Positions 1 through 64,000 of a stretch of 64,000 nucleotides of DNA are shown here, piece by piece. The notes under the pieces were generated by a model. That model ran no database searches. It was not told the DNA's origin and saw nothing but the letters and a program-made list of their open reading frames with translations. The stretch is from Polyangiales bacterium. GTDB lineage: Bacteria; Myxococcota_A; Polyangia; Polyangiales; Houyiibacteriaceae. How positions within the stretch are numbered: the first letter of the stretch is position 1; each line of letters begins with the position of its first letter. The DNA is taken from contig OZ245758.1 of assembly GCA_965227405.1 (NCBI GenBank), positions 1,385,693 through 1,449,692 of the forward strand, in the 5' to 3' direction. The translations under genes and the position numbers were made by a program.

Positions 1-158
1 ATCGTCCCGTTGCAGGCTAGAACCAACGCCCAAACCGATACTCGCGACAGCCGCATGCTTTCGAAACTGCGGGATCTCAGCGCCAGCCACACTTTCGAAG
101 GTGGCGCGGGGACTTTCAAAGCTGGCGCGCGAACCGAATGCCTGCGTTTCGACTACGT

Positions 159-908
159 TTAACGACCGAAACGCACCGCTTCGACCACGCCAAACACGTC
201 GTCTTCGAGCGGCTTGTTGTCGTCGCGCAAGGTGAATGCGAGGGCCACGCCGACCCCTGCAGCCACCACAACCGCGACTACAGCCGCAATCCAGCCTCGA
301 CGCGGTGGAGGCGGTTCTTCCAGTCCAGGAAGCGGCTCGGGTTCGACAAGTTCAACGTGGACCTCAACAGTCTCACCGGGATTGATTTGCTGCTCCACGC
401 GACCGCGACGCGGCCCTGCCTCCGCGTCGAACACGTGCGCGCCTGGGTTGATCTCAAACGCTTCGCCCTGACGCACGATGCGTGGTTCCGCGTCGTCCAC
501 AGAAAGCGTCGCTTCTTCCGCATTCGTCCAGCGGATCGATACCCGCGCGATTTCCGACTGCGACACCTCCGACAAGAGCGTGGCGAGGGCACGCTGATCA
601 TCGCTTAGCTCGCCGAGCTCACCGGCGAGAATCCGCTCGCACAGCGCTACCGCTTGGATCGGCTCGCTGTTCGCTCGATGTGCAAGCGCCAAGTTGTAGC
701 CGGTTCCAATGCGTTCCACGATGCCAAACGACTCCGCCAGAAGCTCCTGCGCTTGACGAGGTCGACGCGCATCCAACGCCGCACGACCTGCGTTGAAAAG
801 CTCGCGGGCTCGTTCCAACGAGGCTTCGGGAATCGTGGCACTGTCGACGTCTTGTGCGCTCGCAACGGCGACGCACAGAAGCAACCCGAGCGATAGCAAG
901 GCGCGCAT
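159..908 (-). CDS. hypothetical secreted/membrane-anchored protein (N-terminal signal peptide, helical TPR-like region, C-terminal TM helix)
   Basis: The ORF starts MRALLSLGLLLCVAVASA, a signal peptide. The C-terminus has a hydrophobic stretch AAVVAVVVAAGVGVALAF. No recognizable catalytic motif. Confidence 0.45.
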   Translation of the reverse strand: MRALLSLGLLLCVAVASAQDVDSATIPEASLERARELFNAGRAALDARRPRQAQELLAESFGIVERIGTGYNLALAHRANSEPIQAVALCERILAGELGELSDDQRALATLLSEVSQSEIARVSIRWTNAEEATLSVDDAEPRIVRQGEAFEINPGAHVFDAEAGPRRGRVEQQINPGETVEVHVELVEPEPLPGLEEPPPPRRGWIAAVVAVVVAAGVGVALAFTLRDDNKPLEDDVFGVVEAVRFGR

Positions 909-2330
909 CTAGAAATCCCACGACATCGTGAAGTCCATGTCGGGCTGCATCATCGTCGGAGTCATTTCCGCGTCGCGCATTTCGGTGCCGCGCATCTCCA
1001 CTCGCATCCCACGCATCCTGGCTCGCATCGTGCGACGCATGGGCGTGGGCTCGACGACTTCGGGCGTTGTCGTATCCACCGCGGGAAACTCGACCGGTTG
1101 CGCCGGCGGTGGCTCCTCAAACTCGGGCACGTCTGCGACCACAGACGGTGCCGGTGGCTCGTCGGCCGATGTCGTGAAGTAGTACCCGCCCGCGGCGACA
1201 AGCAAGACCCCCGCAGCGGTCGCAAGCCAAGGCCACATGACGCGTCGCTCCGATGAAGGCGCGTCAAGAGCAGCCATGCCACGGCGCAGCAACGCCTCGG
1301 TTTCCGCACGCCGATCCGCAAACAACCCGTTGACGTACTCGCCGATGTCGAGCGGGCCTTCGATCGACGCGAGATCCGCGATCAGCATATCGAGCCGCAT
1401 GGCCACGTCATGACCCGTGCTCGGTCGCTTCTCCGGTTTCTTCGCCAGCAAGGAAAAGAGCAACGAGACAACTTCGTCGTCCACGTCTTCGCGTTCATCG
1501 CCGATGTCGGGTGTCGGTCCATAGAGCGCTTCGCGAGCTCCTTCGGCGCCGTCTCGGTTGGCATAGAGACGACGGGCGGCGAGCAACTCGAAGAGCACCA
1601 CACCCAACGAATAGAGATCGGAACGACGATCGGGTTCTTGGTAGAGCAATTGCTCGGGCGACATGTAACCAAACTTGCCTTTCAGGGTGCCCGTCACCGT
1701 CTTGCTGCGACGGCCTAGCGCCTTCGCGACGCCAAAATCCGTCACGCGAACGGAGCCATCGAACCCCAAGAGCACGTTTTGCGGAGAGACATCCCGGTGG
1801 ACCAACTGAAGGGCACTGCCGTCGTGCCCCGTCAGTTCGTGTGCGGCGTGGAGTCCGCGCGCCACGGCAGCGGCGATTCGAAGCGCGATCTGCACCGGAA
1901 CGCGTGCGCGTTGTTCACGAACCCGCTTGAGCAGCTGACCCACCGAAACGCCTTCGATGTAGTCCATCACGAGGAACGGCCCTTGCGCGTCCTCGCCCAC
2001 ATCGATCACGCCCACGACGTTCGGATGCGAGATGAGGCCAGCGATTCGAGCTTCGTCCATGAACATCGAACGAAACGCTTCGTCGGTACGCAGCGTCGGG
2101 TGCAATCGCTTCAGCGCATACGCGCGCGTGAAGTCTCCTTCTTGCCGCATCGCGAGGTAGACGCGACCCATCCCACCCGCGGCGATCTCCGCGACCGAAG
2201 TGTATCGCTGAGTCGAAGCATCACGCGGCACGCAAAACGACGATATCACGAGGCTGGTTGGCGGTACCCTTGGACGGTGAGTGATCCCTTTGAGCTCGCG
2301 TCTCTTGGAAACTTCGATGCTGCTGAGCAC
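909..2330 (-). CDS. Hanks-type Ser/Thr protein kinase with C-terminal TM segment and Met/Arg-rich extracytoplasmic tail
   Basis: Gly-loop GGMGRVY; conserved Lys in YALKRL; catalytic loop HRDVSPQN; DFGVAK; GYMSPEQ. The TM is LATAAGVLLVAAGGYYF, followed by an MR-rich tail. The start is uncertain: an alternative GTG at 2249 is in frame, and the ORF overlaps a divergent ORF. Confidence 0.85.
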   Translation of the reverse strand: MLSSIEVSKRRELKGITHRPRVPPTSLVISSFCVPRDASTQRYTSVAEIAAGGMGRVYLAMRQEGDFTRAYALKRLHPTLRTDEAFRSMFMDEARIAGLISHPNVVGVIDVGEDAQGPFLVMDYIEGVSVGQLLKRVREQRARVPVQIALRIAAAVARGLHAAHELTGHDGSALQLVHRDVSPQNVLLGFDGSVRVTDFGVAKALGRRSKTVTGTLKGKFGYMSPEQLLYQEPDRRSDLYSLGVVLFELLAARRLYANRDGAEGAREALYGPTPDIGDEREDVDDEVVSLLFSLLAKKPEKRPSTGHDVAMRLDMLIADLASIEGPLDIGEYVNGLFADRRAETEALLRRGMAALDAPSSERRVMWPWLATAAGVLLVAAGGYYFTTSADEPPAPSVVADVPEFEEPPPAQPVEFPAVDTTTPEVVEPTPMRRTMRARMRGMRVEMRGTEMRDAEMTPTMMQPDMDFTMSWDF

Positions 2331-3749
2331 GCACTCACAAACCTCCCCGCGAACCGGCTGAGTCGACTTCGGCTAGACCTGCTTCGCGAGCTCGCGGGAG
2401 CCGCCAACACGCGGGTCGAAGCCGACGAACTCCATGCGCACGTCGTCGGTAACGAAGGCGTCGAAGCACTTGCGACGTTCGGTCGACGCGCGGTGCTCGA
2501 GGGCGACGTGACGTCGTTGAAGTGGGCGCTCGAGCGACAGCAGAGCTTGGGCGTCGATGACACCAATCTTGCCTGGCGCACGACTCGTTTGTGGTGGCAG
2601 CTCGCTACTGGCGCGCCAGACGTCGACGACGCAGTCTCCGCAGAAGCGCTTGCCGTGCAGAAACGCGACGCGTCACGAGTTGTCGAAACCGCCACGTTGC
2701 GGGCGTGGTTTCTGCTGGAGCACGAGGACGAAGCGGCGACAAAGATGGTTCGCCGCGCCTCACGCATGGCGAGTACCGAGAGTCGTCCCCAAGAGGAGTA
2801 CCTTGCGCACACTCTCTTGGCCCGATTGCGGCGCACGGAACTTCGACCGCATCTGGCGCTTCGAATCGTGCGCTCGCTTCAAGAGGTTGCGCCGCCGATC
2901 TGGACACAGTGGTTGGCGTGGGAGTCTGAACTCGCGGGCAACAACGCCAACCTAGGTGTCGTGGCGATCGCGCAAGCGAGTCATCAGCGTACCGCGTTCG
3001 ACCAGGCTCGAAACGCGCTCGCCATGTCGTTTGCTCCCTGGCGCGAAGACGTGGATGCGCTTGTCGGTGCGCTGGACCTTCACGCCGAAGCCAACGATGC
3101 GGTTCAAGCGTGGCGACGTGGCACTCGCCCACATCCCCCGCGCGGCGTGCATTCGGTGTGTCTCGCGCTACCGGACGAAGACTCGACACTCGCCTACGTG
3201 CTGGCACCGGCCAAGGGACCCGCCGGACGCGTGCTTCGCCCGGGGCTTCGACTCGTCGATGTGGACGCTCTCCATCAACTTAAACAAAGCCAGCGCAAAC
3301 GGGGCCGTGTCGAAACCGCTGCGGCAGCACTCGCGCTCCACCCCAAGGGCATGGCCGAAGACGAGCTCTTCAGCGCGGTTTATGGCTTCGACCACGAAGA
3401 GGGTGTGCACGATGGGGTGCTCGACCTCGTCCTGCACCGTCTGCGCAAAGAACTCGGGGAAGACGGCTCGGTCACCCGCACCGCCAGTCGCGTGTCGATG
3501 ACGCATCGTGGGTTGCTCATCCCCGACCCACGGTGTTCGCTCCCCGTCGACAACCGAGTGTTGGCGGAACTCGCACGCAAACGTGCCAGTGCGAACGAAC
3601 TCGCGGCAGCACTCGAGCTACCGCTGAGGACCGTACAGCGCGTCCTCAAGCGTTTGGCGATGGACGGAGCATGCCTCAAAGAGCGTGAAGGTCGCGCCGT
3701 CGTCTACCGCGTCGAAGACACCACGTTCTCCGAGCCCACGCACCACTAG
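2277..3749 (+). CDS. transcriptional regulator with C-terminal OmpR/PhoB-type winged-helix and a terminal wHTH; N-terminal helical domain of unknown function
   Basis: The C-terminal segment ELFSAVYGFDHEE...LDLVLHRLRKEL resembles the OmpR trans_reg_C recognition helix/wing. A further HTH-like LRTVQRVLKRLAMDG sits at the end. The ORF is open from 1779, but the 5' part lies antisense to the kinase, so the start is placed at the first plausible GTG (2277). Start poorly defined. Confidence 0.45.
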   Translation: MSDPFELASLGNFDAAEHALTNLPANRLSRLRLDLLRELAGAANTRVEADELHAHVVGNEGVEALATFGRRAVLEGDVTSLKWALERQQSLGVDDTNLAWRTTRLWWQLATGAPDVDDAVSAEALAVQKRDASRVVETATLRAWFLLEHEDEAATKMVRRASRMASTESRPQEEYLAHTLLARLRRTELRPHLALRIVRSLQEVAPPIWTQWLAWESELAGNNANLGVVAIAQASHQRTAFDQARNALAMSFAPWREDVDALVGALDLHAEANDAVQAWRRGTRPHPPRGVHSVCLALPDEDSTLAYVLAPAKGPAGRVLRPGLRLVDVDALHQLKQSQRKRGRVETAAAALALHPKGMAEDELFSAVYGFDHEEGVHDGVLDLVLHRLRKELGEDGSVTRTASRVSMTHRGLLIPDPRCSLPVDNRVLAELARKRASANELAAALELPLRTVQRVLKRLAMDGACLKEREGRAVVYRVEDTTFSEPTHH

Positions 3750-5407
3750 ACATCATCAAAGCAAACACGACTTGGGGCGCTTCGATCACCGGTGTCGCCG
3801 GTCCCGAGCTGACCTCGTTCGTTGGCTCCCCAACAATACAAGCGCCGTTGCGCGTCGATTGCGCACGTGTGATCGCGATCCACAACAACATTCTGCCAAT
3901 TGCCGGGAACTCGTTGCGGCACAAACGTGCGCTCATCCACCGTCGCTGCGAGCTGTCCCCGCGCGTTGGAACCAAACGTGTACAACTCGCCGGTGACCAA
4001 AAGCACCGCGCTGTGCGACGCGCCCGCGGCCACTTCGAGCGCATCGATCGTGTCGGTAAGTTCGAGCGACTCATACCCCACGATGTCTTCGAACGGTTGC
4101 GCGCACTGACCATCGCGATTGCTTCCCCGACACGCAACTTCGCCGTTCATCCCGAAGTAGCAGGTGTGGCCTTCGCCGGCGGCTAGACCCGGAATCGACG
4201 CGCGCCCTGTGCTTTGAGTCGGTGCACAAATCACGTCGTCTGCGGGGTCGCTGGTGATCTGTCGCAAACTGTTGCTGCCCCAACAGCGCACGATCCCTGA
4301 GAACGCTGCGCACGCATGCGAGGCACCCGCAGACAGGTTTTCGATGCCGACTCCGGAGCGAACGGTCATCGGAGTGTCGCGCGATCCGCTGCAATCGAGT
4401 CCGAGTTGCCCGAGTCGGTCGCTTCCCCAGCAGGAGAGCTCGTCATCCGAGGACACGCACGTAAAGTCATCTCCGGTCGCCACGCGGAGCACATCACCAA
4501 TCTCTGGTTCGACAGGTGCCGGTGCCACGCCACCGTCACGTCCGAGCTGTCCTGCGTCGTCGGATCCCCAACACAGCAGCCGATTCGATTCGTCCACGGC
4601 ACAACCATGGCGGTCGCCAAGATCGATCGCGTTGAAGAGAGGAATCTGGCTCGCCGTGGGAACAAGAACGTCATCGCCAGGTTCGATTCCCAGTTGCCCC
4701 GCGTCGTTTTGTCCCATGCACAACACCTCGCGTTCACCGGACTCGCGGATGACGCGCGCGCACGTAGAGGCACGCCCCGCACCGACCGCATCAACGCGAA
4801 CGGACGAGACACATGCGCCGGCTTCACAGCGATCTCCTGCGCAGGGTCCGCACCGGGTACCGAAAGGCACATCGACACATGCACCCGCCTCGCAGGTTTG
4901 ACACTCGGAGCACGCGTCGCAGGCATCCGGCATATCGGGGCACGCGGCGGCCAAACTGCGTCGATCGACGACGGCGGGGTCCACACGGGTCGAATCGCAC
5001 CGGCCTGCGCCGTCGACGACAGTGCATCCCGAGCCCTCCGGGCAAGCGACATCGATGCAAGCGTCGCGAAAGCGAAGTGGGATCGAGAGCAGCGACCCGT
5101 CGTCAAAACCACCACGCAGCTCCACTCGCGAAAACGTTCCAGCATCGTCGAGCAACTCCGCAACAACTTGAAACCTGCGTGATGCGTCGTTGTCTTGGGG
5201 AACCAGAGGGATGCCTCGTAGCTCCGAAAATTCCGCGTTTGGAACCTCTCGCTCAAGGACGACGCCACCACCGTTATCGAGAACGCGCACACGCAACGCG
5301 GTCGCACGCTCAGCACTCTCTGGACCGAGGTACAGGCACACCACCGTTTGCGTGACCGGTGAGCTGCACGACCAAAGAGTCGCAACGACAACAAGCAAGC
5401 GCGTCAT
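3746..5407 (-). CDS. secreted RCC1 (regulator of chromosome condensation)-repeat beta-propeller protein with Cys-rich N-terminal region
   Basis: Repeated motifs [41 protein letters not shown], typical of RCC1/ATS1 repeats. The start is taken at [16 protein letters not shown] (signal/lipoprotein-like) rather than the upstream Met. Confidence 0.75.
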
Positions 5408-5553
5408 CGAACTGGTGAGCGTGTACCACGATCGCTGCTCAACCGACGGCTCCACACTACGCACAAGCGTAGGCTGCACCCCACGCCGACATCCTCAAAC
5501 CCTTGCAGAACCAGCAAAAACCGCAGGGCCCGTCGCTTGCAAAGGATCTCCCG

Positions 5554-5560
5554 AGGAGGT
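5554..5560 (+). promoter_or_regulatory. Shine-Dalgarno (GAGGAGG) for aqpZ
   Basis: GAGGAGGT lies 5 nt upstream of the ATG at 5565. Confidence 0.55.
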
Positions 5561-5564
5561 GCGG

Positions 5565-6275
5565 ATGAGTCTCGGTAAGCGCGCAGCAGCGGAAGTTTTC
5601 GGAACGTTCTGGCTTGTGTTTGGTGGCTGCGGAAGCGCGGTGCTGGCGGCCGCGTTCCCGACCGCAGAGTCCAACTTGGGCATCGGTCTGGTGGGCGTCT
5701 CGTTCGCATTTGGTCTCACCGTACTCACCATGGCCTACGCCATTGGACACATCTCGGGTTGTCACCTCAATCCCGCCGTCACGCTCGGCTTGGTCGCAGG
5801 CAAACGTCATCCGGCCAACGAAGCGCTTCCCTACATCATCGCGCAGGTCGTCGGCGGAGCCATCGGCGCGGCAGCGCTCTATCTGATCGCAACGGGCAAG
5901 CCCGGATTCGAGCTCGGTGGGTTTGCGACCAACGGCTTTGGTGAACAGTCGCCCGGTCAGTACAGCATGGTCGCTGCACTCGCGGCCGAAGTCATCCTCA
6001 CGTTCATGTTCCTGCTCATCATCATGGGCGCCACCGACAAACGCGCGCCGGCTGGCTTTGCACCGATTGCGATTGGCTTGGGCCTCACCCTCATTCATCT
6101 GATCGGCATTCCGGTAACGAACCTCTCGGTCAACCCGGCGCGCAGCACGGGCCCGGCACTCTTCGTCGGAGGCGAGGCGCTCACCCAACTCTGGCTCTTC
6201 TGGGTCGCACCCATTGTCGGCGGCGTACTCGGCGGAATCGCCTACCACACGCTCTTCCGCGACAACGACGAGTAA
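5565..6275 (+). CDS. aqpZ: aquaporin Z (MIP family water channel)
   Basis: Two NPA boxes (HLNPAVT, SVNPARS) and six TM segments. N-terminus [29 protein letters not shown] matches AqpZ. Strong RBS. The upstream 5190-5564 portion of the ORF is a non-coding extension. Confidence 0.95.
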
Positions 6276-6279
6276 GGAG

Positions 6280-7362
6280 TCAGCGCGGTCGAACGGGGAT
6301 CATCATGCACTCCCCAGTGTTGTAGCTAACGCCATCGCTTCGCGAGACCTCGCTGTTGCCGCCGAAGTTCAACACGCCACCGCCCCACTGAAACTCACTG
6401 TCGGTAAACGCCAGCATCAGACACATCTCTTGGTCGCCGATGCCGTAGCCCACGTCTTCGCTGCGCGGGTTGTCGTAGACACACGTCACTCGTATCCCGT
6501 CTGCGCCATTCAGTTCCAAGGGCGGATCAAACCCTTCGCCGAGGGGATCACCAACCGAAGACCGCGTCTCCCACAGAATCTCTCCGTCGCGCTCTCCACC
6601 GATGAGTTCCAAACGCATCCCGACACCAAGCTCATGATAGTGGGGCAACACGTAGTAGAGCTTGAAGTCGATCGGTTCGCCCGACGCCCCACCGAAGTCG
6701 CAGTCCATCGAAAACTCGGCCCCCATGCGCGCTGGAATCTCCAGGTCGAGATAGTCGAACGCTAAACCGTTGAGCCGCGTGGTGACCGACTCTTCGGGAA
6801 TCGTCACGATGTCCATCTCGGCTTCGATCTCGAGATCATCAGGCGTGATGTTCAAGAGGTGGATGTCGGCGACAATCACCGCGTCGGGTGGGATGCGAAG
6901 CGCAGTCCCCGGTGCAAACACCTGGTCGTCGGTCTCCGATTGCGTGGACTGCGCAAAGAGCACGCCGCCTTCGACACTTGCTCTCAGCGTGTCAAAGCCG
7001 CGCGCACGGCAGGGATGCACTCCGTCCTCTCCCTCGAACGTGGAGGGACGCACGTGAAACCAGTTGCTGTGGTGGATGCCTGCAGACGACCGCAGGTGCA
7101 CCGCGTTCACCCACAAGGTCTCTTCGTTATGCAGCGACCAAAAGAAGCACGTGTTGGCGTTCTCCTGACCGACGCCGAGTTCGATCGGACCCAAGCTGGT
7201 GGAGAAGGTCTCGCCCATCGCAGGAACAGAAGTATCGACTCCGACATCCTCGTCCGAGCCGCTGTCGATGGACGCGTCCGTTCCAGGACCGCTATCCGGA
7301 TCAACCGCGTCGTCCGTTACGCAACCTGCGAAGAGGAGCGCACAACACACTCGCCACACCAC
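6280..7362 (-). CDS. hypothetical lipoprotein (acidic, secreted)
   Basis: Lipobox LLFAGC at the N-terminus. Asp/Ser-rich linker. No recognized domain. Confidence 0.5.
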   Translation of the reverse strand: MVWRVCCALLFAGCVTDDAVDPDSGPGTDASIDSGSDEDVGVDTSVPAMGETFSTSLGPIELGVGQENANTCFFWSLHNEETLWVNAVHLRSSAGIHHSNWFHVRPSTFEGEDGVHPCRARGFDTLRASVEGGVLFAQSTQSETDDQVFAPGTALRIPPDAVIVADIHLLNITPDDLEIEAEMDIVTIPEESVTTRLNGLAFDYLDLEIPARMGAEFSMDCDFGGASGEPIDFKLYYVLPHYHELGVGMRLELIGGERDGEILWETRSSVGDPLGEGFDPPLELNGADGIRVTCVYDNPRSEDVGYGIGDQEMCLMLAFTDSEFQWGGGVLNFGGNSEVSRSDGVSYNTGECMMIPVRPR

Positions 7363-7421
7363 GAATTGAGCCTAGCAGAAATCACTTTCCGGTTCCCTCG
7401 ACGTCCACTAGCGTTTTGACA

Positions 7422-7805
7422 ATGGACGGGTCCTGGCCAGTCGTTTTAGTCGCAGAGGACGACGAAGCGCTTCGAAAGATGGTGGGGCACTTCCTCGCGG
7501 ACATCGCCGAAGTTCACCTCGCGTCGGACGGTCGGGCTGCACTCCAGTGGCTGCAATCGCGCGACACTCCGCCGGATCTGCTGATCACCGACTTGATGAT
7601 GCCTGGCCTCGACGGGCTCACCCTGGTGCAGCAGATGAAGAAAGACGACAAGCTCAAGCGCACGCCGGTCATCATGCTCACCGCAAAAGATCGCCCCACC
7701 GACGTCGTGACGGGAATCAATGCGGGCGCCAGGCATTACATCACCAAGCCTTTCAAACGAGATGAGCTCGTGAGCAAGGTCAAGAAGGTGTTGCGACTCG
7801 ACTGA
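7422..7805 (+). CDS. single-domain CheY-like response regulator (receiver domain only)
   Basis: VLVAEDDE..., phospho-acceptor Asp in LLITDLMMPGLDG, conserved T/K (VIMLTAK, ITKPF). The ATG at 7422 follows an ORF extension from 6888 that overlaps the antisense lipoprotein gene. Confidence 0.9.
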   Translation: MDGSWPVVLVAEDDEALRKMVGHFLADIAEVHLASDGRAALQWLQSRDTPPDLLITDLMMPGLDGLTLVQQMKKDDKLKRTPVIMLTAKDRPTDVVTGINAGARHYITKPFKRDELVSKVKKVLRLD

Positions 7806-7825
7806 TGGTGTCGACGGACTGACGG

Positions 7826-9430
7826 ATGGCGTCAAAACGCCGCAAGAAGAAAAAGAAGCCCGACACCCCCGCGTTACCGCCGCGGGTTCGGTGGGGGAAT
7901 CTGTTGTTGGCGTCGCTCGGCGGCGTGATGCAGTGCCTCGGCTTTGCAGGCTGGAGTTGGTGGCCCTTCGCACTCATCTGCTGGCTACCCATGTTCTGGA
8001 TTCTCGAAACCGAACCGAACATGACCGGCAAGCGAGCGTTTCGCCTGGGTCTCGCACACGGGTTCGTGGGCTACACCGGCGGGTACTACTGGTTGGTCGA
8101 CATGCTGGAGAATTTCTCCGGTTACGAGGGCATCCCCAACTGGTTCTTCGGCAGCGTGTTCTTCCTCTATCACGGCTGCCAACAGGCATTTATCTACGCG
8201 CTGTACCACCGCATCCATCGACGCGGTTGGCCCCGCATGCTCGCGGCCATTGCGGCGCTGCTCACGCTCGAGATCGCCTTCCCGGTCCTGTTCCCAGCGT
8301 TTCTTTCCACCGGGTTCCACAACGTTCCAATCTTCATTCAAACGGCAGACTTTGCCGGGCCCATGTTCGCGAGTGCGGTGGTGATGTCGATCAACGTCGC
8401 TCTCTACGAGATGTGGAAGTGGCGCAAAACACGCATCTTGCCCAAACGCGACCTGATGATTGCGATCGGCTCGCTCGTGTTCTCGCTCGGCTACGGCGCG
8501 TACCGGATGGCGAACATTGATGCGCGCGCCGAGGCCGCACCCACGCTTGAAGTGGGAACGGTGCAGGTCAACATGGGCATCTTCGAGAAGCGCGAAGAGC
8601 CTTTTGAAGGCCACCGACGTCACCTGCGTCAGAGCCAGTTGCTTGAGCGCAACCATCCCGACCTCGATCTGCTGGTGTGGCCCGAAAGCGCGTACACATT
8701 TTTCCTTCCCGAAAGCATGACCAACGTGAAGGAGCGCGTGCTCGGTCCTGTGTCGACACCCACCTTGTTTGGAGGCCTGACGCGTCGGCAAGGCGAGAGT
8801 CGAATGGAGGCGTTCAACACCGCGTTCCTGACCGACGCCGACGGCGAGATCGTCGGCACGTACGACAAGACCTATCTGCTGATGTTCGGCGAGTACCTGC
8901 CCTTTGGAGACACCTTCCCGGTGCTCTACGAGTACTCGCCCAACTCCGGTCGGTTCACTCCGGGCGACCATGTGCGTCCCTTGGTCTTGCCGCACCCCGA
9001 GCACGGCGACGTACGCATGAGCACGCTGGTTTGCTACGAAGATGTGTTGCCGCGGTTCACGCGAAGTGCGGTTCGAGAAGGCAATCCCCACCTTTTGGTG
9101 AACATCACCAACGACTCGTGGTTTGGGGACACCCAAGAACCGTGGATTCACCTGGCTCTCGCTAAGTTTCGAGCGATCGAGCACCACCGCGCGCTTGTGC
9201 GGTCGACCAACAGTGGAGTCAGCGCGTTCGTCGATCCTGTGGGCCGCGTGATCGACACCATCGGGGTGGAAGAGCAAGGCCAATCGACGGCGGAGCTACC
9301 CCTACTGGATGGTTGGACGCCCTACCAAACGCTTGGCGACTGGCCCGGCTGGGCGGGACTCGGTCTCGCGTTTTGGTTCGGATTTGTGGGGCGTCGTAAA
9401 GAAGACGAGAGCGCGCCCGCCGACGCCTAG
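7826..9430 (+). CDS. lnt: apolipoprotein N-acyltransferase
   Basis: N-terminal multi-TM region plus a CN-hydrolase domain with the E-K-C triad context (LLVWPESA; TYDKTYLLMFGEYLP; LVCYEDVLP) and LLVNITNDSWFG. Confidence 0.9.
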   Translation: MASKRRKKKKKPDTPALPPRVRWGNLLLASLGGVMQCLGFAGWSWWPFALICWLPMFWILETEPNMTGKRAFRLGLAHGFVGYTGGYYWLVDMLENFSGYEGIPNWFFGSVFFLYHGCQQAFIYALYHRIHRRGWPRMLAAIAALLTLEIAFPVLFPAFLSTGFHNVPIFIQTADFAGPMFASAVVMSINVALYEMWKWRKTRILPKRDLMIAIGSLVFSLGYGAYRMANIDARAEAAPTLEVGTVQVNMGIFEKREEPFEGHRRHLRQSQLLERNHPDLDLLVWPESAYTFFLPESMTNVKERVLGPVSTPTLFGGLTRRQGESRMEAFNTAFLTDADGEIVGTYDKTYLLMFGEYLPFGDTFPVLYEYSPNSGRFTPGDHVRPLVLPHPEHGDVRMSTLVCYEDVLPRFTRSAVREGNPHLLVNITNDSWFGDTQEPWIHLALAKFRAIEHHRALVRSTNSGVSAFVDPVGRVIDTIGVEEQGQSTAELPLLDGWTPYQTLGDWPGWAGLGLAFWFGFVGRRKEDESAPADA

Positions 9431-9452
9431 AGTCGTGCTCCGCCCTGCTCCG

Positions 9453-9953
9453 CTAGAGCCCCTGCTCCGCGCCACCGTCCAACATCAACTCGGCTTCCTC
9501 GACCACCGACGCATCGCTCACGCGTACTTTTGTTCGCGTGCCTCGCTCCGGTTCATCTTCGTCGGTGTTGTCGAGTTCGATCAATGTTCCGAACACCGCA
9601 CTGACCGCCGTCACGAAGAGCAGTGGAACTTCGGTCCACGCGGTTCCCGACTCGACGCCGGGAATCGCAAAGGGAAGTTCGAAACTGCCCCACTTCGAAC
9701 TGACCCAGTAGATCAACGCGCCCACGCCCAAGCCAGCAACAGCCTTGAGCAAGCTTTCGATCCACGCGGCTTGTTTCCACGGTGGCTTTCCAACCAGGAT
9801 CCCTGCAGTCGCTCCTGCACCCATCGCGAGGAGGTAACCGAGTAAGCCGCTGGCGATCGTCCAACCGAGGCCAAAATGGAGCCCGGCACCGACCGCACCT
9901 CCGATCAACACCCCTTTGACCAACCCCATGACCAGACGCTTGAGCACGATCAC
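9453..9953 (-). CDS. hypothetical multi-pass membrane protein
   Basis: Four predicted hydrophobic helices rich in Gly/Ala; acidic C-terminal tail. Confidence 0.45.
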   Translation of the reverse strand: MIVLKRLVMGLVKGVLIGGAVGAGLHFGLGWTIASGLLGYLLAMGAGATAGILVGKPPWKQAAWIESLLKAVAGLGVGALIYWVSSKWGSFELPFAIPGVESGTAWTEVPLLFVTAVSAVFGTLIELDNTDEDEPERGTRTKVRVSDASVVEEAELMLDGGAEQGL

Positions 9954-10026
9954 CTCTTTCGATTGTTGCTACCTGTGGAGAGTTCCCTGACTTGGGGAAT
10001 ACGCGCAAACCCCTCGAGAGATTTCA

Positions 10027-10818
10027 ATGTATCCTGGGGGGCCGATGGCGGAGCAGCAGAACTTTCTCAGTTGGTTGCAGAGCCTCGACCGTCCTCGCCC
10101 AGGATTCCGACGAACACGACGTCCGTCGCAGATTCCGAGCGTGCTTTCCGCAGGCCATATTCGTGTGGTCTATCAACCCATCGTCAAGCTGCGGGGACGG
10201 GGAATCTTCGCGTATGAGGCGCTGGTCCGAAGCGACTCTCCCCATTTTGAGAGTCCACCTGCGCTCTTCACCGCAGCGATTCGCGGCCAGTGTTGCGGCG
10301 CGCTCGGACGCGTGATTCGAGAGATCGCGACATCCAACTGTCCGGATTATCCGCTCTTCATCAACATCCATCCCAACGAATTTGATGAAGCGTGGTTGGT
10401 GCAGCCCGACGATCCGATTTTCGAGCACTACCACAACATCTACCTCGAGATTACCGAGTCGGTTCCGCTGAGCCACTTCGCGTTGTGCCACTCCGTGTTG
10501 CGCGAGATTCGTGGCAAGGGTGTGCACGTCGCCATCGATGATCTTGGCGCCGGGTACTCGAATCTGAAGTACATCGCCGACCTCGAACCCGACGTGGTTA
10601 AACTCGATCGAAGTTTGGTGGCTAACGTGCACCGCGAGAAGCGTCTCCAGATGCTGGTGCGTCATATGGTGCGCTTGTGCGATGACCTCGGCGCAATGGT
10701 CGTCGCGGAGGGCGTGGAGAACGGCGATGAACTCGCGGCCGTGATCGACTGCGGTGCGCATCTCGGACAGGGCTACTACTTCGCAAAGCCCAGCTTTCCA
10801 CCACCCATGCCCAAGTGA
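10027..10818 (+). CDS. standalone EAL-domain c-di-GMP phosphodiesterase (all catalytic residues present)
   Basis: YEALVR (EAL motif), NIHPNE, YLEITES, AIDDLGAGYSN, VKLDRSLV, VVAEGVEN, GAHLGQGYYF. An alternative Met lies at 10045. Confidence 0.85.
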   Translation: MYPGGPMAEQQNFLSWLQSLDRPRPGFRRTRRPSQIPSVLSAGHIRVVYQPIVKLRGRGIFAYEALVRSDSPHFESPPALFTAAIRGQCCGALGRVIREIATSNCPDYPLFINIHPNEFDEAWLVQPDDPIFEHYHNIYLEITESVPLSHFALCHSVLREIRGKGVHVAIDDLGAGYSNLKYIADLEPDVVKLDRSLVANVHREKRLQMLVRHMVRLCDDLGAMVVAEGVENGDELAAVIDCGAHLGQGYYFAKPSFPPPMPK

Positions 10819-11012
10819 TGGACGTTCCGGACGAAGTTCTGGAGAAAGCCTGCAAGGCGCGACGAATTCGCGGTGACGACAGGTTTCTTGTTCTGGCGTT
10901 GCTGGAGCGCCCCGAAAGCGCATGGCCGGGCTGTTGTGGCAGCGGTTGCGAACCATGCATGGAAGACATCATGAGCGCCGCGCGCGAGATTCGTGAGCAA
11001 TGCGGTTCGTAG
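10815..11012 (+). CDS. small Cys-rich protein with CCxSGCxxC motif (Oxidored-like / OXLD-type domain), translationally coupled to the EAL gene
   Basis: The ATG at 10815 overlaps the EAL TGA stop (ATGA). The motif PGCCGSGCEPCM matches the CCxSGCxxC signature of oxidoreductase-like N-terminal domains. Confidence 0.5.
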   Translation: MMDVPDEVLEKACKARRIRGDDRFLVLALLERPESAWPGCCGSGCEPCMEDIMSAAREIREQCGS

Positions 11013-11554
11013 TCGTCTTGCTGCTGCTGTGGTCGTTGCCTGCCTATGCGGACGATGTGGACTCCGACGTGGAGGCACCTTCCGGACAGTCGATCGGACA
11101 ACCATTCACGGGTGAACGCGACGTACAGATGGAGATCTACGGCGGCGTCGGTTGGTACGGGCCGGGACTTAGCGTCGGTCTACGTCTGAACATTCCGCTG
11201 ATGGACAACGGGTTTGTCGACGAGATCAACAACGCGATCTTCGTCACCTTCGGGGCTGAGCTGTACTACGCGCGCTACACCGATAGCGGCCAGGATGAGC
11301 GCGGCATCGGTTTTGGTGTGCCCTTCGGGATGATGTGGGCGTTCTACTTCTCGGACGCGTGGTCCGCGTTTTTCGAAATCGGACTGAGCCTGTACTTCCC
11401 ACCCTCGTGGGTTGGCGGTGGCAGCTTCGTCGACGATGCCGGCGGCTGGGTCCTCGCTGGCGTGGGCGGACGTTGGCACTTCTCCGAACGCGGTGCACTG
11501 ACCGTCCGACTCGGAACGCCGTCGTCGAGCATCGGCTTGATGCTCAACTTCTGA
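11000..11554 (+). CDS. hypothetical secreted protein, probable small outer-membrane beta-barrel
   Basis: Signal peptide MRFVVVLLLLWSLPAYA. Alternating aromatic/Gly-rich beta-strand-like segments. C-terminal residue F. Resembles the ORF at 51138-51665. Confidence 0.5.
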   Translation: MRFVVVLLLLWSLPAYADDVDSDVEAPSGQSIGQPFTGERDVQMEIYGGVGWYGPGLSVGLRLNIPLMDNGFVDEINNAIFVTFGAELYYARYTDSGQDERGIGFGVPFGMMWAFYFSDAWSAFFEIGLSLYFPPSWVGGGSFVDDAGGWVLAGVGGRWHFSERGALTVRLGTPSSSIGLMLNF

Positions 11555-11576
11555 CTCTGTTGCTTGCTTTCGCGGC

Positions 11577-13421
11577 TCAGCCGACCGGATTCACGAGCAC
11601 TTGCGCGCCCTGCGAACCGGTCACCTCGGCAATGCCGGTGACCTTGGGACCGTCTGCGCTCTTGGACACGTGCACGATCACCTGAACCGCGCGTGCCACA
11701 AGCGTGGCTGAAGTCTCAGGCGAGTGGCCGGAGAGCGTCGCCAAGAAGACCAAGGGGAAACCGGGGTCCTGCGTAGGCGCGGAGTTTGCGCCAAGGAAGC
11801 CGCCACCACCGTGGGAAGCCAGCGCTGCGAGAACATCAAACGCCGAAGCGTCTGCGACACCATCGACGAAGAGGTGGTCCACGCGCATGCGCGCGGCTTG
11901 GAGCGCCACCTGACCCACCGACACGCCGTTCGTCCCACCGCTGAGGTGCATGACGTGCGGCAGATCCAGCGTTGCGGTCGCACCACGACTCACGGCTGCA
12001 ACGCGATCACTCGGGTCGAGCAAACTGGCTAGCGACGCGATCAGCTCAGACACCTCCGAACCTTGCGGTCCGACGACCGCGATCGTCTTGTTGTTGGCAA
12101 CAGCCGCGCGCAACACCTGTGCACCGTCGCTCGAGAGCACGCCTCGGGCCACGAACGCATCGATGTTGGGTCCACCGCCACGACGAATCTCAACGATCGG
12201 TCCACCGACAGCAATGGGAGGCAGCATCGCGCTGACCTGACCACCTTGCGGCAACACGCCCTGAAGCATCGCGCCCTTGGGCGACGTGGGACCACGCGAG
12301 CAAAGACGACGCGCGATCACGCTGAGCATCGCAGCCGATGAGAAGTTGGCTTCGGAAGGCACGAGTCCTGCGCCCTTGTCGACGAGAACTTTCGATGGAC
12401 CTTCGACGACGATCTCCTTGATCGACGAGTCGCCGAGCAACGCTTCGAACGCACCCAAGCCCACGGCTTCGCGAAGTGCCGCCGCAGCAAGGTTGGCGTC
12501 GTTGGCATCGACTGCGCCGCCCTTGCCGAGCTCACGCATCACCTCCGCGATTGCTTTCTTCGCCGCGGATTGGCGGGTTTGATCCTGCACGCCGAGCGCG
12601 CTTCCGTCCTCGAGTCCGGGGAACGCGCTCTTCAACGCACCCATGACCGCAGGCAATCCCGTCGGTCCAGGAGCCACGGCGGGCGCAGGCTGCGGTTGTG
12701 CAGGCGAAGGCGATGGCGCGGGTGCACCGCTTCCGACAGAAGGTCGCGGCGCACGCGTCGGCGGCTCAGGCTCACGATCAAGCTGGAACTGATCCTGCGC
12801 TGGCGTAGGTTGAGGTGCGGGCTGCGCTGGCACCGCGGTAGGAGCCGGCGCAGGTTGCGGCTGTGGCGCGGGTTGCGGCGCGGCTTGAGGCTGCGGCGCA
12901 GAAGGAGGCGGACCGATGGGCTGCGGCGCCGGTTGCGGAGCAGCTTGCGGCGGCGGTGCGGCTTGAGGCGGCGGCGCAGCTGCAGGAGGCGGTCCGATCG
13001 GTGCGGGCGCTGCAGGTGCAGGTGCAGAAACCGCAGGTGCAGGCGCAGAAGGAGCAGGCGGAGGACTCGAACGCAGAGGCGGCGGACCAGGCCGCGGCGG
13101 TGCAGCCGCAGCATCCGGGTACGCAGCAGCACCCAAGTCCTCGACGGTCAGAATGAAGTCGCCGATGTAAACCTTGTCACCCGGCTTCACGACGAGCGGC
13201 GAGGTGATCTTGCGTCCGTTGACGTAGGTGCCGTTCGTGCTCTTCAGGTCCACCACAATGAAGCGGCTATCCTTCAGAACGATCCGACTGTGACGCTTGG
13301 AGACGTTTCCCTTCGGGAGAATGATGTCGTTGCCTTGAACGCGGCCAATTGTGACCTCGCTCTTGTCAAACTCCATCCGTCGTTGGGCCCCGCCCTTTTC
13401 GGTGATCACCACTGCGAACAT
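11577..13421 (-). CDS. FHA-domain protein fused to a degenerate CpaF/TadA (VirB11-like) secretion-ATPase domain (predicted pseudo-ATPase), with Pro/Ala/Gln-rich linker
   Basis: N-terminal FHA: TIGRVQGNDIILPKGNVSKRHSRIVL...STNGTYVNG. The C-terminal ~330 aa align to CpaF-like ATPases (SIKEIVVEGPSKVLVDKGAG...; MLPPIAVGGPIVEIRR). The Walker A position reads VVGPQGSEVS instead of GxxGxGKT. The Walker B/Glu box reads HLFVDGVAD. The His box reads HGGGGFLGANSA. Confidence 0.8.
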   Translation of the reverse strand: MFAVVITEKGGAQRRMEFDKSEVTIGRVQGNDIILPKGNVSKRHSRIVLKDSRFIVVDLKSTNGTYVNGRKITSPLVVKPGDKVYIGDFILTVEDLGAAAYPDAAAAPPRPGPPPLRSSPPPAPSAPAPAVSAPAPAAPAPIGPPPAAAPPPQAAPPPQAAPQPAPQPIGPPPSAPQPQAAPQPAPQPQPAPAPTAVPAQPAPQPTPAQDQFQLDREPEPPTRAPRPSVGSGAPAPSPSPAQPQPAPAVAPGPTGLPAVMGALKSAFPGLEDGSALGVQDQTRQSAAKKAIAEVMRELGKGGAVDANDANLAAAALREAVGLGAFEALLGDSSIKEIVVEGPSKVLVDKGAGLVPSEANFSSAAMLSVIARRLCSRGPTSPKGAMLQGVLPQGGQVSAMLPPIAVGGPIVEIRRGGGPNIDAFVARGVLSSDGAQVLRAAVANNKTIAVVGPQGSEVSELIASLASLLDPSDRVAAVSRGATATLDLPHVMHLSGGTNGVSVGQVALQAARMRVDHLFVDGVADASAFDVLAALASHGGGGFLGANSAPTQDPGFPLVFLATLSGHSPETSATLVARAVQVIVHVSKSADGPKVTGIAEVTGSQGAQVLVNPVG

Positions 13422-13551
13422 GTTCGTCAGACCTCATGGCTCGGACGCCCGAGCGTGGGGAGCGATTGAACGATCTCAGTGAGGCTGTAGTCAAGCCATC
13501 GGCGCGAATTGACGGGAGAATTCTCGCTTCTTCGGAGTCTTTTCCAGGGGC

Positions 13552-16386
13552 TTACTCGACCAGCCGAAGCCCGGGCGGGAGGCTGTCGCCGAAAATTCGG
13601 CGTTCATCGGCCTCGCTCAGCACCTGAACCGAGCGAACCATCTCGACCCAGGTGTCTGGATGTCCTGCATGGGCCAGGCGATCGGCAACCTGGCCCCGTA
13701 GACCTTCGTCGAGATCCCGCTCTCGATCACCACTACACCGAGCGAGCAGAGTTGCGGCAAACGCGGCTGGTGCGGCATCGCGCCAATCGAACGTGAGGGC
13801 GAGTTCCAGCCACTGGACAGCCACGTGACGCGGCACCACCCGGTGTGCACTTCCGTAGAAAGGCACACGCGCGCCAAGCCGTCCCACAGCCCACCACGAC
13901 TGCACGTTCTCGTCGTGCTTGTCGAGACGCGTAACCAACCACCCACCAACCTGCGCCTTGCGATCAGGTTCCAGGTGTTCGAGTGCACCCGCGAGACGAA
14001 CCATGGCGTCGTACCCCTGCATCTTGGGACCTGCGGGACGCTTGCGCGGCTTCTTCGTCGGAGGGTGAAGGTAGTACTCGAGCTGCGCCATCAGCGAACT
14101 CTGACTCTTGGGTGTGAGTCCGCCTGCGATGCGGCGCCACATCGTCCAGAACTCCGACCAGTTCTGAGCCTCGGGCGCAAACTGTACGCCGCCCTTCATG
14201 ACCCCTTCGACGATCTGCTTGGTGCGCCACTCGTCCAGTGGATATCCAAACCCAGGTCGCAGCGTGTAGCCGACCAAGTTGAACCAGACGCGTTCGTGAT
14301 CTGCAGACCGTCGCCGACGCTTCATTCCGGCGTGCAGTGCACCAAAGAGTTCGCGCAGCAGAGGCGTTTGCCAACCGTCACGCGGTCCGAGCACCTTTTC
14401 GATGTCAGGCCGCAGTCGTTTCACGTCGCGTTGAGAGATGTCGTTTTTGCCTTTGCTCTTGCCGTAGACCAGCTTCACGCGATCGGTCGCTTCGGCAAAG
14501 CGCGGGTGCAACTGTGTGACGCGTTGAGCCGCAACAGCGTCTGCCGACTTGCCCCGCAGCTGGAGCTCCAACTTCCAGCGTTGCTGCGACTGTTCGGCGT
14601 GCACGCAACTCATCTCGAGCGTGCCCACTTCCGTGAGTGCGCTCGAAAGCGTCACGGGCACTTCTTTTTCGTCGGACGAGTCGCTGCTCGCATCGTCGAG
14701 AACCGCCGCGATCGGCGGAAGATCCCGATAGCGTTCCGCGTCTTCGACTTCGACGATTTCGCCGGGTCGCACATGCTTCACATCGCTGGTTGTGGCCACG
14801 AGGTGAAAGCGAACGGGGCGACCGAGGCGCAACGAGAACGTGCGATCTTTGAGCGGGATCTCTTCCCCTTCTTCGGAGCCGCGCGGAAGAATGCAAACAC
14901 CGCGTCGTTGTGAGGGCACGAGCGATTGACCGCGTGGTTTCTCGCCAGCGTCGACGATCAAATAGTAGCTGCGTGCCGATCCACCGCCGATGCGCAGACC
15001 CAATCCACGTCGAGCAAGACCGTACGCGACCGCGCCCTTCGCAACAGCTTGATCGGGGGCATCGTTGTCCAAGCGTCGGACTTCCGCACCACGCCACCCC
15101 GTCATGACCGAGCGCATACGTTCGCGAAGCAACGCGCTGTTGAACACACCACCGTTGAACAGGACAGCATCGGGAATGTCGCCTGCGATGCCTTCACCAC
15201 GTTCGTCTTGGGTTCCCAGAGCTTCGCGACACAAGTCGGTGTGACTCGCCAGAAACGCCGCGACATGTCGCGAGACTCCGGCATCGGCCACGTAGGGAAG
15301 TCCGAACTCCACGATGCCGCTTCTTCGCCGTTGGGGTGTGGCGTCGGCTCCGACTTCGGGAAAGAACCCTTCGAGCACCAGCTTGTGCACCGCGTCGCGT
15401 TTGACCGAAACCGATTGTGAGCCGCCAATGAGTTTGGATCCCGCGCCGAGAACTGTGACCCGGACTTCGTCGGGTGCGTCGGGTGCGAGCAGGCGTTCTT
15501 TGGCTTGACGACACTGTTGAACCAGCTGTGTGAACCGGGCTGCGCCCAAGTTCTTTCCGAGTTCTTGCTCTGCGGTTTTGGCGAGCGCGAGATCCATGTT
15601 GTCGCCGCCGAGCATCAAGTGATCGCCAACCGCGATGCGAGTGATGCGCGGACCGCTTTCGCGTAGTTCGATCTTGATCAGCGTGAGGTCGGTGGTACCG
15701 CCGCCAACATCGACCACGAGTGCGAGTCGAACGCTTCCGAGAGCGTGGTCGAGTTCGTCACGGTTGCGATCGAGCCACGCGTAGAATGCAGCTTGGGGTT
15801 CTTCGACCAGGCGGACTTTGAGCCCAGCGTCTTTGGCTGCGCGAAGCGTGAGACCTCGAGCCGCTTCGTCGAACGATGCAGGAACTGTCAGCACCACGTC
15901 TTGCGTGGACATCGGGTTGTCGGGGAAGCGTGCGTCCCATGCGGCGCGGACGTGCGCGAGGTAGGAGGCGGACGCGTCGACCGGCGACACCTTTTCGACT
16001 TCGTCGGGAGCGCCCCAGGGGAGGATGTTGGCCGTTCGATCGACCGCGCCGTGACTGAGCCAACTCTTGGCGGACGCCACCAGCCGCCCGGGTGTTTTGG
16101 TGCCCAGTTCGAGCGCGAGTTCACCGAGAACTGGCTGTCCTTCAGACGGCGCTGCCCATGGGAGCGCGAGCTGAGCGGGTGGGATTTCTCCGGGAGACGC
16201 GTGGTAGCGGACCGAAGGAAGCAGAGGTTTGGCCGCCACTTGGCCGGGCGCGATGAGCTGTTCGACCTCGAAGGATTGGATGTCGGGCGGCGCGTCAGGA
16301 GACGACGCCTTGGTGTCGGCGTAAGCGACCACGGTGTGGGTCGTGCCGAGATCGATGCCAACGAGGTAACGAGAGGCGACAGCCAT
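13552..16386 (-). CDS. atypical large Hsp70-family (DnaK-like actin-fold ATPase) protein with ~450-aa C-terminal extension
   Basis: Hsp70 motifs: VGIDLGTTHTVVAY, DVVLTVPASFDEAARGLT, LVEEPQAAFYAW, LVVDVGGGTTDLTLIKI. The C-terminal half has no recognized domain. Paralogous to the ORF at 21555-23366. Confidence 0.85.
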   Translation of the reverse strand: MAVASRYLVGIDLGTTHTVVAYADTKASSPDAPPDIQSFEVEQLIAPGQVAAKPLLPSVRYHASPGEIPPAQLALPWAAPSEGQPVLGELALELGTKTPGRLVASAKSWLSHGAVDRTANILPWGAPDEVEKVSPVDASASYLAHVRAAWDARFPDNPMSTQDVVLTVPASFDEAARGLTLRAAKDAGLKVRLVEEPQAAFYAWLDRNRDELDHALGSVRLALVVDVGGGTTDLTLIKIELRESGPRITRIAVGDHLMLGGDNMDLALAKTAEQELGKNLGAARFTQLVQQCRQAKERLLAPDAPDEVRVTVLGAGSKLIGGSQSVSVKRDAVHKLVLEGFFPEVGADATPQRRRSGIVEFGLPYVADAGVSRHVAAFLASHTDLCREALGTQDERGEGIAGDIPDAVLFNGGVFNSALLRERMRSVMTGWRGAEVRRLDNDAPDQAVAKGAVAYGLARRGLGLRIGGGSARSYYLIVDAGEKPRGQSLVPSQRRGVCILPRGSEEGEEIPLKDRTFSLRLGRPVRFHLVATTSDVKHVRPGEIVEVEDAERYRDLPPIAAVLDDASSDSSDEKEVPVTLSSALTEVGTLEMSCVHAEQSQQRWKLELQLRGKSADAVAAQRVTQLHPRFAEATDRVKLVYGKSKGKNDISQRDVKRLRPDIEKVLGPRDGWQTPLLRELFGALHAGMKRRRRSADHERVWFNLVGYTLRPGFGYPLDEWRTKQIVEGVMKGGVQFAPEAQNWSEFWTMWRRIAGGLTPKSQSSLMAQLEYYLHPPTKKPRKRPAGPKMQGYDAMVRLAGALEHLEPDRKAQVGGWLVTRLDKHDENVQSWWAVGRLGARVPFYGSAHRVVPRHVAVQWLELALTFDWRDAAPAAFAATLLARCSGDRERDLDEGLRGQVADRLAHAGHPDTWVEMVRSVQVLSEADERRIFGDSLPPGLRLVE

Positions 16387-16486
16387 AGAAGCCGCTTACT
16401 CCTGTTTTCCGGGGACAGCCATCAGGCGCTCTACACTAACCTCTTCGCCGTTTCGGAGGACGCCCGTTTGCAGGATGCAGCCCAGC

Positions 16487-16573
16487 GGCGGCTGATGGCT
16501 GCAGGACACCCAGGAGGCGGCTGATGGCTGCTGGACACCCATCAGGCGGCTGATGGCTGCAGGACACCCATCA
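16487..16573. repeat. three tandem 29-bp direct repeats (GGCGGCTGATGGCTGCAGGACACCCAKSA) in the intergenic region upstream of the large Hsp70 gene
   Basis: Copies sit at 16487-16515, 16516-16544 and 16545-16573 with 1-3 mismatches. A partial inverted copy (CAGCCATCAGGCG) lies at about 16413-16428. Confidence 0.9.
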
Positions 16574-16636
16574 AGCCCAAGCAGTCACTCAGGCGGGACC
16601 AGCCACCTCGAATATGACGGACGCGCCGTTTGGCAG

Positions 16637-16888
16637 CTATTCCTCTTCAGAAGACGGTGTATTCGGCGTCAACCCGGCTGACGCGGGGCCCTTCGCCAAA
16701 ACCTCACGCAGCAACTCATTGAGCTCTGCCAGGAGCTCGTTCTGTTTCTTGGCCGTTTTGACCTGTTGACGCATCAGCTTCATCGCAGTGTCTTGTTTCC
16801 GAGACAGGGTGCGGATGCGAAGCATCGCGAACGTTGCAACGAGCGCCAGGAGGATCGCCCCCACAGAAAGAATCGCCTGGTTCTCCAT
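16637..16888 (-). CDS. possible small membrane protein (one TM helix plus amphipathic coiled-coil tail)
   Basis: MLGAMENQAILSVGAILLALVATFAML followed by KLMRQQVKTAKKQNELLAELNELLREVL. The start overlaps the CrtI-like ORF start at a CCATGG palindrome. Existence uncertain. Confidence 0.3.
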   Translation of the reverse strand: MENQAILSVGAILLALVATFAMLRIRTLSRKQDTAMKLMRQQVKTAKKQNELLAELNELLREVLAKGPASAGLTPNTPSSEEE

Positions 16889-18497
16889 GGCGCCGAGCAT
16901 ACTTGAAGCGCCCCTGGGTTGCCTCCAGAGTTCCAGGACACCCATCTTGATCTCATCGAAAACACACACGTTCTTGCCAACGGGCCGACTGATCCGTCCT
17001 GAAGACCGGCGCTCGGTTGCGCCGAACGCGCCACATGCAGTTGTCATCGGTGCTGGGTTCGGAGGGCTCGCCGCAGCAATCCGACTCAGCGTACGTGGCT
17101 ACCGTGTGACGGTTGTCGATAGATTGAGTCAGCCGGGTGGACGCGCTCGTGTACATCGAATCGACGGTTACACGTTCGACGCGGGGCCAACCTTGGTCAC
17201 CGCTCCATTTTTGTTCGAAGAACTCTGGGCACTGTGTGGCGAAGACCTGCACACGAGTGTGGATCTCCGACCAACCGAACCCTTCTACCGGATTCGATTC
17301 GACGACGGCGAGAGCTTCGAATACAGCGGCGACCTTGAGCGCATGCGAGCCGAGATCTCTCGCATTTCGCCACGCGATCTGGCGGGCTACGACGCATTTC
17401 TCGAGAAGAGCCGGGAAATCTACGAGGTCGGTTTTGAGCGACTCGGCCACACACCCTTCGGTCGACTGACTGATATGGCGCGAGTCGCTCCGGCGATGAT
17501 CTCGCTGGACAGCCATCTTTCGGTGCACCAACTGGTCGCACGATACATCCGCAACGAAAAGTTGCGGCAGGTTCTGAGTTTTCACCCGCTTTTGGTCGGT
17601 GGGAATCCGTACCAAACGACCAGTATTTATACGTTGATTGCCTATCTTGAACGTCGATGGGGAGTTTGGTTTCCCATGGGCGGTACGGGGAAACTCGTCG
17701 ATGGGATGGTCGCGTTGTTGCGCCGTCGCGGCGTTCGATTTCTGCAGGACACCCATGTTTCCGAGGTCGTTATCGTCGATGGATCGGCAACGGGAATCCG
17801 TCTCGAAGATGGGTCTGTCATCGACTCCGACATCGTGGTCAGCAACGCAGACTCCGCATGGATGTACCGGCATATGGTTCCATCGCAGTGGCGCAAACGC
17901 TGGACCAATCATCGCATCGACAACGCTGCGTACTCGATGAGCCTATTCGTCTGGTACTTCGGAACCTCGCATCAGTACGAAGATGTTGCGCACCACACGA
18001 TCATCCTTGGGCCCCGGTATCGCGGTTTGCTCAACGATATTTTCAAGCATCAACGGCTTCCTGACGACTTTAGCCTGTATCTGCACCGGCCAACTGCGAC
18101 CGACGCTTCGATGGCGCCACGTGGCTGCGATGCCTTTTACGTGCTCGCACCAGTCCCGCACCTCGATGCGTCCGTCGACTGGAACCAAGCGCAAGAACAC
18201 TACAGGACACGCATCGAACGGCATCTTGAAGCAACCGTGCTGCCGCGGTTGCGCTCACGTCTCACAGTCAGCAAATGCTTGAACCCCATCGGGTTTCGAG
18301 ATGACTACGCGTCGCTGAAAGGCGCGGCATTCGGTTTGCAACCTCAGTTGCTCCAGAGCGCTTACTTCCGTCCTCACAACCAGAGTGAGGACATCCAGAA
18401 TCTGTACCTGGTCGGGGCAGGCACCCATCCGGGAGCAGGGCTTCCCGGAGTCCTCAGCACCGCGCGAGTCCTCGATTCGATCGTGCCCGATCCGTAG
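16887..18497 (+). CDS. phytoene desaturase-family FAD-dependent oxidoreductase (CrtI/CrtD-like)
   Basis: Rossmann dinucleotide-binding motif VVIGAGFGGLAAAIRL...DRLSQPGGRA. The C-terminus GAGTHPGAGLPGVLSTARV is typical of the CrtI family. The true start may be the TTG at 16974. The ORF is open from 16788. Confidence 0.8.
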   Translation: MAPSILEAPLGCLQSSRTPILISSKTHTFLPTGRLIRPEDRRSVAPNAPHAVVIGAGFGGLAAAIRLSVRGYRVTVVDRLSQPGGRARVHRIDGYTFDAGPTLVTAPFLFEELWALCGEDLHTSVDLRPTEPFYRIRFDDGESFEYSGDLERMRAEISRISPRDLAGYDAFLEKSREIYEVGFERLGHTPFGRLTDMARVAPAMISLDSHLSVHQLVARYIRNEKLRQVLSFHPLLVGGNPYQTTSIYTLIAYLERRWGVWFPMGGTGKLVDGMVALLRRRGVRFLQDTHVSEVVIVDGSATGIRLEDGSVIDSDIVVSNADSAWMYRHMVPSQWRKRWTNHRIDNAAYSMSLFVWYFGTSHQYEDVAHHTIILGPRYRGLLNDIFKHQRLPDDFSLYLHRPTATDASMAPRGCDAFYVLAPVPHLDASVDWNQAQEHYRTRIERHLEATVLPRLRSRLTVSKCLNPIGFRDDYASLKGAAFGLQPQLLQSAYFRPHNQSEDIQNLYLVGAGTHPGAGLPGVLSTARVLDSIVPDP

Positions 18498-18578
18498 GGA
18501 AGCTCGTTCCAAACTGGCGAGAGATGGGTGTCTTGTCATTTGCCCGCAACTGGGGTCGCGCGGTTCCGATAAAGGGGC

Positions 18579-19529
18579 ATGACTCGCGCACGCTCCGAAT
18601 CCTACGACCTCGATTCAACCCCTTTCTACCACTGCATTTCGAGATGCGTACGCCGCGCATGGCTTTGCGGCCGCGACCCGTACACAGGACAAGACTTCGA
18701 ACACAGGAAAGACTGGATCGAAGAGCGTCTCTTCTTTCTCGCGGAGATCTTTGCCATCCAACTTTTTGCGTACGCGGTCATGTCCAACCACCTCCATATC
18801 GTGGTGCGAGTCGATCGCGCGTTGGCTCTGTCCTGGACCGACGAGGAGGTGGTCGAGCGCTACACGAGACTCTTCAAAAACTCCAAAGCGCGTCTGGATC
18901 CGCTGCCGAGTCACGCACGCAAGTCGCTGATCGCGTTGTGGCGCGAACGCCTTCACGATCTGTCTTGGATGATGCGCACGCTCAACGAGCACATTGCTCG
19001 GCGCGCCAACAAAGAAGACAACTGCACCGGCCGCTTCTGGGAGGGTCGCTTCAAGTCTCAACCGCTTCTCGATGAAACTGCGGTGCTCACATGCATGGCA
19101 TACGTCGACCTCAACGTCGTTCGGGCGGGCGAGGTTGAGTCGCTCGACGAAGCAATGCACACCTCGATCACGCGGCGGTTGAAATCGGCTCCGAGTGCGC
19201 CGCGCGGCCTCGCACCGTTCGAGGATCAAACTGGGAAGTCAGACATTGCGGTGCCCATGCATTTCCGCGACTACGTCGAGGTTCTCGAGTGGACGGGCCG
19301 GTGCTCACGCGCGTATGGACCCGGTGCACGCTTGCGCGGAAAACCGCCACAGCTTCTCACACAGCACAGTCTTGATTCGTCGACTTGGCTCGACACCATG
19401 CAAAGCCACGGTCTCTCCAAGCTTACCGCGCTGGGATCGACCTCAGAGATTGCCTCGTTTGCGACAAAGAAAGGTCGCACGTGGATCCGAGGAGCGGGTC
19501 TCGCCCGTGCTCGGACCTACCCTCGGTGA
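18579..19529 (+). CDS. HUH-family Y1 tyrosine transposase-like protein (IS200/IS605 TnpA-related long form, COG1943-like)
   Basis: HuH motif SNHLHIVV and the catalytic-Tyr region MAYVDLNVVRAGEV (YxxxNxVRAG). Also TGRFWEGRF. About 316 aa, so longer than minimal TnpA. No obvious terminal hairpins identified. Confidence 0.65.
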   Translation: MTRARSESYDLDSTPFYHCISRCVRRAWLCGRDPYTGQDFEHRKDWIEERLFFLAEIFAIQLFAYAVMSNHLHIVVRVDRALALSWTDEEVVERYTRLFKNSKARLDPLPSHARKSLIALWRERLHDLSWMMRTLNEHIARRANKEDNCTGRFWEGRFKSQPLLDETAVLTCMAYVDLNVVRAGEVESLDEAMHTSITRRLKSAPSAPRGLAPFEDQTGKSDIAVPMHFRDYVEVLEWTGRCSRAYGPGARLRGKPPQLLTQHSLDSSTWLDTMQSHGLSKLTALGSTSEIASFATKKGRTWIRGAGLARARTYPR

Positions 19530-19552
19530 CAAACGGGCCCTATGCTTAAGTC

Positions 19553-20026
19553 GTGGATCGAACTGTATTGTTGATTCGTGCTTTTCGCGCTGCCGCGAAT
19601 CGGTTACGCGACGGGGCAACGTACAAGTGGTCGCACTACGCGATGTGCAACTGCGGCAACTTGGCGCAAGTGGTTACAGAGCTAGATCCTTCAACGATCT
19701 ATGAAGCGGCATTCGATCGTCCAGGCGACTGGGGTGAGCAAGCTCGTGAGTACTGTCCGACCAGTGGGCGCCCAATGGATTTGATTCTGCGGCAGATGTT
19801 GGACTTAGGACTCTTACCGGAGGACATCCGCCATATCGAACGGCTTTCGCATCCGCACGTGCTTCGTCGAATCGATCGCCGGCGCAAACCTCTTCACCAT
19901 GCTCGTCGAGAAGACTGCGTGTTGTTCTTCGAAACATGGGCAACGATGCTGGAGGAGAGATTGTCAGACACCCAGCTGGCTGAACTCGCAGAACTCGATC
20001 GTGCTCCGCTTGCCGTGGCGAGCTAA
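19553..20026 (+). CDS. hypothetical protein (GTG start)
   Basis: ORF immediately downstream of the transposase-like gene. No recognizable domain. Slightly lower local GC. Confidence 0.4.
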   Translation: MDRTVLLIRAFRAAANRLRDGATYKWSHYAMCNCGNLAQVVTELDPSTIYEAAFDRPGDWGEQAREYCPTSGRPMDLILRQMLDLGLLPEDIRHIERLSHPHVLRRIDRRRKPLHHARREDCVLFFETWATMLEERLSDTQLAELAELDRAPLAVAS

Positions 20027-20044
20027 GGACAGCCACAAAAACGG

Positions 20045-20719
20045 TCAGAAACCTCGACCGAGCGTCTCGATTCGCACGACCCGGCCATCTTCAAACGTCA
20101 CACGGCGCATGAAACGAAGCGGACCGAAGTTGTACACCCACGTTTCGACTTGAACGGCGCGTTGGGCGGTCTGCACGACCCCCTCTACAGGCGCAACCGT
20201 CACGCCTGTTTGAACAACACGCGAGTTTTGCTCAGTTGGCTCACCCCAAGTTGCCCGGACGCGGGATGGTGAGTGTCCCAATCTCACGTCGTACGCTCGT
20301 GTGCCCAGTTGATCAGGCGGAAAGCCGCGACCCAACGTTTCAACGGTGTTCACCACCCCATCCTGAAACTCAATGCGGACCATGAAACGCTGGGGTCCAA
20401 AGTTGAGTGTCCACGTCTCGATGGTCGAGGTCACACTCCTGCTGAAGATGGCACCGAACTGCGCCTGATGGATTGTTCGCTGGTCGACGCGGACAGCCAC
20501 ATCAACGGGATCTCCGCAGCGCGCACGCACCTCTGCTTGGGTGTCTCCTCGATCGATCAAGTGGGTTCCGCATCGAAGAGCGCTCGCCTCGGCTTGAAAA
20601 ATGAACGAGGCCGCAAGCGCTGCCAGCGCTGCGGCGAGTTTGATGGGTGTCCTTGGGCTAAGCCGCATCATTCCTGAACGATGAACTCCCTCTCGCCTCG
20701 GGACAACGAGGGGATCCAC
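20045..20719 (-). CDS. secreted protein with two tandem ~85-aa repeats (DUF2845-like)
   Basis: Signal peptide AALAALAASFIFQAEA. Repeat units end IETWTLNFGPQRFMVRIEFQDGVVNTVETLGRGF and VETWVYNFGPLRFMRRVTFEDGRVVRIETLGRGF. Confidence 0.6.
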   Translation of the reverse strand: MDPLVVPRREGVHRSGMMRLSPRTPIKLAAALAALAASFIFQAEASALRCGTHLIDRGDTQAEVRARCGDPVDVAVRVDQRTIHQAQFGAIFSRSVTSTIETWTLNFGPQRFMVRIEFQDGVVNTVETLGRGFPPDQLGTRAYDVRLGHSPSRVRATWGEPTEQNSRVVQTGVTVAPVEGVVQTAQRAVQVETWVYNFGPLRFMRRVTFEDGRVVRIETLGRGF

Positions 20720-20723
20720 CTGT

Positions 20724-21551
20724 TCACGTCATGGCCAACCGCATTTCATCGGCGCTCTGATACCGCTCGGTCGGATTCTTGCGAATCGCCTTCATGACCA
20801 CGCGATCCACGCGTGGATCCAACGACGGTCGGACAGTCGAGGGTGGAGGCGGAAAATCCTCCAAGATGGTGCGAAACACCTCTTCCACAGGTCCCTCAAC
20901 GGGCGGAAACGCACGCTGCCCAGTCAGCAGTTCGTAGGCCAAAACGCCGGCGCCATACACATCCGTCCTCGCATCGACGGGATCTGCAAGGATCTGCTCG
21001 GGAGACATATAACTGGGTGTCCCGAGAGCTTCCTGCGGCTTGGTGAGCGTGGTGGTCGGGGTCAGTCGGTCCAGATCCTTGCTCAAACCAAAGTCGATCA
21101 CCTTCACAACACCTTCACTTGTGATGAAGACGTTTGATGGCTTGAGATCCCGATGAACCACGCCCCCGTCGTGGGCGGCCTGCACACCACGAAGCACCGA
21201 AACGATGATCTTGCGTGTCCTGGGAACCAACATCGGCCCTTCTCGCAAGGTGGCCAATAGGGTGTCCCCCACCAGCAGCTCCATCACGAGAAACGGGGTC
21301 TGGTCCACCACGCCTGCATCGTAGGTTTCGACGACGTTCGGGTGCTTCACCTGCGCGGCCAACCGAGCCTCACGGACAAAACGCCGATGCAGGGTGTCTG
21401 TGTTCAGGTGTTCAGCCAGAACCTTCACAGCCACCGGTCGGCCAAGATGGGTGTCCCAGGCTCGATGAACCACCGACATCCCGCCTTTGGCGAGGACCTT
21501 TTCCAGCCGGTAACGGTCAAGCAAGACTTCGCCTGCGCTAAACCGGCTCAC
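20724..21551 (-). CDS. Hanks-type Ser/Thr protein kinase, catalytic domain only (275 aa)
   Basis: LAKGGMSVVHRA, AVKVL, HRDLKPSNVF, DFGLSK, GTPSYMSPEQ. Four bp downstream of the Hsp70-like gene, so probably an operon. Confidence 0.85.
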   Translation of the reverse strand: MSRFSAGEVLLDRYRLEKVLAKGGMSVVHRAWDTHLGRPVAVKVLAEHLNTDTLHRRFVREARLAAQVKHPNVVETYDAGVVDQTPFLVMELLVGDTLLATLREGPMLVPRTRKIIVSVLRGVQAAHDGGVVHRDLKPSNVFITSEGVVKVIDFGLSKDLDRLTPTTTLTKPQEALGTPSYMSPEQILADPVDARTDVYGAGVLAYELLTGQRAFPPVEGPVEEVFRTILEDFPPPPSTVRPSLDPRVDRVVMKAIRKNPTERYQSADEMRLAMT

Positions 21552-21554
21552 GCT

Positions 21555-23366
21555 TCACTCTCGTACGTCGAGTTCGACTTTCCATACGTGCTCACCCCCA
21601 CGACTGAGGGCTTCGAGCACAAGAGTACCTAACTCCGACACTCGACCGCGAAGACGAACGGGAACCACTTCACCAGGCGAGTTCCCCTCCGTTGGCAATG
21701 TGGCCTCAATCTGCCCCAACTCCACGAGTTCGTCGTCGTTCCACCGCTCGAGCAACGCGCCTGTGTCGTCGTCCCTTCGCACGGACGAACCAAAGAATCG
21801 AAACCGCACGGGCTCCCCAACGACCAAACCCAGTTCCTGCGGCGGTGCTTGCGAGGCACTGCCCTCTTCCAACCCAAAGGGTGCAACACACAGCGCGTGA
21901 ATCGGTGGCTCGATCCCCGGAACGGCGGGAGCTGCTGTCTCCACACCCACATAAAACGCCTGCGCCATTCCTCCACGAATGCGCACTCCGCCACCCTGTC
22001 GAACGTACCCGTAATACGCCGCACCACGCGCCACGGCACCATCCAGATCAGCGCCCTCAAGCACGCGTGCAGCCGGTGCGCCATCGCTTTCCAACCACTT
22101 TGTGATCAACGCCTCCACACGCTTTGCGATCACCGGTGCCTTGAACACACCACCGTTGAACAGGATCGCAGTCGGATGCAGAAACGCGGCGTCTGGTGAC
22201 ACATCAAACAGGTCCGCGGTTGCATTCACCTGTCGGCTCAAGAACGCAGCGAGGTGACGCGTGATCGCCGCATCCTGCGCGTACGGAAGCCCCAACTGGG
22301 TCAACGCACTTCGCGCACGCGTCTTCGGCTTCGAGTCCACGCCCACATCCGGGAAGAAACCCTCCAACACAACGGCTTCCACATCTGCGCGCGTCAACTC
22401 CGTGCGCAACGAACCACCGATCAACTTGCTGCCTCGGCTGGGCACCACAATCGGAACGCTGTCCGCCTTCCCGGCCAACAAGATCTCTTTCGCGCTTCGG
22501 CAGCTCTGCGTGATCGCGCGTACCTGCCAGTCATCGAGCTTCTTGCCCTCGGCTTCGAGCTTCGCTTTCACGGTGTAGCCCAAGGCGAGATCCATGTTGT
22601 CGCCGCCGAGCAAAATGTGGTCGCCCACGGCAACCCGTTCCAACTGCAGCGCACCCTCACTCTCGTGCACCGCAATCAGCGAGAGGTCGGTGGTTCCACC
22701 ACCCACATCAACCACAAGAATCACGTCGCCGACGTTCAGCTTGTCGCGCCACTCACCTCGGGTCTGTTGAATCCACGCGTAGAGCGCAGCTTGGGGCTCT
22801 TCGAGAAGCGTCAGGTTCGCGTACCCAGCTTTTTGGGCAGCCTCCGCCGTCAGTTCGCGCGCCGCGGGGTCGAACGACGCGGGAACCGTCAGCACGACCT
22901 CTTGATCCGCAAAGGGTTCCCCGGAATTCGCATGGTCCCAAGCCGCTTTGAGGTGCGCGAGGTACTGCACCGAAGCATCCAACGGGCTTAGCCGCGTGAC
23001 GTCGTCCGGTGCATCTGTCGGTAGGATCGGACCACGACGGTCGACCGCCGTATGACCCAGCCAGGACTTCGCGCTCGCAACCAAACGAATGGGTGTCTTG
23101 GCGCCAAGCACTCGCGCCAACTCGCCCACGACGTACGAGGGTGTCGCGTTCCACGGCAAGCTCGATGCACCACGGGCGAGTTCCGTGTCGTGTGGAAGAT
23201 AGAGAAAGCTTGGCAGCAACGTGCGCCGCTCCACTTCCGCTGGAGCGATCGCTTGATCGATTCCAAACGGTTGAAGCGCGACCTCTTCGCCTTCACTCAG
23301 ATCCAAATCCAACGCAGACAACGCACAGTGCGTCGTTCCAAGGTCGACACCGAGTACGAACGTCAC
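21555..23366 (-). CDS. Hsp70-family (DnaK-like) ATPase-fold protein, paralog of 13552-16386
   Basis: VLGVDLGTTHCALS, QEVVLTVPASFDPAARELT, LLEEPQAALYAW, ILVVDVGGGTTDLSLIAV. The start is taken at GTG 23366 (V47 of the longer ORF), which overlaps the upstream gene. Confidence 0.8.
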   Translation of the reverse strand: MTFVLGVDLGTTHCALSALDLDLSEGEEVALQPFGIDQAIAPAEVERRTLLPSFLYLPHDTELARGASSLPWNATPSYVVGELARVLGAKTPIRLVASAKSWLGHTAVDRRGPILPTDAPDDVTRLSPLDASVQYLAHLKAAWDHANSGEPFADQEVVLTVPASFDPAARELTAEAAQKAGYANLTLLEEPQAALYAWIQQTRGEWRDKLNVGDVILVVDVGGGTTDLSLIAVHESEGALQLERVAVGDHILLGGDNMDLALGYTVKAKLEAEGKKLDDWQVRAITQSCRSAKEILLAGKADSVPIVVPSRGSKLIGGSLRTELTRADVEAVVLEGFFPDVGVDSKPKTRARSALTQLGLPYAQDAAITRHLAAFLSRQVNATADLFDVSPDAAFLHPTAILFNGGVFKAPVIAKRVEALITKWLESDGAPAARVLEGADLDGAVARGAAYYGYVRQGGGVRIRGGMAQAFYVGVETAAPAVPGIEPPIHALCVAPFGLEEGSASQAPPQELGLVVGEPVRFRFFGSSVRRDDDTGALLERWNDDELVELGQIEATLPTEGNSPGEVVPVRLRGRVSELGTLVLEALSRGGEHVWKVELDVRE

Positions 23367-23379
23367 AACTGCACCGCGA

Positions 23380-23955
23380 TCAAAGCTCGACCTCAGCGGG
23401 CGCGACCACCGACAAGTCGTGCCCCGCAGCAACTTTCGGCAAGCGCACCTCCGCAATCTTCCAACCGCGATGTTGCAACGTTCCCTTGAACGGCGGCTCG
23501 CCAACCACGTTTCCGGTCACGCGAACCTCGGTCGCGTCGAATCCCTTCGGGAGCTCCACCGACGTTCCCTCTTCCTCAGACCGCACGGGTGTAACGTCAA
23601 AGTGCTCGGCCAGCGCTTTCTTGCACCCTTCGTGCACGACGCGTGCAGCAGCGCCAATGTCGGAGTCGGAAAACGCAGACACGTCTTCTTCCAAAAAGTC
23701 GATGAACCGACCTTCGCGTTGCAAGAGACCAAGCAGTTGAAGCGCAGCATCGGGTGTCGCTTCCACGACGGGAGGCGGTTCGGGTTCAGGCTCTGGCTCG
23801 GGCTCAGGGGCCGGCAATGCAGGCTCGCCCTGCATGAGCTGTCTCACAGAGGCACCCAGGTCCGCTGAGAACAGAACGCGTAGTGCGAGGCCAAAACGCG
23901 CGAAGAAGGAAGGCTTCCGTTCCAATGCTCGTAACTCCTGGCGCGGCTGTAGCAC
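23380..23955 (-). CDS. DUF2760-like protein (Hsp70-associated small protein)
   Basis: About 190 aa with an N-terminal hydrophobic FFARFGLALRVLF, a PEPEPEPEPEPP linker, and a conserved C-terminal domain (LQREGRFIDFLEEDV...GNVVGEPPFKGTLQHRGWK). Sits directly upstream of the Hsp70-like gene. The family assignment is from memory of the DUF2760 context. Confidence 0.5.
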   Translation of the reverse strand: MLQPRQELRALERKPSFFARFGLALRVLFSADLGASVRQLMQGEPALPAPEPEPEPEPEPPPVVEATPDAALQLLGLLQREGRFIDFLEEDVSAFSDSDIGAAARVVHEGCKKALAEHFDVTPVRSEEEGTSVELPKGFDATEVRVTGNVVGEPPFKGTLQHRGWKIAEVRLPKVAAGHDLSVVAPAEVEL

Positions 23956-24055
23956 ACCAGCACTGGATCGGCCCCGCGTTGCTCTGGTACTGAGGCCGCG
24001 CTCGACAAAAACGATCGAGATGACGGCGAAGCGATTCGCCCCCTAGGAGGCAAGA

Positions 24056-24658
24056 ATGAAGAGTCTCAGCGTTGCGATTGGACTGCTCCTGGCCGTTGGA
24101 TGCGGCGGAAACGAAGCGGAGCAACAGCAACAAGCGAACGAGCAGGCGGAAGCCCTGGCCAACCAGCTGGGTGCCGCCCTTAACATGGCAGCGGAACAGG
24201 CGCAGCAGCAGCAAGCAGCGCAGCCTGCTCAGGCCGCTCAGCCCGCCGGTGATTCGAACTTCGGCACCGTGAGCCTGAACCCGGGCTTCATGCCGGATCC
24301 GCACACCGCGTCCGGTACCTCGGGCGGCGCCACCGACGCCACCACGCTCGGCACCGCCGGCTGCGTTGGCTACATCGCCGGTACCCCGGACCACCTGTTC
24401 AACGCGACTGGCGCGTTCTCGAGCCTTCGCGTCATGGCGCACTCCACCGCCGACATCACCCTCGTGATTCAGAAGCCCGACGGAAGCTACGTCTGCGACG
24501 ACGACACCGACGGCACCAACCCGCTCGTCGAGGCCCCCTTCCCGGCCGGCGTGTACAAGGTCTGGATCGGAAGCTACGAGCAGGGCACCAACTCGCCCTA
24601 CACGCTCGGATTCTCGGAGCTTAGCTCCAGCACCCCCAGCTCGCTGGCAGGTGGCTGA
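24056..24658 (+). CDS. lipoprotein with Gln/Ala-rich linker and C-terminal beta-sandwich (PPC-like) domain
   Basis: Lipobox LLAVGC; QQQ/AQPAQAAQPA linker; C-terminal ITLVIQKPDGSYVCDDDTDGTNP...GVYKVWIGSYE. Confidence 0.5.
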   Translation: MKSLSVAIGLLLAVGCGGNEAEQQQQANEQAEALANQLGAALNMAAEQAQQQQAAQPAQAAQPAGDSNFGTVSLNPGFMPDPHTASGTSGGATDATTLGTAGCVGYIAGTPDHLFNATGAFSSLRVMAHSTADITLVIQKPDGSYVCDDDTDGTNPLVEAPFPAGVYKVWIGSYEQGTNSPYTLGFSELSSSTPSSLAGG

Positions 24659-24691
24659 TCACTCGAGTTCAACTCGTTTGAAGGAGACTTG

Positions 24692-24722
24692 GGCCGTTCT
24701 TTCGGGAACGGCCTTTCTCTTT
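24692..24722 (+). terminator. rho-independent terminator (8-bp GC stem GGCCGTTC/GAACGGCC followed by TTTCTCTTT)
   Basis: The hairpin is at 24692-24713, followed by a T-rich tract. It lies 34 bp after the stop of the 24056-24658 gene. Confidence 0.6.
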
Positions 24723-24796
24723 GCTCTCAAGACACCTGTTCAAGAAGCAAAGATCCATCCCTTCTCGCGCGTCGTACCTCACGCCGGATATAGTTC

Positions 24797-26458
24797 GTGA
24801 CGATGGATTCTGCCCAAGAGCTCGACCCGAAGGTCGGCATGATGTTGCAGGACCGCTATCGCGTCGTGCGCAAGCTCGGCGAGGGCGGAATGGGCGCGGT
24901 CTACGAAGGCGAGCACGTGCTCATCAAGAAGCGCGTCGCGATCAAGTGTTTGCACCCGCAGTTCGCGAAGAACCCCGAAGTTGTCGCTCGCTTCCACCGC
25001 GAAGCACACGCCGCCACGAGCATTGGCCACGAGAACATCATCGAGGTCACGGACATGGGTCGTTTCGACGACGGCACTGTGTTCATGGTTCTCGAATTTC
25101 TCGAGGGTCGCGATTGGAGCGACGACATTGAGAGTCACGGTGCACAACCTCTCGGTCGTGTGGTTCGGATCATGTCGCAAGTCTGCGACGCGCTGGATGC
25201 CGCCCACTCGAAAGGAATCGTTCACCGCGATCTCAAACCGGAGAACATCTATCTAATTTCACGAGGTGGAAACTCGGACTTCGTGAAGGTGCTCGACTTC
25301 GGCATCTCGAAGTTCAAAGACCCCAACGGGCCAAACAAGTCGATGACCCAAACGGGCACCACGCTTGGCACGCCCTACTACATGTCCCCGGAACAAGCGC
25401 AGGGACGCAAAGACGTCGACGCGCGCGCGGACATCTACTCACTCGGAGTCATTCTCTTTCAAGCACTGACGGGGCAGTACCCGTTCGACGACGATTCGTA
25501 CCCGATGCTTGTGTTGAAGATCTGCACGGAGCCCGCTCCTTTGGCGCGCACGTTTCGTCCCGATCTGCCCGAGGAAGTCGAAGCGATCATCGCGCGTTTG
25601 CTCAGCAAGGATCCAAACGAGCGGTTTCAAGACTGTGGCAGCCTCAAAGCAGCGCTCGCGCCCTTTGCAGAGGCCGATGCAGCACCGGTTGTCGCGGATG
25701 CCCCTTCGACGAAAGGCGCGCAATCGTCGGTTCTCGGCAAAGCCGCTTCCGGTGTTCGCCCGCGCGATCAAGAAGGATTTCCGAGCCAGCCGTACGACCA
25801 GAGTGCCTTCACTCCGCCGACCAAGAGCCGTCTCCCACTGATCGTGGGTGGTGCACTGATTCTTCTCCTCGGAGCGGGTGCTGCCATCGCCGTCGGATCG
25901 GGTGCGTTCTCGAGTGACCCCGAACCAGTCGTCCCTCCAAGGGTGCTTCCGCAACTGCCGACACAGCCAACGACCATGGCGGAAGAGCGGGTCGCGGTGA
26001 ACATCACGACGCTCGACGAAGCGGGTCAACCTCTCGCTGCAGACCTTTTTCTCGACGGGTCACCGATTCGGAACCCGTTTCAGGGCCAGCTTCCTCGACG
26101 CCTGTTTCGCGTCGAAGCGCGCAAGGATGGGTACACAAGCGTGATCCAGGACATGAACCTGGAGTTCGACGCCGGTGGCGAACTCACGCTGCGGATGGAG
26201 CGTGGTTCGGGCACGGACGACCGTCGAAGCTCGATGCGAACGGCACGAATGACGTCGATGTCCTCCATGCAGGCGACCACAACGATGGAGACGCCCACCA
26301 CGATGGAGGCAGCGCCAACAATGCGTGAGCGGCCGCAACAGACGGTCACGGTGACGGAGCCTCCCCCAGTCATGGAACCTGCGATGCAGGAGGCCCCCAT
26401 GACCTCCGAGCCGGCGACGATGATGGATTCGATCATCCGGCTCAGCGGCATGATCTGA
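24797..26458 (+). CDS. Hanks-type Ser/Thr protein kinase with TM helix and C-terminal PEGA-like domain
   Basis: LGEGGMGAVYEG, VAIKCL, HRDLKPENIYL, DFGISKF, GTPYYMSPEQ. TM is LPLIVGGALILLLGAGAAIAV. PEGA-like segment FLDGSPIRNPF...RVEARKDGY. Confidence 0.9.
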   Translation: MTMDSAQELDPKVGMMLQDRYRVVRKLGEGGMGAVYEGEHVLIKKRVAIKCLHPQFAKNPEVVARFHREAHAATSIGHENIIEVTDMGRFDDGTVFMVLEFLEGRDWSDDIESHGAQPLGRVVRIMSQVCDALDAAHSKGIVHRDLKPENIYLISRGGNSDFVKVLDFGISKFKDPNGPNKSMTQTGTTLGTPYYMSPEQAQGRKDVDARADIYSLGVILFQALTGQYPFDDDSYPMLVLKICTEPAPLARTFRPDLPEEVEAIIARLLSKDPNERFQDCGSLKAALAPFAEADAAPVVADAPSTKGAQSSVLGKAASGVRPRDQEGFPSQPYDQSAFTPPTKSRLPLIVGGALILLLGAGAAIAVGSGAFSSDPEPVVPPRVLPQLPTQPTTMAEERVAVNITTLDEAGQPLAADLFLDGSPIRNPFQGQLPRRLFRVEARKDGYTSVIQDMNLEFDAGGELTLRMERGSGTDDRRSSMRTARMTSMSSMQATTTMETPTTMEAAPTMRERPQQTVTVTEPPPVMEPAMQEAPMTSEPATMMDSIIRLSGMI

Positions 26459-26477
26459 TGGTGGTACGCTCCGCGTC

Positions 26478-27446
26478 ATGGCACGTGGATGGTGGGTGAT
26501 CCTCCTCTTGCTGGCGTCCTCGGCGGTTGCTCAACCGCCCGCAGAGACGCCTGCAGAGACTAGCGAAGAGCAGCCTGAAGAAGAGGTGGTCCCACCGCAG
26601 GACCCGCCTCAATTGGTCGAAGCACGTGAGCGCATTGCGCGAGCGGAAACGCTGTTTGATTCGGAGAGCTACGACGCGGCGCTCGCCGAGTTCCAGCGCG
26701 CACTCGAGTTGCTTGAGGGCCACGAGATGCGCTTCTTCGTCCTCTTCAATATCGGGCGTTGCCAGGAAAAGCTGTTTCGATACTCGGAAGCCATGGCGAG
26801 CTACCGCGGGTTCCTCGACCAAGGGGGTGCAGACACCGAGTACGCGCCGCAGGTCACCGCGAAGATCGATCTGCTTGAAGGCTTGCTCGGAACCGTTCGC
26901 GTGTCGGTGAACATCCAGGGGTACGAGCTCTGGGTGGATGACCGCATGATCGGCACCGACGAAACCGAGATTCTCCTTCCCGGCGGATCGCACGTCGTGG
27001 AGGTTCGTGCGGAGGGCTACGTCCAAGCGCAGCAGCAGGTCGATGTTGTCGCGCGCGACGAGTCGCAGCTCACGTTTGAGATGGAGGAGCTCGCCGAAGA
27101 GTTTGAAGGACTGCATCCGGGACTCTTCTGGACGGGTGTGGGCGTCACGGTGGTCGCGCTCGCCGGTGGAATCGCGTTTGGTGCTCAGGCGCTCAGCCGA
27201 AGCAACGACGTCGATTCACGCGATCCGTCCATCGCGACGAGCGCGGAAGTCGACGACATCAAGAGTTCTGCCCGAAACGCTGACATCCTGTTTGGCGTGG
27301 CGGCATTGGCTGCGACCACCACCGTCATCTTTGCCGTGTTTACCAACTTCGGCGGCGATAGCAGCGACGATGACGAAGCGAGTATTCGGATCCAACCTGC
27401 CGCCGGGCCCGGTGGTGCAGGCCTCAACGTTCAGGGGTCGTTCTGA
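26478..27446 (+). CDS. secreted TPR-like plus PEGA-domain protein with C-terminal TM anchor
   Basis: Signal peptide. TPR-like region YDAALAEFQRALELLEGH...RCQEKLFRYSEAMASY. PEGA-like segment VSVNIQGYELWVDDRMIGT...VRAEGY. TM is LFWTGVGVTVVALAGGIAFGA. Starts 20 bp after the kinase stop. Confidence 0.6.
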   Translation: MARGWWVILLLLASSAVAQPPAETPAETSEEQPEEEVVPPQDPPQLVEARERIARAETLFDSESYDAALAEFQRALELLEGHEMRFFVLFNIGRCQEKLFRYSEAMASYRGFLDQGGADTEYAPQVTAKIDLLEGLLGTVRVSVNIQGYELWVDDRMIGTDETEILLPGGSHVVEVRAEGYVQAQQQVDVVARDESQLTFEMEELAEEFEGLHPGLFWTGVGVTVVALAGGIAFGAQALSRSNDVDSRDPSIATSAEVDDIKSSARNADILFGVAALAATTTVIFAVFTNFGGDSSDDDEASIRIQPAAGPGGAGLNVQGSF

Positions 27447-30067
27447 TGCGCACGTACCTTCTCGCGATTGGAACTCTGGTCACCGGCTGCAGCGCCTTGG
27501 GCTTGGATGACTTTGATCGGTGTGACGAACTTGGCGAAACCGCACTGGAACAGGAAGCTGCATGTGCAGGCGGCTTGAACGCAGAGTTCGGCTTCCCGGC
27601 AAGCTGTCGCCCCTTTCGTTGTGTCGATGGCGAGTGCGTTTTGGAACGAGACGTCGAACTTTGCGACGGCTCGGACAACGACTGTGATGGCTCCGTGGAC
27701 GAAGCCGTGTTCGCGCCCTCTGGGTTTGGAGGCGTGCAGTACGGTGAAACGCCCTCGATCCTAAGCGTTGCGTCGACCGGAACTGAGGCTCGCGCGTTTT
27801 GGACCGAGATCCCCTCGCGCGAAGCATCGACCGTCGCGGTTTCGCCGCTCATTGGCGAAATCGCAAACGCGGTGACGTACGCGCGCCACGCCGACACCGA
27901 CGAAGACGGTATCGATGACGGAAGTCTGGCGAACACAATGGTGGAAGAGGGCTGCTGGCAACAAGAAGTGATCGTCGAAATGGCTGAAGCGGGTCGACCA
28001 GAGATCCGAATCGACAACTGCAACGCGGACCAAGTCGTTGCTGCGGCAACGGGCTCACACACTTTTGCTGCCGCGATCAGCACACGTGGGTGTCCTCAAG
28101 GACGCGTGCGCTTCGCAGAAGTCAACGAAGGCTCACAGCTTCGAGTCGTGGGTCCCGCAGGACGTAGCAACAGCTTTTTGGGTGTCGGACTTACCCAAGA
28201 CGGAGTCTGCTCGGCGGCGGATCCCGACGCCTGTGCGGCAGCGCGCGCTGCGGTAACGAACGTGGGGTCGAACGATCTCTGCGTCGACTCTCCGTGCGCG
28301 GGCAGTGAGGAATGCGTCTGCGGCCGTTGTGTGAGCCCAGAGCAGGCCGTGGTGTTGCGCGAGTGCGGATTCACCGATGTCGCCGTCGATGTGGTGCAAA
28401 CCCCTCGTGGAGGTTCAGCGGAAGCGCATGCACTCGTTGCCGGTGTCGGCGGTTCCCGAACCGCACAGTGTGCTCTCGACACGCCCCGACCCATCGCGGT
28501 GTGGGGCGCGTTTATTCAGCAGGAGAGTGGTGTCTCCCACATCAACGCCACCGATGAGGGAACGCCACTCGTCATCGGTGAAACAAACGGGTTCGGCGCG
28601 CCCGGTGTGGCAGGAGCAGGCGACGCCTTCGTGGTCGCGTTTCCGAACACCGACGGAGGCGGAACTGTCTCCGTGATTGGACCGTTGGCCGAGCCCGGCG
28701 CGACAGACCTGACGGGGTGCGAAACGGGCGTTGCAGGTGCGTGCGGTGAAACAATGCCGCAGCGAAGCCGGTGTTTGTTCCCCGAGTGCGGCTCTGACGT
28801 CGGCGTCTGTCAAAGCGGTCAAGCACGCTGCAGCAACGGCGTGAGCTTCTGCTTCGGTGTGCGCGACCCGGATGTCATCGAACAGTGCGACAACATGCTC
28901 GACGACGACTGTGACGGCCGCACGGACGAAAGCGATTGTGGCACTTGCACAGCGACAGCCGAGATCTGCAACGCGATCGATGATGATTGCGATGGAATGG
29001 TCGACGAAGAGGTCACCGATACGTTGGAGGGCGCTGCGCTTGGCGAAACTTGTGGTAGCGACGTGGGCGTCTGCGAGTTCGGTACGGTCGCGTGCACCGG
29101 CGGAAAACTGCACTGCGACGGAGGCGTGATCCCGCGCACGAACGGAACGGGGAACTTGAGAGACTTGTGCAGCAACGGAGAAGACGACGACTGCGACGGG
29201 ATGGTCGACGAGGCGACTTGCGACGCAGAGTGCGTCCCCGCCGTGCCTCCGCGTGAAACGTGCGATGGAGACGATGACGACTGCGACGGGCTGATCGACG
29301 AAACGCGCATCGTCGGACCGGCGTGTGACGCCATGACCGAGTGCCCCACAGGCAACCAGCTTTCGTGCATTGATGGTATGTGCGCGGAAGCCGCGCAGCC
29401 GCCGGGCACAAACGACACTCCCGAGCGATTTGTTCAGCCTGCGCGCAGCCGAACGCTCGCCGGTGTGCGTGAGTGCATCGCCACCGATCCCCTTGCAAGT
29501 CCCAGCGAATCGACGGTCTCGTTCAGCGCCGATGGGTTGGACCATTTCGTCCTCGCGACTGGCGGTTCGACCGACGACTCGCTGGCCGTTGCTCTCGCCT
29601 GGACCGAGGGTGAAGGAGCCCACGTGGCGGTTCGCGTACTCACCATGGATGCGACATGCACCTGCCGCGACGGAACCGCATGCTCAGACGAAATGTCCTG
29701 TGAGCGTGTGGTCACGCCGACAGGGTTGCGCGACGCAGGCTCAGTCCAACGGGTGAGCACGAGCGCAGGAAACTACGGCCCGCCCACCATCGCCTATGCA
29801 CCTACCGGTTTTGCTGCCGAGGGTGACACCGGCGGCTGGTTCGTCATCTGGGCGGATCGCTCCGCACCAAACCAGATCCTCGCCACACGCGTGGCCGCAG
29901 ACGGGAGTGTTCTCGACATGCCGTTCCCCGCAGGACGCAACATGATGGGTGAAGAACTGCCGGTCGCGTTCAGCGTGGACTCAGGTGTGGGGTACGCGTA
30001 CGTGGATCGCGTGACAGGCGAGGTCGTTTCGGCGCGGATGCAATGCCCTCCGCCTGCTGCGGAGTAA
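27446..30067 (+). CDS. large secreted lipoprotein with multiple MopE-type putative metal-binding repeats (Cx...DDDCDGxxDE)
   Basis: Lipobox LVTGC. Repeated motifs CDGSDNDCDGSVDE, LDDDCDGRTDE, IDDDCDGMVDE, EDDDCDGMVDE, DDDDCDGLIDE. The start ATG overlaps the previous stop (TGATG). Confidence 0.75.
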   Translation: MRTYLLAIGTLVTGCSALGLDDFDRCDELGETALEQEAACAGGLNAEFGFPASCRPFRCVDGECVLERDVELCDGSDNDCDGSVDEAVFAPSGFGGVQYGETPSILSVASTGTEARAFWTEIPSREASTVAVSPLIGEIANAVTYARHADTDEDGIDDGSLANTMVEEGCWQQEVIVEMAEAGRPEIRIDNCNADQVVAAATGSHTFAAAISTRGCPQGRVRFAEVNEGSQLRVVGPAGRSNSFLGVGLTQDGVCSAADPDACAAARAAVTNVGSNDLCVDSPCAGSEECVCGRCVSPEQAVVLRECGFTDVAVDVVQTPRGGSAEAHALVAGVGGSRTAQCALDTPRPIAVWGAFIQQESGVSHINATDEGTPLVIGETNGFGAPGVAGAGDAFVVAFPNTDGGGTVSVIGPLAEPGATDLTGCETGVAGACGETMPQRSRCLFPECGSDVGVCQSGQARCSNGVSFCFGVRDPDVIEQCDNMLDDDCDGRTDESDCGTCTATAEICNAIDDDCDGMVDEEVTDTLEGAALGETCGSDVGVCEFGTVACTGGKLHCDGGVIPRTNGTGNLRDLCSNGEDDDCDGMVDEATCDAECVPAVPPRETCDGDDDDCDGLIDETRIVGPACDAMTECPTGNQLSCIDGMCAEAAQPPGTNDTPERFVQPARSRTLAGVRECIATDPLASPSESTVSFSADGLDHFVLATGGSTDDSLAVALAWTEGEGAHVAVRVLTMDATCTCRDGTACSDEMSCERVVTPTGLRDAGSVQRVSTSAGNYGPPTIAYAPTGFAAEGDTGGWFVIWADRSAPNQILATRVAADGSVLDMPFPAGRNMMGEELPVAFSVDSGVGYAYVDRVTGEVVSARMQCPPPAAE

Positions 30068-30070
30068 GGA

Positions 30071-30676
30071 CTACTGCCGTACAAACAACCCGAGCCACTC
30101 CTTGCCTTCGCGCTCGGGGCGGCTCTTGGTGATTCGCTGCAGCGACTCCAGTCGGAATGCTCCGTCCAACAACGCAACAATGGCATCGGGGTCGAGTGGC
30201 CACGGCGGCCCCTCGTAGTTCGGGGGTGCATCGAACACGGGGAAGAGCAACGTCGCCAGCGTTCCCTCGGGTCGAATGAGTTCGGCCATCCGAGCCGCCC
30301 AGGCCGCACGCTGACTTGGATCGATCGCACACAGAAACGTGTAGTCCCAGACCAGGTCGTAGAGTTGGTCCGACTCGCGCCACGCGTCGTCGAAGAAGTC
30401 ACCCACCACCAGCGATGCATGCGCGGTCGAAACTCCAGCCGCCTTTCGCTCCGCTTCGAAGTACTCACGCACACTCGGCGCGAGGTCGAGACCCGTAACG
30501 TGTCGGTCTTCGTTCGCGAGTGCGAACACGTCGTGTCCTGAACCACATCCTGGGACCAACGCGCGTCCGCGTGGCAACGAATCCGCCACGCCAACGAGTG
30601 CAGGCGAGGGTCCGCCCGCATCCCAAGGCACGTTGTGGTCTTGCCACCGCTGCTCCCAACTCACATCAACGCCCAC
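30071..30676 (-). CDS. SAM-dependent methyltransferase, thiopurine S-methyltransferase (TPMT/Tmt) family
   Basis: W..RW..NVPWD N-terminus; the SAM-binding VPGCGSGHDV; acidic motif LYDLVWDYTFLCAI. Overall resemblance to bacterial Tmt. Confidence 0.65.
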   Translation of the reverse strand: MGVDVSWEQRWQDHNVPWDAGGPSPALVGVADSLPRGRALVPGCGSGHDVFALANEDRHVTGLDLAPSVREYFEAERKAAGVSTAHASLVVGDFFDDAWRESDQLYDLVWDYTFLCAIDPSQRAAWAARMAELIRPEGTLATLLFPVFDAPPNYEGPPWPLDPDAIVALLDGAFRLESLQRITKSRPEREGKEWLGLFVRQ

Positions 30677-31923
30677 ATCGTGATGAACGCGTTATGAGCG
30701 AGATGCACAAGCGCGGTCAAGAGCGTCGATCCAGTAAAGCGGCGAAGCAAGGTGAGGACGATGCCGGTTGTGGTCACTGCTGCGAACGCACCCCACGCGC
30801 CCCACTGCTGAGGCAAGTGAACGACCGCAAAGAGCACGATGGTGACGAAGGTGGCGATGTTGGCACCACGAAGCCGTTCCACCGTGCCGTAGAGGAAACC
30901 GCGGAAGAAGATCTCTTCAGCGACCGGAACGAAGACCGCAACCGATCCCATCGCCAACGCTCCGCTCGGAAACGACACGAAGGTTTCGACCGGCGACACA
31001 CCGGTCGACGGCACCAAGAGCATCAACAGTCGCCCGGCAAACCACACAACGACGCCCACAACCGGAGCGAGAGCCAGCAGCCACAGACCTTTGCGCGGCT
31101 TCACCATCCCCAACGCAAAGCGGCGATGGGGAATCGCTGTGGCGTCGTCACGAATCGCCGCCACCAACCACCAAGCCGCGCCGATTTCCACAGCAGCAAT
31201 CACAAGCCCGCCGAGTGCGCCGAGCATACGCCCTTGAAAGAAGAGCGAGCTGAACAGCGCAGCGACGACCAGAGCAAGTCCAGCGGCCACACGGGTCCAT
31301 CGCGCGGGTTCGTCGTGCGGCGCGACTTCTTCGACCAGTGGATCGGGCTTGGGAGGCCACGCGAACCCACTCAAGAATGCGATCGTCCCAAGCAGGATCA
31401 GCCACAACCCTGCGCGACCGGTCAGACCCAATGGAGTCCACGCTGCGATGTGCCCGTACACTCGAACATCAGCAAGTTGTGGGTCGAGTTCCGGATACGC
31501 CATCCCGAGTGCGATTTCGCCCGTCGCACCAAACCCCGAACTGGTGGCAACCGTGACGCAAGCATCGCCGAGGCGGTTACGCCGAACGTGCTCCTGCAGG
31601 TCCGCAAACGCGTGGGAAGAGATGCGATCGTCTTCGTCGAGAAACCAGATCTCGAACTCGACCTGGGTCCACGCCCCGGTTTCAAACCCGTCGTCTGCAC
31701 AAACCTCGAGAACTAGGTTTTGCCCTTCGTAGGCCGGCGTTGCGACGAAAAGGTGATGATCGACAGACTCGAGCTGCTGCAGCGTGGATGGTTCGCCAAA
31801 CGCATCGGACTCACGACTCTCCAGGCTATGAATCGCGTAGAGCGAGACCGCCCATCCGAGCGCAATCGTTGTGAGACCACCAGCGAGAAGCGCGCTACGC
31901 ATGCGTGGCAGCGAGCGTACCAT
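30661..31923 (-). CDS. CPBP-family (CAAX protease/Abi-like) intramembrane glutamic metalloprotease with N-terminal extracytoplasmic domain
   Basis: C-terminal motifs EEIFFRGFLYG, FAVVHL, HLAHN are characteristic of the CPBP family. Multiple TM helices. Confidence 0.75.
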   Translation of the reverse strand: MVRSLPRMRSALLAGGLTTIALGWAVSLYAIHSLESRESDAFGEPSTLQQLESVDHHLFVATPAYEGQNLVLEVCADDGFETGAWTQVEFEIWFLDEDDRISSHAFADLQEHVRRNRLGDACVTVATSSGFGATGEIALGMAYPELDPQLADVRVYGHIAAWTPLGLTGRAGLWLILLGTIAFLSGFAWPPKPDPLVEEVAPHDEPARWTRVAAGLALVVAALFSSLFFQGRMLGALGGLVIAAVEIGAAWWLVAAIRDDATAIPHRRFALGMVKPRKGLWLLALAPVVGVVVWFAGRLLMLLVPSTGVSPVETFVSFPSGALAMGSVAVFVPVAEEIFFRGFLYGTVERLRGANIATFVTIVLFAVVHLPQQWGAWGAFAAVTTTGIVLTLLRRFTGSTLLTALVHLAHNAFITMWALM

Positions 31924-31930
31924 TGCTGCG

Positions 31931-33157
31931 ATGTCGCTCCGACTACGGCTCTATGCGCGTCTCTTTGCCGTCGGATGCTTCTTTCACCTCACACTGCCAG
32001 ACGCGCACCAGTGGTCGTGGCTCGTTCCCAACATTCTCTTGGGAGGTGGAGCTGCGTGGCTCTTGGTGAAGCCGCCGACTGGTCGATTCGCATTCGCGCC
32101 TTGGGTGCTGTGTGGACTTGGAGCACTGGGACCGCTGCTCTTTGCGGGCGACCAGCTTACCCAGTCGGTGTTCCTTGTGGTGCAGTGCGTGCTCATGCTC
32201 AGCGCGTGGCGTACCCCCGAGCGCGCCGCCGCCGCGATCCGCACGTGCACGGTCGCGTTTTACGCCATCGCGGCCTTTCACAAACTCAACGCTGACTTCT
32301 TCGACCCTGAGGTGAGCTGCGCGGTCGGAGGCGTTCGTCTACTGGGCGAAAACTGGAGCGTCGTGTTGCCCGACCTCGGCGCCGCGTGGCCGATCCTGTT
32401 CATCGTCGTTGAACTGGGCATCGCCGTGGCCTGGGTCCTCCGCCCTGCACTCGGCGTCATTGTTGCCAGCGCAATGCACCTCCCGCTTACCATCGTGTTC
32501 GCGCCTGCGTTTGCTTGGGTGATGATCCCGGCGTGGGTGTGGTTCTTCGATGATGAAGATCTCGCGCACTACGTGAGCGTGTTCCGCGACAAGCGAGTGA
32601 TCGGTATCGGGCTGGTTCTCGGTGCGGTCAGCATGGCGTTTTACTTTCGCGACCACAGGATTCCCTACCCGTTTTGGCAACTCAACGAACTTGCGCTTTG
32701 GATCGTGGTGGTCGCGAGTGCACGGGCATGGTGGGTGCGAGCGGACCGGCTGAAGGGACGCGGCGCTTGGGGAGATAGCCCGATCGGTTGGCGCGGGTTG
32801 GTGTTGGTCGCGATGGTCGTCAACGCGTCCACACCCTACCTTGGTCTGCAGTTTCACCATGCGGGTGCGATGCTCAGCAACCTGCGCATCGACAAAGGGT
32901 GTTGGAACCACCTGCTCGTTCCTGAGTCCGCGCGTATTCGAGACCCCTACGTACGCGTCAACGGGCATCCGGATCTCGAGTCGACGCTCTGGCATCCCGC
33001 ACAGCTTCGCGATTGGCTGGAAGAACACTGTGAAGGGCCGATCCTGGTCACGGTGGACGACGAGGAAGTGGACGCATGCCAGCTCGAACTGGCTGGACGG
33101 CATGGACTGTTTCAAACCAACCTGGAGCGCAACTGCCCTCAACGCTGCATTCATTGA
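31931..33157 (+). CDS. hypothetical polytopic membrane protein
   Basis: Start taken at MSLRLRLYARLFAVGCFF. The ORF is open from 31871 but overlaps the CPBP gene. About 8 hydrophobic helices plus a C-terminal soluble domain. Confidence 0.5.
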   Translation: MSLRLRLYARLFAVGCFFHLTLPDAHQWSWLVPNILLGGGAAWLLVKPPTGRFAFAPWVLCGLGALGPLLFAGDQLTQSVFLVVQCVLMLSAWRTPERAAAAIRTCTVAFYAIAAFHKLNADFFDPEVSCAVGGVRLLGENWSVVLPDLGAAWPILFIVVELGIAVAWVLRPALGVIVASAMHLPLTIVFAPAFAWVMIPAWVWFFDDEDLAHYVSVFRDKRVIGIGLVLGAVSMAFYFRDHRIPYPFWQLNELALWIVVVASARAWWVRADRLKGRGAWGDSPIGWRGLVLVAMVVNASTPYLGLQFHHAGAMLSNLRIDKGCWNHLLVPESARIRDPYVRVNGHPDLESTLWHPAQLRDWLEEHCEGPILVTVDDEEVDACQLELAGRHGLFQTNLERNCPQRCIH

Positions 33158-33205
33158 TCTTGAACGGATCAGGCTTATGTTCGCGCTCCGCGACACCCCA
33201 ACACA

Positions 33206-35431
33206 ATGACTACCGACCCTCTCGACCAAGACCATTTACTCCAACTTGGTCGACAAGCTCTCGACCGCCTCGACTTCTCAGGGGCTGTCGAGATTCTGTT
33301 CAAAGCGAAAGCCACGCCTGCGCGGGACGTGCTCTTGGCGCGTGCCTACCGCAACACGGCACGACCACGCGACGTCGAGAAACTGCTCGTCCCGCTGGTG
33401 GAGAGCAACCCCGACGCTGCCACCGAACTCGGCATGCTGCGGTTGATTCTGGGTGGACACGACGAAGCCCGTACGTTGTTCGAGCGCGCACTCTCGCTCT
33501 CGGATGATTTTCAATATCATCTCGATGCAGTCCACGGTCTCGCGTATCTCGATGAGATCCACAGCGACGACCGCGCGATCGTGTACACGCGTCTGCGCGA
33601 CGCGCTGAAGCGCTATCCAGACAACACGATCCTCCTACAAACATTGGGAATTGCGCACCTCAACGATGGGGCGATCGACGAAGCGCGCGCCTTGTTTGAG
33701 AAGGTGATCGAACTTCGTTCGAAAGCGCCCTTCGCGGGTACTCGCTTTCAGGTCGAGGCGCACGGCAACCTCGCTTGCGCGTTGGTCAAAGCGGCTGACC
33801 ACGATGCCGCGCTCGACCAAGTCGAGATGGCGATGCAGTGCTGCCCGCGTTGGCTGCGCCAAGGCATGGCGATGAGCATGGAGCGTGACCCCGACCTGGA
33901 GCCCTTGCATTCACGCGTGGAGTTTCAGGCGTCGCTACGCATGCGCGACGACACGTCCCGACAAGAGCGCATTGCGCGCATCGAAGCGGAGCGCGCAACT
34001 GTACCTGCGCGACTCCCGGACCCCGCATCACTGCACGTGGAACTGACGTCTGGTGATCCCACGCGTGTTGCTGCCGCCTGCGAGATCGCCCAGGGCCTGC
34101 TGTCCGACCGTGAAGAGATCTGGGAAGACCACGGCTGGTGTGATCCTGGTGTGCGCACCTGCGCCGAAGAAGTGATCAAAACGTCGCTTCAGGACGCCAC
34201 TTGGCTCGAGCGCGCCGCGTTGGCGGATGGTTCGCGTCCCACCATCGAATTGATCGCCTTGCTGACCGGTTCGCATGATCAATCTCTGCGTGCACTGGGT
34301 GGGCCGATTGCGCTCAAGGTTCTCGAGCACTGGTTGCCACAGACCGGTGGGTACACCGTGATGCCCATCCTGGAGATCCTGGCGTTCGACGCCGACCCGA
34401 CGTTCAACGAGCCCATCCATCTTCCGGCAGTTCGTCCTTTGTTGGTCGCCGCCGCGTGCAACGCGGATACGGACACGAACGTTCGGAACACTGCGCTTGA
34501 AGCTCTGGCTCTTCTCGGAAAGGCAGAGGACGCAGCGGCACTGGTTCCGTTGGTCGACGTCGAAGAGGTCGCGACACAAGCCGTGCAAACGATTCATGCA
34601 CTCGACGCGAGCCAGCTTGATCCCGCACGTTTGCTGACCATCCCCACGACGCGCTACCAGACCGCGGTGACCTACGCGGAAACGCTGGGTATCGAACACC
34701 TCGACACGTTGATCGACGTCGTCGCGGAGCAAGATGAGTGGTGGCAGCGTGAGCAACTGCTTCGACAGCTGTTCGGGTTTGCCGATCAGCGACTGATTCC
34801 ACAAGTGTTCAAGCAGTTCGAGGCTCCGCACGCCGAGCACTGGTGCCTCGCGTGGATGCGCACTCAACAGCTGAGCCAAGAGCAACTGACACAATTGATG
34901 GCGTACCCGCTCACCGAGAAGCGTGCCGCTCATTGGCTGGCCGACGTCGCGCGCAATCAGAAGGGGCGCCTATCGTTCAACGGTGAAGTGCATCGATTGC
35001 CGAATCCGGACACGCCGCCAGACGAGGGCACCGCGAAGTTGGTGGCGTACTTGGGGCTACGCGATCGCCTCCCGTGGATCCGCGCGAACATCGCCGCTGC
35101 GGGTCGCCGAACCGTGGCTGGAATCGTCGTTGCGCTTGGTGCACTTGGCGACGACAGCGACCTTGCGGTGCTGGAACAAGTTGGCGGCCAGGTTTCGTGG
35201 TTACAACGTGATGCGCTGGTTGCCCGAGCGATGATCACCGACGATCTCGATCTGCTCAACACGCTCGAGCCACGTTCGCTCTTTGCGTTGTGGGCATTGG
35301 AGCGACTCGCGGACGAACACGGAATGCAGCCAGCGATCCGAGGCGCAGTGCAGCGGGCAAACGAGCGCGGTTTGCACAACGCAGACTTGAACGAGTTTCG
35401 TCGGGTCGTCGCTCGTTTGGTCAAGCTCTAG
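33206..35431 (+). CDS. hypothetical TPR/HEAT-repeat protein
   Basis: Helical repeat composition; TPR-like ARAYRNTARPRDVEKLL...; HEAT-like repeats later on. No catalytic motif. Confidence 0.5.
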   Translation: MTTDPLDQDHLLQLGRQALDRLDFSGAVEILFKAKATPARDVLLARAYRNTARPRDVEKLLVPLVESNPDAATELGMLRLILGGHDEARTLFERALSLSDDFQYHLDAVHGLAYLDEIHSDDRAIVYTRLRDALKRYPDNTILLQTLGIAHLNDGAIDEARALFEKVIELRSKAPFAGTRFQVEAHGNLACALVKAADHDAALDQVEMAMQCCPRWLRQGMAMSMERDPDLEPLHSRVEFQASLRMRDDTSRQERIARIEAERATVPARLPDPASLHVELTSGDPTRVAAACEIAQGLLSDREEIWEDHGWCDPGVRTCAEEVIKTSLQDATWLERAALADGSRPTIELIALLTGSHDQSLRALGGPIALKVLEHWLPQTGGYTVMPILEILAFDADPTFNEPIHLPAVRPLLVAAACNADTDTNVRNTALEALALLGKAEDAAALVPLVDVEEVATQAVQTIHALDASQLDPARLLTIPTTRYQTAVTYAETLGIEHLDTLIDVVAEQDEWWQREQLLRQLFGFADQRLIPQVFKQFEAPHAEHWCLAWMRTQQLSQEQLTQLMAYPLTEKRAAHWLADVARNQKGRLSFNGEVHRLPNPDTPPDEGTAKLVAYLGLRDRLPWIRANIAAAGRRTVAGIVVALGALGDDSDLAVLEQVGGQVSWLQRDALVARAMITDDLDLLNTLEPRSLFALWALERLADEHGMQPAIRGAVQRANERGLHNADLNEFRRVVARLVKL

Positions 35432-36441
35432 CGACGAAGGAGATGGGCGAGCGAACTTCGCTCGCTCACTCCGAGACGCTGATACACCGTCTTGAGATGC
35501 GTGCGGGCAGTCTCGACGCTTAACTCAAGACGCGCAGCCACTTCGCGTAAGGGCAGACCTTGAGCGGCAAGTCGTGCGACGAGGCGCTGCTTGGGACTTA
35601 GCAGTTCTTCTGCAGGGGACTGGGCCGCATCGTCGGTGGACGCAACGTCTGCCGACTCGAAGATGACCACCAGTTCTTCGACGCCCTTGTCGCCACGAAT
35701 GACGAGAACTTCGCCATAGAGATCACCCACAATGGGCCACGACTGACCGGCGTCGGACGCGCAGAGGTGACGAATCATCGCGTCGAGACGCGCACGTTGT
35801 TTGGCAAAGGGTTGACTAAACTGCTTTTCGAAAAGTTGTTCTGCTGCGCGCGACCACTCGATGACGCCTTCGTGAGTCGCGAGCCGAGCGTGCGGGAGAG
35901 ACAACAGGACGTCGCGCCGAACAGCGTCGGCCTCTCCGCGCCAGGCGCGAGCCGATCGCGCCCGACCGAAAGCTTGCTGCAGGTGCGGCGAGAGCATCGA
36001 AAGCAGCGTGCGATCATCGTCGCCAAAATCGTCGGACCTCGAGTTCATTCGGTAGAGGACGAGGTTGATGGGCGAGCCAGGCGATGGCAGCCGACCGATC
36101 GCAGCGTCGCGAAACCCGAGTCGGAGAAACTCTTGGTGGAGCTCCATCTCCAACTCCGCCGGTGTCGAGTCCGCGCGTACGAAGAACCACGATCCGAGCG
36201 GACGCGCAGCCAAGTACGCACGCGCGGGATCCTGATGGCCAAGTTCGGCGTAGACCTTCGGCCATTCCGGAGGCACACCCTCGCTTCTCAGGAACCCGCC
36301 AAAGCGACCCCACTCCTGGCCAACAACAATGGCATCGACGCCGAGCGTCTCGCGCATCGCAGCGAACAGCTCCTTCGCGTCGGCCTCGGATAAGACCCCG
36401 CGACCGAGCAACGCGAGCAACGATGCGAGTCCCGTCCCCAT
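35428..36441 (-). CDS. LuxR-family transcriptional regulator (C-terminal HTH) with N-terminal sensor-like domain
   Basis: C-terminal LSPKQRLVARLAAQGLPLREVAARLELSVETARTHLKTVYQRLGV is a LuxR/GerE HTH. Confidence 0.7.
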   Translation of the reverse strand: MGTGLASLLALLGRGVLSEADAKELFAAMRETLGVDAIVVGQEWGRFGGFLRSEGVPPEWPKVYAELGHQDPARAYLAARPLGSWFFVRADSTPAELEMELHQEFLRLGFRDAAIGRLPSPGSPINLVLYRMNSRSDDFGDDDRTLLSMLSPHLQQAFGRARSARAWRGEADAVRRDVLLSLPHARLATHEGVIEWSRAAEQLFEKQFSQPFAKQRARLDAMIRHLCASDAGQSWPIVGDLYGEVLVIRGDKGVEELVVIFESADVASTDDAAQSPAEELLSPKQRLVARLAAQGLPLREVAARLELSVETARTHLKTVYQRLGVSERSSLAHLLRR

Positions 36442-36504
36442 CGATGGACTCTACCCCACTCCCCCGAACATGGGATCCTCGGGCTGTGTCGCGCCGATTA
36501 GCGT

Positions 36505-39500
36505 GTGACGATGGCTTGGCGTGTTGCTCTTCTCGTGATCCTTGGTGCTTGCAAGACCGGGGGCGACCCTGACTCCGGTCCTGTTGACGCACAAATCGAT
36601 GCAGGACCCGAGAGTGACGGTGATGTCGATGGGTCGGTCCCGAGTTCTGGGGATGAACCTGCAACGCTCTCGCCCGAAGCGTGCCAGACCGACTTGGAAG
36701 TTGTTCGGGAGGAAGACTTCGATGTGCTCGACCATCCGCTCGAACACAAGCTGGAGTTCTACGGCGTGCGCACTGGTGGTTTGTTTGCGCTTCGTGCCAA
36801 CACGGTCATCGCAGCGGAAGGCCAGACGGTTGAAGGCTTCGATGAGTTGGAACTTGCGTTCGATCGCACCGTGATTGCTGTCGCAGAGGATCAGGGCGAC
36901 CAAAACGAGCCTACGTTTCCTGTCCTGTTCACCGGCTTCATGCGCGGAGCGGGTGGACTTCCAAACATCGAGTCACTTCTCGCGGCCGACGGTGCCGGTG
37001 ATGTGCGCAAGGTGATCGCCATCGGTGACACCGTCACGCTCAACGGAACCTCGGGAACCGTTCGTTCGTTCTCCCGACTGCACGTCACGCCCGAAGGTGC
37101 GGCTATGTTCGTGCTGGATCTGAACGAGAGCAGTGATTCGTTTCTTGTGCGCGTGGATGCCCCCGGATCGACGCCGAGTGTGATTCTCGAAGAAGGCATC
37201 GTGTTGGACGACGGTCTCACGCTTGGCGAAATCGAGTACTTCACCATCACTGCGTTCGGTAGCCCGGTAGTTCGAGCACAGATCCGTCGCGGTGCGGAGC
37301 TCGAAGGATTCGCGTATTTGCACGTGTTCTGGTTTGGCAGTGTTCAATGCCTGACCACCAACAGCTCGCTAAGCTGCCCACTTCCCATCGCGGACGATGG
37401 CCCGGTGGACATTGACGATTTCGGCTCCGACGGCGCCGTCACGGGTGTGGTGATTCGGACGAACCCGAGCGAGCCTCGGTTGGAGTACCAGTTGCCGAGC
37501 GGCCCAGGACAAATCGAGCGGGGTGTTGAGACGCAAGGCGTCACGTTCAACAACTTCAAACTTCCGCGCGCGTGTTCTCGCGACAACTCACTCTACTTCG
37601 TCGGCAGTGTGGTGGATGCCATGGGGCAGGTTCACGATGAACTCTTCAGTCTTCGCACCGGCGGTGAACTTGCACAGCTCACGAACTTTGCATCGCTCCA
37701 AGCACTCGAAGGCGATGTTCCTGATGAGGTCTTGGGATTGGCCCTTGGATACGGCTGCGACGCGGTGCTCCGTACGCGCGGTGCAACGCGAGAAGGTTCA
37801 ACGGCTCCGTACGAGGGCTACTGGGTGTCGTACTACGGCGACGACACAATGGAGATCATCGACGAAACGCCTGGTCGCGCAGACAACGGCAACGGCGATC
37901 TGCAAGTCATCGACCGTTCGCGTTCGGGGGTGGATGCCAACGCTGATGCACGCACGGCCAGCAACATTGCTCCCGATGGTTCGCTGACGTTTTTGATTGG
38001 GCGCGACGGAGGCGACGTCTATGTGCGAGCAACTCAGCCCACAGACCGTTGCCGCGCGCCCAACGTGGTCAACAGCGATGGAGATGCGAGCGATGTCGCA
38101 CCGGGGGACGGTCGATGCGACACCGGGCAAATGTCGGGTGGCATGCCCGAATGTACGTTGCGCGCAGCGATTGAGGAGACGAATGCCGCTGGCGGTTCGG
38201 ACACGATTGAATTCGACTCCACGCGTACGATCGGCGTCGAGAGCGCGCTGCCGCCGATCACTTCGCCACTGGTCCTCCAAGGTTCCGACAGCACCCTCGT
38301 CGGTAGCGGCCTCACCGGCGAGGAAGCGGGACTCACGATTCGCGCTGCGGGAGCAGCGATTCAAGGACTGGTGGTCGAAGGGTTTCCGGGCGACGGAATC
38401 CGGGCGGAAACGGATGTCACGCTGGACGGGGTCACCGCACGTTCCAACTGCGGATGGGGATTGAACACCGCGGCCGGTGCGGTCATCGAGCGTGGCGAGT
38501 TCTCCGACAACGGCGTTGGGGACTGCATGGCCGGAGGCATTCTGGCAAGCAGCGAAGACGCCACCGTGCGGGTCTCGACTGCCACGATTGCAGCAAACGA
38601 CGGGCCGGGCATCCTCTCGAACGCACGCGTTGTCATCGCGGACGCCACCATCAACGACAACCTCGGCGACGGAATCGTGGTCGACCGCTTAAGGTCGGGC
38701 AGCGCACTTTGGATTTCGCACGGCACGTTGACCATTCGAGCGAACAAAGGGCATGGCGTTTTGGTGCAAGGCGAGCTCACCAGTCAAAACGCGCGCTTGG
38801 TCGTCGAGGACAACTGCGGGTGGGGTGTTTGGATGGAAGACGACGCGATCACACTTGAGGAGCCCCTACCCCGCGGGCCGCAACACCAGATCATCAACAA
38901 CGGTCTGACTGCGGTCGACGGTGAAGGCAGTGTGTTCTGGAGATTGGATGAAGAGCCGCAACGCACCACGGGACGCTGTGGAGGAGGCGGCATCGCCACG
39001 ATCGGTCATGACGAAACCGTGCGGAACCGACTCTTCGCAATCGAAGTCACCGACAATCAAGGTCCAGGGGTTGCGAGTTCAGGCACATGGCAAATCACTG
39101 ACGCGCTTTTCGATGGCAACTCGGGTGCTGGCGTTTTGTTCCGAGCTGACGGCGACGAGACAAGTGCCGTTGTTGTGCGTCTTGAACGCGGCACGTTCAC
39201 CGGCAACCTGGGAGCGGGCATCGACGTGGAAGCGGGCTCGATTCAGCTGCGCGGCGACACACTCTTTGACAACAACGTGGGCGCGGGAATCGTCAGTGGC
39301 GCCGGCAACATCGACTTGAACAACGATCCAATGCGCCCGGGTGTCTCCACGGTACGCCGCAACGGACAGCCCATGGTGGACTGCGAGATTTGGATGCTGG
39401 GAAGCGACGACTGGGTGCGTTCCACCGCCCCTTGCGACGTTCAGGGCGGCGTCGTGGCGAGCGAAGGCAACATCGATGCGCGAAATCCGATCATCCGCGA

Positions 39501-39645
39501 CAACATCGGTCCGGGCGTGAGTGCATCCGACCCGGATTCGGACGGAGTTGGGATCGTGACGATCGATGGCGGTGAGATCTGCGGCAACAGCGAAGCGAAC
39601 GTTGCAGAGACGCTGAATCTGACCGGCGTCGATACCTCCTGTTAG
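36505..39645 (+). CDS. large lipoprotein with right-handed parallel beta-helix (pectin-lyase-fold) repeats
   Basis: Lipobox LVILGAC. The C-terminal half has repeated NxxGxGIxV/NNxG motifs (INDNLGDGIVVD, NNVGAGIVSGAGNIDL, DNIGPGVSASD), typical of the PbH1 fold. Confidence 0.6.
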   Translation: MTMAWRVALLVILGACKTGGDPDSGPVDAQIDAGPESDGDVDGSVPSSGDEPATLSPEACQTDLEVVREEDFDVLDHPLEHKLEFYGVRTGGLFALRANTVIAAEGQTVEGFDELELAFDRTVIAVAEDQGDQNEPTFPVLFTGFMRGAGGLPNIESLLAADGAGDVRKVIAIGDTVTLNGTSGTVRSFSRLHVTPEGAAMFVLDLNESSDSFLVRVDAPGSTPSVILEEGIVLDDGLTLGEIEYFTITAFGSPVVRAQIRRGAELEGFAYLHVFWFGSVQCLTTNSSLSCPLPIADDGPVDIDDFGSDGAVTGVVIRTNPSEPRLEYQLPSGPGQIERGVETQGVTFNNFKLPRACSRDNSLYFVGSVVDAMGQVHDELFSLRTGGELAQLTNFASLQALEGDVPDEVLGLALGYGCDAVLRTRGATREGSTAPYEGYWVSYYGDDTMEIIDETPGRADNGNGDLQVIDRSRSGVDANADARTASNIAPDGSLTFLIGRDGGDVYVRATQPTDRCRAPNVVNSDGDASDVAPGDGRCDTGQMSGGMPECTLRAAIEETNAAGGSDTIEFDSTRTIGVESALPPITSPLVLQGSDSTLVGSGLTGEEAGLTIRAAGAAIQGLVVEGFPGDGIRAETDVTLDGVTARSNCGWGLNTAAGAVIERGEFSDNGVGDCMAGGILASSEDATVRVSTATIAANDGPGILSNARVVIADATINDNLGDGIVVDRLRSGSALWISHGTLTIRANKGHGVLVQGELTSQNARLVVEDNCGWGVWMEDDAITLEEPLPRGPQHQIINNGLTAVDGEGSVFWRLDEEPQRTTGRCGGGGIATIGHDETVRNRLFAIEVTDNQGPGVASSGTWQITDALFDGNSGAGVLFRADGDETSAVVVRLERGTFTGNLGAGIDVEAGSIQLRGDTLFDNNVGAGIVSGAGNIDLNNDPMRPGVSTVRRNGQPMVDCEIWMLGSDDWVRSTAPCDVQGGVVASEGNIDARNPIIRDNIGPGVSASDPDSDGVGIVTIDGGEICGNSEANVAETLNLTGVDTSC

Positions 39646-39667
39646 TCGACACTGGTAGTGTTGCGCG

Positions 39668-40252
39668 ATGCACGGCGTCGAACTCGTACGCGTAGTTATT
39701 GAGAAGCTGGAGCACGAGGGGTTTGGTGATGATCCTCCCGTCGGAGTTCCCGCCGATGCACTTGAAGGACTCCGATTTCCCAACGGCACAGAGCTTTCTG
39801 CGAGCTTGAAAACCTGGTTGGCGTTTGACGCTTCGTTTCTCGGGTGGTTCGACGATCCCCAGAAGCCGGTGTTCGCGGGCACGAAGTTCGATTCGTGGAC
39901 GCTCGACGAATACGGAATGGATTGGGGGTTTGGTGCGCTCACCAAACGTTTGCCGGGAGACTGCTATCCCGTCCCGCTCGGAACCGATTCGCGACGTTGT
40001 CTGTACATCGGTGAACACCGCGACTCGATCGGCGAACCGCCAGTGCTGGTGATCGACGTCGACGATCTTCCGTACGCAGGCGTCGAGTACCCGGGCATCG
40101 ACGTTTACGTCGCGCATGCTTTCGGCGTCGTGAGCGAGCCGGAACAGGTCTACGGCGCGTACCGCAAGCACAAGGTCTACGGTGCGCGCATGCAGGAGCA
40201 CGCCGACGCACTCTTCGGCGGCAAAGTTGGACTCGAGATCTACGAGTTCTAG
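39668..40252 (+). CDS. hypothetical cytoplasmic protein
   Basis: ORF with no recognizable motif. Its stop overlaps the convergent Zn-ribbon ORF by 4 bp. Confidence 0.4.
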   Translation: MHGVELVRVVIEKLEHEGFGDDPPVGVPADALEGLRFPNGTELSASLKTWLAFDASFLGWFDDPQKPVFAGTKFDSWTLDEYGMDWGFGALTKRLPGDCYPVPLGTDSRRCLYIGEHRDSIGEPPVLVIDVDDLPYAGVEYPGIDVYVAHAFGVVSEPEQVYGAYRKHKVYGARMQEHADALFGGKVGLEIYEF

Positions 40253-40653
40253 TCCAGCCACGCCTTGAGGATCGAAACCCAGCCACGTTTGGGTTCGTCG
40301 GGCTCCGGCAAGGTGAATCCCGCGAGTGCCGCAATCTGCTGCGGCGTGAGGAACGCGGCCATACACGCGCTGCAACGATACAGATCGGGTCCCGTGTCCA
40401 AGTAGGCCTGCAAACGCATCGTCACGTTGCAGTCGGTGCAGGTCACAGTGTCCAACTGCGCGTTGGCGGGCTCCAACGAGTCACGCAACTCCGTCGCGAT
40501 CGCTGTGGGTTCACCGTCAAAGTAGTCGAGGAACACCCCACGACATTGTGAGCACTCGTCGACCGTGACCGTCTCGCTGTGCACGCGAAGACGACGCGGT
40601 TCCATCGGCGACGTGCAGCCGGGGCAACGCCGCCGGGGCGCCCGGTACGTCAC
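40249..40653 (-). CDS. zinc-ribbon protein (two CxxC pairs)
   Basis: CPGC...CSQC and CTDC...CSAC pairs. The GTG start overlaps the TGA stop of the upstream PpiD-like gene (GTGA), implying coupling. Confidence 0.5.
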   Translation of the reverse strand: MTYRAPRRRCPGCTSPMEPRRLRVHSETVTVDECSQCRGVFLDYFDGEPTAIATELRDSLEPANAQLDTVTCTDCNVTMRLQAYLDTGPDLYRCSACMAAFLTPQQIAALAGFTLPEPDEPKRGWVSILKAWLD

Positions 40654-42653
40654 CCTTCGGCTTCGGTCTGCTCTTCTTCAGCTTCTTCGGGTTCGTCGCT
40701 CGACTCTTCGTCGGACGACTCCTCCTCGGAGTCCATCGAGCTTTCCGCAGGCGCAGAGCCTCCACGGAAACGAGCAGATACCGTGCGTGCCTCAGTCATG
40801 GTCACGATGCAGGTCTCTTCGGAGCCGCTGCACGCGCCACCCCAGCCCGCGAACCGCGCTCCGTCACTCGGGCGCGCCGTCAGTTGGACCATCTCGGAGA
40901 ACTCGTACAGCGCGGTGCAGTCGGAGCCGCAGTCCACACCGGCGGGGTCACTGACCACGCCACCGTTGCCCGACACGGCAACTTCCATGTCGAAAGTCTT
41001 GATGCGGATACGACCATCACGCTCCGCTTCGTCGCGAAGGCGGGTGATGTAGCTGCGCAGGGCTTCGTCGCGCTTCGCGCGCAGCAGGCCGTCACGCAAA
41101 CGCTGACGAACCTCGTCGGTGTACCCCTCTTCGTTGGCTTCCGTGCGCTCGGTGAGCTGGTAGATGACGAAGTCGTTGCCAAGCTCCAAAGGCTCGTCGG
41201 GACGCGGGTTGTCGAGGTTGCGCGAGAACACGTCGCGCACGAGAGGACCGCTGTCGAAAGGTCCACGGATCGGGTTGTCCGCGCGACCAAAACTCATCGA
41301 CTCGCGCATCGTGGGCGCCAGCGGGTTTCGCTCTTCTTCCTCTTCCTCGGCGCCTTCCTCTTCTTCTTCCTCGGCCTCTTCGGTGGGCTCCGGTTCGGGC
41401 TCTCCGCGCTCACGACGATCGATCCACGCCTGGATGTCATCGATCACGATCCCGTTCGACAGCGCCTCAAGCGCTGCGGCTGCTGCGCTCTGGGCCATCT
41501 CCTTGGCACGCTCATCCTTGTACAAGCGATCCGCCAGTTCGCGCTTGGCCTCGTCTTCGGGCACGTCGCCTTCGCGCTTGCCCTCGACCTTGATGATGTG
41601 GAATCCGAATGTGGTCTCCACAAGGTCACTGACCTCGCCAACCTCCAGGTTGAACTGGGTCTCGTCGAACTCGGCGACCATGCGTCCGCGCGGGTTGTAG
41701 TCCAGGTCACCGCCGCGACGTGCGCTTCCGGTGTCTTCGCTGTTTTCGCGGGCGAGCTCGGCAAAATCAGCACCCGCTCGAATGCGCGCGAGCAGCTCTT
41801 CGGCTCGCGTGCGAGCTGCGTCACGAACCTCTTCCGACGCGTCGCGGCTGGCCTTGATCAGGATGTGCCGTGCACGAACCTGCGGCTCCAGGTTGGTGTA
41901 GCGGTGACTGTTTTGCTCGTACTCGCGGTCGATTTCTTCGGGATGCGCTTCGACCCAAGCGTCGAGTTCTTCGGCGGTCGGGGCGAGTTGTTCCCGGTAA
42001 TAGCTGGGCGAAAAGCGAACATGCTTGATTCGCGCGCGGTCGTTTTCAGCCACGTACGCGTCCCAAACTTCACCCTCGCTGACCTCCACCGATGTGGTGA
42101 TGGTCTGACGCATGCGCTCTGCGAGTTCTTCGGCCACCTGCGCCTCGGTGAACTCACCGACGGAACGCTGAAGCGTGTACTGCACAAAGCTGCGAACGCG
42201 CTCGGGATCGAAGTCGCCGTCTTGGTTGCTGATCGAACCGCGAATCGGAACCTCACCACCAGGGTACGGCGCGTTGACGCCCAAGGAGACGCGCATCGTT
42301 CCGTCTTCGGCCATACGCAGCATCACGTCGTCTTCGCTCACATGGAAACCCAACTCGCGGGCTTCACGCGCGAGAAGTGCACGCTCGATCAAACCGTCGA
42401 GAACACCCTTCCACAATTGCTCGCGACGCTGTTGCTCCGTCGGCGCTCGGTTGAACCCGAGGAACCGATACAAGGAACCGAACTCACCGGCGCTGACGGT
42501 CTCACCATCGACCTTCGCGGCGAACGCGGTACCACCGGCGGTGCAGCCCTCGGCCTGGGGGCCGCCGAACTGAAGAACAAAGACAGCGCTAAGCAGGATG
42601 ACCAGAGCCACCAAGACATAGGATTGAAGACGCGCAGCTAGCTTCTCGAACAT
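40650..42653 (-). CDS. PpiD/SurA-like periplasmic chaperone with parvulin-type peptidyl-prolyl isomerase domain, plus C-terminal Cys-containing repeat (divergent InlB B-repeat-like) and acidic tails
   Basis: N-terminal TM VLVALVILLSAVFVL. Parvulin motifs ARHILIK, GGDLD, FGFHIIKVE. C-terminal VSDPAGVDCGSDCTALYEFSEMVQLTARP..FAGWGGACSGSEETCIVTM. Start taken at MFEKLAARL. Confidence 0.75.
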   Translation of the reverse strand: MFEKLAARLQSYVLVALVILLSAVFVLQFGGPQAEGCTAGGTAFAAKVDGETVSAGEFGSLYRFLGFNRAPTEQQRREQLWKGVLDGLIERALLAREARELGFHVSEDDVMLRMAEDGTMRVSLGVNAPYPGGEVPIRGSISNQDGDFDPERVRSFVQYTLQRSVGEFTEAQVAEELAERMRQTITTSVEVSEGEVWDAYVAENDRARIKHVRFSPSYYREQLAPTAEELDAWVEAHPEEIDREYEQNSHRYTNLEPQVRARHILIKASRDASEEVRDAARTRAEELLARIRAGADFAELARENSEDTGSARRGGDLDYNPRGRMVAEFDETQFNLEVGEVSDLVETTFGFHIIKVEGKREGDVPEDEAKRELADRLYKDERAKEMAQSAAAAALEALSNGIVIDDIQAWIDRRERGEPEPEPTEEAEEEEEEGAEEEEEERNPLAPTMRESMSFGRADNPIRGPFDSGPLVRDVFSRNLDNPRPDEPLELGNDFVIYQLTERTEANEEGYTDEVRQRLRDGLLRAKRDEALRSYITRLRDEAERDGRIRIKTFDMEVAVSGNGGVVSDPAGVDCGSDCTALYEFSEMVQLTARPSDGARFAGWGGACSGSEETCIVTMTEARTVSARFRGGSAPAESSMDSEEESSDEESSDEPEEAEEEQTEAEG

Positions 42654-42794
42654 CGAAAACTCGTGGGAGGACGGGCGCCTACACGGGCCCGAAAGGCCGC
42701 GAACCATAGATGAGGAGACCAGCCTGGGCAAACCAGCGTTTCAAACCCCGAATTGACGGATCATTTCGGGCAAAGAGCGGTCTATTCTCTAGCC

Positions 42795-43967
42795 GTGTGG
42801 CGGGTTTTCTGGGGATGGATGACCCTCGTGTTGGCTGTGCCCGCGTGGGCCCAATCAGCACCCATCGCCCGGATCTCCGGTCCGAGCGAACGCCTGGGCG
42901 CGTGGGTCGAGCGCCTGGAGGAACAGGGAGCTCGCCTGGCCGAAGACATCACCGACCCTGCACCGAGTGTCGACCGAGCCGAACTTCGTGTGTTGGCCAG
43001 TGCTGAAGCGCTGCTCGTCGAAGCGCGTCAGGCGGCCGTCGAGTTTGACGAAACGCGTGCGCTCTCGCTTCTTGCGCGAGCCACCGATCAACTTGAGCGA
43101 GCGGCAAACGTTCCGGGCGTGAGTCAGTGGCTCGCCGAAGCGGAAACGATCACCGGGATCGTCGCAGCGCAAGCCAACCTGCCCGGACTCTCCGACGCAG
43201 CGCTCATTCGCGCAGCAAGCTTGGATGCGACGCGCGTGATCAAGCCTGCGGAAACCGCTCCCGCCGTTGTCGCGCGAGCTCGTGAGTTGGCCACGGCGCG
43301 CACTACAGCACTGCGGGGTCGGTTCATCGTTCGATCGAATGCAGCCAACGCTCGCGTGTATCTCGATGACGCCGAGATCGGACTCGCCCCAATCGAAGTC
43401 GCCGGTACGGTCGGACGTCACGTGCTGCGCGTCGCTGCGCCCGGCCACCGCACCTGGGGACGCACGATGGACATCCTCGAGGGGAACCGCCCCGATGTCG
43501 AAGTGCGCTTGGCTCCGACGCAGCGGCGGTCGGCACTGAATCAAATCGCGCGCGCCACTCGAATGGCAGATGCAGGAATCGCGGCGTCGTTGATCGGCAC
43601 GTCGGTTTGGTGGGTCGAGGTGGGCGACGGGTTGCGCGATCGCGCGTTGCTTTACGAGTGTACGTCGCAAGGCTGCAGCGCACCGGTGCGCATTAGCGCC
43701 GAAGGAGCATGGCGAAACCCACGTGCACCGATCCCCTGGTCGCGCCTACCTGTGGCGCGTCGGTCGGCCTGGGACTGGCTGCGCGAAGGCACCGCCGACA
43801 TCTACACGCCTGTGAAGCCGTGGCGGCGACGTTGGCAACTTTGGGTCCCGGTTGCGGCCGCCGTTGCAGCGGGTGTGGTCGGACTGGGACTCGGACTTCG
43901 TCCCGGGCCCGACCAGCGCTTTTCGACATCCGTCGATTGCGGCGATCTCTGTCCGCCCATGGAGTGA
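42795..43967 (+). CDS. secreted PEGA-domain protein with C-terminal TM helix
   Basis: A GTG start gives the signal peptide MWRVFWGWMTLVLAVPAWA. PEGA-like segment FIVRSNAANARVYLDDAEIGLAPIEV...VAAPGHRTW. C-terminal TM WVPVAAAVAAGVVGLGLGL. Confidence 0.5.
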   Translation: MWRVFWGWMTLVLAVPAWAQSAPIARISGPSERLGAWVERLEEQGARLAEDITDPAPSVDRAELRVLASAEALLVEARQAAVEFDETRALSLLARATDQLERAANVPGVSQWLAEAETITGIVAAQANLPGLSDAALIRAASLDATRVIKPAETAPAVVARARELATARTTALRGRFIVRSNAANARVYLDDAEIGLAPIEVAGTVGRHVLRVAAPGHRTWGRTMDILEGNRPDVEVRLAPTQRRSALNQIARATRMADAGIAASLIGTSVWWVEVGDGLRDRALLYECTSQGCSAPVRISAEGAWRNPRAPIPWSRLPVARRSAWDWLREGTADIYTPVKPWRRRWQLWVPVAAAVAAGVVGLGLGLRPGPDQRFSTSVDCGDLCPPME

Positions 43968-43999
43968 GCCGTCTGCGACGCGCGTGATATCCTTCGTCC

Positions 44000-44674
44000 A
44001 TGCGTGTTGTGCTTGCTTGTCTTGCGGTCGTTGGGCTGACCGCGTGTAACGGTACGGCCAGTGCCACCTTTCCGATCGGAACGTCGATTGAGATCGACGC
44101 CGCGGATCTTGGACTGCCAACCGATCTGATGGTTGGGATGAACGTCGGAAGTGTTCCGTGCGGTCCCATGGGGATGTGTCTGAGCACCGCCGAGGCTCCG
44201 GTCACGTGCGAAGCCGACGTGTGCAACCCGGCGCCACAAACGATCGCGATTCCCGTGGGCGACGTGATCGATGTCGACGAACTCGCCGGTGACATCGACA
44301 CGGTGTTTCGCAACATCGATACGATCGAGATCCTCGAGATCAACTACCGCATCGAACGGAACACGCTCACCTTCGCCACCGAGCCAATCGAAGTGCACTG
44401 GGGTCCGCCTGGGGCAACGGCCCTCGATGAAACGATGGGAGTCCGCGAGCTCGCGACAGTTCCGCGCTTCGATGCAGGTGAAACGAGTGAAGGTGGTGTG
44501 CCGCTGAACACCGCAGGATCTGCAGCTTTCACGGACCACTTCGAAAACACCTCGCATCAGTTCCGCTTTTTCGCGCGTACCTCCGCGGACTTGGAGCCGG
44601 GTCAACCGTGGCCGACCGGCGCACTCCGCGTCGAAGTCACCATGCGAATTCGCGTGTCCGGAAGCCTGATCTAG
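44000..44674 (+). CDS. hypothetical lipoprotein
   Basis: Lipobox VGLTAC; Cys-containing N-domain. No recognized family. Confidence 0.5.
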   Translation: MRVVLACLAVVGLTACNGTASATFPIGTSIEIDAADLGLPTDLMVGMNVGSVPCGPMGMCLSTAEAPVTCEADVCNPAPQTIAIPVGDVIDVDELAGDIDTVFRNIDTIEILEINYRIERNTLTFATEPIEVHWGPPGATALDETMGVRELATVPRFDAGETSEGGVPLNTAGSAAFTDHFENTSHQFRFFARTSADLEPGQPWPTGALRVEVTMRIRVSGSLI

Positions 44675-44833
44675 GAAAATTTCTAAGAAGGTGGTCGTGA
44701 TCGAACGAGCTTCTTCCTGGGAGGTTTTCTCCTTGCCGCGAAGAACACATCCTCCGAGATTTTCTGCTAGAGTCGCGGCGCCCATGAGGTGGTTGTGAGC
44801 GAATCGATTCCGGCACCCTCCGGTGGAGGCGGC

Positions 44834-45370
44834 ATGCGCTATGCCCTCATCGGTCTGTTGCTGATCCTCGGCGCTGTTGGTTTGTACTGCATGTCGCAGG
44901 ACGAGCCGGAGCCTGAACCCGTTGCGACAGTTCACGATGCGGGTCCACCCCAGCCTGTTCGTCAGATCGAACCGACATTCGAGATTCCTGAAGAAGAGGA
45001 AGATGCTGGGCCGCCCGACACCGGTCCCGAGCCCACGAAGATGTCCACGATGCGTGTTCCGATGCGTCGCCAGTGTGAAGGCGACATCGCCGTCGCAGGC
45101 ATCCAGCCGGTCATCTCGCGCGCACGCCCGCAGGTCCGCGCCTGCTACGAGCGTCGCCTCAAGGTGAACAACGTTCTGCAGGGTGTGGTCAATGTTCGGG
45201 TCATCGTCGACAACGATGGCACCGTCGATCAGGTCGCGGTGGGCGGCTCCTTGCGCGACTCCGAAGTCTTCTCGTGCGTGCGTCGATTGGCGAGCACCTG
45301 GCGCTTTCCCAACCCGACCGGTGGGTGTGCCCAAGTCAACGTTCCGTTTCGTCTGACGCCGCGCCCGTAA
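44834..45370 (+). CDS. membrane-anchored protein with AgmX/PglI-type (TonB-C-like) C-terminal domain
   Basis: GGAGG sits 4 nt before the ATG at 44834. TM is ALIGLLLILGAVGLYC; PEPEP linker. The C-terminal VRACYERRLKVNN.LQGVVNVRVIVDNDGTV..VAVGGSL.DSEVFSCV...FPNPTGG resembles the myxobacterial AgmX/PglI C-terminal domain. Confidence 0.5.
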   Translation: MRYALIGLLLILGAVGLYCMSQDEPEPEPVATVHDAGPPQPVRQIEPTFEIPEEEEDAGPPDTGPEPTKMSTMRVPMRRQCEGDIAVAGIQPVISRARPQVRACYERRLKVNNVLQGVVNVRVIVDNDGTVDQVAVGGSLRDSEVFSCVRRLASTWRFPNPTGGCAQVNVPFRLTPRP

Positions 45371-45383
45371 CCGCGACCGAAGC

Positions 45384-46988
45384 TTAGCGCCGTAGAACTC
45401 GGTACGAGGGTGGGTCTTGGAAGAAGTTCGCGATCACGCGAACGTTCTGACCGGGCGCTAAATCCAAGGGAACGCGTACCTGGCCTAGGTCGTCGTTGTT
45501 GAGAATGAGCGTGTGCCGACCCGGTGTGGTCCGATGCCGCCGAATCGGGGTGTTCCCCACGAAGCTGCGGTCCAGCGTCACATGCGCAAAGGGCTGCGCG
45601 TTGACCTCGATCGTCGACGGTCGAGGCGCGTTCGCGACCACCATCGTCTCCATCTCGGCCATTATCACCGGCTCTTCCATCTCCACCATGGCAACCGGTT
45701 CTTGGACCATCTCGATCACTTCCATGGTCGGCGGACTCGGTTCAACGATGCGCTGTGGTCGAGTGTCCGGATCTGGACCCGTCGGTCGCAGAAAGAGCCA
45801 AGCACCCAGCGAAGCAGCCACGATGAGCAACACAGCTGCCATGCGATTGCGTGGCGACGCTACGTCAACCGCTTCGACCTGACCTTCTTCGATCGCTTCG
45901 CCACGTTTCGCCACAGCGACCGTGCGCGGGGTTTCGTCGGCGCGCTTTCGAGAGGCGATTCGCTCGGTCATGGGCTGGGTGCCCATAGGCTCCGAATCGG
46001 GTTCTTCCTCGCGTGCGTCTTCCAGAATCGCACTCGTGGCCAAGGTCTGAACGTCTTGCTTGCGCGACGTTACCGTCACCGGCCCGGCATCGCCGGTCTC
46101 CAAGGGCTTCATCGCACTCATGGCGCGCTCGCCGAGTTCGTGGCCGGTGTCTTCCGCAAACTCGCTCGCGGACCACTTGCGCATGCGACGCCCAACTTCA
46201 GCGGCGCTGCCCGGTCGCTGCTCTGGATCGCGCGCGATCATTTCGTGAATCAAATCGCGCAACGCCGATGGAAACGTATCGTCGAGCTCGGGACCTTCTT
46301 CGTCCAACACCGCTGCGCGTGACGCTTCACGATCTTTGCGTAGGAACGCAGCCTTCCCCGTCAGACACTGGTACAGAACCGCACCCAACGTGAACAGGTC
46401 GCTGCGTCCGTCGATACTCTCGCCACGAAGCTGTTCGGGCGACATGTACCCTGGCGATCCGAAAACCTCGCCGGTCTCGCCTTGCGCGGGGGTGGCGATT
46501 CCGAAGTCGACCAAGCGTGCGTGGCCGCCTTCGTCGAGCAGGATGTTCCGTGGAGTAACATCGCGGTGCACCAAATCGAATCGCGTATGGGCGTGGTCCA
46601 GTGCGTCGCAAACCTGCGAAGCAATTCGCGCAACCAGCGCCGGAGGGAGCGGGCCCTCGTGCAAGATCGCCGAAAGGGTGGCGCCCTCAACAAGCTCCAT
46701 CGCGAGGAAGTACGTCCCATCCACGACACCGAGCTCATAGACAGGCACGATGTGGGGGTGGCTCAGCTTCACCACCGTCTTGGCTTCCTCGACGAACATC
46801 TCGACGAAGCGCGGATCGGATGCCAACTCCGGGCGGACCTGTTTGACCACCAACGGCTTTTCGAACCCACCTACACCTCGCAGGCGGGCACGAAAGACAC
46901 GTGCCATGCCGCCTTCGGCGATCAGCTCATCAAGAAGATAGTTTCCGAAGGGGACGATGGACCGCGACGATTGCTTCGGCGCCGGCAT
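45384..46988 (-). CDS. Hanks-type Ser/Thr protein kinase with TM helix and C-terminal PEGA-like extracytoplasmic domain
   Basis: IAEGGMARVFRA, LVVKQV, catalytic loop HRDVTPRNILL, DFGIAT, GSPGYMSPEQ. TM is AVLLIVAASLGAWLFL. C-terminal PEGA-like VTLDRSFVGNTPI... Confidence 0.85.
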   Translation of the reverse strand: MPAPKQSSRSIVPFGNYLLDELIAEGGMARVFRARLRGVGGFEKPLVVKQVRPELASDPRFVEMFVEEAKTVVKLSHPHIVPVYELGVVDGTYFLAMELVEGATLSAILHEGPLPPALVARIASQVCDALDHAHTRFDLVHRDVTPRNILLDEGGHARLVDFGIATPAQGETGEVFGSPGYMSPEQLRGESIDGRSDLFTLGAVLYQCLTGKAAFLRKDREASRAAVLDEEGPELDDTFPSALRDLIHEMIARDPEQRPGSAAEVGRRMRKWSASEFAEDTGHELGERAMSAMKPLETGDAGPVTVTSRKQDVQTLATSAILEDAREEEPDSEPMGTQPMTERIASRKRADETPRTVAVAKRGEAIEEGQVEAVDVASPRNRMAAVLLIVAASLGAWLFLRPTGPDPDTRPQRIVEPSPPTMEVIEMVQEPVAMVEMEEPVIMAEMETMVVANAPRPSTIEVNAQPFAHVTLDRSFVGNTPIRRHRTTPGRHTLILNNDDLGQVRVPLDLAPGQNVRVIANFFQDPPSYRVLRR

Positions 46989-47011
46989 CTATGGGAAAGG
47001 ATAGCAGTTAG

Positions 47012-48886
47012 GTGGGTTTGAGTGGAAAAGCCGCATGGTTCGGACTCGCAGCGCTGTTGGCGTGTGGCGGGCAGGATCCAGACATCCGTGCGGCGGACTT
47101 GGTGTTGAGACTGCCGCGCGTCGACGACTGCCAACCCACAGAAGAACCGACTGCGATCGTCGTGCAGGCCTTGGGTGATTTTCCACCCAGTGACGAGAAC
47201 ACCATCGACGTGTTGAGGCCCTCGACCGAGATCCAGATCATCGATCGTTTTCCATCGGACACCGAGATCATTGGTGTGCGAGTGATGGCTGGGAGTTGGA
47301 CCGGAATCGGCGCACGAATCCTTGGCGACGAAAGCGTGATGGGACCGCTTCTCTTGGTGCCCGAAGGTCGCTCGTGTCCACTCGTCGCGCTCGGCGATCT
47401 ACTCGATGAAGCCCAAGTCACATCACTGCCTAACGGCGGCTTGATCATGGTCGGTGGACTCGAGGGAAGCATCGGCACACCTCGGATCTTGCGCGTGCAC
47501 GCCGGCGAACGTGAGGGCGAAGTCCTCGCACCCGAACTGGCGATGCGTTTTGAACGCGTGGGGCATCGCCTGGTGAACTTGGGCGACCAAGTCTTGATTC
47601 TTGGGGGTGCGTTGAGCCTGATGGATACGGCGTTGGACGAGTGGGAAACCTACGACGTCACTCAGCAACGAGTGTTGGAGAACGTGGGTCAGATGCAGAG
47701 CCGGCGCATGCACCACGCTGCGGCGCGGTTGGCCGATGGGCGCGTTGTGGTCGCGGGCGGTCGAGCCCAGGGTACCGGTAATGCGACCGATACGGTCGAA
47801 GTGATCGACGTCGAAAGCGGAACCTCTAGCGAGGTCACTCCGCTTCAGGTCGCGCGAAGCGGACATCAGATGGTGACTCTCGATGACGGCACGACAGTCA
47901 TCGTGGGAGGGTTCAGCAACCCCGGTGCGTTTCTTCCGCAACCGGTGGTTTGGGATGCCGGCAACGAAGAGTTTGTGCAGCTCGACGACATCGGACTCGC
48001 GGTTGGACTGTGGCGCGAAGGCTTTCAGCTCGTCCCCATGGAAGGTGCGCGTGTCGTCGTGGTGGGCGACGCGGTGGGCGAGGCACCAGGAGGGCTTCGT
48101 ACTGCTGAAGCCGTCGTGCTGCGACACCCCGCGGGGCCTGATTTTGGTCCGCCTACGCTCGAGAAGGACAACTTGAACCTGCAGATCCCGGATTTGAGCA
48201 ACGTGCGCGGAGCGCAGCTGGATGACGGGCGACTGCTCGTGACCGGTCGAGACGCGTCCGGAAACCCGCGAGCGTTCGCGTTTCGGATCGGCGTGACCAA
48301 CGACGCAGGACAAACCATTGGTGAGGAGCTCGAGGCGTCTCCGCGTGTGCCGGATGCGCTTGTCGCGATGCGCGATGGATTGATCATGGAGCTTGCGGCC
48401 AACGGTGCGGCCGTGCGTCGAGAAGGACCGCTTCGGACGTCGTTGCACAACGCAGGAGCGACCGTGTTGGGCGAAGACCTCTCGTTGGATGGACCACTAC
48501 GTTGGGGCGAGCAGGCGGGTGAGTTGGTGGCGCAAGTGTTCGATGCGCGAGCGGATGTTCCAACCTTGCGCTTTGCGGACGTGGCGATCGAACTCAACGT
48601 GACTGACCTCGATGGCGGTGGAGTCGAGGTGTTGTTGCGACCCGAGCGGGGGCGACCTGTTGCGGTGTTTATTCGAAGCGATTCAGCAGGGCCGTCGCCG
48701 TGCGAAGCCGAGCGTGCGGAGGGAGCACCGGTGCGAATCGAGCGGCGAAGGAATCAACTTCGGATCGACGCGGGGAGCGAAGTTCGAACGTGTACAGTTG
48801 CGGGGCTGACCGGTCGGATTGGAGTGGGCTTTCGAGCGCAAGACGTGGATGCGCGGTTGAGTGGGATCTCAGTGGAGAGGCTCTAG
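47012..48886 (+). CDS. lipoprotein with Kelch-type beta-propeller repeats
   Basis: GTG start. Lipobox LLACGG. Kelch-like motifs HAAARLADGRVVVAGG and SGHQMVTLDDGTTVIVGG. Confidence 0.55.
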   Translation: MGLSGKAAWFGLAALLACGGQDPDIRAADLVLRLPRVDDCQPTEEPTAIVVQALGDFPPSDENTIDVLRPSTEIQIIDRFPSDTEIIGVRVMAGSWTGIGARILGDESVMGPLLLVPEGRSCPLVALGDLLDEAQVTSLPNGGLIMVGGLEGSIGTPRILRVHAGEREGEVLAPELAMRFERVGHRLVNLGDQVLILGGALSLMDTALDEWETYDVTQQRVLENVGQMQSRRMHHAAARLADGRVVVAGGRAQGTGNATDTVEVIDVESGTSSEVTPLQVARSGHQMVTLDDGTTVIVGGFSNPGAFLPQPVVWDAGNEEFVQLDDIGLAVGLWREGFQLVPMEGARVVVVGDAVGEAPGGLRTAEAVVLRHPAGPDFGPPTLEKDNLNLQIPDLSNVRGAQLDDGRLLVTGRDASGNPRAFAFRIGVTNDAGQTIGEELEASPRVPDALVAMRDGLIMELAANGAAVRREGPLRTSLHNAGATVLGEDLSLDGPLRWGEQAGELVAQVFDARADVPTLRFADVAIELNVTDLDGGGVEVLLRPERGRPVAVFIRSDSAGPSPCEAERAEGAPVRIERRRNQLRIDAGSEVRTCTVAGLTGRIGVGFRAQDVDARLSGISVERL

Positions 48887-49095
48887 ACGGGCGGGGTTAT
48901 TCAATTTTAGGGGAAGCTTCGAAGCCGCAAGACTCAAGCGCGCCGAGCGCGAAGCGCGAAATTTAGTCGGGTTCGATCGAGCGACCGCTGCTTGAGCTGG
49001 GGCGTGCACGACGCCGGGCATATCAAGAGAGGTCGGCAGAGAACACGACTGCAGGGAAGTTGCCGCCACACCCGTTGGGGCGATAGCTGTACTCC

Positions 49096-50034
49096 ATGCG
49101 CTTGCTCAAACGCGCCGTCACTCTCGCGCTCCTCGTGGGTATCGGTGTGCTCATCGCTCGCCGCGAAGGTTTCGCGACGATGGGCGAACACCTCCGCGAA
49201 CTCTCCTTCCCAGGACTGCTCCTCGCGCTCTTGATGCCCTTGGTCGCGGTCGGTGCATCCGTTCGTCGTTGGCAGCTCCTGCTTCAACACGAGTCGATCG
49301 CACTGCCCTACCCGACGCTCTTGCGTTCCTTTCTACGCGGTCGCTTCGTCGGTGCGTTCACGCCCTCCACCACAGGGCTCGACCTCTACCGCATTGTCGA
49401 CATTGGGAAGCGAACCGGACAACGCGCAGCGTCGGGTCGAAGCATTTTGATCGAGAAGCTCTATGGCCTGGTCGCCCTCGCGGTCGTGACCATGCTTCTG
49501 CTTCCCGTGGGACTTGCTCGGTTCTTCGGAACCACAGGCATCGTGGTCGCCGCGGGCATCGGAGTCGGATCCGTCGCGCTACTCGTACTGTTGGCACGAC
49601 CACGTTGGATCCCATTTCAGGGCAACGCCAAAGTCGCCAAACTCGTCGACGTGCTGACCACGCGTCCCATGGCGATAGGGCAACACGCGCGTGTTCTCGG
49701 ATTGGGTATCGTCAGCCACGGCGCAGCAGCGGCGACGTTCGTCGGGACCGGACTTGCGCTTCAAGTCGACGCGTCGGCATTCGATCTGATGGTCGTCGGA
49801 AACGCGATCGTGCTCGCGACTCTAGTTCCGATCAGCATTGGTGGAATTGGTGTGCGCGAAGGTACGGCCGTCGCGTTGCTCTCAACGTTGGCCGTCGAGC
49901 CTGGTCTCGCAGCACTTGTGGGCTTCCTTGGCTACGTGGTCATACAACCCCCAGCCCTTGCAGGCGGACTCTTGGCGCTCCGCGCACCTACGATTCCCAC
50001 GACCTCACCAGGCACGATCTCCGCGCCTGTCTGA
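49096..50034 (+). CDS. lysylphosphatidylglycerol-synthase-TM-domain (UPF0104/flippase-like) family membrane protein
   Basis: Eight predicted TM helices with the typical pattern (SVRRWQLLL; GRFVGAFTPSTTGLDLYRI; IGGIGVREG). Confidence 0.55.
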   Translation: MRLLKRAVTLALLVGIGVLIARREGFATMGEHLRELSFPGLLLALLMPLVAVGASVRRWQLLLQHESIALPYPTLLRSFLRGRFVGAFTPSTTGLDLYRIVDIGKRTGQRAASGRSILIEKLYGLVALAVVTMLLLPVGLARFFGTTGIVVAAGIGVGSVALLVLLARPRWIPFQGNAKVAKLVDVLTTRPMAIGQHARVLGLGIVSHGAAAATFVGTGLALQVDASAFDLMVVGNAIVLATLVPISIGGIGVREGTAVALLSTLAVEPGLAALVGFLGYVVIQPPALAGGLLALRAPTIPTTSPGTISAPV

Positions 50035-50049
50035 GCCACAAATGGGGGT

Positions 50050-51075
50050 TCAGGCGATCATTCGCACTGCGTCTTCGACGTCGAGTTTGCTTCCGATGTA
50101 CAGCGGGGTTCGCTGGTGCAGCTCGGTTGGTTCGATGTCGAGAATCGCGCGCTTCCCGTCGGAGGCTTCGCCGCCTGCGGCTTCACACACAAACGCCAAG
50201 GGCGACGCTTCGTAGAGCAAGCGAAGTTTGCCCTGCAGGTTCTTCTGGTCCGAGGGATACGCAAAGATCCCACCGCGCAACAGGGTTCGGTGAAAGTCTG
50301 CGACCATCGCGCCGATATAACGCAGCCGATACGCGCCAGTTCCTTCGTCAGGGTTCTTGATCCAATCGACCCAACCACGAACGCCGGCATCCCACTTGTG
50401 ATAGTTGCCTTCGTTGATCGAGTAGGTCTTGCCACGTTCCGGAATCCGAATGTTCTCGTGGCTCAAGAAGAACTCACCGATCGCCGGATCCAACGTAAAG
50501 CCGTGCACACCATCACCGGTGGAGTACACGAACATGTTGGACGAACCGTAGATCACGTAGCCCGCGGCCACGATGTCCTTCCCCGGCTGTAGGCAATCGG
50601 CAACTGTGCCCGGCCCCGACGGCGTCTTACGCTTGTGAATCGAAAAGATGGTTCCAATCGACGCGTTGATATCGATGTTGCCCGACCCGTCGAGCGGATC
50701 AAACTGCAGCACGTACTTGCCTTGCGGGTACTGCGGGGGAACCAAAATCGGTTGCTCGATCTCTTCGCTGCCCATCACACACACGTGGCCGCCCTGCTGA
50801 ACGCAACTGACGATCGTGTCGTTGGCAAAGATGTCGAGCTTCTGAACCTCTTCACCCTGAACGTTGACCTGGCCGGTCAACCCCAAGATGTTCGCCAGTC
50901 CAGCTTTGCTGACCTGACTGCTGATGATCTTTGCGGCCAACGAGAGTTGGTGAAAGAGACCCGTGAAGTCACCCGTCGCGCCGCTCGCATTGCGCTGCCG
51001 ATCCAGCAAATGCTGCTCGAGCGTTTGCCCGTAGAACGTGGGACCGGAGGGACCAATCGAAAGGTGTTCAACCAC
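50050..51075 (-). CDS. fbp: fructose-1,6-bisphosphatase class I
   Basis: Metal-binding motif DPLDGSGNIDIN. Also GEEVQKLD, YRLRYIGAMVADFHRTLL, and full-length similarity to class I FBPase. Confidence 0.95.
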   Translation of the reverse strand: MVEHLSIGPSGPTFYGQTLEQHLLDRQRNASGATGDFTGLFHQLSLAAKIISSQVSKAGLANILGLTGQVNVQGEEVQKLDIFANDTIVSCVQQGGHVCVMGSEEIEQPILVPPQYPQGKYVLQFDPLDGSGNIDINASIGTIFSIHKRKTPSGPGTVADCLQPGKDIVAAGYVIYGSSNMFVYSTGDGVHGFTLDPAIGEFFLSHENIRIPERGKTYSINEGNYHKWDAGVRGWVDWIKNPDEGTGAYRLRYIGAMVADFHRTLLRGGIFAYPSDQKNLQGKLRLLYEASPLAFVCEAAGGEASDGKRAILDIEPTELHQRTPLYIGSKLDVEDAVRMIA

Positions 51076-51137
51076 GGTCGGGACCTAGCACACCCAAAAC
51101 GCGCTAGCTTCTTCTTCAGCAATATCCGACCGTTGGC

Positions 51138-51665
51138 GTGCCGATGAACCGAATCGCCCTGCCGCTGATGGTCGCGACGTTGATCACCTCGACGGCGTAC
51201 GCCGAGCCCACCGAAAGGGATCAACTGGTCTTCGCCGACCTGAGCTTGGGCGTGATCAGCGCCGGGTTCGAACAAGTCTTCGCGGACCGCGTCGGAGTGA
51301 GCGCAGCAGTCGGCGTGTACGGACCTTGGTACGTGGATCGACCCGTCAACATCCTCGCCTACAACCTCGAACTCCGGGTGTTCTGGTATCCGCTCGGAAC
51401 CGAGTCTCGCGCCACGCTCTACGTGTCGCCTGGCTTTCGTATCGGCCGAGCACGCGCTGACGACGAAGGCACAACACTACGCGGAGTGTCGTACGCACCA
51501 CGGCTAACGCTGGGCGGACACTTTCGGTTCGGACACTTTTTCTTCCGACTCGGCGCCGGCATCCAGCACCACAACGTCGACCTCGACAACCGACCCACGG
51601 GCGAGTCCGTCGACATTCACGGCGTCTACCCGGCCGTGGACATCTACGTCGGTGCTGCGTTGTAA
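51138..51665 (+). CDS. hypothetical secreted protein, probable small outer-membrane beta-barrel (paralog-like of 11000-11554)
   Basis: Signal peptide IALPLMVATLITSTAYA. Aromatic-rich alternating segments. Confidence 0.5.
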   Translation: MPMNRIALPLMVATLITSTAYAEPTERDQLVFADLSLGVISAGFEQVFADRVGVSAAVGVYGPWYVDRPVNILAYNLELRVFWYPLGTESRATLYVSPGFRIGRARADDEGTTLRGVSYAPRLTLGGHFRFGHFFFRLGAGIQHHNVDLDNRPTGESVDIHGVYPAVDIYVGAAL

Positions 51666-51692
51666 CCACCTCACCCAACCGCGTACCAAGGT

Positions 51693-51864
51693 GTTAACTT
51701 TGGGGACAGGTTAACTATTTAACCCACCCTCGATCTCCAAGTATCTGAGATCAGTGATCCCGGAAGCCAGACCGACGTCTTTTCCCAGGTCCGTCGCAAA
51801 ACGTGTTTTCGGGCACTTAGAGATCGAGGGTGGGTTAAATAGTTAACCTGTCCCCAAAGTTAAC
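51693..51864. repeat. 172-bp AT-rich element with perfect 45-bp terminal inverted repeats flanking an 82-bp core (MITE-like / large palindromic hairpin)
   Basis: Left arm 51693-51737 GTTAACTTTGGGGACAGGTTAACTATTTAACCCACCCTCGATCTC is the exact reverse complement of right arm 51820-51864. The arms begin and end with GTTAAC. Local GC is far below the surrounding genome. It sits between two convergent genes. Confidence 0.9.
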
Positions 51865-51879
51865 CCCCGAATGAGAGCC

Positions 51880-52476
51880 TCAGGCTTTACACGTCGTGTC
51901 GGTTTCTTTGGCGTCACGGCGCATCCAGACAAAGTCTCGAAACGCTTCTTCGGTACCCAGACCCAAGAAGGTGCTGTCGTCGCCCGCAGCAATTGCTGGT
52001 AGCCGCTCGTCAAAGGGACCGTCTCGCCACTCTCGGGTCCAGGTGTGCAGCAACTCCGCTGGCGACGCAGAGAGTTCAACACCGACATCCGAAGCGAGTG
52101 AGTTCACAACAGTAGGATCCGAGATGTCTCTGCCCTGAACCCAAAGCGCTCGGTACAACGCTCGACGAAGTCGTCGCGCCAAGTCCGGCGACTGCGACCT
52201 TGCGTCGATGATGGCCAACGTACCCAAATAGGAACTGGGTCGTATCTCGGGATTCACCACGTCGAGGTCAGGTTCACGCGCCCGAAGTCGCTCAACCTCC
52301 TCCCGAACCATCTCGGTTTCTCGAGGTGAAGTCTGAACCTTCTCGCGCCTCAAATCAGGCAAGTGCTCGATACCGCGCCACTCGATGAGATGCTCGAATC
52401 CCAAACGATGAATGCGCTCACTTTGGGCGTAGCAAAACGGGCAATTCAGGTCGCCGTAGAAGAGCAGGGTCTGCAC
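51880..52476 (-). CDS. DsbA-like thioredoxin-fold protein (CPFC active-site motif)
   Basis: LLFYGDLNCPFCYAQ is a CxxC in the DsbA/thioredoxin-fold context. Confidence 0.6.
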   Translation of the reverse strand: MQTLLFYGDLNCPFCYAQSERIHRLGFEHLIEWRGIEHLPDLRREKVQTSPRETEMVREEVERLRAREPDLDVVNPEIRPSSYLGTLAIIDARSQSPDLARRLRRALYRALWVQGRDISDPTVVNSLASDVGVELSASPAELLHTWTREWRDGPFDERLPAIAAGDDSTFLGLGTEEAFRDFVWMRRDAKETDTTCKA

Positions 52477-52558
52477 CGGCCGGATAGTCGGATGGCAAAG
52501 CCCAATTTCCTAGGCGATTAACAACTTGACACTCAGTGCCACTTTGCTAGATCAGAGC

Positions 52559-53980
52559 ATGGCCAAAGCTCTTCCTCGTGAAGGCCTCCCGCAAGAGGAG
52601 GTCATCCGCGCGCTCGACGCACTCAAGAACGACGACCTGCCCGTCGATGACGGCAAAGCGTGGGGCTACGTGTACCACGCAGGTCCGGAAGTCGCGGCGT
52701 TGCAGAAGCACGCGGTCACCGCGTTCATGAGCAAGAACGGTCTCGACCCCACGGCGTTCCCCAGCTTGGAAAAGTTGGAGAACGAAGTCCTCGACTGGTG
52801 CATCGACCACCTTCACGGCGACGACAAAGCCTGCGGAAGCTTCACCAGCGGTGGCACGGAAAGCTGCATGCTTTCGATCAAAGCCGCGCGCGATTACGCG
52901 AAGGTCGAAGGCACGCCCGAGATCATTCTCCCCACCACGGTCCACGCCGCGTTCCACAAGGGAGCGAAGTACTTCGGCTGTAAGGTCGTTCCGATTCCGG
53001 TCGACTCTGAAACGTTCAAGGCAGACCTCAACGCGCTACGCGAAGCGATCACCGACCAGACGGTACTGATCGTGGGTTCCGCCGCCGGGTACGCCCACGG
53101 CGTCATCGACCCGATCGAAGAGATGGCAGCCATCGCACAAGAGCACAACATCCTGATGCACGTCGACGGGTGCGTCGGGGCGTTTGTACTCAACCTCTTT
53201 GAAGAGCTGGGCGAAGACATTCCCAAGTTCGACTTCCGCGTGCCGGGTGTCACCTCGATCTCGATGGATCTGCACAAGTACGGTTTTGCACCCAAAGGCT
53301 CGTCGGTGCTCCTGCATCGCGATCCTGCGGTGCGCCGTGCGCAGTACTTCGCGTGCGCGTCGTGGTCGGGCTACTCAGTGGTCAACGCGACGATGCAAAG
53401 CACCAAGTCGGGTGGCCCGCTCGCAGGTGCGTGGGCGGTGATGCGCTATCTCGGCCGCGAGGGCTATCTCAAGCTCGCCAAAGGCATGCTCGATGCCCAA
53501 AAGCAGCTGCTGACCACCATCGAAACGATCGATGGGCTGCGCATTCTTGGCAAACCCAGCATGGGACTGATCGCGATTGCGTCCGAGACGGTGGATGTAT
53601 TCGCGCTTGCAGACGAACTGGGACGCAAGGGTTGGTTCGTCGTGCCGCAGCTTTCATTTGGCAACAGCCCTCGCAATCTTCACCTGCAGGTCGAGCCGGG
53701 CAACGTGCCCAAGACCGCCGACTTCTTGAAGGACCTGCGCGCCGCTGCGAAGCATGTGCAGGACAACCCGCCGGCAGCGCTGCCCAAGCCCTTGCAGCAA
53801 ATGGCGCAGGTTCTGACGCCAGAGATGGTGCAGACCAACTACAAGGAACTGATGGCGATGGCCGGTGCCGGCGGCGGCATCCCGAAGGAGCGCACGCAGA
53901 TCAACCAGATCCTCGACGCGCTGACACCGCAAGCGAAGGAAGCACTGTTGATCGAGTTCATCGGCGAGATGTTCTCCTAG
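52559..53980 (+). CDS. PLP-dependent group II decarboxylase-fold enzyme, sphingosine-1-phosphate lyase-like
   Basis: PLP-lysine region SMDLHKYGFAPKGSSVLL (compare SPL xDxHKYGxAPKGSSV); GGTESCMLSIKAARD; MHVDGCVGAF. The ORF is open from the TTG at 52526, but that TTG forms a TTGACA -35-like hexamer, so ATG 52559 is preferred. Confidence 0.75.
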   Translation: MAKALPREGLPQEEVIRALDALKNDDLPVDDGKAWGYVYHAGPEVAALQKHAVTAFMSKNGLDPTAFPSLEKLENEVLDWCIDHLHGDDKACGSFTSGGTESCMLSIKAARDYAKVEGTPEIILPTTVHAAFHKGAKYFGCKVVPIPVDSETFKADLNALREAITDQTVLIVGSAAGYAHGVIDPIEEMAAIAQEHNILMHVDGCVGAFVLNLFEELGEDIPKFDFRVPGVTSISMDLHKYGFAPKGSSVLLHRDPAVRRAQYFACASWSGYSVVNATMQSTKSGGPLAGAWAVMRYLGREGYLKLAKGMLDAQKQLLTTIETIDGLRILGKPSMGLIAIASETVDVFALADELGRKGWFVVPQLSFGNSPRNLHLQVEPGNVPKTADFLKDLRAAAKHVQDNPPAALPKPLQQMAQVLTPEMVQTNYKELMAMAGAGGGIPKERTQINQILDALTPQAKEALLIEFIGEMFS

Positions 53981-53982
53981 TC

Positions 53983-55515
53983 ATGCTTCGGATCGCCTAC
54001 GCCCGCTTCAACCAAGAGACGAACGCGTTCTCCACGCTGACCACAACGCTCGCGGACTTTGAGAAACAACACTATCTCGAAGGCGCTGCGTTGTCCGATG
54101 CGTGTCGACCGCTGACTTCGGAAGCACCAGGTCTGACGCCGATCGGCGAACTGACTGGATTCACGTGGGCGTTGCGCAACGAACCGGTGGAGCTGGTTCC
54201 GCTGATGAGCGTGTGGACGCTTCCCAGCGGGCCCGTCGAGAAAGCCACGTTCGATACACTGGTCGAACGACTGCGCGAGTCACTGCGCGCAGCAGGTCCA
54301 CTCGATGGTGTGTACCTCGCGTTGCATGGCTCGATGCGAGCCGAGGGATACGACGAACCTGAAGAGGAAATCCTTCGCGCCGTTCGCAGCATCATCGGCG
54401 ACCGACCGCTTGCCGTGAGCTACGACCTTCATGGCTTGATGACGCCGGGCAAAGTCGAGATCCCCGATATCGTCACCGCGTATCGAACCAACCCGCATCG
54501 CGACCTTCCTCAGATTGGCGCGCGCACAGCACGACTGCTCTTGCGCACCATCCGAGGCGAGATTCGTCCACGGGTTGCATGGCGAACATTGCCCATGGCG
54601 ATGGGCGGCGGGATGGAAGTCGATTTCCTCGAACCCATGCGGTCGATCTTCGCGCGTATGAAGCGCATGGAAGAAGACCCGAAGCTGCTCTTCCCGTCGT
54701 TGTTTATGGTGCACCCCTTCTCCGACTCGAAGCGTTTGGGGTGGAGCACCATTGCGATGACGGATGGCGACAACGATTTGGCCGAACGCGTGGCCGAGGA
54801 TCTCGCCGACGCGTGTTGGGCGGTCAAAGATGTGCCGACACCTGCCCTGAAAGGTCCGCAAGAGGGCATCGAAGAGGCGCGAAAAGCACGCTGGGCTCGC
54901 CGCACAGGCGCTGTCTTCGTGACGGACATCAGCGACGTTGTCGGAGCGGGTGGCGTGGGCGACAACCCCAACCTGCTGCGAGAGCTTCGCGATCATGCGA
55001 CCGACTTGGTGTCGTACGTCCCGATTCGCGATCCCAAGGCAGTTCAACGGATGTGGGGCCACTCCAAGGGCTCACGCGTGACCGTAAAGCTGGGTGCGAT
55101 GTTCACCCCGCATCTCGGTACTCCGTGTGAAGTGAGCGGTCGTGTGGGTGAGCGTCGGGATCATCCCAAGACCGGTCGAGCGATTGTGCTCGACGCGGGT
55201 CACTTGAAAATCGTGGTCACCGAAGGTGCGCCATTTGGGATCTATCCGAGTTTCTTTGGTGGGTTGGGTCTGCCCTTGCGCAAGGCCGACATCATCGTGG
55301 TGAAGAGCTTCTTCCACTTTCGGATTGCTCACGTGCCTTGGGTGCGAAAGCACATCGGCATCAAGACGCGCGGAACCACCGACATCGATCTCTACGAAAC
55401 GATCCGGCACGACGCGCCGATCCATCCACGCGATCAAGTGTCGGATTGGCGAGCAACGGACGCGATGCGCCGAAAGGGCTCTGTGACGACGACGCGAGGC
55501 GCCCGCCTCCGCTAG
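53983..55515 (+). CDS. MlrC-family (M81) metallopeptidase / microcystinase-C-like protein (DUF1485 + MlrC C-terminal domains)
   Basis: N-terminus MLRIAYARFNQETNAFS matches the MlrC-family start. Length about 510 aa. The upstream ORF extension (53353-53982) overlaps the previous gene and is non-coding. Confidence 0.75.
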   Translation: MLRIAYARFNQETNAFSTLTTTLADFEKQHYLEGAALSDACRPLTSEAPGLTPIGELTGFTWALRNEPVELVPLMSVWTLPSGPVEKATFDTLVERLRESLRAAGPLDGVYLALHGSMRAEGYDEPEEEILRAVRSIIGDRPLAVSYDLHGLMTPGKVEIPDIVTAYRTNPHRDLPQIGARTARLLLRTIRGEIRPRVAWRTLPMAMGGGMEVDFLEPMRSIFARMKRMEEDPKLLFPSLFMVHPFSDSKRLGWSTIAMTDGDNDLAERVAEDLADACWAVKDVPTPALKGPQEGIEEARKARWARRTGAVFVTDISDVVGAGGVGDNPNLLRELRDHATDLVSYVPIRDPKAVQRMWGHSKGSRVTVKLGAMFTPHLGTPCEVSGRVGERRDHPKTGRAIVLDAGHLKIVVTEGAPFGIYPSFFGGLGLPLRKADIIVVKSFFHFRIAHVPWVRKHIGIKTRGTTDIDLYETIRHDAPIHPRDQVSDWRATDAMRRKGSVTTTRGARLR

Positions 55516-56565
55516 CTAGCGATCTGCACAACACCGAAACCCGGTGCTGTAGTCCGAGTACGCGGTGTTGTGCGCGGTCGTTCGATACAGACAGCCGTTT
55601 CCGTTCCGGACCGTGTCGACGTAGAACCCGCCGCGAAACGTTCCACTGGGATCGGCAGTCCACTCGTGCAAGTTGCCCATCATGTCGAACGCGCCTTCTT
55701 CCGTGGTGCATCCGGGATGGTCACCCGCCAAAGCAAGACCCTCATCGAGTTGGTTCAAACACGGATGGCCAAGCATCGAAAACACCGAATCGTCCGACGA
55801 CATGAAGTACTCGACCGCAGGGTGCACAGCGCGAGCGTCGTTGCACACGCCGTCCATTCGCGTGTTGCCGTAGGGATAGGTTCGACCGGTTGAGCCTTGG
55901 CAGGCGCGCAACCATTCGGCATCGGTGCACAAACGTTTGCCCGCTCGCGTGCACGCCGCGCCTGCTTGCGCACCACTGATGTAACCCTGCGGCACAGCAC
56001 CCGCGATCGAGACAGCACGCACGACTGCGCTTCCAGGATTGAAGTACGGCGAAACCGGTGCGCCCGTCGCATCGTCGACCAAGCTCGCTTCGTACCGGTC
56101 TACGCAGAAGGTGCTGACGGGAATCATCCCGCTGGGACATCCACCCATCCCTGCCGCTTCGCTGAGTCCGGTGTTCGGCTGCGGCATCGCATCCGGATCG
56201 CACGCCAACATTCCACCATCGGTCATCGGCGTCGTCGTGCAGCACTGAATGTTGGCCGGTCCTGGACAGAACCCGGGCGTGCTCATGCCCGTGCACTCCG
56301 ACACGTCGAGGCACAAGCCCGACATCCCACTCACTGTGCAGGGAGCACCGGCGTCACCCACGAACCCACCATCAAAGCCGCCGTCAAACGCCGCATCGAA
56401 GCTGGCGTCGAAGGCTGGGGCGTCCATGGGCGCATCGATTCCTGGAACATCCATCAACGACGCGTCGCGTCCTGCGTCTCCACGCGCATCGATGACGACC
56501 GGATCGTCACCGCACGCGATCAACGCGTACAGAAGAAGCCAATACGATCGTCGATGTAGTCGCAT
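55516..56565 (-). CDS. secreted FGE-sulfatase (SUMF1/formylglycine-generating-enzyme-like) domain protein
   Basis: Lipoprotein-like signal MRLHRRSYWLLLYALIACG. FGE motifs RLCTDAEWLRAC, MMGNLHEWTAD, FRGGFY, GFRCC. The 5' end overlaps the upstream protease gene by about 46 nt. Confidence 0.7.
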   Translation of the reverse strand: MRLHRRSYWLLLYALIACGDDPVVIDARGDAGRDASLMDVPGIDAPMDAPAFDASFDAAFDGGFDGGFVGDAGAPCTVSGMSGLCLDVSECTGMSTPGFCPGPANIQCCTTTPMTDGGMLACDPDAMPQPNTGLSEAAGMGGCPSGMIPVSTFCVDRYEASLVDDATGAPVSPYFNPGSAVVRAVSIAGAVPQGYISGAQAGAACTRAGKRLCTDAEWLRACQGSTGRTYPYGNTRMDGVCNDARAVHPAVEYFMSSDDSVFSMLGHPCLNQLDEGLALAGDHPGCTTEEGAFDMMGNLHEWTADPSGTFRGGFYVDTVRNGNGCLYRTTAHNTAYSDYSTGFRCCADR

Positions 56566-57767
56566 CGGAGTCCCATCGCACCGCAGTTGCGGCTTCGAAG
56601 CTCGCCTTCGTCGCACCACTCGGCCACGTTGCCGTCGCAACGACCGAGGTAGTCCAGCCCGCCGCAAGGATCTTCACGGCAGTCCACGATGCCGTCGACA
56701 TCTCCGCAGGTCAGGCCACACGCATCACAGTTGCGCGTGCGAACAGAGCCCGCTTCGCACCAACGGGCGACGTTTCCATCGCACGCACCCACGCTGTCCA
56801 GCCCATCGCAGGGATCGGCTCCGGAAATGCAACGAAAGCCATCCGCATCGTTGTCCCAACCACATGCGTCCGGACAGATATCGGATTGGATCTCGTCATC
56901 GACGCAGTAGAGCGCACGTCCGTCCAAGCAACGGCCGGCTTCCGTGATCGTGCCGCAGCCACCGCCTTCCACGATCGTCGGACCGGTGAAGGACTCGATC
57001 CACTCGACTGCGATATCGGTGCGCGAGTAGCGATCGCGTCCGACGCAACTCGGATCTCCGAAGCTCAAATCGCCCGTGATGCGGATGCTCCCGTCGGACG
57101 CCAACACAAACAGAGGTCCACCGGAGTCACCAAAGCACACGCCGCGCGTGCCTTCGCCATCGATGACGACGAACTCCCCTTCAAAGCCAACGATCGGTTC
57201 TGCGGTGAACTCGCGCTCACCGCTGCTCCCGTCTTCTTGGGATCCGTAGCCCGATGCTTCGGCAATCTCACCGATTCGACCCATCAACGACTCGGTGTTG
57301 ATCGCTGTGGGCACCGCGGTGGCGAGACGCGAACTCAACGTTGCGTCCATCCGAACCAGCGTCATGTCCTGCGAGGGATGACCACGCACTTCTTCTGCTC
57401 GAAACGCCACATTCGGTTGGTCGGCAACCACGCCGACGCGGAAGATGTCGCCGGGACGAATCCGACAGTGCGCCGCAGTGAGCACCCACTCTTGCGTGAT
57501 GAATGCACCGCTGCATCCACCCCACGTTCCGATGCCTTGGACTTGAGCAGGCGTTAGCGGGATCACCGTAGGCTCGGGCGTTCCGAAGTAGACCAGCGGA
57601 CGCGTGCGTGGTTCCCCACACTCGTCACCGCCGCCCGTATCGAACGCGACATCCACACCCGGCACGTCACGACGCGGGCCACTATCCGCAGGGCCGTCAT
57701 CATCGCCACAAGCCAGAACCAAACACACCACTACCACCAAACCACGGCGCATACTTGAGGCTGGCAT
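56520..57767 (-). CDS. secreted trypsin-like (S1 family) serine protease with C-terminal Cys-rich tandem repeats
   Basis: Signal/lipobox MPASSMRRGLVVVVCLVLACG. Active-site LTAAHC (His) and GDSGGPLF (Ser). The C-terminal repeats read CDGLDSVGACDGNVARWCEAG...CGLTCG and CGGLDYLGRCDGNVAEWCDEG... Confidence 0.85.
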   Translation of the reverse strand: MPASSMRRGLVVVVCLVLACGDDDGPADSGPRRDVPGVDVAFDTGGGDECGEPRTRPLVYFGTPEPTVIPLTPAQVQGIGTWGGCSGAFITQEWVLTAAHCRIRPGDIFRVGVVADQPNVAFRAEEVRGHPSQDMTLVRMDATLSSRLATAVPTAINTESLMGRIGEIAEASGYGSQEDGSSGEREFTAEPIVGFEGEFVVIDGEGTRGVCFGDSGGPLFVLASDGSIRITGDLSFGDPSCVGRDRYSRTDIAVEWIESFTGPTIVEGGGCGTITEAGRCLDGRALYCVDDEIQSDICPDACGWDNDADGFRCISGADPCDGLDSVGACDGNVARWCEAGSVRTRNCDACGLTCGDVDGIVDCREDPCGGLDYLGRCDGNVAEWCDEGELRSRNCGAMGLRCDYIDDRIGFFCTR

Positions 57768-57831
57768 GTCTCGACCGGCGCGCCAAGGACCGGAAAGTTG
57801 CAGCCTGACCATCTGCGGGTAGCGTGGGCTC

Positions 57832-58344
57832 ATGCGCGTTTGGACCGTTGTCGTGTTGGGCCTGTCGAGCATCGTCGTTGCTCAGACGCCCCATTTCTGG
57901 GCAGAGGGTGCGCGCCCCGAACCCGGCGAGGGTCCTGAGGAACTGGTCGGCTTTCACTTCGGCTGGAGTGTGGACCAAAGCGCCACTGCTTGTGAGCGCG
58001 CCGAGCAAGAATTCGTTCCTGGCGAACCCGTCGCGGTGTGCTCCGGCGTTGCGCGCGACACAGTGTTCGAGGGCAAGGTTCGATTGCGCTATTGCGACGA
58101 AGCACTCTGCGAAGTCAGCGCTGTGGTGGATGGCGACGAACGCACCTACACGCATGTCCTGTTTGCATTGCGACGTGCTTTCGGATCCGAGCTGGTGTCA
58201 CGCGTGCGTCCAGATGACAAACGTCACTATTGGAGCCCCGGGGGATTTGAAGCGTCGCTGCGTCATCGAACCCAGGGCAACGGGCTAAAAATCACGTTTC
58301 AGTCGCCTGCTCGTGTCCTCGAGCTCAGTCGGACGAGCGATTGA
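57832..58344 (+). CDS. hypothetical secreted protein
   Basis: Signal peptide MRVWTVVVLGLSSIVVAQT. No recognized domain. Confidence 0.45.
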   Translation: MRVWTVVVLGLSSIVVAQTPHFWAEGARPEPGEGPEELVGFHFGWSVDQSATACERAEQEFVPGEPVAVCSGVARDTVFEGKVRLRYCDEALCEVSAVVDGDERTYTHVLFALRRAFGSELVSRVRPDDKRHYWSPGGFEASLRHRTQGNGLKITFQSPARVLELSRTSD

Positions 58345-58383
58345 CTACATAAAGACGCGCGTTTTCCGGCACAATAGAGATCA

Positions 58384-59844
58384 ATGGTCGACCTCTGGGT
58401 CCAGAGCTTCGATGGAGATGCCGAGAAAGCCGTCGCCGGACTGGTCGACGTGTTTGGTCTCCCGGAAGCGACTGCACGAAAAATCGTCGCTGCAGCTCCA
58501 TGCGTGGTGAAAAAGAACCTCACCCCAGAACAAGCGGCGCCGTGGGTTCAGGCGCTGCGAAAGCTCGGTGCGCGAATTGAGCTCAAGGGACAAGAGCTTC
58601 GAAAGCCGCCACCTGTAAGCCTCCAAGTTCCGCGAGGGCGCTTCGACAAGAAGTCACTGCGTCCGTCCGGTCCGGCGAGTCAGCCTCCGCCGCCAAACAT
58701 GGATGTGATTCCATACGACGCAGCGAACGTTCCGTTGCCCGAACCCGATGACGTCCCCGATATGCACGCGGGACTCTTCTACGAAGATGGCGTTGACGAA
58801 GCGGACGCGGCAGCCGACGCACAACTCGACCTGAGCGACTCGCTCGAACTCGGGTTGGATGGACCCGTCTCCGACGAGTTCAAAGCGGTACATCCCTTTT
58901 CGGAGCCTCCGCCGGCTCGCACCTCGTCTCCGTCCATCCCGGGCGTGGTGCACCCGTCGTCTCCCGGGGTTGCGCGACCCTCGTCGCCTGGAACGGCACG
59001 CCCCTCGTCTCCCGGAATGGCCCCCGCAGCGGGAACCGTGAAGGCGTTTGGAAACGACTTTGGAGACGACGACCCCTTAGCGCCAGCGATCCCTGAAGGC
59101 GCTCTTGAGCTCGACGAGATCGCGCCTCCACCACGTCGTGAGCCGACGCCACTTCCGCCCGAACCCAGACCGGGCGAGTTCGATGAGTTCGAGGGCTCGC
59201 AGATCGGACTCATGAGTGACCCCGAGCCGGAAGGCAGCGGTTTGGTCACCGCGCTTGGGTTTCTGTTTCTCGGCGTGGGCGTCATCATCGCGAGACTGCT
59301 GTCGGGTAGCTCGTGTTTCATGGGCACGAGTTCGCTGCCCGCACTCGCGTTCGACGCACTCGGCCTCATCCTGAGCGGTGTGGGCATCGCATACGTTGTC
59401 AACGTGCTGCGAGACGGCACGAAAGGCAGCCTTAACGCATCGGTCGGGGCGGCAATCGTCATTCTTTCGCTCGCGAGCGTGGTCGGGCTCAACTACGCAC
59501 TCACACCTTCGCCCCAACGCCTTGCGGAAATGGAGCAAGAAGAGCGCGATAACGACACGCAAGATCTGATCGACGACGGAGTGATCGTCGAAGCGCGTGC
59601 GGCGATTAGTGCGACGCCCGAACCGCAAGTGCAACGCTTCGTCGAAGAGCTCTACACGTCGGGTGCAAAGACTGTGTACCGCTACGGCAGCAAGTTGGTG
59701 GTCGAGATGCCAGATACGAACGCGGCGCGCGGTGCCGTAGTGCGCAGCTATCGACGTTACTTGGGTTACCGCTTGGACTCGATGGAAGCCGAGGCCACAC
59801 CGCACCCGCTTGCGCGTTTCTGGCACATCACCGTCGTGTTCTGA
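58384..59844 (+). CDS. hypothetical membrane protein with N-terminal ribosomal L7/L12 C-terminal-domain-like module, Pro-rich PSSPG repeats and TM helices
   Basis: N-terminus AVAGLVDVFGLPEATARKIVAAAPCVVKKNLTPEQAAPWVQALRKLGARIELK resembles the L7/L12 CTD. Repeats VHPSSPGVARPSSPGTARPSSPGMAP. Two TM helices (LVTALGFLFLGVGVIIA; ALGLILSGVGIAYVV). Confidence 0.5.
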   Translation: MVDLWVQSFDGDAEKAVAGLVDVFGLPEATARKIVAAAPCVVKKNLTPEQAAPWVQALRKLGARIELKGQELRKPPPVSLQVPRGRFDKKSLRPSGPASQPPPPNMDVIPYDAANVPLPEPDDVPDMHAGLFYEDGVDEADAAADAQLDLSDSLELGLDGPVSDEFKAVHPFSEPPPARTSSPSIPGVVHPSSPGVARPSSPGTARPSSPGMAPAAGTVKAFGNDFGDDDPLAPAIPEGALELDEIAPPPRREPTPLPPEPRPGEFDEFEGSQIGLMSDPEPEGSGLVTALGFLFLGVGVIIARLLSGSSCFMGTSSLPALAFDALGLILSGVGIAYVVNVLRDGTKGSLNASVGAAIVILSLASVVGLNYALTPSPQRLAEMEQEERDNDTQDLIDDGVIVEARAAISATPEPQVQRFVEELYTSGAKTVYRYGSKLVVEMPDTNAARGAVVRSYRRYLGYRLDSMEAEATPHPLARFWHITVVF

Positions 59845-61220
59845 TGAGTCGCGTGTTTCAACGCGCGTTTGAGAACTTCACCGACTCGCATTCGTGGCGC
59901 GACATGCAGGTCGACGGCGAGATTCCCGCCGACCTTCGCGGCACGCTTTACACGACCGGACCCGCACTCTTTGAACTACTCGGCGATCGGTACGAGCATT
60001 GGTTCGATGGCGATGGAGCCGTCAGCGCCGTTCGATTTGAGGATGGACGCGCGCAAAGCGCTGCGAGGCTGATCGACACGCCTGCACTTCAGGAAGAACG
60101 TCGTGCGGGCAAGATGCTCTTTGGCGGGTATCACCGCCGTGGAGCGCTCCGGATGTTGCTTCGTTCGCCGATGCGACGCGGAAAGAACACAGGCAACACT
60201 GCGATTCTCGTCGAAGACGGACGTGTGTTTGCACTCTGGGAAGGCGGTCGACCCATCGAAGTCGATCCGGAGACGCTCGACACGTTAGGTCCCTGTTCGT
60301 TCGATGGTGTGCTGAAAGGAGCGTTTTCGGCGCACCCGCATTACGTCGCGGCCCGTGATGCGACCTACGGTTTTGGGCTTCGCGTTGGACGTGGTCCGGT
60401 ACTCGATGTCTTCGAAACGCGTCTGGGCACCACGCGCAAACTCACCTCGGTACCGTTGTGGCCGGTGCGCATGGTTCACGACTTCATCGTCACCGAGAAG
60501 CACGTTGTGTTTCTGATCCCGCCTGTTCGCATTCGAGTGGTGAAGGCGCTGTTTGGAATCGCTGGGCTGACCGACTACCTGCAGTGGGACCCGGATCTCG
60601 GAACGGAGATCGTGGTGATTCCGATCGACGAGCCAAGTGCGATGGTGCGCTACAAGGCCGAACCGTTTTATCAGTGGCACTTCGCCAACGCGTTTGAACG
60701 CGGCGACGACATTGTCATCGACGTTGTCCGGTATCCCGATTTTCGCACCAACGCGTGGATCCAAGCGTTTTCACAGGGTCGTCCGCTTCCCGAAGCGCAC
60801 TCGTCCTTGGATCGCGTCGTGCTCACCCCGAAGTCCGAACGTTTCGCCGTGGAGCCCATCTGGGACCATCCCTGCGAGTTTCCCACCATCGCGCGGACTC
60901 ATGCGGGACGGGAGCATCGCTACGCGTATCTGGCCGCGCATCGCGACCACAGCCAGGTGCGCGAAGGTCCGCTCGACCGCATCGCGAAAGTGGACGTCGA
61001 AACCGGAGTCGCAACGACCGTCGACTTCGGTTCAAAGACGATGGTGGGCGAGCCCTTTGCCGTGGACGCGGCCGCGGGACGGTGGTTGCTCACGCACGTC
61101 TACGACGCCGAGAGCCATCGCAGCAGCCTCGTCGTGTTGGATGCTGAAACGATGGATGTTCGTGCGCGCTGCTGGTTTGGCGGACACATGCCGCCGCGCC
61201 TGCACTCCGATTGGATGTAA
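59844..61220 (+). CDS. carotenoid cleavage oxygenase (RPE65/CCD family)
   Basis: Family-typical segments HWFDGDG, FSAHPHY, VHDFIVTEKH, YQWHFANAFE with iron-ligand His residues. The ATG overlaps the previous stop (TGATG). Confidence 0.85.
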   Translation: MSRVFQRAFENFTDSHSWRDMQVDGEIPADLRGTLYTTGPALFELLGDRYEHWFDGDGAVSAVRFEDGRAQSAARLIDTPALQEERRAGKMLFGGYHRRGALRMLLRSPMRRGKNTGNTAILVEDGRVFALWEGGRPIEVDPETLDTLGPCSFDGVLKGAFSAHPHYVAARDATYGFGLRVGRGPVLDVFETRLGTTRKLTSVPLWPVRMVHDFIVTEKHVVFLIPPVRIRVVKALFGIAGLTDYLQWDPDLGTEIVVIPIDEPSAMVRYKAEPFYQWHFANAFERGDDIVIDVVRYPDFRTNAWIQAFSQGRPLPEAHSSLDRVVLTPKSERFAVEPIWDHPCEFPTIARTHAGREHRYAYLAAHRDHSQVREGPLDRIAKVDVETGVATTVDFGSKTMVGEPFAVDAAAGRWLLTHVYDAESHRSSLVVLDAETMDVRARCWFGGHMPPRLHSDWM

Positions 61221-62510
<1,290 letters not shown>

Positions 62511-62522
62511 GGCGCCGTTATA

Positions 62523-62546
62523 CCCCAACTGCGCAAGCAGTTGGGG
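62523..62546 (-). promoter_or_regulatory. perfect 10-bp stem / 4-nt loop hairpin (CCCCAACTGC-GCAA-GCAGTTGGGG) in the gltA 5' leader / downstream of the FGE gene
   Basis: An exact palindrome with a tetraloop, 13 nt upstream of the gltA ATG. It could be a 5'-UTR structure or a terminator for the upstream gene. Confidence 0.5.
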
Positions 62547-62683
62547 GATAACCCCGTGCCCATGCCTGTGCCCGTGCTCGTGCCCGAAAGACGGAACCAA
62601 TAGACGGAGAAGCCTGTGCCCGAAAGACGAAACAAGCATCCGGTCCGCGCGGCGCTAAGCACCGATCTGTTCGGGATCGCCGC

Positions 62684-64000
62684 CTAAGGCGCCGTATCAC
62701 TGCAACAGCGGAACCCTACGTTCGTGAACTGGAACACATCGTCCGCCACGGTGAAGTCGTAGTCGCAACGCAATCCATCGCGCGGGTTGTTCATGCTGCC
62801 GCCGCGCAAGGGGTTGACGCCGGCACTACGCGCAACCGTCCACTCCTTCACGTTGCCGCTCAGGTCGTAGATGCGGTTCGACGCGCCACCATGCGTGACG
62901 TAGCAACTCGAAAGACTTTCGGTCGCCAGGACAACGTCGTCGTCGGGCGCCCCGGCAATCGGGTCGTACTCATTACCGTTGCACGTGTTGGGACCGTAGC
63001 TCCCACAGGACGTAGCTTCTGACCACGTACACGACCCGGTACTCGACTCACATGCGCGCTCCCATTCCGACTCGGTGCACAAGCGCATCCCGGCCGCGAT
63101 GCACGCATCTCGTGCTTCGGGATAGGTGACCTGGGTCCAAGGCAGAACGTCCGCACGCGAGCACGAGCGCGCACTCGACGCACCTGCGGAGGTCATCGTA
63201 GCGTCCACGCGTGATGCCTCGTACACGTACATCCAGAAATCGGCGCCACCTTGGGTGACCTCGATCATCGGCTCGACGACGTAGGAGGGGTTGGAACCTG
63301 GAGCGCCTCGCGGCTCGTCCATCAACCCGTCACAGTCATTGTCCAGACCATCGCAGATCTCGGTACCCGGCGTTCCAGCCGCAGGCGCGTTACACGCCAC
63401 GCCCATCCGATCGACCGTGCACACGATCGTTCCTGAACGGAGGCACGCACCGGTTCCGTTGGAACAGCTCGTCCCCAACCCCATCGCAAGGAAGGGCTCG
63501 TCGGCTTGTCCGTCGCAGTCGTTATCCAGTCCATCGCAAAGGGTTTCGACCGATTCGTAGGTTGACGGAAGGTCGCATTCCCAGCCCACTGCGGGATTGC
63601 AGATCACCGCCGCGCCTGCGCAAACACCATTGGGATTGCAGAAGTTGCTGGGCGGGGTGAGGTCCTCGTCGGTCACGGCGTCGCAGTCGTCATCCGCGCC
63701 GTTGCACGCTTCGGCGCCCGAGAAGTCACAGCGGTACTCGCAGCCGTCGGAAGGATCGCCGTTGGCATCCCAGAACCCGTCCTCGCAAGCCACGAGTACG
63801 CACGAGCTGGACTGACACTCGGCAAACCCGTTCGCGAACGAACACACGTTTCCGCACATACCGCAGTTGTTGATGTCGCCCGAGAGGAAGCCCTCGTCGG
63901 TCATGCTGTCGCAGTCGTCGTCGGTCATGTTGCAGACCTCGGTGCTTGGGCCGACAGAGCCAACGCACTCGACCACACCAGCCACACACTGCTCCACGCC
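62684..64000 (-). CDS. secreted protein with MopE-type Cys/Asp repeats and C-terminal FGE-sulfatase domain (5' end probably outside window)
   Basis: Repeats MTDDDCDSMTDE, GADDDCDAVTDE, GLDNDCDGQADE, GLDNDCDGLMDE. FGE motifs RLCTESEWERAC, GNVKEWT, RGGS, GFRCC. No signal peptide at the first in-window Met, so the gene likely continues past 64000. Confidence 0.7.
   Translation of the reverse strand, partial: GVEQCVAGVVECVGSVGPSTEVCNMTDDDCDSMTDEGFLSGDINNCGMCGNVCSFANGFAECQSSSCVLVACEDGFWDANGDPSDGCEYRCDFSGAEACNGADDDCDAVTDEDLTPPSNFCNPNGVCAGAAVICNPAVGWECDLPSTYESVETLCDGLDNDCDGQADEPFLAMGLGTSCSNGTGACLRSGTIVCTVDRMGVACNAPAAGTPGTEICDGLDNDCDGLMDEPRGAPGSNPSYVVEPMIEVTQGGADFWMYVYEASRVDATMTSAGASSARSCSRADVLPWTQVTYPEARDACIAAGMRLCTESEWERACESSTGSCTWSEATSCGSYGPNTCNGNEYDPIAGAPDDDVVLATESLSSCYVTHGGASNRIYDLSGNVKEWTVARSAGVNPLRGGSMNNPRDGLRCDYDFTVADDVFQFTNVGFRCCSDTAP

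Follow-up and report, generated by a model that had tools for sequence, protein, structure and literature searches.

A predicted disordered, methionine- and arginine-rich tail on a Hanks-type membrane kinase of the Myxococcota and the gene module that may provide its docking partners

The DNA analysed here, a 64-kb stretch of a Polyangiales genome referred to as the window, carries a minus-strand open reading frame at positions 909-2330, the stop codon of which occupies positions 909-911. The GTG at position 2231 is most likely the start codon, as it was also called as such in an orthologue of 98% identity (P0001), and the gene (909..2231, minus strand) would then encode a protein of 440 amino acids plus the stop codon, designated K1, with a kinase domain at approximately residues 10-272. 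K1 matched the Pfam Pkinase family (PF00069) at 130.3 bits against a cut-off of 31.7 (E = 1.1e-37), and the family alignment (A1) revealed invariant K41, E60, HRD145-147 (H145-R146-D147), N152, DFG165-167 and the P192-E193 of the SPE motif. By both its Pfam score and its catalytic residues, K1 is a Hanks-type Ser/Thr kinase. Its catalytic loop reads HRDVSPQN, in which a serine replaces the lysine of many kinases, a substitution common to the whole K1 family, and the kinase domain was modelled confidently by AF2.

The sole hydrophobic segment of K1 is a single transmembrane helix, VMWPWLATAAGVLLVAAGGYYF (1176..1241, minus strand; residues 331-352), with a core of VMWPWLATAAGVLLVAAGG (residues 331-349). 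Across 107 homologues, the 15 residues preceding this helix contained a mean of 4.0 lysines and arginines, versus 1.3 in the residues following it; under the positive-inside rule this charge bias supports a bitopic topology in which the kinase domain would be cytoplasmic and the C-terminus extracytoplasmic. The Pkinase match, the one transmembrane helix and the positive-inside statistics all agreed with the original prediction that the tail forms the extracytoplasmic C-terminus of a membrane Ser/Thr kinase.

The TAG stop codon of K1 directly abuts the ATG of the following gene (159..908, minus strand), the product of which has a signal peptide, a helical TPR-like region, a beta-rich PEGA-like region, a transmembrane segment and a conserved C-terminal motif. 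At eight loci, the candidate start of this partner gene lay between 16 nt before and 8 nt after the kinase stop codon, and a syntenic homologue was located downstream or nearby at orthologous loci. No Pfam family matched the partner encoded in the window itself; in its family (A2), 10 of 11 members matched TPR_2 and four of the 11 matched PEGA, and the A2 profile gave single-domain matches to consensus TPR structures down to about 1e-13. Judged by its sequences the partner family is TPR-like, a relationship visible via the family profile only. Two homologues were obtained with a partner-only search and 13 with a profile search, a set with too few members for reliable structure modelling.

Divergent from K1 is a gene for a 490-residue protein (2277..3749, plus strand), which is probably a winged-helix regulator given its below-cut-off Pfam matches to Trans_reg_C, TrmB and HTH_24 and a PDB match to ArsR (E = 0.02). 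By TBLASTN, most loci at which the kinase was at least 45% identical had a homologue of this protein beside the kinase gene, E-values in independent loci reaching 2e-63. The next gene (3746..5479, minus strand) encodes an RCC1-repeat, beta-propeller protein (Pfam WD40_RLD at 3.2e-55, and RCC1) with an N-terminal hydrophobic, lipoprotein-like leader, and it too recurs near kinase orthologues. All four genes of this module are present in the window and at locus L001, which is 98% identical in nucleotide sequence, whilst the regulator, kinase and TPR-type partner recur together in independent loci, often along with the RCC1 protein. In four kinase homologues (P0023, P0024, P0043 and P0062) RCC1 is fused after the transmembrane helix, and the RCC1- or PEGA-fused kinases were no more distant from K1 than the tailed homologues, constituting ‘Rosetta-stone’ evidence.

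The C-terminal tail of K1 comprises the 89 residues after the transmembrane helix, the reading frame terminating in EPTPMRRTMRARMRGMRVEMRGTEMRDAEMTPTMMQPDMDFTMSWDF. It begins with an acidic Pro/Glu-rich spacer of 45 residues and a net charge of -10, TTSADEPPAPSVVADVPEFEEPPPAQPVEFPAVDTTTPEVVEPTP (1041..1175, minus strand), followed by a basic patch of 22 residues and net charge +6 with periodic Met and Arg, MRRTMRARMRGMRVEMRGTEMR (975..1040, minus strand), which aligned with the Arg-rich patch of the family in A1. The last 21 residues form an acidic, Met-rich distal segment of net charge -5, DAEMTPTMMQPDMDFTMSWDF (912..974, minus strand), which ends in the aromatic motif TMSWDF (912-929, minus strand) with W438 as the third-last residue. 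There are 11 Met and eight Arg in the final 43 residues, whereas the original prediction had counted at least ten Met; its coordinates for the Met/Arg periodic tail, 909-1050, were right. Assuming 2% Met, the chance of at least 11 Met per 43 residues is approximately 7e-10, and the K1 tail has the highest 43-residue Met density of all long reading frames of the window. The successive Met-Met gaps are 4, 4, 3, 4, 5, 5, 4, 1, 4 and 4, making one MxxM and, among all Met gaps of this tail, no MxM. When the tail was shuffled, the periodicity proved non-random, both for the eight of ten gaps of 4-5 residues (p = 5.5e-5) and for the occurrence of at least six Met-Arg dipeptides (p = 0.0017). The underlying unit of 4-5 residues can be written [T/A/S]-M-[R/E]-x(1-2), and neither His nor Cys occurs anywhere after the transmembrane helix of K1.

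The iterated CGCAT motif named in the original prediction was confirmed, the six Met-Arg dipeptides corresponding to six copies of CGCAT on the plus strand (976, 991, 1003, 1012, 1024 and 1036). The accompanying proposal of a low-complexity expansion by slippage fared less well, and a recent slippage or microsatellite origin was rejected on several grounds. Tandem Repeats Finder (TRF) reported for the tail DNA weak, imperfect repeats only (scores 35-46, periods 12 and 15, 77-90% matches, 2-2.5 copies), a further 21-nt pair was weak as well (76%), the CGCAT copies are irregularly spaced at 9, 12 and 15 nt, and the third positions of the Arg codons vary (CGT/CGA/CGC). Moreover, the window and L001 align without indels and, within the tail, differ only at one synonymous site and at two codons with Gly-to-Ala replacements. 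AF2, run with A1, gave a pLDDT below 50 at residues 372-440 and placed no helix in the Met/Arg region, such that the tail is predicted to be intrinsically disordered. An amphipathic helix with a Met face was also rejected, as AF2 showed no helix there and the hydrophobic moment of the Met/Arg region was no better than that of shuffled sequences (best p = 0.07).

The homologues compared with K1 belonged to the Myxococcota at about 50-60% identity; searches found no species representative closer than 56% identity and no orthologue between 98% and about 60%. Based on their sequences, these homologues share a tail of three blocks, in which an acidic spacer rich in Pro, Ala and Glu is followed by an Arg-rich patch and then by a short end that is mostly acidic and contains an invariant Trp. 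K1 belongs to this group, the defining features of which in this analysis were the acidic spacer, the basic patch and a Trp among the ten C-terminal residues. The median lengths of the blocks in 72 homologues were 60 (mean net charge -6.9), 13 (+7.5) and 19 residues (-1.25), and a Trp was present within the last 10 residues in 87.5% of them. Across the family, Pro, Ala and Glu account for 17%, 21% and 11% of the spacer, whilst Trp and Met, at 0.4% and 1.1% of the spacer, reach 5.0% and 5.2% in the distal block. The region after the transmembrane helix shows a 4.8-fold enrichment of Trp, and W438 is the sole residue of this region to be invariant in A1. The type of terminal motif follows kinase clade, as is expected of a co-evolving docking motif.

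Met is distributed differently. It makes up 1.7% of the basic patches of the K1 family overall, and most relatives lack it at the patch, including the nearest on a crude tree (P0002 and P0013), the patches of which are Arg-only; a large clade with the ending AVPLFTxWR likewise has Met-poor tails. The comparison of orthologues proposed for the original prediction was therefore mixed in outcome: the tail is kept and its Arg patch and terminal Trp motif are conserved, but the Met periodicity is not, and yet Met richness recurs in several clades and in paralogues. In those clades Met counts hold whilst Met positions drift, and some relatives carry tandem units, namely SAAPTM four times (L058) and MVEAS three times (L085). 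Fifteen Met-rich tails together contained approximately 108 Met-Met gaps, predominantly of 4-5 residues, with two MxM and nine MxxM; His amounted to 0.5% and Cys to zero. Such stretches are scarce, since windows of 43 residues with at least six Met numbered 19 in approximately 700,000 six-frame residues, five of the 19 being kinase tails. The ATG-rich tail sequence is maintained in genomes of 62-70% GC, and lower GC was dismissed as the source of Met richness, as no clear relation was seen. A similar Met/Arg-rich basic patch also ends a bitopic protein that is not a kinase (L012).

All three membrane kinases of the window carry a Met-rich extracytoplasmic segment, and Met richness recurs in three kinases of one MAG. 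K2 (24797..26458, plus strand) has 16 Met among its 191 residues after the transmembrane helix and is followed by its own TPR and PEGA partner gene (26478-27446), the product of which showed no direct similarity to the partner of K1 by BLASTP. The tails of K2 orthologues (49-67% identity) are Met-rich too. In K3 (45384..46988, minus strand) a Met/Glu-rich linker, PTMEVIEMVQEPVAMVEMEEPVIMAEMETM, lies between the transmembrane helix and a PEGA domain. The tails of K2 and K3 are acidic arrays of Met, Glu, Thr and Pro. Gene conversion among the three tails was rejected, given that their DNA similarity is absent and their protein similarity is no better than that of shuffled sequences. A protein with the motif PF11617, named ‘Cu-binding_MopE’, adjoins K2 and not K1, though a family name is no evidence of function.

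Several characterized systems resemble K1 in part. The PknB/Stk1 PASTA kinases likewise have an N-terminal cytoplasmic Hanks domain, one transmembrane helix and an extracytoplasmic C-terminus, and the best NCBIfam match of K1 was PknB_PASTA_kin (NF033483), over the kinase domain only (residues 40-314). Unlike PASTA kinases, K1 reached only 212 bits in that model, for which 450 bits are required, and has an ectodomain of 89 residues that is predicted to be disordered; Pfam and NCBIfam models detected neither PASTA nor any folded extracellular domain in its tail. The linker of TonB is disordered, spans the periplasm and consists of Glu-Pro and then Lys-Pro blocks of opposite charge (PMC10771500). 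Its resemblance to the K1 tail, which also runs from a transmembrane anchor through a Pro-rich acidic block to a basic block, is one of architecture only, as the basic block of K1 consists of Arg and Met rather than Lys-Pro, and the tail ends 21 residues past the basic patch in an aromatic motif of 6-10 residues rather than in a globular domain. No TonB_C domain was found in K1 by Pfam, and no ExbB or ExbD gene among the ORFs scanned.

The Met-rich segments of CueO (M355-G399), the Ctr1 N-terminus, CopA/PcoA and CusF are, like the K1 tail, extracytoplasmic, flexible and very dense in Met (14 of 45 residues in CueO, 11 of 43 in K1). His, and also Asp, accompany Met in CopA/PcoA, CueO, Ctr1, CopC and CusF. 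In contrast to such Mets motifs, the K1-type tails have a Met spacing of 4-5, are essentially devoid of His and Cys, are strongly cationic in one half and lack a copper-gene context. YedV/HprS (HypV) and HypT offer another parallel, that of periplasm-exposed Met on a membrane sensor kinase with a proposed reversible oxidation. YedV is a histidine kinase and HypT a LysR regulator; both are linked to msrPQ, and their two or three Met are conserved and lie in a folded loop. K1, by contrast, is of the Hanks type, its many Met are not conserved and lie in a disordered tail, and its vicinity contains no Msr genes. TPR proteins are known to recognise short C-terminal peptides, as in the binding of EEVD by the Hop TPR and of SKL by PEX5, and disordered, Trp-containing colicin epitopes bind the TolB beta-propeller. 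These motifs are unrelated in sequence to the terminal motif of K1; the likeness would lie in a short motif docking on a TPR or propeller protein, the candidates here being the co-encoded TPR-like and RCC1 proteins.

Whether the tail senses metals or oxidants was weighed against these observations. A dense, flexible Met array could act as a sponge or sensor for the soft metals Cu(I) and Ag(I), binding of which would alter the conformation or docking of the tail and hence kinase activity. The Met density of K1 equals that of the CueO domain, and domains of this kind spread Cu(I) binding statistically over many Met, with no single site conserved (PMC11840665), so the drift of Met positions is no counter-argument. 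The acidic distal half of the tail with its Met, Trp and Phe, the acidic arrays of K2 and K3, and the recurrence and persistence of Met-rich tails in several kinase clades and paralogues would also suit this reading, which we nonetheless consider distinctly unlikely. The scarcity of MxM and MxxM weakens it, and no more than that since a sponge needs no fixed motifs, but His and Cys are all but missing, the Met/Arg half at net +6 is unfavourable for cations, and most K1 family members, the nearest included, have no Met in the tail. Furthermore, neither the window (approximately 40 ORFs, Pfam) nor the orthologous loci yielded genes of the CopA, Cus, multicopper oxidase, CueR or CopRS type. A redox switch, in which HOCl, chloramines or H2O2 would oxidise the tail Met to a more polar form, thereby changing docking or compaction until reset by a periplasmic Msr, has a precedent in YedV/HprS, where periplasm-exposed Met72 and Met153 control a membrane sensor kinase (bioRxiv 10.1101/2021.09.09.459708). 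The Met of K1 are numerous, exposed and in a disordered region, and all three membrane kinases of the window have such segments. This switch is nevertheless highly improbable, as no msrP/msrQ or msrA/B genes were detected in the window or neighbouring loci, no single Met is conserved as in YedV, and most of the family has no Met to oxidise.

Two further readings require no chemistry of Met. A disordered, positive, Trp-ended spacer could suffice, with the Met periodicity being an old, decayed duplication of a short unit that has no function of its own. The imperfect 12-, 15- and 21-nt repeat traces, the resemblance of [T/A/S]-M-[R/E]-x(1-2) to a decayed repeat of 4-5 residues, the clear tandem units of L058 and L085 and the homologues without Met, which are the majority, all favour such neutral drift. 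It is less easily reconciled with the independent recurrence of Met richness, which was seen in three or more kinase families and in several same-genome paralogues (the tail DNA of K1 being unlike that of K2 and K3), with clade-stable Met counts, with the upkeep of ATG-rich sequence at 62-70% GC, for which GC content is no explanation, or with the rarity of Met-rich windows elsewhere, and we regard it as unlikely. Alternatively, the Arg patch and the Trp/Phe end might bind anionic lipid head groups or peptidoglycan, the kinase then reporting on the state of the envelope. Membrane-binding segments often combine a cationic block with interfacial aromatic residues after it, the spacer resembles the periplasm-spanning TonB linker (PMC10771500), and the non-kinase protein L012 ends in a comparable basic patch; the hydrophobic moment of the Met/Arg region was not significant, though, and co-variation of the terminal motif with kinase clade is seen more typically where the partner is a specific protein. 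We consider an envelope-binding arm very unlikely.

The evidence favours docking to the co-encoded partners over copper or oxidant sensing, and we tentatively prefer, at somewhat below even confidence, a K1 tail that acts as a disordered periplasmic tether docking on these partners, with Met as a contact residue and not a dedicated metal ligand. K1 would be a receptor-type kinase without a folded sensor domain, the tail of which serves as a flexible periplasmic arm. In the K1 lineage, Met would have been interleaved every 4-5 residues into the Arg patch and would have filled the distal block too, providing flexible hydrophobic contacts beside Arg and Trp. The basic patch and the terminal aromatic motif may dock onto the TPR/PEGA-like membrane protein and/or the RCC1-repeat protein, the docked partners would provide ligand recognition, and K1 would pass the signal on to the probable winged-helix regulator encoded divergently from it. 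Since PEGA-fused kinases retain the aromatic motif, the receptor of this motif is probably not the PEGA domain. When the partner ectodomain was joined to the tail and modelled by AF2 from a single sequence, the chimera was of low confidence (mean pLDDT 52, pTM 0.26, tail below 50).

The Met richness of the tail looks selected rather than incidental, and beyond what docking alone explains, since it runs against GC bias, recurs in paralogues and K2 orthologues, and is stable in count within clades. A bolder proposal, which we hold to be distinctly improbable, would make Met-rich disordered tails an input element that recurs, under selection, among the Hanks-type receptor kinases of the Myxococcota, with Cu(I)/Ag(I) binding or Met oxidation changing the docking of the tail to the TPR/PEGA or RCC1 proteins. 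Literature searches brought up no relevant account of a myxobacterial kinase tail that is Met-rich or linked to PEGA.

Of the hundreds of Hanks-type kinases that Myxococcota encode, very few have a known input. The K1 family defines a widespread receptor architecture with no folded sensor, a disordered tail of three charge blocks and a clade-specific aromatic end, and its conserved module of TPR/PEGA, RCC1 and probable winged-helix regulator proteins supplies concrete candidate partners for an orphan kinase family. Its Met-rich variants are a natural place to probe the sensitivity of Met arrays to metals and oxidants. Should the arrays confer no such sensitivity, they would represent ordinary elaboration of a low-complexity linker; if they do, a Met-based metal or oxidant input would be a mode of sensing not described for bacterial Ser/Thr kinases.

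The ORF of K1, the membrane Ser/Thr kinase with the Met/Arg-rich tail, occupies positions 909-2330 on the minus strand, and its product matched Pfam Pkinase over residues 43-305 (E = 1.1e-37); P0001, a database protein of 440 aa with 98% identity, set the start at the GTG at 2231. Since the catalytic residues K41, E60, HRD145-147, N152, DFG165-167 and SPE192-193 were invariant across the 22 sequences of the kinase alignment (A1), K1 is probably active. Its sole hydrophobic segment spans amino acids 331-352, and Lys plus Arg averaged 4.0 in the 15 residues before this TM helix vs 1.3 in the 15 after it among 107 homologs, which by the positive-inside rule favours a kinase domain in the cytoplasm and a C-terminus outside it. 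AlphaFold2 run with A1 modelled the kinase domain well and gave residues 372-440 a pLDDT below 50, without helix. K1 thus belongs to the bitopic Hanks kinases, with the unusual trait of an ectodomain predicted to be disordered.

Three blocks follow the TM helix: an acidic Pro/Glu spacer of 45 residues (net charge -10), MRRTMRARMRGMRVEMRGTEMR (net +6) and DAEMTPTMMQPDMDFTMSWDF (net -5). The Met/Arg richness noted in the original prediction was borne out, with 11 Met and 8 Arg in the final 43 residues; at 2% Met, eleven Met in such a stretch has a probability of ~7e-10. With composition held fixed, both the Met-Met gaps of 4-5 residues (8 of 10, p = 5.5e-5) and the six Met-Arg dipeptides (p = 0.0017), which correspond to six CGCAT motifs on the plus strand, exceeded expectation. 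The slippage origin that had also been entertained fared poorly, as the DNA repeats were weak and imperfect (TRF scores 35-46), the CGCAT intervals were uneven (9, 12 and 15 nt) and the Arg codons following Met varied at the third position (CGT, CGA, CGC). Relative to the 98% ortholog at L001, the gene differed at 26 codons, 20 of them synonymously, with no indels, and the changes within the tail were two amino-acid substitutions (G408A and G415A) and a single synonymous one. A recently expanded microsatellite was ruled out as the source by these features, which together argue that the pattern is old and maintained.

Thousands of homologs of K1 occur in the Myxococcota (Polyangia, Sandaracinaceae); the best of them behind P0001 shared 50-61% identity, and no species-representative genome held one closer than 56%. 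Inspection of 120 C-termini, with 22 aligned in A1, revealed a common plan of an acidic Pro/Ala/Glu-rich spacer, an Arg/Lys-rich patch and a short end bearing an aromatic motif. Among the 72 homologs whose basic patch was strict, median block sizes came to 60 aa for the spacer (net -6.9), 13 aa for the patch (net +7.5) and 19 aa for the end (net -1.25); a Trp stood among the final 10 residues in 87.5% of them. Trp was enriched 4.8-fold post-TM across the family, Met was not (2.0% vs 2.3%), and the sole invariant post-TM residue in A1 was W438. The terminal motifs were clade-specific (GVPMWEWQ, TPMWGWQ, AVPLFTQWR, GVPIWESY, DDGLFRWE, EDGWDDWNSP; TMSWDF in K1), and the Met/Arg periodic patch of K1 (975..1040, minus strand) aligned with the Arg patch of its relatives. 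The PEGA-fused homologs P0004, P0052, P0087 and P0104 still end in an aromatic motif, F-x-R-F-[D/E], therefore the terminal motif is kept despite a PEGA domain inside the kinase. A distinct C-terminal motif, [I/L]xNPYR[R/Q/N], is conserved in paralogous Myxococcota membrane kinases (L025, L038, L039, L043, L049, L057, L058, L080, L082, L085); ahead of it there is again a basic patch and, in some, a run of Met-rich repeats (SAAPTM x4 in L058, MVEAS x3 in L085).

By block, Met made up 1.1% of spacers, 1.7% of basic patches and 5.2% of distal blocks, the PMW motif supplying part of the latter enrichment. When clades were assigned from a crude neighbour-joining tree built from kinase domains, tails were Met-poor in the large AVPLFTxWR, GVPIWESY and LRCLxDVRR clades and in the nearest neighbours of K1 (P0002 and P0013, with Arg-only patches), and consistently Met-rich in the TPMWGWQ clade (3-7 Met), the DGWDDWNSP clade (5 Met each) and the groups P0006 with P0019 and P0012 with P0021. 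Met/Arg patterns recurred in other lineages, namely in L012 (AMRGETMRATMRPTRSMRSEM...IWTDF), P0016 (SMRPRMRPSMR) and L057 (AMRTMRPVRRGMRPGM), the last from a different paralog family with an NPY end. GC content did not account for the Met-rich tails, and Met-rich sequence windows were rare, with 19 in ~700,000 six-frame residues of fetched loci, five of them kinase tails. The MAG P01_F01_bin.48 encoded three kinases with Met-rich tails. Next to its K1-like module (L012), at 7161-7781 (minus strand) and 7805-8554 (plus strand), lie a small lipoprotein-like ORF with about eight tandem PPPMDSA units and, beside it, a non-kinase bitopic protein ending in SSSMRRVRRRPRGMSTSMMRGGGISDDPLAGLDL, which shows that basic tails rich in Met and Arg also occur outside kinases.

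Met-rich extracytoplasmic segments of low complexity were present in each of the window's three membrane kinases, and the tail of K1 had no DNA similarity to K2 or K3. K2 (24797-26458) has a TM helix, a PEGA-like domain and a Met-rich extracytoplasmic tail ending IIRLSGMI, and in K3 (45384-46988) a linker rich in Met and Glu, with 7 Met in 30 residues, joins the TM helix to a C-terminal PEGA domain; a fourth, soluble Ser/Thr kinase (20724-21551) is without such a segment. About one third of 28 K2 homologs examined had Met-rich tails, including the closest (67% and 61% identity; the ortholog P0138 has ~19 Met); the rest had Pro/Ala/Thr tails without Met. The hexapeptide MTPTMM occurs in the tails of both K1 (EMTPTMMQPDM, 912-974) and P0138 (HMTPTMMETPM), kinases of different families, and may reflect convergence or common composition. 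K2 heads a second kinase cassette (24797-30067), followed by a TPR and PEGA membrane protein (26478-27446) and a Cys-rich protein of 873 aa (27446-30067) that contains repeats of the PF11617 'Cu-binding_MopE' motif, a family name that is by itself no evidence for a copper role.

The stop codon of K1 (TAG, 909-911) directly abuts the ATG of a 249-aa partner ORF (159-908) encoding a signal peptide, helical and beta-rich regions, a TM helix and a conserved C-terminal motif; partner homologs lie downstream of or adjoin kinase orthologs. The family profile matched consensus TPR structures, and Pfam TPR_2 matched 10 of 11 members and PEGA four, with no Pfam match for the window's own member by itself. 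The family motif D-P-x-[F/Y]-G-[V/I]-x-x-A-L follows the TM helix at the extreme C-terminus (columns ~335-350 of the partner alignment, A2; DDVFGVVEAVRFGR in the window, 159-230); it presumably lies in the cytoplasm and might make contact with the juxtamembrane region of the kinase. A divergently transcribed 490-aa protein beside K1, with sub-threshold winged-helix matches, was kept next to the kinase in most loci with kinase identity of at least 45%. The divergent start codons of K1 and this probable regulator are 45 bp apart (2232-2276); either their promoters must overlap or one start is mis-assigned. An RCC1-repeat protein (3746-5479) recurs near kinase orthologs, and RCC1 repeats or a PEGA domain are fused post-TM in some kinases as near K1 as the tailed homologs, a "Rosetta-stone" hint that such periplasmic modules may act together with the kinase. 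A further cluster (11577-23504) includes the soluble kinase, an FHA-domain protein that also has a T2SSE-like ATPase region (11577-13421), two Hsp70-like proteins (13552-16386, with DUF3731, and 21555-23504) and a DUF2845 protein (20045-20719).

Met richness behaves like a compositional trait kept inside lineages whilst positions drift, a persistence that suggests selection on composition, though the pattern is silent on what is selected for; neutral drift as the explanation of the Met/Arg pattern is rather unlikely. Copper or silver sensing, as originally predicted, draws on a Met density equal to that of the CueO Met-rich domain, where Cu(I) is thought to bind statistically, without fixed sites (PMC11840665); for oxidant sensing, the YedV/HprS sensor kinase offers a precedent of control by periplasmic Met (bioRxiv 10.1101/2021.09.09.459708). 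However, MxM/MxxM motifs are rare, His and Cys are essentially missing, the MR half of the tail is strongly cationic and most relatives lack the tail Met. Nor does gene context lend support; ~40 window ORFs and the orthologous loci yielded no gene for copper homeostasis or for a methionine sulfoxide reductase. We consider metal sensing unlikely and oxidant sensing very improbable; binding of the tail to the envelope is quite improbable.

We tentatively favour a docking arm or tether, a reading that is plausible if short of probable; what the data show is the anatomy, the homology, a predicted disorder and the synteny, whereas docking is our inference. The tail would form a disordered arm in the periplasm that docks, through the basic patch and the aromatic motif at its end, onto co-encoded periplasmic partners. 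These would supply sensing, and the kinase would in turn signal to the regulator next to it. The Met/Arg periodicity would be this lineage's own elaboration of the patch. The charge blocks of the tail resemble the Glu-Pro/Lys-Pro blocks of the TonB linker (PMC10771500). No prior description of the tail architecture or module was found in the searchable literature, which is weak evidence of absence. The Met/Arg tail itself is a solid observation that raises testable questions, and the function proposed for it is putative.

Follow-up and report, generated by a model that had tools for sequence, protein, structure and literature searches.

Adjoining genes for a stand-alone EAL phosphodiesterase and a four-cysteine mini-protein in one Polyangiales species: a real small-protein family, but not a conserved pair in the genomes examined

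Introduction

Could a c-di-GMP phosphodiesterase that lacks a sensor domain be controlled by a separate small cysteine protein encoded directly behind it? This question is raised by a locus in the 64,000-nucleotide stretch of Polyangiales DNA analysed here (the window; GC content 61.6%), in which the gene of a bare EAL-domain protein runs into that of a mini-protein carrying a CCxSGCxxC motif. The original prediction described the two genes as a translationally coupled unit and proposed that they form a redox- or metal-gated c-di-GMP switch. A conserved pairing would have given a sensor-less c-di-GMP phosphodiesterase a simple means of regulation by a separate protein; the evidence presented below indicates that the pairing is not conserved.

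A bare EAL domain with intact catalytic residues is not unusual by itself. Among 1805 EAL-only proteins surveyed, a partner domain was recorded in only about one quarter and the catalytic signature was kept in about three quarters, and the authors suggested that EAL-only enzymes are regulated mainly through transcription (PMC2952852).

A stand-alone EAL-domain protein

The predicted c-di-GMP phosphodiesterase is a 263-aa protein (10027..10818, + strand) that matches Pfam EAL (PF00563) and no other Pfam family (residues 40-255; E 7e-49; 166.7 bits against a cut-off of 31.3), with no GGDEF, PAS, REC or other sensor domain detected by Pfam. Its catalytic and metal-binding motifs, whose span from YEALVR onwards was placed at 10213..10791 (+) by motif position and by alignment to the solved structure 6ifq, follow one another as QPIV (residues 50-53), YEALVR (63-68; 10213-10230), INIHPN (112-117; 10360-10377), LEITES (140-145; 10444-10461), IDDLGAGYSNL (170-180; 10534-10566), VKLDRS (191-196; 10597-10614), AEGVEN (227-232; 10705-10722) and GQGYYFAKP (247-255; 10765-10791). 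Judged against the residue list of PMC2952852, all catalytic and metal-binding residues are intact, namely the E of EAL, N, ExxE, DD, K, the E of EGVE, and Q. The stand-alone EAL protein 6ifq is the best solved relative (E 1e-24, residues 47-258) and its motifs align column by column, followed in the PDB match list by other stand-alone EAL structures. On both counts, a stand-alone domain and a complete catalytic set, the original prediction was confirmed, and the protein looks like a sensor-less, catalytically competent phosphodiesterase.

The best NCBIfam match, RimA (NF052265), was scored at 134.8 bits, which is so far under its cut-off of 430 that the protein is not RimA. Compared with the diverged strain L003, the gene shows 28 synonymous codon changes and one non-synonymous change, and orthologues with approximately 80% identity were found in two metagenome-assembled Polyangiaceae genomes (L004 and L005). 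By analogy with most EAL-only enzymes, this ordinary one is probably constitutively active and governed by its level of expression, not by a ligand. Residues 1-40 (10027-10146) form a basic extension, QNFLxWLxxxxRPRPGFRRTRRxSQIPxVLS, which is kept among the orthologues and has no Pfam match.

Three overlapping genes

According to the ORF listing and direct reading, three co-directional genes lie on the + strand: the EAL gene (10027-10818), the small gene (10818-11012) and a gene for a 184-aa protein, p184 (11000-11554). The first junction reads CCC AAG TGA TGG, with the EAL stop TGA at 10816-10818. Within its GTGATG (10815..10820, +), the ATG at 10818 shares one nucleotide with the EAL stop (TGATG), and the GTG at 10815 shares four (GTGA). 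The genes do overlap, as had been described; the ATGA reported for this junction was absent on direct reading of the sequence. The likely start is ATG 10818, which yields the 64-aa product recorded by public gene callers, and the previously given length of 65 aa is obtained only from the alternative GTG 10815. Downstream, the small gene and the p184 gene (ATG 11000) overlap by 13 nt, and the unit, presented originally as a pair, therefore consists of three overlapping genes.

No Shine-Dalgarno-like sequence precedes the start of the small gene. A consensus scan of 9400-11700 found no promoter-like sites, and a terminator scan of the same interval returned a single weak terminator-like hairpin inside the p184 gene, no more than expected by chance; no Rfam family was found anywhere in the window. 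The stop/start overlaps suggest that the EAL, small and p184 genes are probably carried on one transcript.

The p184 protein (11000..11554, +), which has a signal-peptide-like N-terminus and is predicted to be exported, is the recurring partner of the small gene in related genomes. It has no Pfam or NCBIfam match and three close relatives in an indexed search, and it differs from its counterpart in strain L003 by 22 synonymous changes and one non-synonymous change. An AlphaFold2 model built from only four sequences reached a pLDDT of 48 and is mainly beta, with about seven strands and one short helix; the C-terminus ends ...MLNF. A small outer-membrane barrel is no more than a guess for p184.

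Two further neighbours flank the three genes. A 166-aa glycine-rich membrane protein (tm166; 9453..9953, - strand) is transcribed divergently, and its gene adjoins that for EAL in L004 and L005; in L027 its neighbour is the small gene. On the other side, a 614-aa protein (11577-13421, -) is encoded convergently with p184 and combines an N-terminal FHA domain, a Pro/Ala-rich linker of approximately 200 residues and a C-terminal region with a weak, sub-threshold match to T2SSE secretion ATPases; its gene is also kept nearby in L004, L005 and L027.

The small protein belongs to a four-cysteine family

The second ORF, ending at 11012, carries PGCCGSGCEPCM and encodes the 64-aa mini-protein (10818..11012, +), for which three helices and a cysteine loop are predicted. 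An exhaustive phmmer search of 1.84 billion representative proteins returned 59 homologues at E<=1e-3, seven of them at E<=1e-10; almost all are 62-120 aa long and many are located on unrelated contigs. A word-indexed search with the single small protein recovered the identical protein only, on a 9.07-Mb contig and three assembled contigs. All 57 sequences of the alignment (A1) have C39, C40, C44 and C47, and W36 and P46 reach at least 90% conservation, which gives the family consensus WPxCCGSGCxPC, represented in the window by WPGCCGSGCEPC (residues 36-47; 10923..10958, +). Between the window species and strain L003, three synonymous and no non-synonymous changes were counted in the small gene. 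Its codon-position GC contents of 0.65, 0.51 and 0.65 are compatible with coding, a weak indication when taken alone.

The AlphaFold2 model computed from the family alignment has a pLDDT of 89, with helices at residues 5-14, 19-29 and 48-63; the cysteine cluster is placed on a loop, and C44-x-P-C47 directly precedes helix 3. No Pfam or NCBIfam model scored above threshold, and the PDB yielded no match by fold and none by a family-profile sequence search at E<=10. We conclude that the 64-aa ORF is a genuine, conserved and folded protein, and that it belongs to a family, so far unannotated, of four-cysteine proteins some 60-120 residues long, with a confident predicted fold and without a solved relative. 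Judging from the conserved residues, the four clustered thiols most likely hold a metal, as a Zn or Fe-S centre, or form a redox-active dithiol. A reading of the protein as a RiPP precursor was considered and rejected: the radical-SAM/SPASM gene near the homologue in L047 is not a repeated feature, and a fold is predicted for the protein.

The motif had been likened to that of the OXLD-type domains of PF09791. At the level of the motif the likeness stands, the window protein carrying CCGSGCEPC at residues 39-47. In a profile search for PF09791 homology, 12 of the 57 family members gave sub-threshold matches (best E 7.7e-4), and the window protein itself gave no match at E<=1. The one match examined in detail, that of P0052, reached 17.3 bits against a cut-off of 24 and covered profile positions 10-29 of 46, that is, the motif region only. 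With the scores below the level of formal PF09791 membership, it is the cysteine motif that the two families have in common.

Gene order in close relatives

In the relatives closest to the window, the genes of the unit were found in several different arrangements. In L004, the small and p184 genes are both missing, and the convergent FHA-ATPase gene comes directly after the EAL gene. L005 and L033 represent one contig, since they are 100% identical over an overlap of 3055 nt; here small, p184 and Rieske are followed by three genes on the opposite strand (lnt, response regulator and tm166) and finally by EAL, so that approximately 4.9 kb and five genes separate the small gene from the EAL gene. 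The stop of the small gene and the start of p184 form an ATGA overlap in L033, and in both L033 and L027 the gene immediately after the small gene is a p184 homologue. In L027, whose small protein is the closest match to that of the window (64% identical where the two align), the order is tm166, small, p184, followed on the opposite strand by lnt and the response regulator; the region is syntenic, and no EAL gene was found on its 6.3-kb contig.

The arrangement in L050 is different again. Its p184 homologue is 72% identical to that of the window, and the gene upstream ends ...DELAAVIDCGAHLGQGYYFAKPSFPPPMPR, 29 of 30 residues being identical to the C-terminus of the window EAL protein. Here p184 directly follows the EAL gene, the two sharing an ATGA at stop and start, and the DNA alignment has no small gene between them. 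On the P0115 contig, a p184 homologue with 79% identity is directly preceded by a gene of at least 126 aa, which is probably an EAL gene because the small gene alone could not account for this length.

Taken together, the arrangements in L004, L005/L033, L027 and L050 indicate that the EAL-small junction of the window is lineage-specific. Within the clade, the order small then p184 appears to be the more persistent pairing, yet one that can also be lost. The conservation of the small ORF at orthologous loci, which had been set as a check on the prediction, thus has a divided outcome: the ORF is a real gene with its 59 homologues, and its position next to the EAL gene is not kept.

A block comprising the response regulator, lnt (apolipoprotein N-acyltransferase) and tm166 (window 7826-9430 (+) and 9453-9953 (-)) is kept near the EAL or small genes in L004, L005, L027 and L033. 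The orientation or order of the block differs among relatives, a sign that small rearrangements have happened here repeatedly. In L033, a gene for a Rieske and KshA_C oxygenase (2804-3763, +) follows small and p184, with no counterpart at that position in the window.

Wider surveys of the EAL and small-protein loci

Beyond these relatives, the co-occurrence of the two genes was surveyed from both sides. Small-family loci (L027-L039 and L044-L049), each with 1-8 kb of DNA, represented 15 distinct members outside the window species; a metagenome scan with a closer sub-alignment (A2) had contributed 12 loci, and L040-L043 were excluded as unconvincing family members. Through a phmmer search with the window EAL protein against every open frame, no EAL gene was detected in the loci of these 15 other members. 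Conversely, tblastn and the family profile HMM detected no small-family member in the 23 EAL-centred loci L004-L026, and none was present in L050; this set does not include the loci of P0119-P0121, three variants of the window EAL protein with identities of 90% or more. The adjacency of EAL and small genes is thus found in this one species only among the loci compared, and it is not a conserved functional pair; the proposed co-occurrence was not borne out.

The genes next to the small gene vary from locus to locus. A gene for a membrane-anchored BD-FAE/Abhydrolase_3 esterase overlaps it by ATGA in L032, and an esterase of the same type starts approximately 10 nt after it in L034. In L029/L030, the overlapping gene encodes a cytoplasmic GDPD phosphodiesterase; in L031, a gene for a 414-aa membrane protein lies downstream; and in L046/L048 the neighbours are lipoproteins with TSP3-like repeats. 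Nothing is coupled to the small gene in L028, L044, L047 and L049.

The small gene is the first of a tightly linked pair in five loci (L032 1891-3476; L034 ~902-2374; L029 4001-5007; L031 4001-5484; L033 1807-2672), joined by a stop/start overlap in four of the five and separated by the gap of about 10 nt in L034. A stand-alone GGDEF protein of 261-266 aa is encoded in L046 (623-1423, -) and L048 (649-1434, -), 1.6-2.3 kb upstream of the small-family gene and on the opposite strand, in a lineage unrelated to that of the window. This proximity may well be due to chance, because signalling genes are dense in such genomes and L046 and L048 share synteny.

Discussion

Collectively, we consider it likely that an ordinary EAL enzyme and a cysteine mini-protein have been joined in this species by recent local gene shuffling, and that the mini-protein serves the gene that follows it. 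Under this explanation, gene-order shuffling would have placed the small gene and the exported p184 behind the EAL gene in an otherwise conserved neighbourhood. In the clade, the start of p184 is repeatedly overlapped by the small gene, which elsewhere overlaps or immediately precedes other genes, often those of hydrolases or envelope proteins. The mini-protein would be a small cytoplasmic metal or redox cofactor protein serving whichever gene follows, and the EAL enzyme in this species would merely share the transcript of the mini-protein. All genomes that show the shuffling belong to one clade, and many of the context contigs are short (1-8 kb). Within that clade the whole neighbourhood stays together, comprising the response regulator, lnt, tm166, EAL, small, p184 and FHA-ATPase genes; EAL, small and p184 lie within approximately 5 kb in at least two of its lineages, so that a functional link could remain.

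A narrower possibility, which we regard as unlikely, is that the small gene and p184 form a true functional pair, the mini-protein acting for example as a cytoplasmic metal or redox accessory or as a helper in the production or export of p184, with the EAL gene as a passenger of the operon. The overlap of the small gene with the p184 start in three lineages (window, L033 and L027) argues for such a pair, as does the finding that elsewhere the gene overlapping or closely following the small gene often encodes membrane segments or a signal peptide. However, the three lineages are related and shared ancestry could explain the pairing; in L050, and probably on the P0115 contig too, no small gene stands ahead of p184; and the partners elsewhere are heterogeneous, the cytoplasmic GDPD included, with nothing coupled downstream in several loci.

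A broader idea is that the WPxCCGSGCxPC mini-proteins form a class not described before, of small metal- or redox-cofactor subunits acting together with the product of the adjoining or overlapped gene. We think this quite improbable. If it were true, the partners in the loci examined would be an envelope protein, an esterase, a GDPD or, here, the EAL enzyme, and in this species the class would couple a c-di-GMP phosphodiesterase and an exported envelope protein to the state of thiols or metals.

The switch proposed originally, in which the cysteine mini-protein would sense redox state or metals, bind the bare EAL protein as its regulatory subunit and gate c-di-GMP hydrolysis, at a ratio fixed by translational coupling, appears very improbable and found no comparative support. 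Translation of the small gene probably depends on that of the EAL gene, given the stop/start overlap and the lack of a Shine-Dalgarno-like sequence, and the four invariant clustered cysteines would suit a sensor. The second lineage (L005/L033) that keeps both genes within approximately 5 kb and the GGDEF gene 1.6-2.3 kb from a family member in the unrelated L046/L048 could likewise be read in its favour. Against these points, an EAL gene adjoins no other family member examined, and no EAL-centred locus contains a family member. Close relatives retain the EAL gene with no small gene at its 3' end: the pair is absent in L004 and L050 and lies about 4.9 kb apart in L005, and the 6.3-kb contig of the closest small homologue (L027), syntenic with this region, has no EAL gene. 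We give almost no credence to the last reading, by which the small ORF would be an artefact, non-coding or out of frame, in the spacer between the EAL gene and the gene after it. The missing Pfam and NCBIfam matches, the missing ORF at this position in L050 and L004 and the weak codon-position GC periodicity over only 65 codons could speak for it; against it stand 59 homologues with invariant cysteines, many on unrelated contigs, purely synonymous strain differences and a pLDDT of 89.

What remains is one further stand-alone EAL enzyme and a well-defined, unannotated four-cysteine family whose genes tend to overlap the start of the gene behind them. This family may illuminate the obscure OXLD1/PF09791 motif, and its metal content and redox behaviour are of interest.

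Comparison with known systems

The window EAL protein resembles Vibrio cholerae VcEAL (6ifq), Listeria Lmo0131 (4q6j) and E. coli PdeH/YhjH, each a single sensor-less EAL domain of approximately 250-260 aa with conserved motifs. It differs from these stand-alone enzymes in the extra basic N-terminal extension of about 40 residues, which has no known counterpart.

For the human OXLD1 protein, which carries the Oxidored-like domain PF09791, a protective role in mitochondria was reported in 2025 (PMC12413873). A literature search by the names PF09791, DUF5522 and Oxidored-like found nothing. The small family and PF09791 have the CCGSGCxxC cysteine cluster in common, and the small family differs in the conserved WP ahead of the motif, in the proline of the final CxPC and in the approximately 35 residues of two helices in front. 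In PF09791 the motif is followed by CVW..Y, which is missing in the small family. A further likeness is to thioredoxin, whose WCGPC places a CxxC at the N-terminus of a helix; in the small protein, C44-x-P-C47 is likewise predicted to stand before helix 3, with a tryptophan a few residues upstream.

Follow-up and report, generated by a model that had tools for sequence, protein, structure and literature searches.

The gene examined here lies on the reverse strand of the window, by which is meant the whole stretch of 64 kb that was analysed and to which all positions refer. It encodes an FHA domain, a long linker that is presumed to be disordered and a degenerate CpaF/KilF-like body (Table 1). 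The reading frame is intact over 614 amino acids, and the N-terminus of the protein, MFAVVITEKGGAQRR, agrees with the consensus of its family, so that the start codon can be taken as correct. A preliminary description of this DNA had recognized a canonical FHA domain at the N-terminus, a Pro/Ala/Gln linker and a C-terminal part homologous to CpaF-type ATPases. All the peptides quoted in it were found in the 614-residue ORF and their coordinates were verified; the linker, of about 175 residues, was likewise borne out, as were the two domains that it joins. Around the gene no sigma-70-like promoter was found, and the six terminator-like sites detected there do not exceed the number in shuffled sequence (mean 4.7).

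Table 1. Features of the target gene and of its surroundings, with positions in the window
Feature	Positions	Strand	Basis or remark
Whole gene, FHA + disordered linker + degenerate CpaF/KilF-like body	11577..13421	-	614 aa, ATG start
FHA domain, aa 1-95 (Pfam match aa 23-87)	13137..13421	-	Pfam E 6.4e-18
Pro/Ala/Gln-rich linker, aa 96-270, presumed disordered	12612..13136	-	63 Pro, 44 Ala and 16 Gln in 175 residues
Conserved linear motif RPGPPPLRSSPPPAP, aa 110-124, inside linker	13050..13094	-	linker comparison
Conserved linker island EPEPPTRAP, aa 217-225	12747..12773	-	linker comparison
CpaF-like body, three-helix bundle + N-terminal domain + RecA-like C-terminal domain (predicted), aa 271-614	11580..12611	-	AF2, Foldseek, phmmer
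N-terminal-domain arginine-finger region, both fingers lost (D215/R217/R223 to Q387/V389/Q395)	12231..12269	-	alignment to CpaF
Degenerate Walker A VVGPQGSEVS (G282P, G286E, K287V, T288S)	12048..12077	-	alignment
Degenerate Asp box VAAVSRGATA (E308S, D309R, E312T)	11973..12002	-	alignment
Retained trans finger R511 (CpaF R347), then degenerate Walker B HLFVDGVAD (E357G, R359A)	11850..11894	-	alignment
Degenerate His box HGGGGFLGANSA (H382N)	11778..11813	-	alignment
Atypical Hsp70 directly upstream of target, NBD + beta-sandwich + DUF3731 helical domain, 944 aa	13552..16386	-	domain scan
Bare Ser/Thr kinase inside Hsp70 module, kinase domain only, 275 aa	20724..21551	-	Pfam scan
Second Hsp70-like gene of module	21555..23504	-	true start probably downstream of listed TTG
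DUF2760, first gene of module	23380..23955	-	E 1e-55
Pkinase ORF	909-2330	-	Pfam scan
Pkinase ORF	24797-26458	+	Pfam scan
Pkinase ORF	45384-46988	-	Pfam scan

The Gly-Arg, Ser-x-x-His and Asn-Gly residues of FHA domains form their phosphothreonine-binding signature. In the target they are present as G26-R27, S41-x-x-H44 and N63-G64, and judged by these residues the signature is intact. The Pfam FHA profile (PF00498) was matched end to end (profile positions 1-67 of 67), and the domain resembles the GarA/OdhI structures with an E-value of about 1e-9. Compared with a 90% ortholog the 95 codons of the domain show no amino-acid change at a dS of 0.68, and it is almost without variation across 78 family members. 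Its identity is 68-77% to canonical secretin-linked members and 85-98% among the degenerate ones. Such near-invariance points to a single, tightly constrained phospho-ligand common to many paralogues, which could be a myxobacterial Ser/Thr-kinase signalling hub.

The linker itself shows a dN/dS of 0.10 in comparison with the related locus L053. Thr222, inside the conserved island EPEPPTRAP, may be considered a candidate phospho-acceptor. Of the 168 family linkers 39 contain the motif PPP[LMIV]R, and all 39 fall within the Lys-to-Val clade described below. A correlation between the PPPLR motif of the linker and adjacency to Hsp70 genes was sought and none was found.

Residues 305-609 of the body align to the solved CpaF of C. 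crescentus with an E-value of 6e-25 (phmmer, PDB). The NCBIfam TadA-family model TIGR03819 was matched with an E-value of 5.5e-35 and 121 bits for a cutoff of 373, and Pfam T2SSE (PF00437) reached 19.1 bits where the gathering score is 24.9. Since both scores lie too low, the body is a homologue of these ATPases but falls outside the family as the curated cutoffs define it. Structure prediction, which the preliminary description had proposed as a check, returned the CpaF fold: the AF2 model of residues 271-614 has a pLDDT of 93.5 and a pTM of 0.87, and in Foldseek its best match was CpaF (8rkd/8rjf, E 7e-30, TM 0.73-0.76), the top matches being CpaF, FlaI, archaeal GspE and VirB11. According to this model the CpaF/FlaI-type fold, with its three-helix bundle, N-terminal domain and RecA-like domain, is kept in the body.

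The residues that handle the nucleotide are largely gone. In a residue-by-residue alignment, 11 of the 13 experimentally defined nucleotide-handling residues of CpaF are replaced in the target. The substitutions (CpaF numbering) are D215Q, R217V, R223Q, G282P, G286E, K287V and T288S, together with E308S, D309R, E312T, E357G, R359A and H382N; G284 and the trans arginine finger R347, which corresponds to R511 of the target, are all that is retained. The Walker A pattern GxxGxGK[ST] is replaced by GPQGSEVS, so that a glutamate (G286E) occupies the P-loop. The roles lost are those of the Walker-A Lys and Thr, the Mg-coordinating Glu of the Asp box, the catalytic Glu of Walker B and the His of the His box (roles as described for CpaF in PMC12019362 and PMC11300603); in CpaF the single substitution K287A abolishes ATPase activity (PMC12019362). 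The preliminary description had stated that every nucleotide-handling motif was mutated. The alignment agrees with it, and the loss is wider than was stated, that of both arginine fingers of the N-terminal domain being an addition to its list.

These losses are not peculiar to one genome. The target is a member of a large family of orphan paralogues in Myxococcota in which the Walker-A Lys is changed to Val: among the nearest 150 clusters (50% identity) the K287 position is Val in 71 and another non-Lys residue in 15. Within the family the loss of motifs is conserved and comes in grades. The wider Val-287 tier conserves the P-loop glycine pattern GxxGxGVT[ST], the Thr, E312D, the Walker-B Asp and the His, and in the clade of the target the replacement motifs are themselves conserved (HGGGGF in the His box, and VDGV). 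R347 is kept in 7 of the 10 members of this clade and in 53 of the 86 other Val-287 members. In a rough NJ tree the canonical FHA-CpaF members (L006, L013 and L016-L019) form a short-branched clade which is sister to the degenerate paralogues. In public databases the latter are named 'pilus assembly protein CpaF', 'Flp pilus assembly complex ATPase TadA' or 'T2SS/T4P/T4SS family ATPase'.

The same substitutions were found in independent assemblies (P0001-P0009), and the survey of orthologs that the preliminary description had suggested found the degeneration to be common to them. Of the two outcomes which by that description would have refuted its reading, a lack of significant profile similarity and intact Walker motifs in the orthologs, neither was thus obtained. 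The dN/dS of the body is 0.079 against the 90% ortholog at a dS of 1.0, a value which approaches saturation, and over the body it lies at 0.08-0.2. Given that the orthologs carry the loss as well and that dN/dS of the body is 0.08, the loss is neither sequencing error nor decay. With catalytic residues lost group-wide, purifying selection and a fold that is predicted to be kept, the body has the characteristics of a pseudoenzyme.

The surroundings of the gene were compared with those of its relatives. Among about 50 ORFs scanned in the window no Tad, T2SS or T4SS Pfam family was found, and no secretin, prepilin peptidase or Flp pilin was matched by tblastn, although very small pilin genes may escape such a search. 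The absence of secretion partners and the presence of four Hanks kinases in the window, both reported in the preliminary description, were thus reproduced, the former with very small pilins set aside and the latter as four Pkinase ORFs. Kil-like clusters are the setting of the canonical relatives (L006, L013, L016-L019), where a secretin, a prepilin peptidase, an Flp pilin and a multi-FHA protein accompany them. The target and its clade are outside kil clusters, with neither a KilC secretin nor a KilD-like multi-FHA protein adjoining, and no kil or tad gene was found near the approximately 20 degenerate relatives examined.

Directly upstream of the target is a different set of genes, in the order DUF2760-Hsp70-(kinase)-Hsp70/DUF3731, and the 130-bp gap between Hsp70/DUF3731 and the target is without a predicted terminator. 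This adjacency was missed in the preliminary description. Hsp70/DUF3731 was found directly upstream and on the same strand at seven loci (the window, L053, L001, L054, L056, L010 and L022), with bodies 33-90% identical to that of the target. Indirectly, 12 further cases in which a contig of equal length, in some of them of 6-22 kb, stands both in the list of matches for the FHA gene and in that for Hsp70/DUF3731 point in the same direction. The bare kinase is inside the module at the four nearest loci, in the same position in L001, L054 and L056, and this place within the module marks it out among the four kinases as a particular candidate for a partner of the target. The CrtI-family oxidoreductase (desaturase, 16788-18497) was considered as an insertion splitting the module and rejected: it occupies that position in L053, L054 and L056 as well and is therefore a regular neighbour. 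A Y1-transposase-like ORF (18579-19529) is the only one there that looks specific to the window.

The pairing has clear limits. It is absent in L003 and L055, whose bodies are about 50% identical, and also in L004, L005, L009, L011, L012, L014 and L015. Surveyed from the Hsp70 side, the FHA gene was directly downstream in only 2 of 60 metagenome loci, which led us to reject the pairing as a general rule and to regard it as lineage-specific. The kinase was present in none of those loci, and no alternative gene recurred downstream of Hsp70/DUF3731. Part of the adjacency among close relatives could be no more than inherited synteny, as genes for EAL, Lnt and a response regulator are syntenic too. 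The fold of DUF3731 gave only weak matches, to the beta-sandwich of the Hsp70 SBD and to ARM/HEAT-like solenoids, and a literature search on DUF3731 and DUF2760 returned no papers. A gene for Hsp70/DUF3731 is also present in Sandaracinus amylolyticus (AKF11056.1), and M. xanthus has an Hsp70 of 925 amino acids, MXAN_5323 (PMC8265645). Two known systems were tried and rejected for this module. The stk locus of M. xanthus, which contains the Hsp70-like EPS regulator StkA, differs in StkB and StkC, an SCP2-like protein and a protein of 89 amino acids respectively (PMC4319316). An anti-phage defence system was discarded as PADLOC gave no match for the target, DUF2760 or DUF2845, its Hsp70 matches being marginal only and its kinase matches those of a generic kinase domain.

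A dead copy of the motor, away from pilus genes and behind an Hsp70 gene, is most likely a signalling adaptor, and for the target we infer that a phospho-dependent adaptor role is the most likely function. We consider it rather probable that the protein is a pseudo-ATPase paralogue of KilF/CpaF through which the activity of a kinase is linked to the two Hsp70s. A Thr either on a partner or on the linker of the target itself (where Thr222 is the candidate) would be phosphorylated by a Hanks kinase, for which the bare one of the module is the most plausible choice, and the FHA domain, on its flexible tether of about 175 residues, would capture this mark. Whether it forms a ring or stays monomeric, the dead CpaF-like body would then be a docking platform instead of a motor. 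Kinase signalling might thereby be coupled to the two Hsp70s, of which the target may be an adaptor, a regulator or a client. The idea of a scaffold and not a motor fits the conserved loss together with the strong purifying selection (dN/dS 0.08). The broader proposal, that the Val-287 family of Myxococcota as a whole was repurposed as pThr-gated adaptors or co-factors of a two-Hsp70 machine, with the mark set by the kinase of the module, seems to us unlikely.

Other explanations can be given for the same observations. That the gene has no function, being a pseudogene in decay or a product of faulty assembly or sequencing, might be thought from the mutation of all the catalytic motifs and from a T2SSE score under the gathering threshold; this is refuted by the intact frame of 614 residues, the identical substitutions in independent assemblies (P0001-P0009), the body dN/dS of 0.08-0.2 beside an invariant FHA domain, the high-confidence predicted fold and a family of dozens of 50%-identity clusters. 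It is also quite improbable, and more so than the reading taken up in the next paragraph, that the target still binds a nucleotide or another phosphate ligand at a non-canonical site and works as a switch rather than as a pure scaffold. The conservation of GxxGxGVT[ST], the Thr, E312D, the Walker-B Asp and the His hints at a constrained pocket in the wider Val-287 tier, but the clade of the target has undergone G286E, T288S, E312T, E357G and H382N and has lost both N-terminal-domain arginines. Moreover K287A alone kills the ATPase activity of CpaF (PMC12019362), and from general P-loop chemistry a Glu in the P-loop should repel phosphate.

A doubtful but more substantial possibility is that the target regulates the Kil/Tad machine, by competing with active KilF for one phospho-epitope or for the inner-membrane platform, or by entering mixed rings in which R511 is still offered to an adjoining active site. 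Ancestry and architecture are common with KilF (PMC8460266; NJ tree), and the FHA identities (68-77% to canonical, 85-98% among degenerate members) suggest a common or similar ligand. Moreover, of the nucleotide-site residues only R347 and one other are retained in the target, the cis residues being lost. Retention of R347 is however moderate (7/10; 53/86), and it could equally stabilise the interface of a homo-oligomer. Furthermore, no kil or tad gene lies near the degenerate members examined (about 20), and Hsp70/DUF3731 is their only recurrent neighbour.

Dozens of Myxococcota clusters are thus named as CpaF, TadA or T2SS/T4P/T4SS ATPases while being without the catalytic Lys and most of the active-site residues. 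Counting these degenerate members as Tad/Kil motors inflates the predation or adhesion capacity inferred in metagenome surveys. The searchable literature yielded no account of a PilT/VirB11-family motor protein that has lost its catalysis, and a conserved one would show how the scaffold of a hexameric motor comes to be reused in signalling. The adjacency to Hsp70 in addition offers a starting point for working out what the DUF2760-Hsp70-Hsp70/DUF3731 module, widespread but unstudied, does. If true, the reading with two Hsp70s would be a previously undescribed coupling of a ring derived from a secretion motor to a chaperone system.

The target is matched best, in sequence (E 6e-25) as in structure, by the CpaF of C. 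crescentus, whose body has the same domain organisation. The N-terminus of this CpaF is however short and disordered, whereas the target has an FHA domain and a long linker, and its Walker A and B motifs, Asp box, His box and three arginine fingers are intact (PMC12019362, PMC11300603) where those of the target are degenerate. Unlike the target, it is encoded in the cpa pilus operon. The fusion of FHA to CpaF as such is already known from KilF (MXAN_3107), the ATPase of the Kil (Tad-like) predation machine of M. xanthus, a contact-dependent killing apparatus (PMC8460266); this protein, of the same phylum as the target, has the same FHA domain and CpaF-type body. The precedent was absent from the preliminary description. 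KilF-type proteins are motors required for pilus polymerisation (PMC12075869). As aligned for the canonical secretin-linked homologues they keep all 13 nucleotide-handling residues, 11 of which are lost in the target; with the catalytic set absent, the target does not, by its residues, appear to be an active pilus motor. KilF-type genes also adjoin a secretin, whereas the target has no Tad/Kil neighbours and stands behind Hsp70/DUF3731. An analogy of Kil proteins with Fha1 has been raised before (PMC8460266). Although in Fha1, of the threonine-phosphorylation pathway of the P. aeruginosa T6SS, and in GarA/OdhI the FHA domain is not joined to an ATPase-derived body, these proteins, adaptors under the control of Hanks kinases, have in common with the target a canonical FHA reader of phosphothreonine and a kinase encoded in the vicinity.

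The target gene is a genuine ORF with an ATG start and a 614-aa product, whose N-terminus fits the consensus of 78 relatives, and the start codon is therefore correct. The canonical FHA domain reported in the preliminary description was recognized by Pfam, and its signature residues G26-R27, S41-x-x-H44 and N63-G64 are kept at checked coordinates. In the C-terminal part T2SSE stays below threshold in Pfam (19.1 bits, gathering score 24.9), and the NCBIfam TadA-family model TIGR03819 matches with an E value of 5.5e-35 at a score far under its equivalog cutoff. With phmmer, the solved CpaF of C. crescentus aligns with aa 305-609 (E 6e-25). Moreover, the AlphaFold2 model of aa 271-614 (pLDDT 93.5, pTM 0.87) has CpaF structures 8rkd/8rjf as its top Foldseek matches (E 7e-30, TM 0.73-0.76), followed by FlaI and then by archaeal GspE and VirB11. 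Taken together these searches establish that the C-terminal ~340 aa are homologous to CpaF-type ATPases, as had been proposed, and every peptide cited for that proposal was located in the protein.

Two cryo-EM papers describe the nucleotide-handling residues of CpaF as D215, R217, R223, the P-loop G282-G286, K287, T288, E312, the trans arginine finger R347, E357, R359 and H382, and report that K287A abolishes ATPase activity (PMC12019362, PMC11300603). By alignment, D215, R217 and R223 correspond to Q387, V389 and Q395 of the target, the P-loop to P452, G454, E456, V457 (K287) and S458 (T288), and E312, R347, E357, R359 and H382 to T482, R511, G521, A523 and N546. Eleven of the 13 residues are thus substituted, the sole survivors being G284 and the trans finger (R511), and the Asp-box residues E308 and D309 are also lost (S478 and R479). 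The reported loss of nucleotide-handling motifs was borne out, and the degeneration is fuller than stated there because both N-terminal-domain arginine fingers are missing too.

The closest relatives (P0001-P0009 and P0054), from independent assemblies and with bodies 46-90% identical to the target, carry the same or equivalent substitutions, which rules out sequencing error. New conserved motifs such as HGGGGF and VDGV, common to the target and its closest relatives, replace the old ones. Nei-Gojobori estimates against the 90% ortholog at locus L053 gave a dN/dS of 0.079 for the body (dS ~1.0) and 0.10 for the linker, and in the FHA domain none of the 95 codons has an amino-acid substitution (dS 0.68). 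The gene is kept by selection, and a pseudogene in decay is excluded. In the alignment of the 78 relatives, ~60 columns of the FHA domain show conservation of at least 90%, and the bodies are just 23-40% identical to the target beyond its own clade; the best local identities in the homology search (85-98%) stem from the FHA domain only. Judging from this sequence pattern, many paralogues would read one tightly constrained phospho-ligand. The linker is a long, fast-evolving Pro/Ala/Gln tether with two conserved islands (see table), of which RPGPPPLRSSPPPAP is preserved in loci L003 and L055 though at a shifted position. Of 168 family linkers, 39 contain the motif PPP[LMIV]R, every one of them in the clade with Val in place of the Walker-A Lys.

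Coordinates of features in the window
Feature	Position	Strand	Remark
Target gene	11577-13421	-	FHA-CpaF-like
FHA domain	aa 23-87	-	Pfam, profile covered end to end, E 6.4e-18
RPGPPPLRSSPPPAP island	13050-13094 (aa 110-124)	-	conserved within linker
EPEPPTRAP island	12747-12773 (aa 217-225)	-	conserved Thr222
Hsp70/DUF3731 gene	13552-16386	-	module core; also in L057-L136
Second Hsp70 gene	21555-23504	-	module core; also in 45 of the 80 loci L057-L136
DUF2760 gene	23380-23955	-	module core; also in 40 of the 80 loci L057-L136
Bare Ser/Thr kinase	20724-21551	-	275 aa
Y1-transposase-like ORF	18579-19529	+	316 aa
DUF2845 gene	20045-20719
EAL-domain protein	10027-10818	+	stand-alone, 263 aa
RCC1-repeat protein, MopE-type metal-binding repeats, Kelch repeats, FGE-sulfatase domains	3746-5479, 27446-30067, 47012-48886, 62684-63997

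At E <= 1e-10 the search for homologues gave 851 proteins, almost all of them FHA plus CpaF-like and from Myxococcota (Sandaracinaceae, Polyangiales, Kofleriaceae, Nannocystaceae, Sorangium and Bradymonadia). Their motif states are graded from fully canonical, through a state with Walker A and B intact and the His box absent and a large third tier with GxGVT[ST], VDDVRG and the His kept, to the clade of the target with all motifs gone. When 1.84 billion cluster representatives were searched exhaustively, 72 clusters matched at E <= 1e-30. Among the 150 nearest clusters, the Walker-A Lys is replaced by Val in 71 (45 of these with a family-type FHA, the remainder being mostly fragments) and by another residue in 15; 53 are fully canonical. 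Canonical members (L006, L013, L016-L019) adjoin a secretin, a prepilin peptidase, a Flp pilin and a multi-FHA protein, that is, a Kil-like cluster, and degenerate members stand as orphans with unrelated genes around them. In a rough NJ tree the secretin-linked canonical proteins are short-branched and sister to several long-branched degenerate clades, and the target falls in the Lys-to-Val clade. At thirteen further loci (L020, L023-L027, L029, L031, L034, L035, L038, L040 and L050) the FHA-CpaF-like gene directly precedes a multi-FHA (KilD-like) gene and the secretin is absent within the flank; some of these members have intact Walker A/B, e.g. the Bradymonadia type GSGK[ST]...LDECRG...TLHG. 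This third class of context suggests KilF-KilD-like pairs separated from the pilus machinery. A T3SS-type ATPase gene (ATP-synt_ab + T3SS_ATPase_C; L004, 17774-19114, -) lies ~6 kb from a degenerate FHA-CpaF-like gene, a single occurrence in a Sandaracinaceae MAG.

The absence of Tad/T2SS/T4SS partners was upheld among the ~50 scanned window ORFs, tblastn with secretin, peptidase and Flp being negative, and the ORF scan also recovered the four kinases previously counted. The proposed survey of conserved neighbours found one that recurs. The gene immediately upstream of the target, on the same strand, encodes an atypical Hsp70 of 944 aa, and no terminator is predicted in the 130 bp that separate the two. 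This Hsp70 is composed of an NBD, a beta-sandwich and a helical DUF3731 domain, predicted as a ~300-aa helical solenoid that replaces the usual lid. The same gene arrangement is found in L053 (90%), L001 (69%), L054 (63%) and L056 (~46%) and in the far more distant L010 (36%) and L022 (33%), and 12 same-sized contigs in both homologue lists (some 6-22 kb) suggest further cases. This adjacency is the only recurrent linkage found for the FHA-CpaF-like family. The module, from 23955 to 11577, reads DUF2760, Hsp70, bare kinase, CrtI-family oxidoreductase (other strand), Hsp70/DUF3731 and FHA-CpaF-like gene. The bare kinase, a kinase domain without sensor or membrane segment, holds the same position between the two Hsp70 genes in L001, L054 and L056.

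DUF2760-Hsp70-Hsp70/DUF3731 is a widespread three-gene core. At least 566 of the 600 pattern matches listed from metagenome contigs were confirmed as relatives of the long Hsp70; in the 80 loci kept, the paralogous Hsp70 is directly upstream in 45 and DUF2760 is present in 40. The FHA gene is directly downstream in 2 of 60 informative loci, and from this rarity its association with Hsp70 is lineage-specific and may in part go back to inherited synteny. No other gene recurs downstream in the metagenome loci, and the bare kinase was found in none of the 60 informative loci and does not occur in any of the 80 more distant Hsp70/DUF3731 loci. The Y1-transposase-like ORF inside the module (weak IS200-like match, E 7e-5, at the gathering threshold) was not seen in orthologous loci and may, with the DUF2845 gene, be a window-specific insertion. 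The EAL gene lies beside the target in the window, L001, L053, L054 and L056, on the opposite strand and convergent except in L053, which may be plain synteny or hint at c-di-GMP involvement. Many eukaryote-like and repeat proteins in the window (see table) are typical of large myxobacterial genomes; the contig is 9.07 Mb.

The target is a CpaF fold lacking its nucleotide site, with an intact and invariant FHA domain, detached from pilus genes. We infer that it is a phosphothreonine-dependent adaptor: the FHA domain would be recruited by a mark that a kinase writes, and the dead motor body would serve as a docking surface, most likely within the setting of the Hsp70 pair. The chief alternative is that the protein regulates the Kil/Tad machine, either as a decoy or as a subunit of mixed rings, which the shared FHA domain and the retained trans finger R511 would fit; genomic support for it is absent. 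Residual ligand binding is conceivable in the GxGVT[ST] tier and unlikely in the target's clade.

The adaptor reading, in which the function is deduced, would connect a recycled motor scaffold with signalling by Ser/Thr kinases and with a chaperone module that is unstudied, a link open to testing. Degenerate proteins carry 'CpaF' or 'TadA' labels in public sources, a widespread mis-annotation that is corrected here. Our literature search brought up no report of a conserved PilT/VirB11-family paralogue that is catalytically dead, no account of the Val-287 family and none of the DUF2760/DUF3731 Hsp70 module, neither DUF being mentioned in any paper found. The components are known, namely FHA adaptors, the pseudoenzyme concept and the FHA-CpaF fusion. 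KilF of M. xanthus (mxan_3107), the motor protein of the Tad-like Kil killing apparatus, is a hexameric ATPase with an N-terminal FHA fusion (Seef et al., PMC8460266) and is needed for Kil pilus polymerisation (PMC12075869); KilF and the target share an N-terminal FHA domain and a CpaF-type body, and the fusion was thus already known.

Follow-up and report, generated by a model that had tools for sequence, protein, structure and literature searches.

The 944-amino acid (aa) protein encoded at 13552..16386(-) of the window, the whole 64,000-nucleotide stretch of DNA analysed here, is the long subunit of a conserved bacterial three-gene module made up of DUF2760, Hsp70S (a short, lidless Hsp70 paralog) and Hsp70L (the long Hsp70 paralog encoded here). 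The near-universal partners of Hsp70L are DUF2760 and Hsp70S, not the FHA gene that lies beside it in the window, and the ancestral trio has been broken up in the Sandaracinaceae-like clade to which the window belongs. The best explanation overall, which on balance we regard as probable, is that the locus encodes a dedicated two-Hsp70 chaperone module to which Ser/Thr phospho-signalling was added in this lineage.

The Hsp70L open reading frame begins with ATG, and an identical copy of the protein is present in NCBI/ENA on a 9.07-Mb contig, which bears out the 944-aa reading frame given in a preliminary description of this DNA. That description had called the C-terminal half of the protein unannotatable and an orphan. 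A domain search, however, matched aa 694-942 (13561..14307(-)) to Pfam PF12531 (DUF3731, 'DNA-K related protein') with a score of 321.3 bits (cut-off 25; E 7.2e-96), and the match covered model positions 1-248 of 248. Hsp70L also has the rest of the layout of the PF12531 family, namely an N-terminal PF00012 (HSP70) domain and a size within the range of ~900-980 aa. Homologues of Hsp70L number at least 8000, and the family was found at no fewer than 576 genome loci. When the C-terminal 465 aa of Hsp70L alone were used as the query, 1911 cluster representatives (50% identity clusters) were recovered, in which the matched region corresponded to aa ~480-940 and the protein size was ~900-980 aa. 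The carriers of the family include Burkholderia, Cupriavidus, Caballeronia, Nitrosomonas, Competibacter and many Myxococcota, and the label used by NCBI for this PF12531 Hsp70 fusion family is 'Hsp70 family protein'. The identity between Myxococcota and Burkholderiales proteins was 52-58% for Hsp70L and 62-66% for Hsp70S, indicating strong constraint on both Hsp70s. Of 72,556 plasmids, 11 carried a family member, and most of these were Burkholderia-type megareplicons. Family members of odd length carried no extra Pfam domains and thus provided no informative fusions. To judge from its sequence, Hsp70L of the window is an ordinary member of a widespread and catalogued DUF3731 Hsp70 family.

The nucleotide-binding domain (NBD) of Hsp70L occupies aa 1-462 (15001..16386(-)) and contains an intact Hsp70 catalytic set. 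The motif residues D12, G14, T15, K107, E195/E196, D226, G228-G230, T231 and D233 were invariant among 90 family members, confirming the complete set of Hsp70 nucleotide-binding motifs reported earlier. A search of the PDB with the family sequence profile matched Hsp70 NBDs alone, for example residues 6-379 of Hsc70. By this residue set, the ATPase domain is predicted to be catalytically intact. R177 of Hsp70L is also conserved in the family alignment, and we take it to be the equivalent of DnaK R167, the arginine that contacts the J-domain. No J-domain was detected by tblastn in the 64-kb window, in agreement with the earlier remark that no dnaJ is adjacent, and isc genes did not show up among the annotated neighbours of Hsp70L. 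DnaK works with DnaJ and GrpE, whose genes are often close by, and Hsp70L may still make use of the housekeeping DnaJ. The proposal that Hsp70L is a non-canonical Hsp70 was likewise upheld, because the NCBIfam scores for DnaK, HscA and YegD were 20-85 bits, far under the cut-offs of 331-1019. In particular, Hsp70L scored 52-53.5 bits with the DnaK models (TIGR02350 / PRK00290; cut-offs 648-822), 85 bits with the HscA models (cut-offs 620-708) and 20.2 bits with the YegD model NF008673 (cut-off 331).

Hsp70S, a protein of 603 aa, is encoded at 21555..23366(-), with a probable GTG start at 23366; the longest reading frame reaches 23504. Hsp70L and Hsp70S are 42% identical over 605 aa, with aa 7-611 of Hsp70L corresponding to the full length of Hsp70S. 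The two proteins therefore have far more in common than the 'short stretch' previously described, and the part specific to the long form is ~330 aa (612-944) rather than ~450 aa. Fold comparison placed a diverged SBD-beta sandwich, common to Hsp70S, at aa ~470-611 of Hsp70L (14554..14979(-)). This match was moderate (TM 0.4-0.5, identity 9-10%), so that peptide binding may have been lost in Hsp70L. The SBD of Hsp70L was not detectable at the sequence level, and fold comparison was required because the family profile reached only NBDs in the PDB; a hydrophobic interdomain linker of the VLLLD type was not evident in Hsp70L. The SBD-beta is followed by a flexible linker and then, in the predicted model, by an ARM/HEAT-like alpha-solenoid at aa ~630-932 (13591..14499(-)), which according to fold comparison occupies the position of the helical lid. 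Among the generic ARM/HEAT fold matches of the solenoid, HspBP1 ranked 42nd, indicating that the likeness to this protein is unspecific. As modelled, the C-terminal part of Hsp70L is a diverged Hsp70 SBD-beta followed by an armadillo/HEAT-like helical domain that replaces the lid.

Two conserved elements were recognized in this region. The family signature motif RPGFGYPLDEWR lies at aa 710-721 (14225..14259(-)), with R710, P711, G712, G714 and D718 invariant in the alignment. The corresponding DNA pattern was present in 66 of the 81 family loci and at one site in the window, and a scan of 2.9 million viral contigs with this family-specific DNA motif, not a generic NBD pattern, gave no match. 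In the family alignment R752 is fully conserved and W750 and R751 almost so. The Pfam description of PF12531 mentions conserved RPG and WRR motifs, which we take to be R710-G712 and W750-R752 of Hsp70L. The second element is a conserved hydrophobic C-terminal tail, FGDSLPPGLRLVE (13555..13590(-); family consensus FGExLPxGLxL), in which G933, L936, P937, G939 and L940 show little or no variation. A short beta-strand is predicted in the tail (model residues 481-483), and we infer that the tail docks onto the SBD-beta.

Examination of the genome loci showed that, in about 52 of the 66 loci with enough sequence, the three genes follow one another on one strand as a tight operon, in the order DUF2760, Hsp70S, Hsp70L. 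These trio loci span Beta- and Gammaproteobacteria, Acidobacteriota and Polyangiales, and their stop and start codons often overlap. In at least 46 loci a DUF2760 orthologue sits just upstream of Hsp70S, and Hsp70S of the window shares 62-66% identity with the gene that in most other loci immediately precedes Hsp70L. The 14 loci without an adjacent trio all come from the clade closest to the window. In the window itself the three genes are not adjacent: a distance of ~5 kb, with opposite-strand genes, separates Hsp70L from DUF2760 and Hsp70S. One half of the split locus (20045..23955) holds the DUF2760, Hsp70S, kinase and DUF2845 genes and the other (11577..16386) holds Hsp70L and the FHA gene. 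Separated by 5 kb and placed in different transcription units here, the two Hsp70s may now function independently of each other.

The DUF2760 gene, gene 1 of the canonical trio, is at 23380..23955(-) (Pfam PF10816, E 1e-55), and its true start is probably downstream of 23955. Its product has an amphipathic hydrophobic N-terminal segment and a C-terminal AEVEL that is invariant in the alignment; the DUF2760 profile gave no match against the PDB. The gene at 20724..21551(-), which starts 3 nt past the Hsp70S stop, encodes a Ser/Thr protein kinase consisting of the kinase domain only (Pfam Pkinase, E 3e-46). The Hsp70S-kinase adjacency was also seen at two other loci (L002 and L006), and a Ser/Thr kinase beside Hsp70S is restricted to the window's clade. 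The last gene of this DUF2760-Hsp70S-STK operon encodes a DUF2845 protein (20045..20719(-); Pfam, E 3.6e-36) and is followed by a terminator-like hairpin at 20042-20060(-). Upstream of DUF2760, 55 loci showed no enrichment of sigma-32, sigma-54 and sigma-70 motifs and no heat-shock promoter signal, and a promoter and terminator scan of positions 11000-24500 revealed nothing above the shuffled expectation.

On the other side, the FHA gene (11577..13421(-)) encodes an FHA domain (Pfam FHA, E 6e-18), a Pro/Ala-rich linker and a TadA/T2SSE-like domain. The domain matches agree with the earlier description of an FHA/pseudo-ATPase gene downstream of Hsp70L, on the same strand and starting 130 bp past its stop. 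The T2SSE match was 19.1 bits, under the Pfam cut-off of 24.9, and the TIGR03819 match had an E value of 5.5e-35, yet was also under its cut-off. None of the 14 full-length copies compared (the window copy and 13 orthologues) has the Walker A lysine or the Walker B-region glutamate, indicating that this neighbour is a pseudo-ATPase.

It could be argued, in line with the preliminary description, that the functional unit consists of Hsp70L and the FHA protein. Hsp70L would then be a non-canonical chaperone that acts on or with a scaffold which reads phospho-threonine and descends from a Tad/T2SS secretion ATPase, and this unit would be independent of Hsp70S. The two genes are on the same strand, with no terminator-like site in the 130-bp gap; the FHA gene is the same-strand downstream neighbour of Hsp70L in 16 Myxococcota loci in addition to the window (median gap ~147 bp), and the pairing is kept in loci where Hsp70S has moved away. 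Moreover, conservation of the degenerate ATPase motifs suggests a maintained scaffold role of the FHA protein. However, the FHA gene is missing from 47 loci, mostly proteobacterial, whose downstream sequence extends for 2.5 kb or more. None was found in proteobacterial or acidobacterial loci, nor in four Myxococcota loci (L008, L021, L029 and L053), so that the two genes are conserved neighbours within part of the Myxococcota but not in the proteobacterial and acidobacterial loci. In four further loci (L018, L030, L031 and L038) the FHA gene merely trails an intact trio, indicating an addition to the module and not a replacement, and Hsp70L of the window keeps every family-invariant residue. 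An independent Hsp70L-FHA unit is therefore rather doubtful. With the FHA gene absent from those 47 loci and DUF2760 and Hsp70S near-universal, the phospho-reader scaffold, which the preliminary description had placed with the chaperone in a suggested operon, is an add-on and lies outside the core system; the FHA partner is specific to the lineage of Polyangia-type Myxococcota.

In the two-Hsp70 chaperone module that we favour, Hsp70L and Hsp70S together would form a dedicated ATP-driven peptide clamp with a narrow client set and would not be general folding chaperones. The solenoid would be a built-in adaptor, serving as a docking surface for Hsp70S, DUF2760 or the client. Alternatively, by analogy with HspBP1, an ARM-repeat nucleotide exchange factor, it might regulate the nucleotide cycle of the partner. 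DUF2760 would be a dedicated co-factor or a client. In the window's lineage, the activity or localisation of the module might be coupled to Ser/Thr phosphorylation, with the kinase on the Hsp70S side writing the mark and the FHA protein on the Hsp70L side reading it. A more far-reaching version, which we put forward as speculative and improbable as a whole, is an unrecognised widespread bacterial machine built on a heterodimer of a lidless and a long Hsp70. In this machine the ARM/HEAT domain in the lid position would work as a built-in adaptor or exchange factor and DUF2760 as a J-protein-independent co-factor recognised via its terminal AEVEL-COOH and the LPxGLxL of Hsp70L, and control by the Ser/Thr kinase and FHA protein, with a Tad/T2SS-like pseudo-ATPase scaffold, would have been added in Polyangia.

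A different division of labour, in which Hsp70L mainly regulates Hsp70S, would have the NBD and/or the ARM solenoid of Hsp70L bind the Hsp70S NBD and drive nucleotide exchange, leaving Hsp70S as the working chaperone. This possibility draws on the analogy with Hsp110 and HspBP1, and we consider it unlikely. A role of the module in anti-phage defence or conflict, based on its Hsp70-like ATPases, is very improbable: the PADLOC matches to the candidate PDC-M61B are weak (E 5e-4 and 3e-5), lie in the NBD region only and cover ~80 NBD residues (81 in Hsp70L, for which this is the only match, E 4.8e-4), which is not significant; the resemblance of the kinase beside Hsp70S to the PD-T4-6 models is generic Hanks-kinase similarity in a gene confined to the window's clade; and, although Hsp70-containing conflict systems have been described, these depend on GTPases or tubulin, neither of which occurs here (PMC7159879), while the plasmid count, the empty viral-contig scan and the very high sequence conservation across phyla also argue against it.

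A literature search for DUF3731, PF12531 and DUF2760 found no paper naming either DUF and no published function or experiment. The V. cholerae genes VC1373-1375 appeared in expression lists only, and a published study of DnaK duplication did not cover the DUF3731 Hsp70 family. A 65-kDa 'Hsp70 family protein' of B. pseudomallei is mentioned in the literature and is a candidate family member. Bacterial Hsp70 biology rests almost wholly on DnaK, HscA and HscC, and the family described here, with ~1,900 clusters at 50% identity, is large, very strongly conserved and unexplored. The SBD-beta and the ARM/HEAT solenoid in the supposedly orphan half, together with the fixed three-gene module, make the family experimentally testable, and its carriers Cupriavidus necator, Burkholderia and Caballeronia are amenable to genetics. 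The questions raised are whether bacteria possess an Hsp70/Hsp110-like pair and what role the lid replacement plays. At the level of the window the result is more modest, namely a rearranged version of the locus decorated with a kinase and an FHA protein.

Several known systems can be compared with this module. The GTPase/tubulin/HSP70 conflict systems (PMC7159879) were rejected as counterparts because their components differ. Hsp70L can also be set beside StkA, SglK and MXAN_5323 of M. xanthus, which are likewise non-canonical Hsp70 paralogs of a myxobacterium and have regulatory, not housekeeping, functions. In MXAN_5323 (WP_011555288.1), an Hsp70 of 925 aa, only the NBD is annotated, and its deletion lowered sporulation and oxidative resistance (PMC8265645); it may belong to the DUF3731 Hsp70 family. 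The stk locus of M. xanthus was also considered as a pair of DnaK homologues, StkA and StkB, and was discarded, since StkB is a 141-aa SCP2-like protein; with StkA (540 aa) and StkC (89 aa) as the other products, the gene set of the stk operon is unlike DUF2760/Hsp70S/Hsp70L (PMC4319316). Compared with HspBP1, Fes1 and Sil1, which are free-standing, the armadillo domain of Hsp70L is fused to an Hsp70, and its match to them is no better than that to dozens of unrelated ARM/HEAT proteins. Like the canonical Hsp70s (DnaK, HscA and HscC), Hsp70L has an actin-fold NBD that carries all the catalytic residues and, behind it, an SBD-beta sandwich, but it has an ARM/HEAT solenoid of ~300 aa where DnaK has the SBD-alpha helical-bundle lid. 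The pairing of Hsp110 or Grp170 with Hsp70 is similar in that a long homologue, its C-terminal helical region enlarged, accompanies an Hsp70 of regular length and both keep the nucleotide-binding residues. Hsp70L and Hsp70S, however, are bacterial and operon-encoded, the long form carries a solenoid instead of the extended SBD-alpha with which Hsp110 and Grp170, exchange factors of their Hsp70 partner, embrace the NBD, and the short partner is lidless. The likeness to the PF12531 family extends to the order of NBD and DUF3731, the RPG and WRR motifs and the presence of the DUF2760 and short-Hsp70 partners in the genome, but in the window the trio is broken into two parts that have each acquired a gene for Ser/Thr signalling, the kinase on one side and the FHA protein on the other.

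The open reading frame at 13552..16386 (-) starts with ATG and encodes the 944-aa long Hsp70 (N-terminus MAVASRYLVGIDLGTTH); a 100% identical protein is present in NCBI/ENA, on a 9.07-Mb contig, confirming that this Hsp70-like ORF is real. Its closest relatives (58–75% identity), labelled 'Hsp70 family protein', come from Sandaracinaceae, Polyangiales and other Myxococcota. The preliminary description had regarded the C-terminal half as an orphan that could not be annotated. The domain search overturned this view: aa 694–942 match PF12531 (DUF3731, 'DNA-K related protein') over the whole model length (Pfam, E 7.2e-96), and aa 480–944 alone gave 1911 matches at E ≤ 1e-3, 533 of them at E ≤ 1e-30, among 1.84 billion cluster representatives. 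Because these matches nearly always covered the full query, at approximately aa 480–940 of 900–980-aa proteins, the whole C-terminal half is a conserved family-specific module fused to an Hsp70 ATPase. Similarity of this half to the second Hsp70 of the window, the short Hsp70, had likewise been thought confined to a short stretch; the two proteins align over the entire shorter one (longest ORF 21555..23504 (-)), which is 42% identical to aa 7–611 of the long Hsp70, and the long-form-specific portion is aa ~612–944 only.

In an alignment of 90 family sequences (A2), D12, G14, T15, K107, E195/E196, D226, G228–G230, T231 and D233 were invariant. The A2 profile paired these residues with the phosphate-1 motif, K70, E171 and the phosphate-2 motif DLGGGTFD of DnaK and covered Hsc70 residues 6–379, suggesting that the ATPase of the long Hsp70 is intact; it matched no substrate-binding domain (SBD), even in full-length DnaK chains. 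The NCBIfam HscA, DnaK and YegD models scored 20–85 bits against cut-offs of 331–1019, which agrees with the earlier statement that the protein is not of the DnaK/HscA type and places it outside every named bacterial Hsp70 subfamily. Generic Hsp70 nucleotide-binding domain (NBD) proteins were also seen in hundreds of IMG/VR contigs (L082–L161), including giant-virus MAGs; they showed 22–35% identity to the query NBD, and none carried the DUF3731 region.

The AlphaFold2 model of aa 460–944 (pLDDT 88.8, pTM 0.72) comprised an all-beta part (~473–609), a disordered linker, an all-alpha part (~630–932) and a short terminal strand. When aa 462–618 were modelled separately (pLDDT 87.9, pTM 0.82), the top 50 Foldseek matches were exclusively Hsp70 SBDs, HscA with IscU peptide among them (E-values 1.5e-3 to 1.7e-2, TM scores 0.4–0.5). 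These models and matches indicate that the long Hsp70 consists of an NBD, a diverged SBD-beta, a linker and an ARM/HEAT solenoid replacing the helical lid. The short Hsp70 is lidless, since its sequence stops right after SBD-beta. The long Hsp70 ends in a near-invariant FGExLPxGLxL tail in A2, which forms a beta-strand in the aa 460–944 model; we infer that it docks on SBD-beta, because this is the sole sheet available there. Arginines R678, R710, R752, R691, R721, R751, R836, R840 and R883 of the solenoid are invariant or near-invariant in A2, which would fit an interaction with an acidic partner.

Eighty genome loci were fetched and their ORFs compared with the window proteins. The results showed that in nearly all Beta- and Gammaproteobacteria, Acidobacteriota and several Polyangiales loci a ~615-aa gene, 62–66% identical to the short Hsp70 of the window, lies directly upstream of the long Hsp70 gene, frequently with a stop/start overlap, and is itself directly preceded by a ~190-aa gene matching Pfam DUF2760 (E 8e-52). 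The DUF2760 orthologue in the window is at 23380..23955 (-) (Pfam E 1e-55). After correction for over-extended ORFs, this trio was intact in ~52 of the 66 loci with enough sequence to hold it; the 14 loci that depart from this layout are all members of the Sandaracinaceae-like clade nearest to the window. The same three genes appear in the deposited annotation of a Comamonadaceae replicon. In an alignment of DUF2760 orthologues including the window copy (A4; window 23383..23955 (-)), a conserved hydrophobic/amphipathic, Arg-flanked N-terminal segment (PSFFARxxLAFGxFFRxL) is followed by a Pro/Ala-rich linker, a ~125-aa globular domain and an invariant carboxy-terminal AEVEL. The N-terminal segment and the AEVEL end resemble docking peptides, or else an amphipathic membrane helix; a search for solved relatives found none.

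In the window the module is split. DUF2760, the short Hsp70, a Ser/Thr kinase consisting of the kinase domain alone (20724..21551 (-), 3 nt past the short Hsp70 stop) and a DUF2845 gene form a tight operon at 20045..23955 (-). The four genes are separated by 13, 3 and 4 nt, and DUF2845 is followed by a terminator-like hairpin (20042–20060 (-)); the start of the short Hsp70 is most likely GTG 23366 rather than TTG 23504 of the longest ORF. Between this block and the long Hsp70 lie a CrtI-family phytoene desaturase gene divergent from the latter (16788..18497 (+); TIGR02734, E 6e-176), an ORF of 316 aa whose match to an IS200-like Y1 transposase is marginal (18579..19529 (+); E 7e-5, 23.4 bits, cut-off 23) and other plus-strand genes. 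Lying where the two halves part, the 316-aa ORF could be a remnant of rearrangement. Two related loci, L002 and L006, have the kinase in the same place and the same CrtI-family gene between both Hsp70 genes, so the split is old in the Sandaracinaceae-like clade. An apolipoprotein N-acyltransferase gene (Lnt; 7826..9430 (+), LNT_N and CN_hydrolase domains) also keeps its relative position in both.

An FHA gene with a TadA/T2SSE-like domain (11577..13421 (-)) begins 130 bp past the long Hsp70 stop, with no terminator-like site in the gap. Its FHA domain is clear (Pfam E 6e-18), the TadA/T2SSE-like domain falls below family cut-offs, and a ~200-aa Pro/Ala/Gln-rich low-complexity linker with repeated APQPQ-like units (aa ~95–290) separates them. 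None of the 14 full-length copies aligned (13 orthologues and the window copy) has the Walker A lysine or the acidic residue in the Walker B/Asp-box region; the protein is a conserved pseudo-ATPase. The pairing proposed earlier holds in part: the same-strand neighbour recurs in 16 loci besides the window (median gap ~147 bp), all Myxococcota, but is missing in 47 mostly proteobacterial loci whose downstream sequence extends for 2.5 kb or more. Because five of the 16 keep the trio intact, the FHA gene joined the module before the split. That the long Hsp70 and the FHA protein form an independent unit is conceivable but rather doubtful. The kinase beside one half and the FHA phospho-reader beside the other suggest that Ser/Thr phosphorylation would control the module in this clade. 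Two more Ser/Thr kinases of the Hanks type (473 and 553 aa; 909..2330 (-) and 24797..26458 (+)) and a TPR/PEGA-domain protein (26478..27446 (+)) lie within 30 kb; the extra kinases fit a kinase-rich myxobacterial genome.

Family membership, domain architecture, paralogy, the three-gene module and its lineage-specific rearrangement are established. As to function, the two co-conserved, catalytically competent paralogs and their dedicated small partner most likely act as one specialised ATP-driven clamp with a narrow client set, in which the solenoid may be an adaptor or regulator and DUF2760 a co-factor or client of the pair. A long paralog serving purely as an exchange factor is unlikely. A defence system is highly improbable, given that the family occurs in just 11 of 72,556 plasmids, the majority of them Burkholderia-type megareplicons, that its signature DNA pattern had 0 matches in 2.9 million viral contigs compared with 66 of 81 family loci, and that PADLOC returned only a marginal NBD match.

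No publications naming DUF3731, PF12531 or DUF2760 were found in the literature search. Candidate members are mentioned only in passing: V. cholerae VC1373–1375, called 'DnaK-related protein' and repressed in biofilm; a 65-kDa 'Hsp70 family protein' of B. pseudomallei; and the heat-inducible M. xanthus MXAN_5323 (925 aa), deletion of which lowered sporulation and oxidative resistance (PMC8265645). The long Hsp70 is a regular member of a family that has been catalogued but not characterised, and the supposed unannotatable extension gives way to a well-defined and widespread subject that is open to experiment. Compared with characterised Hsp70 systems, the long Hsp70 differs in having an ARM/HEAT solenoid where the lid would be and in being paired with a lidless paralog and a DUF2760 partner.
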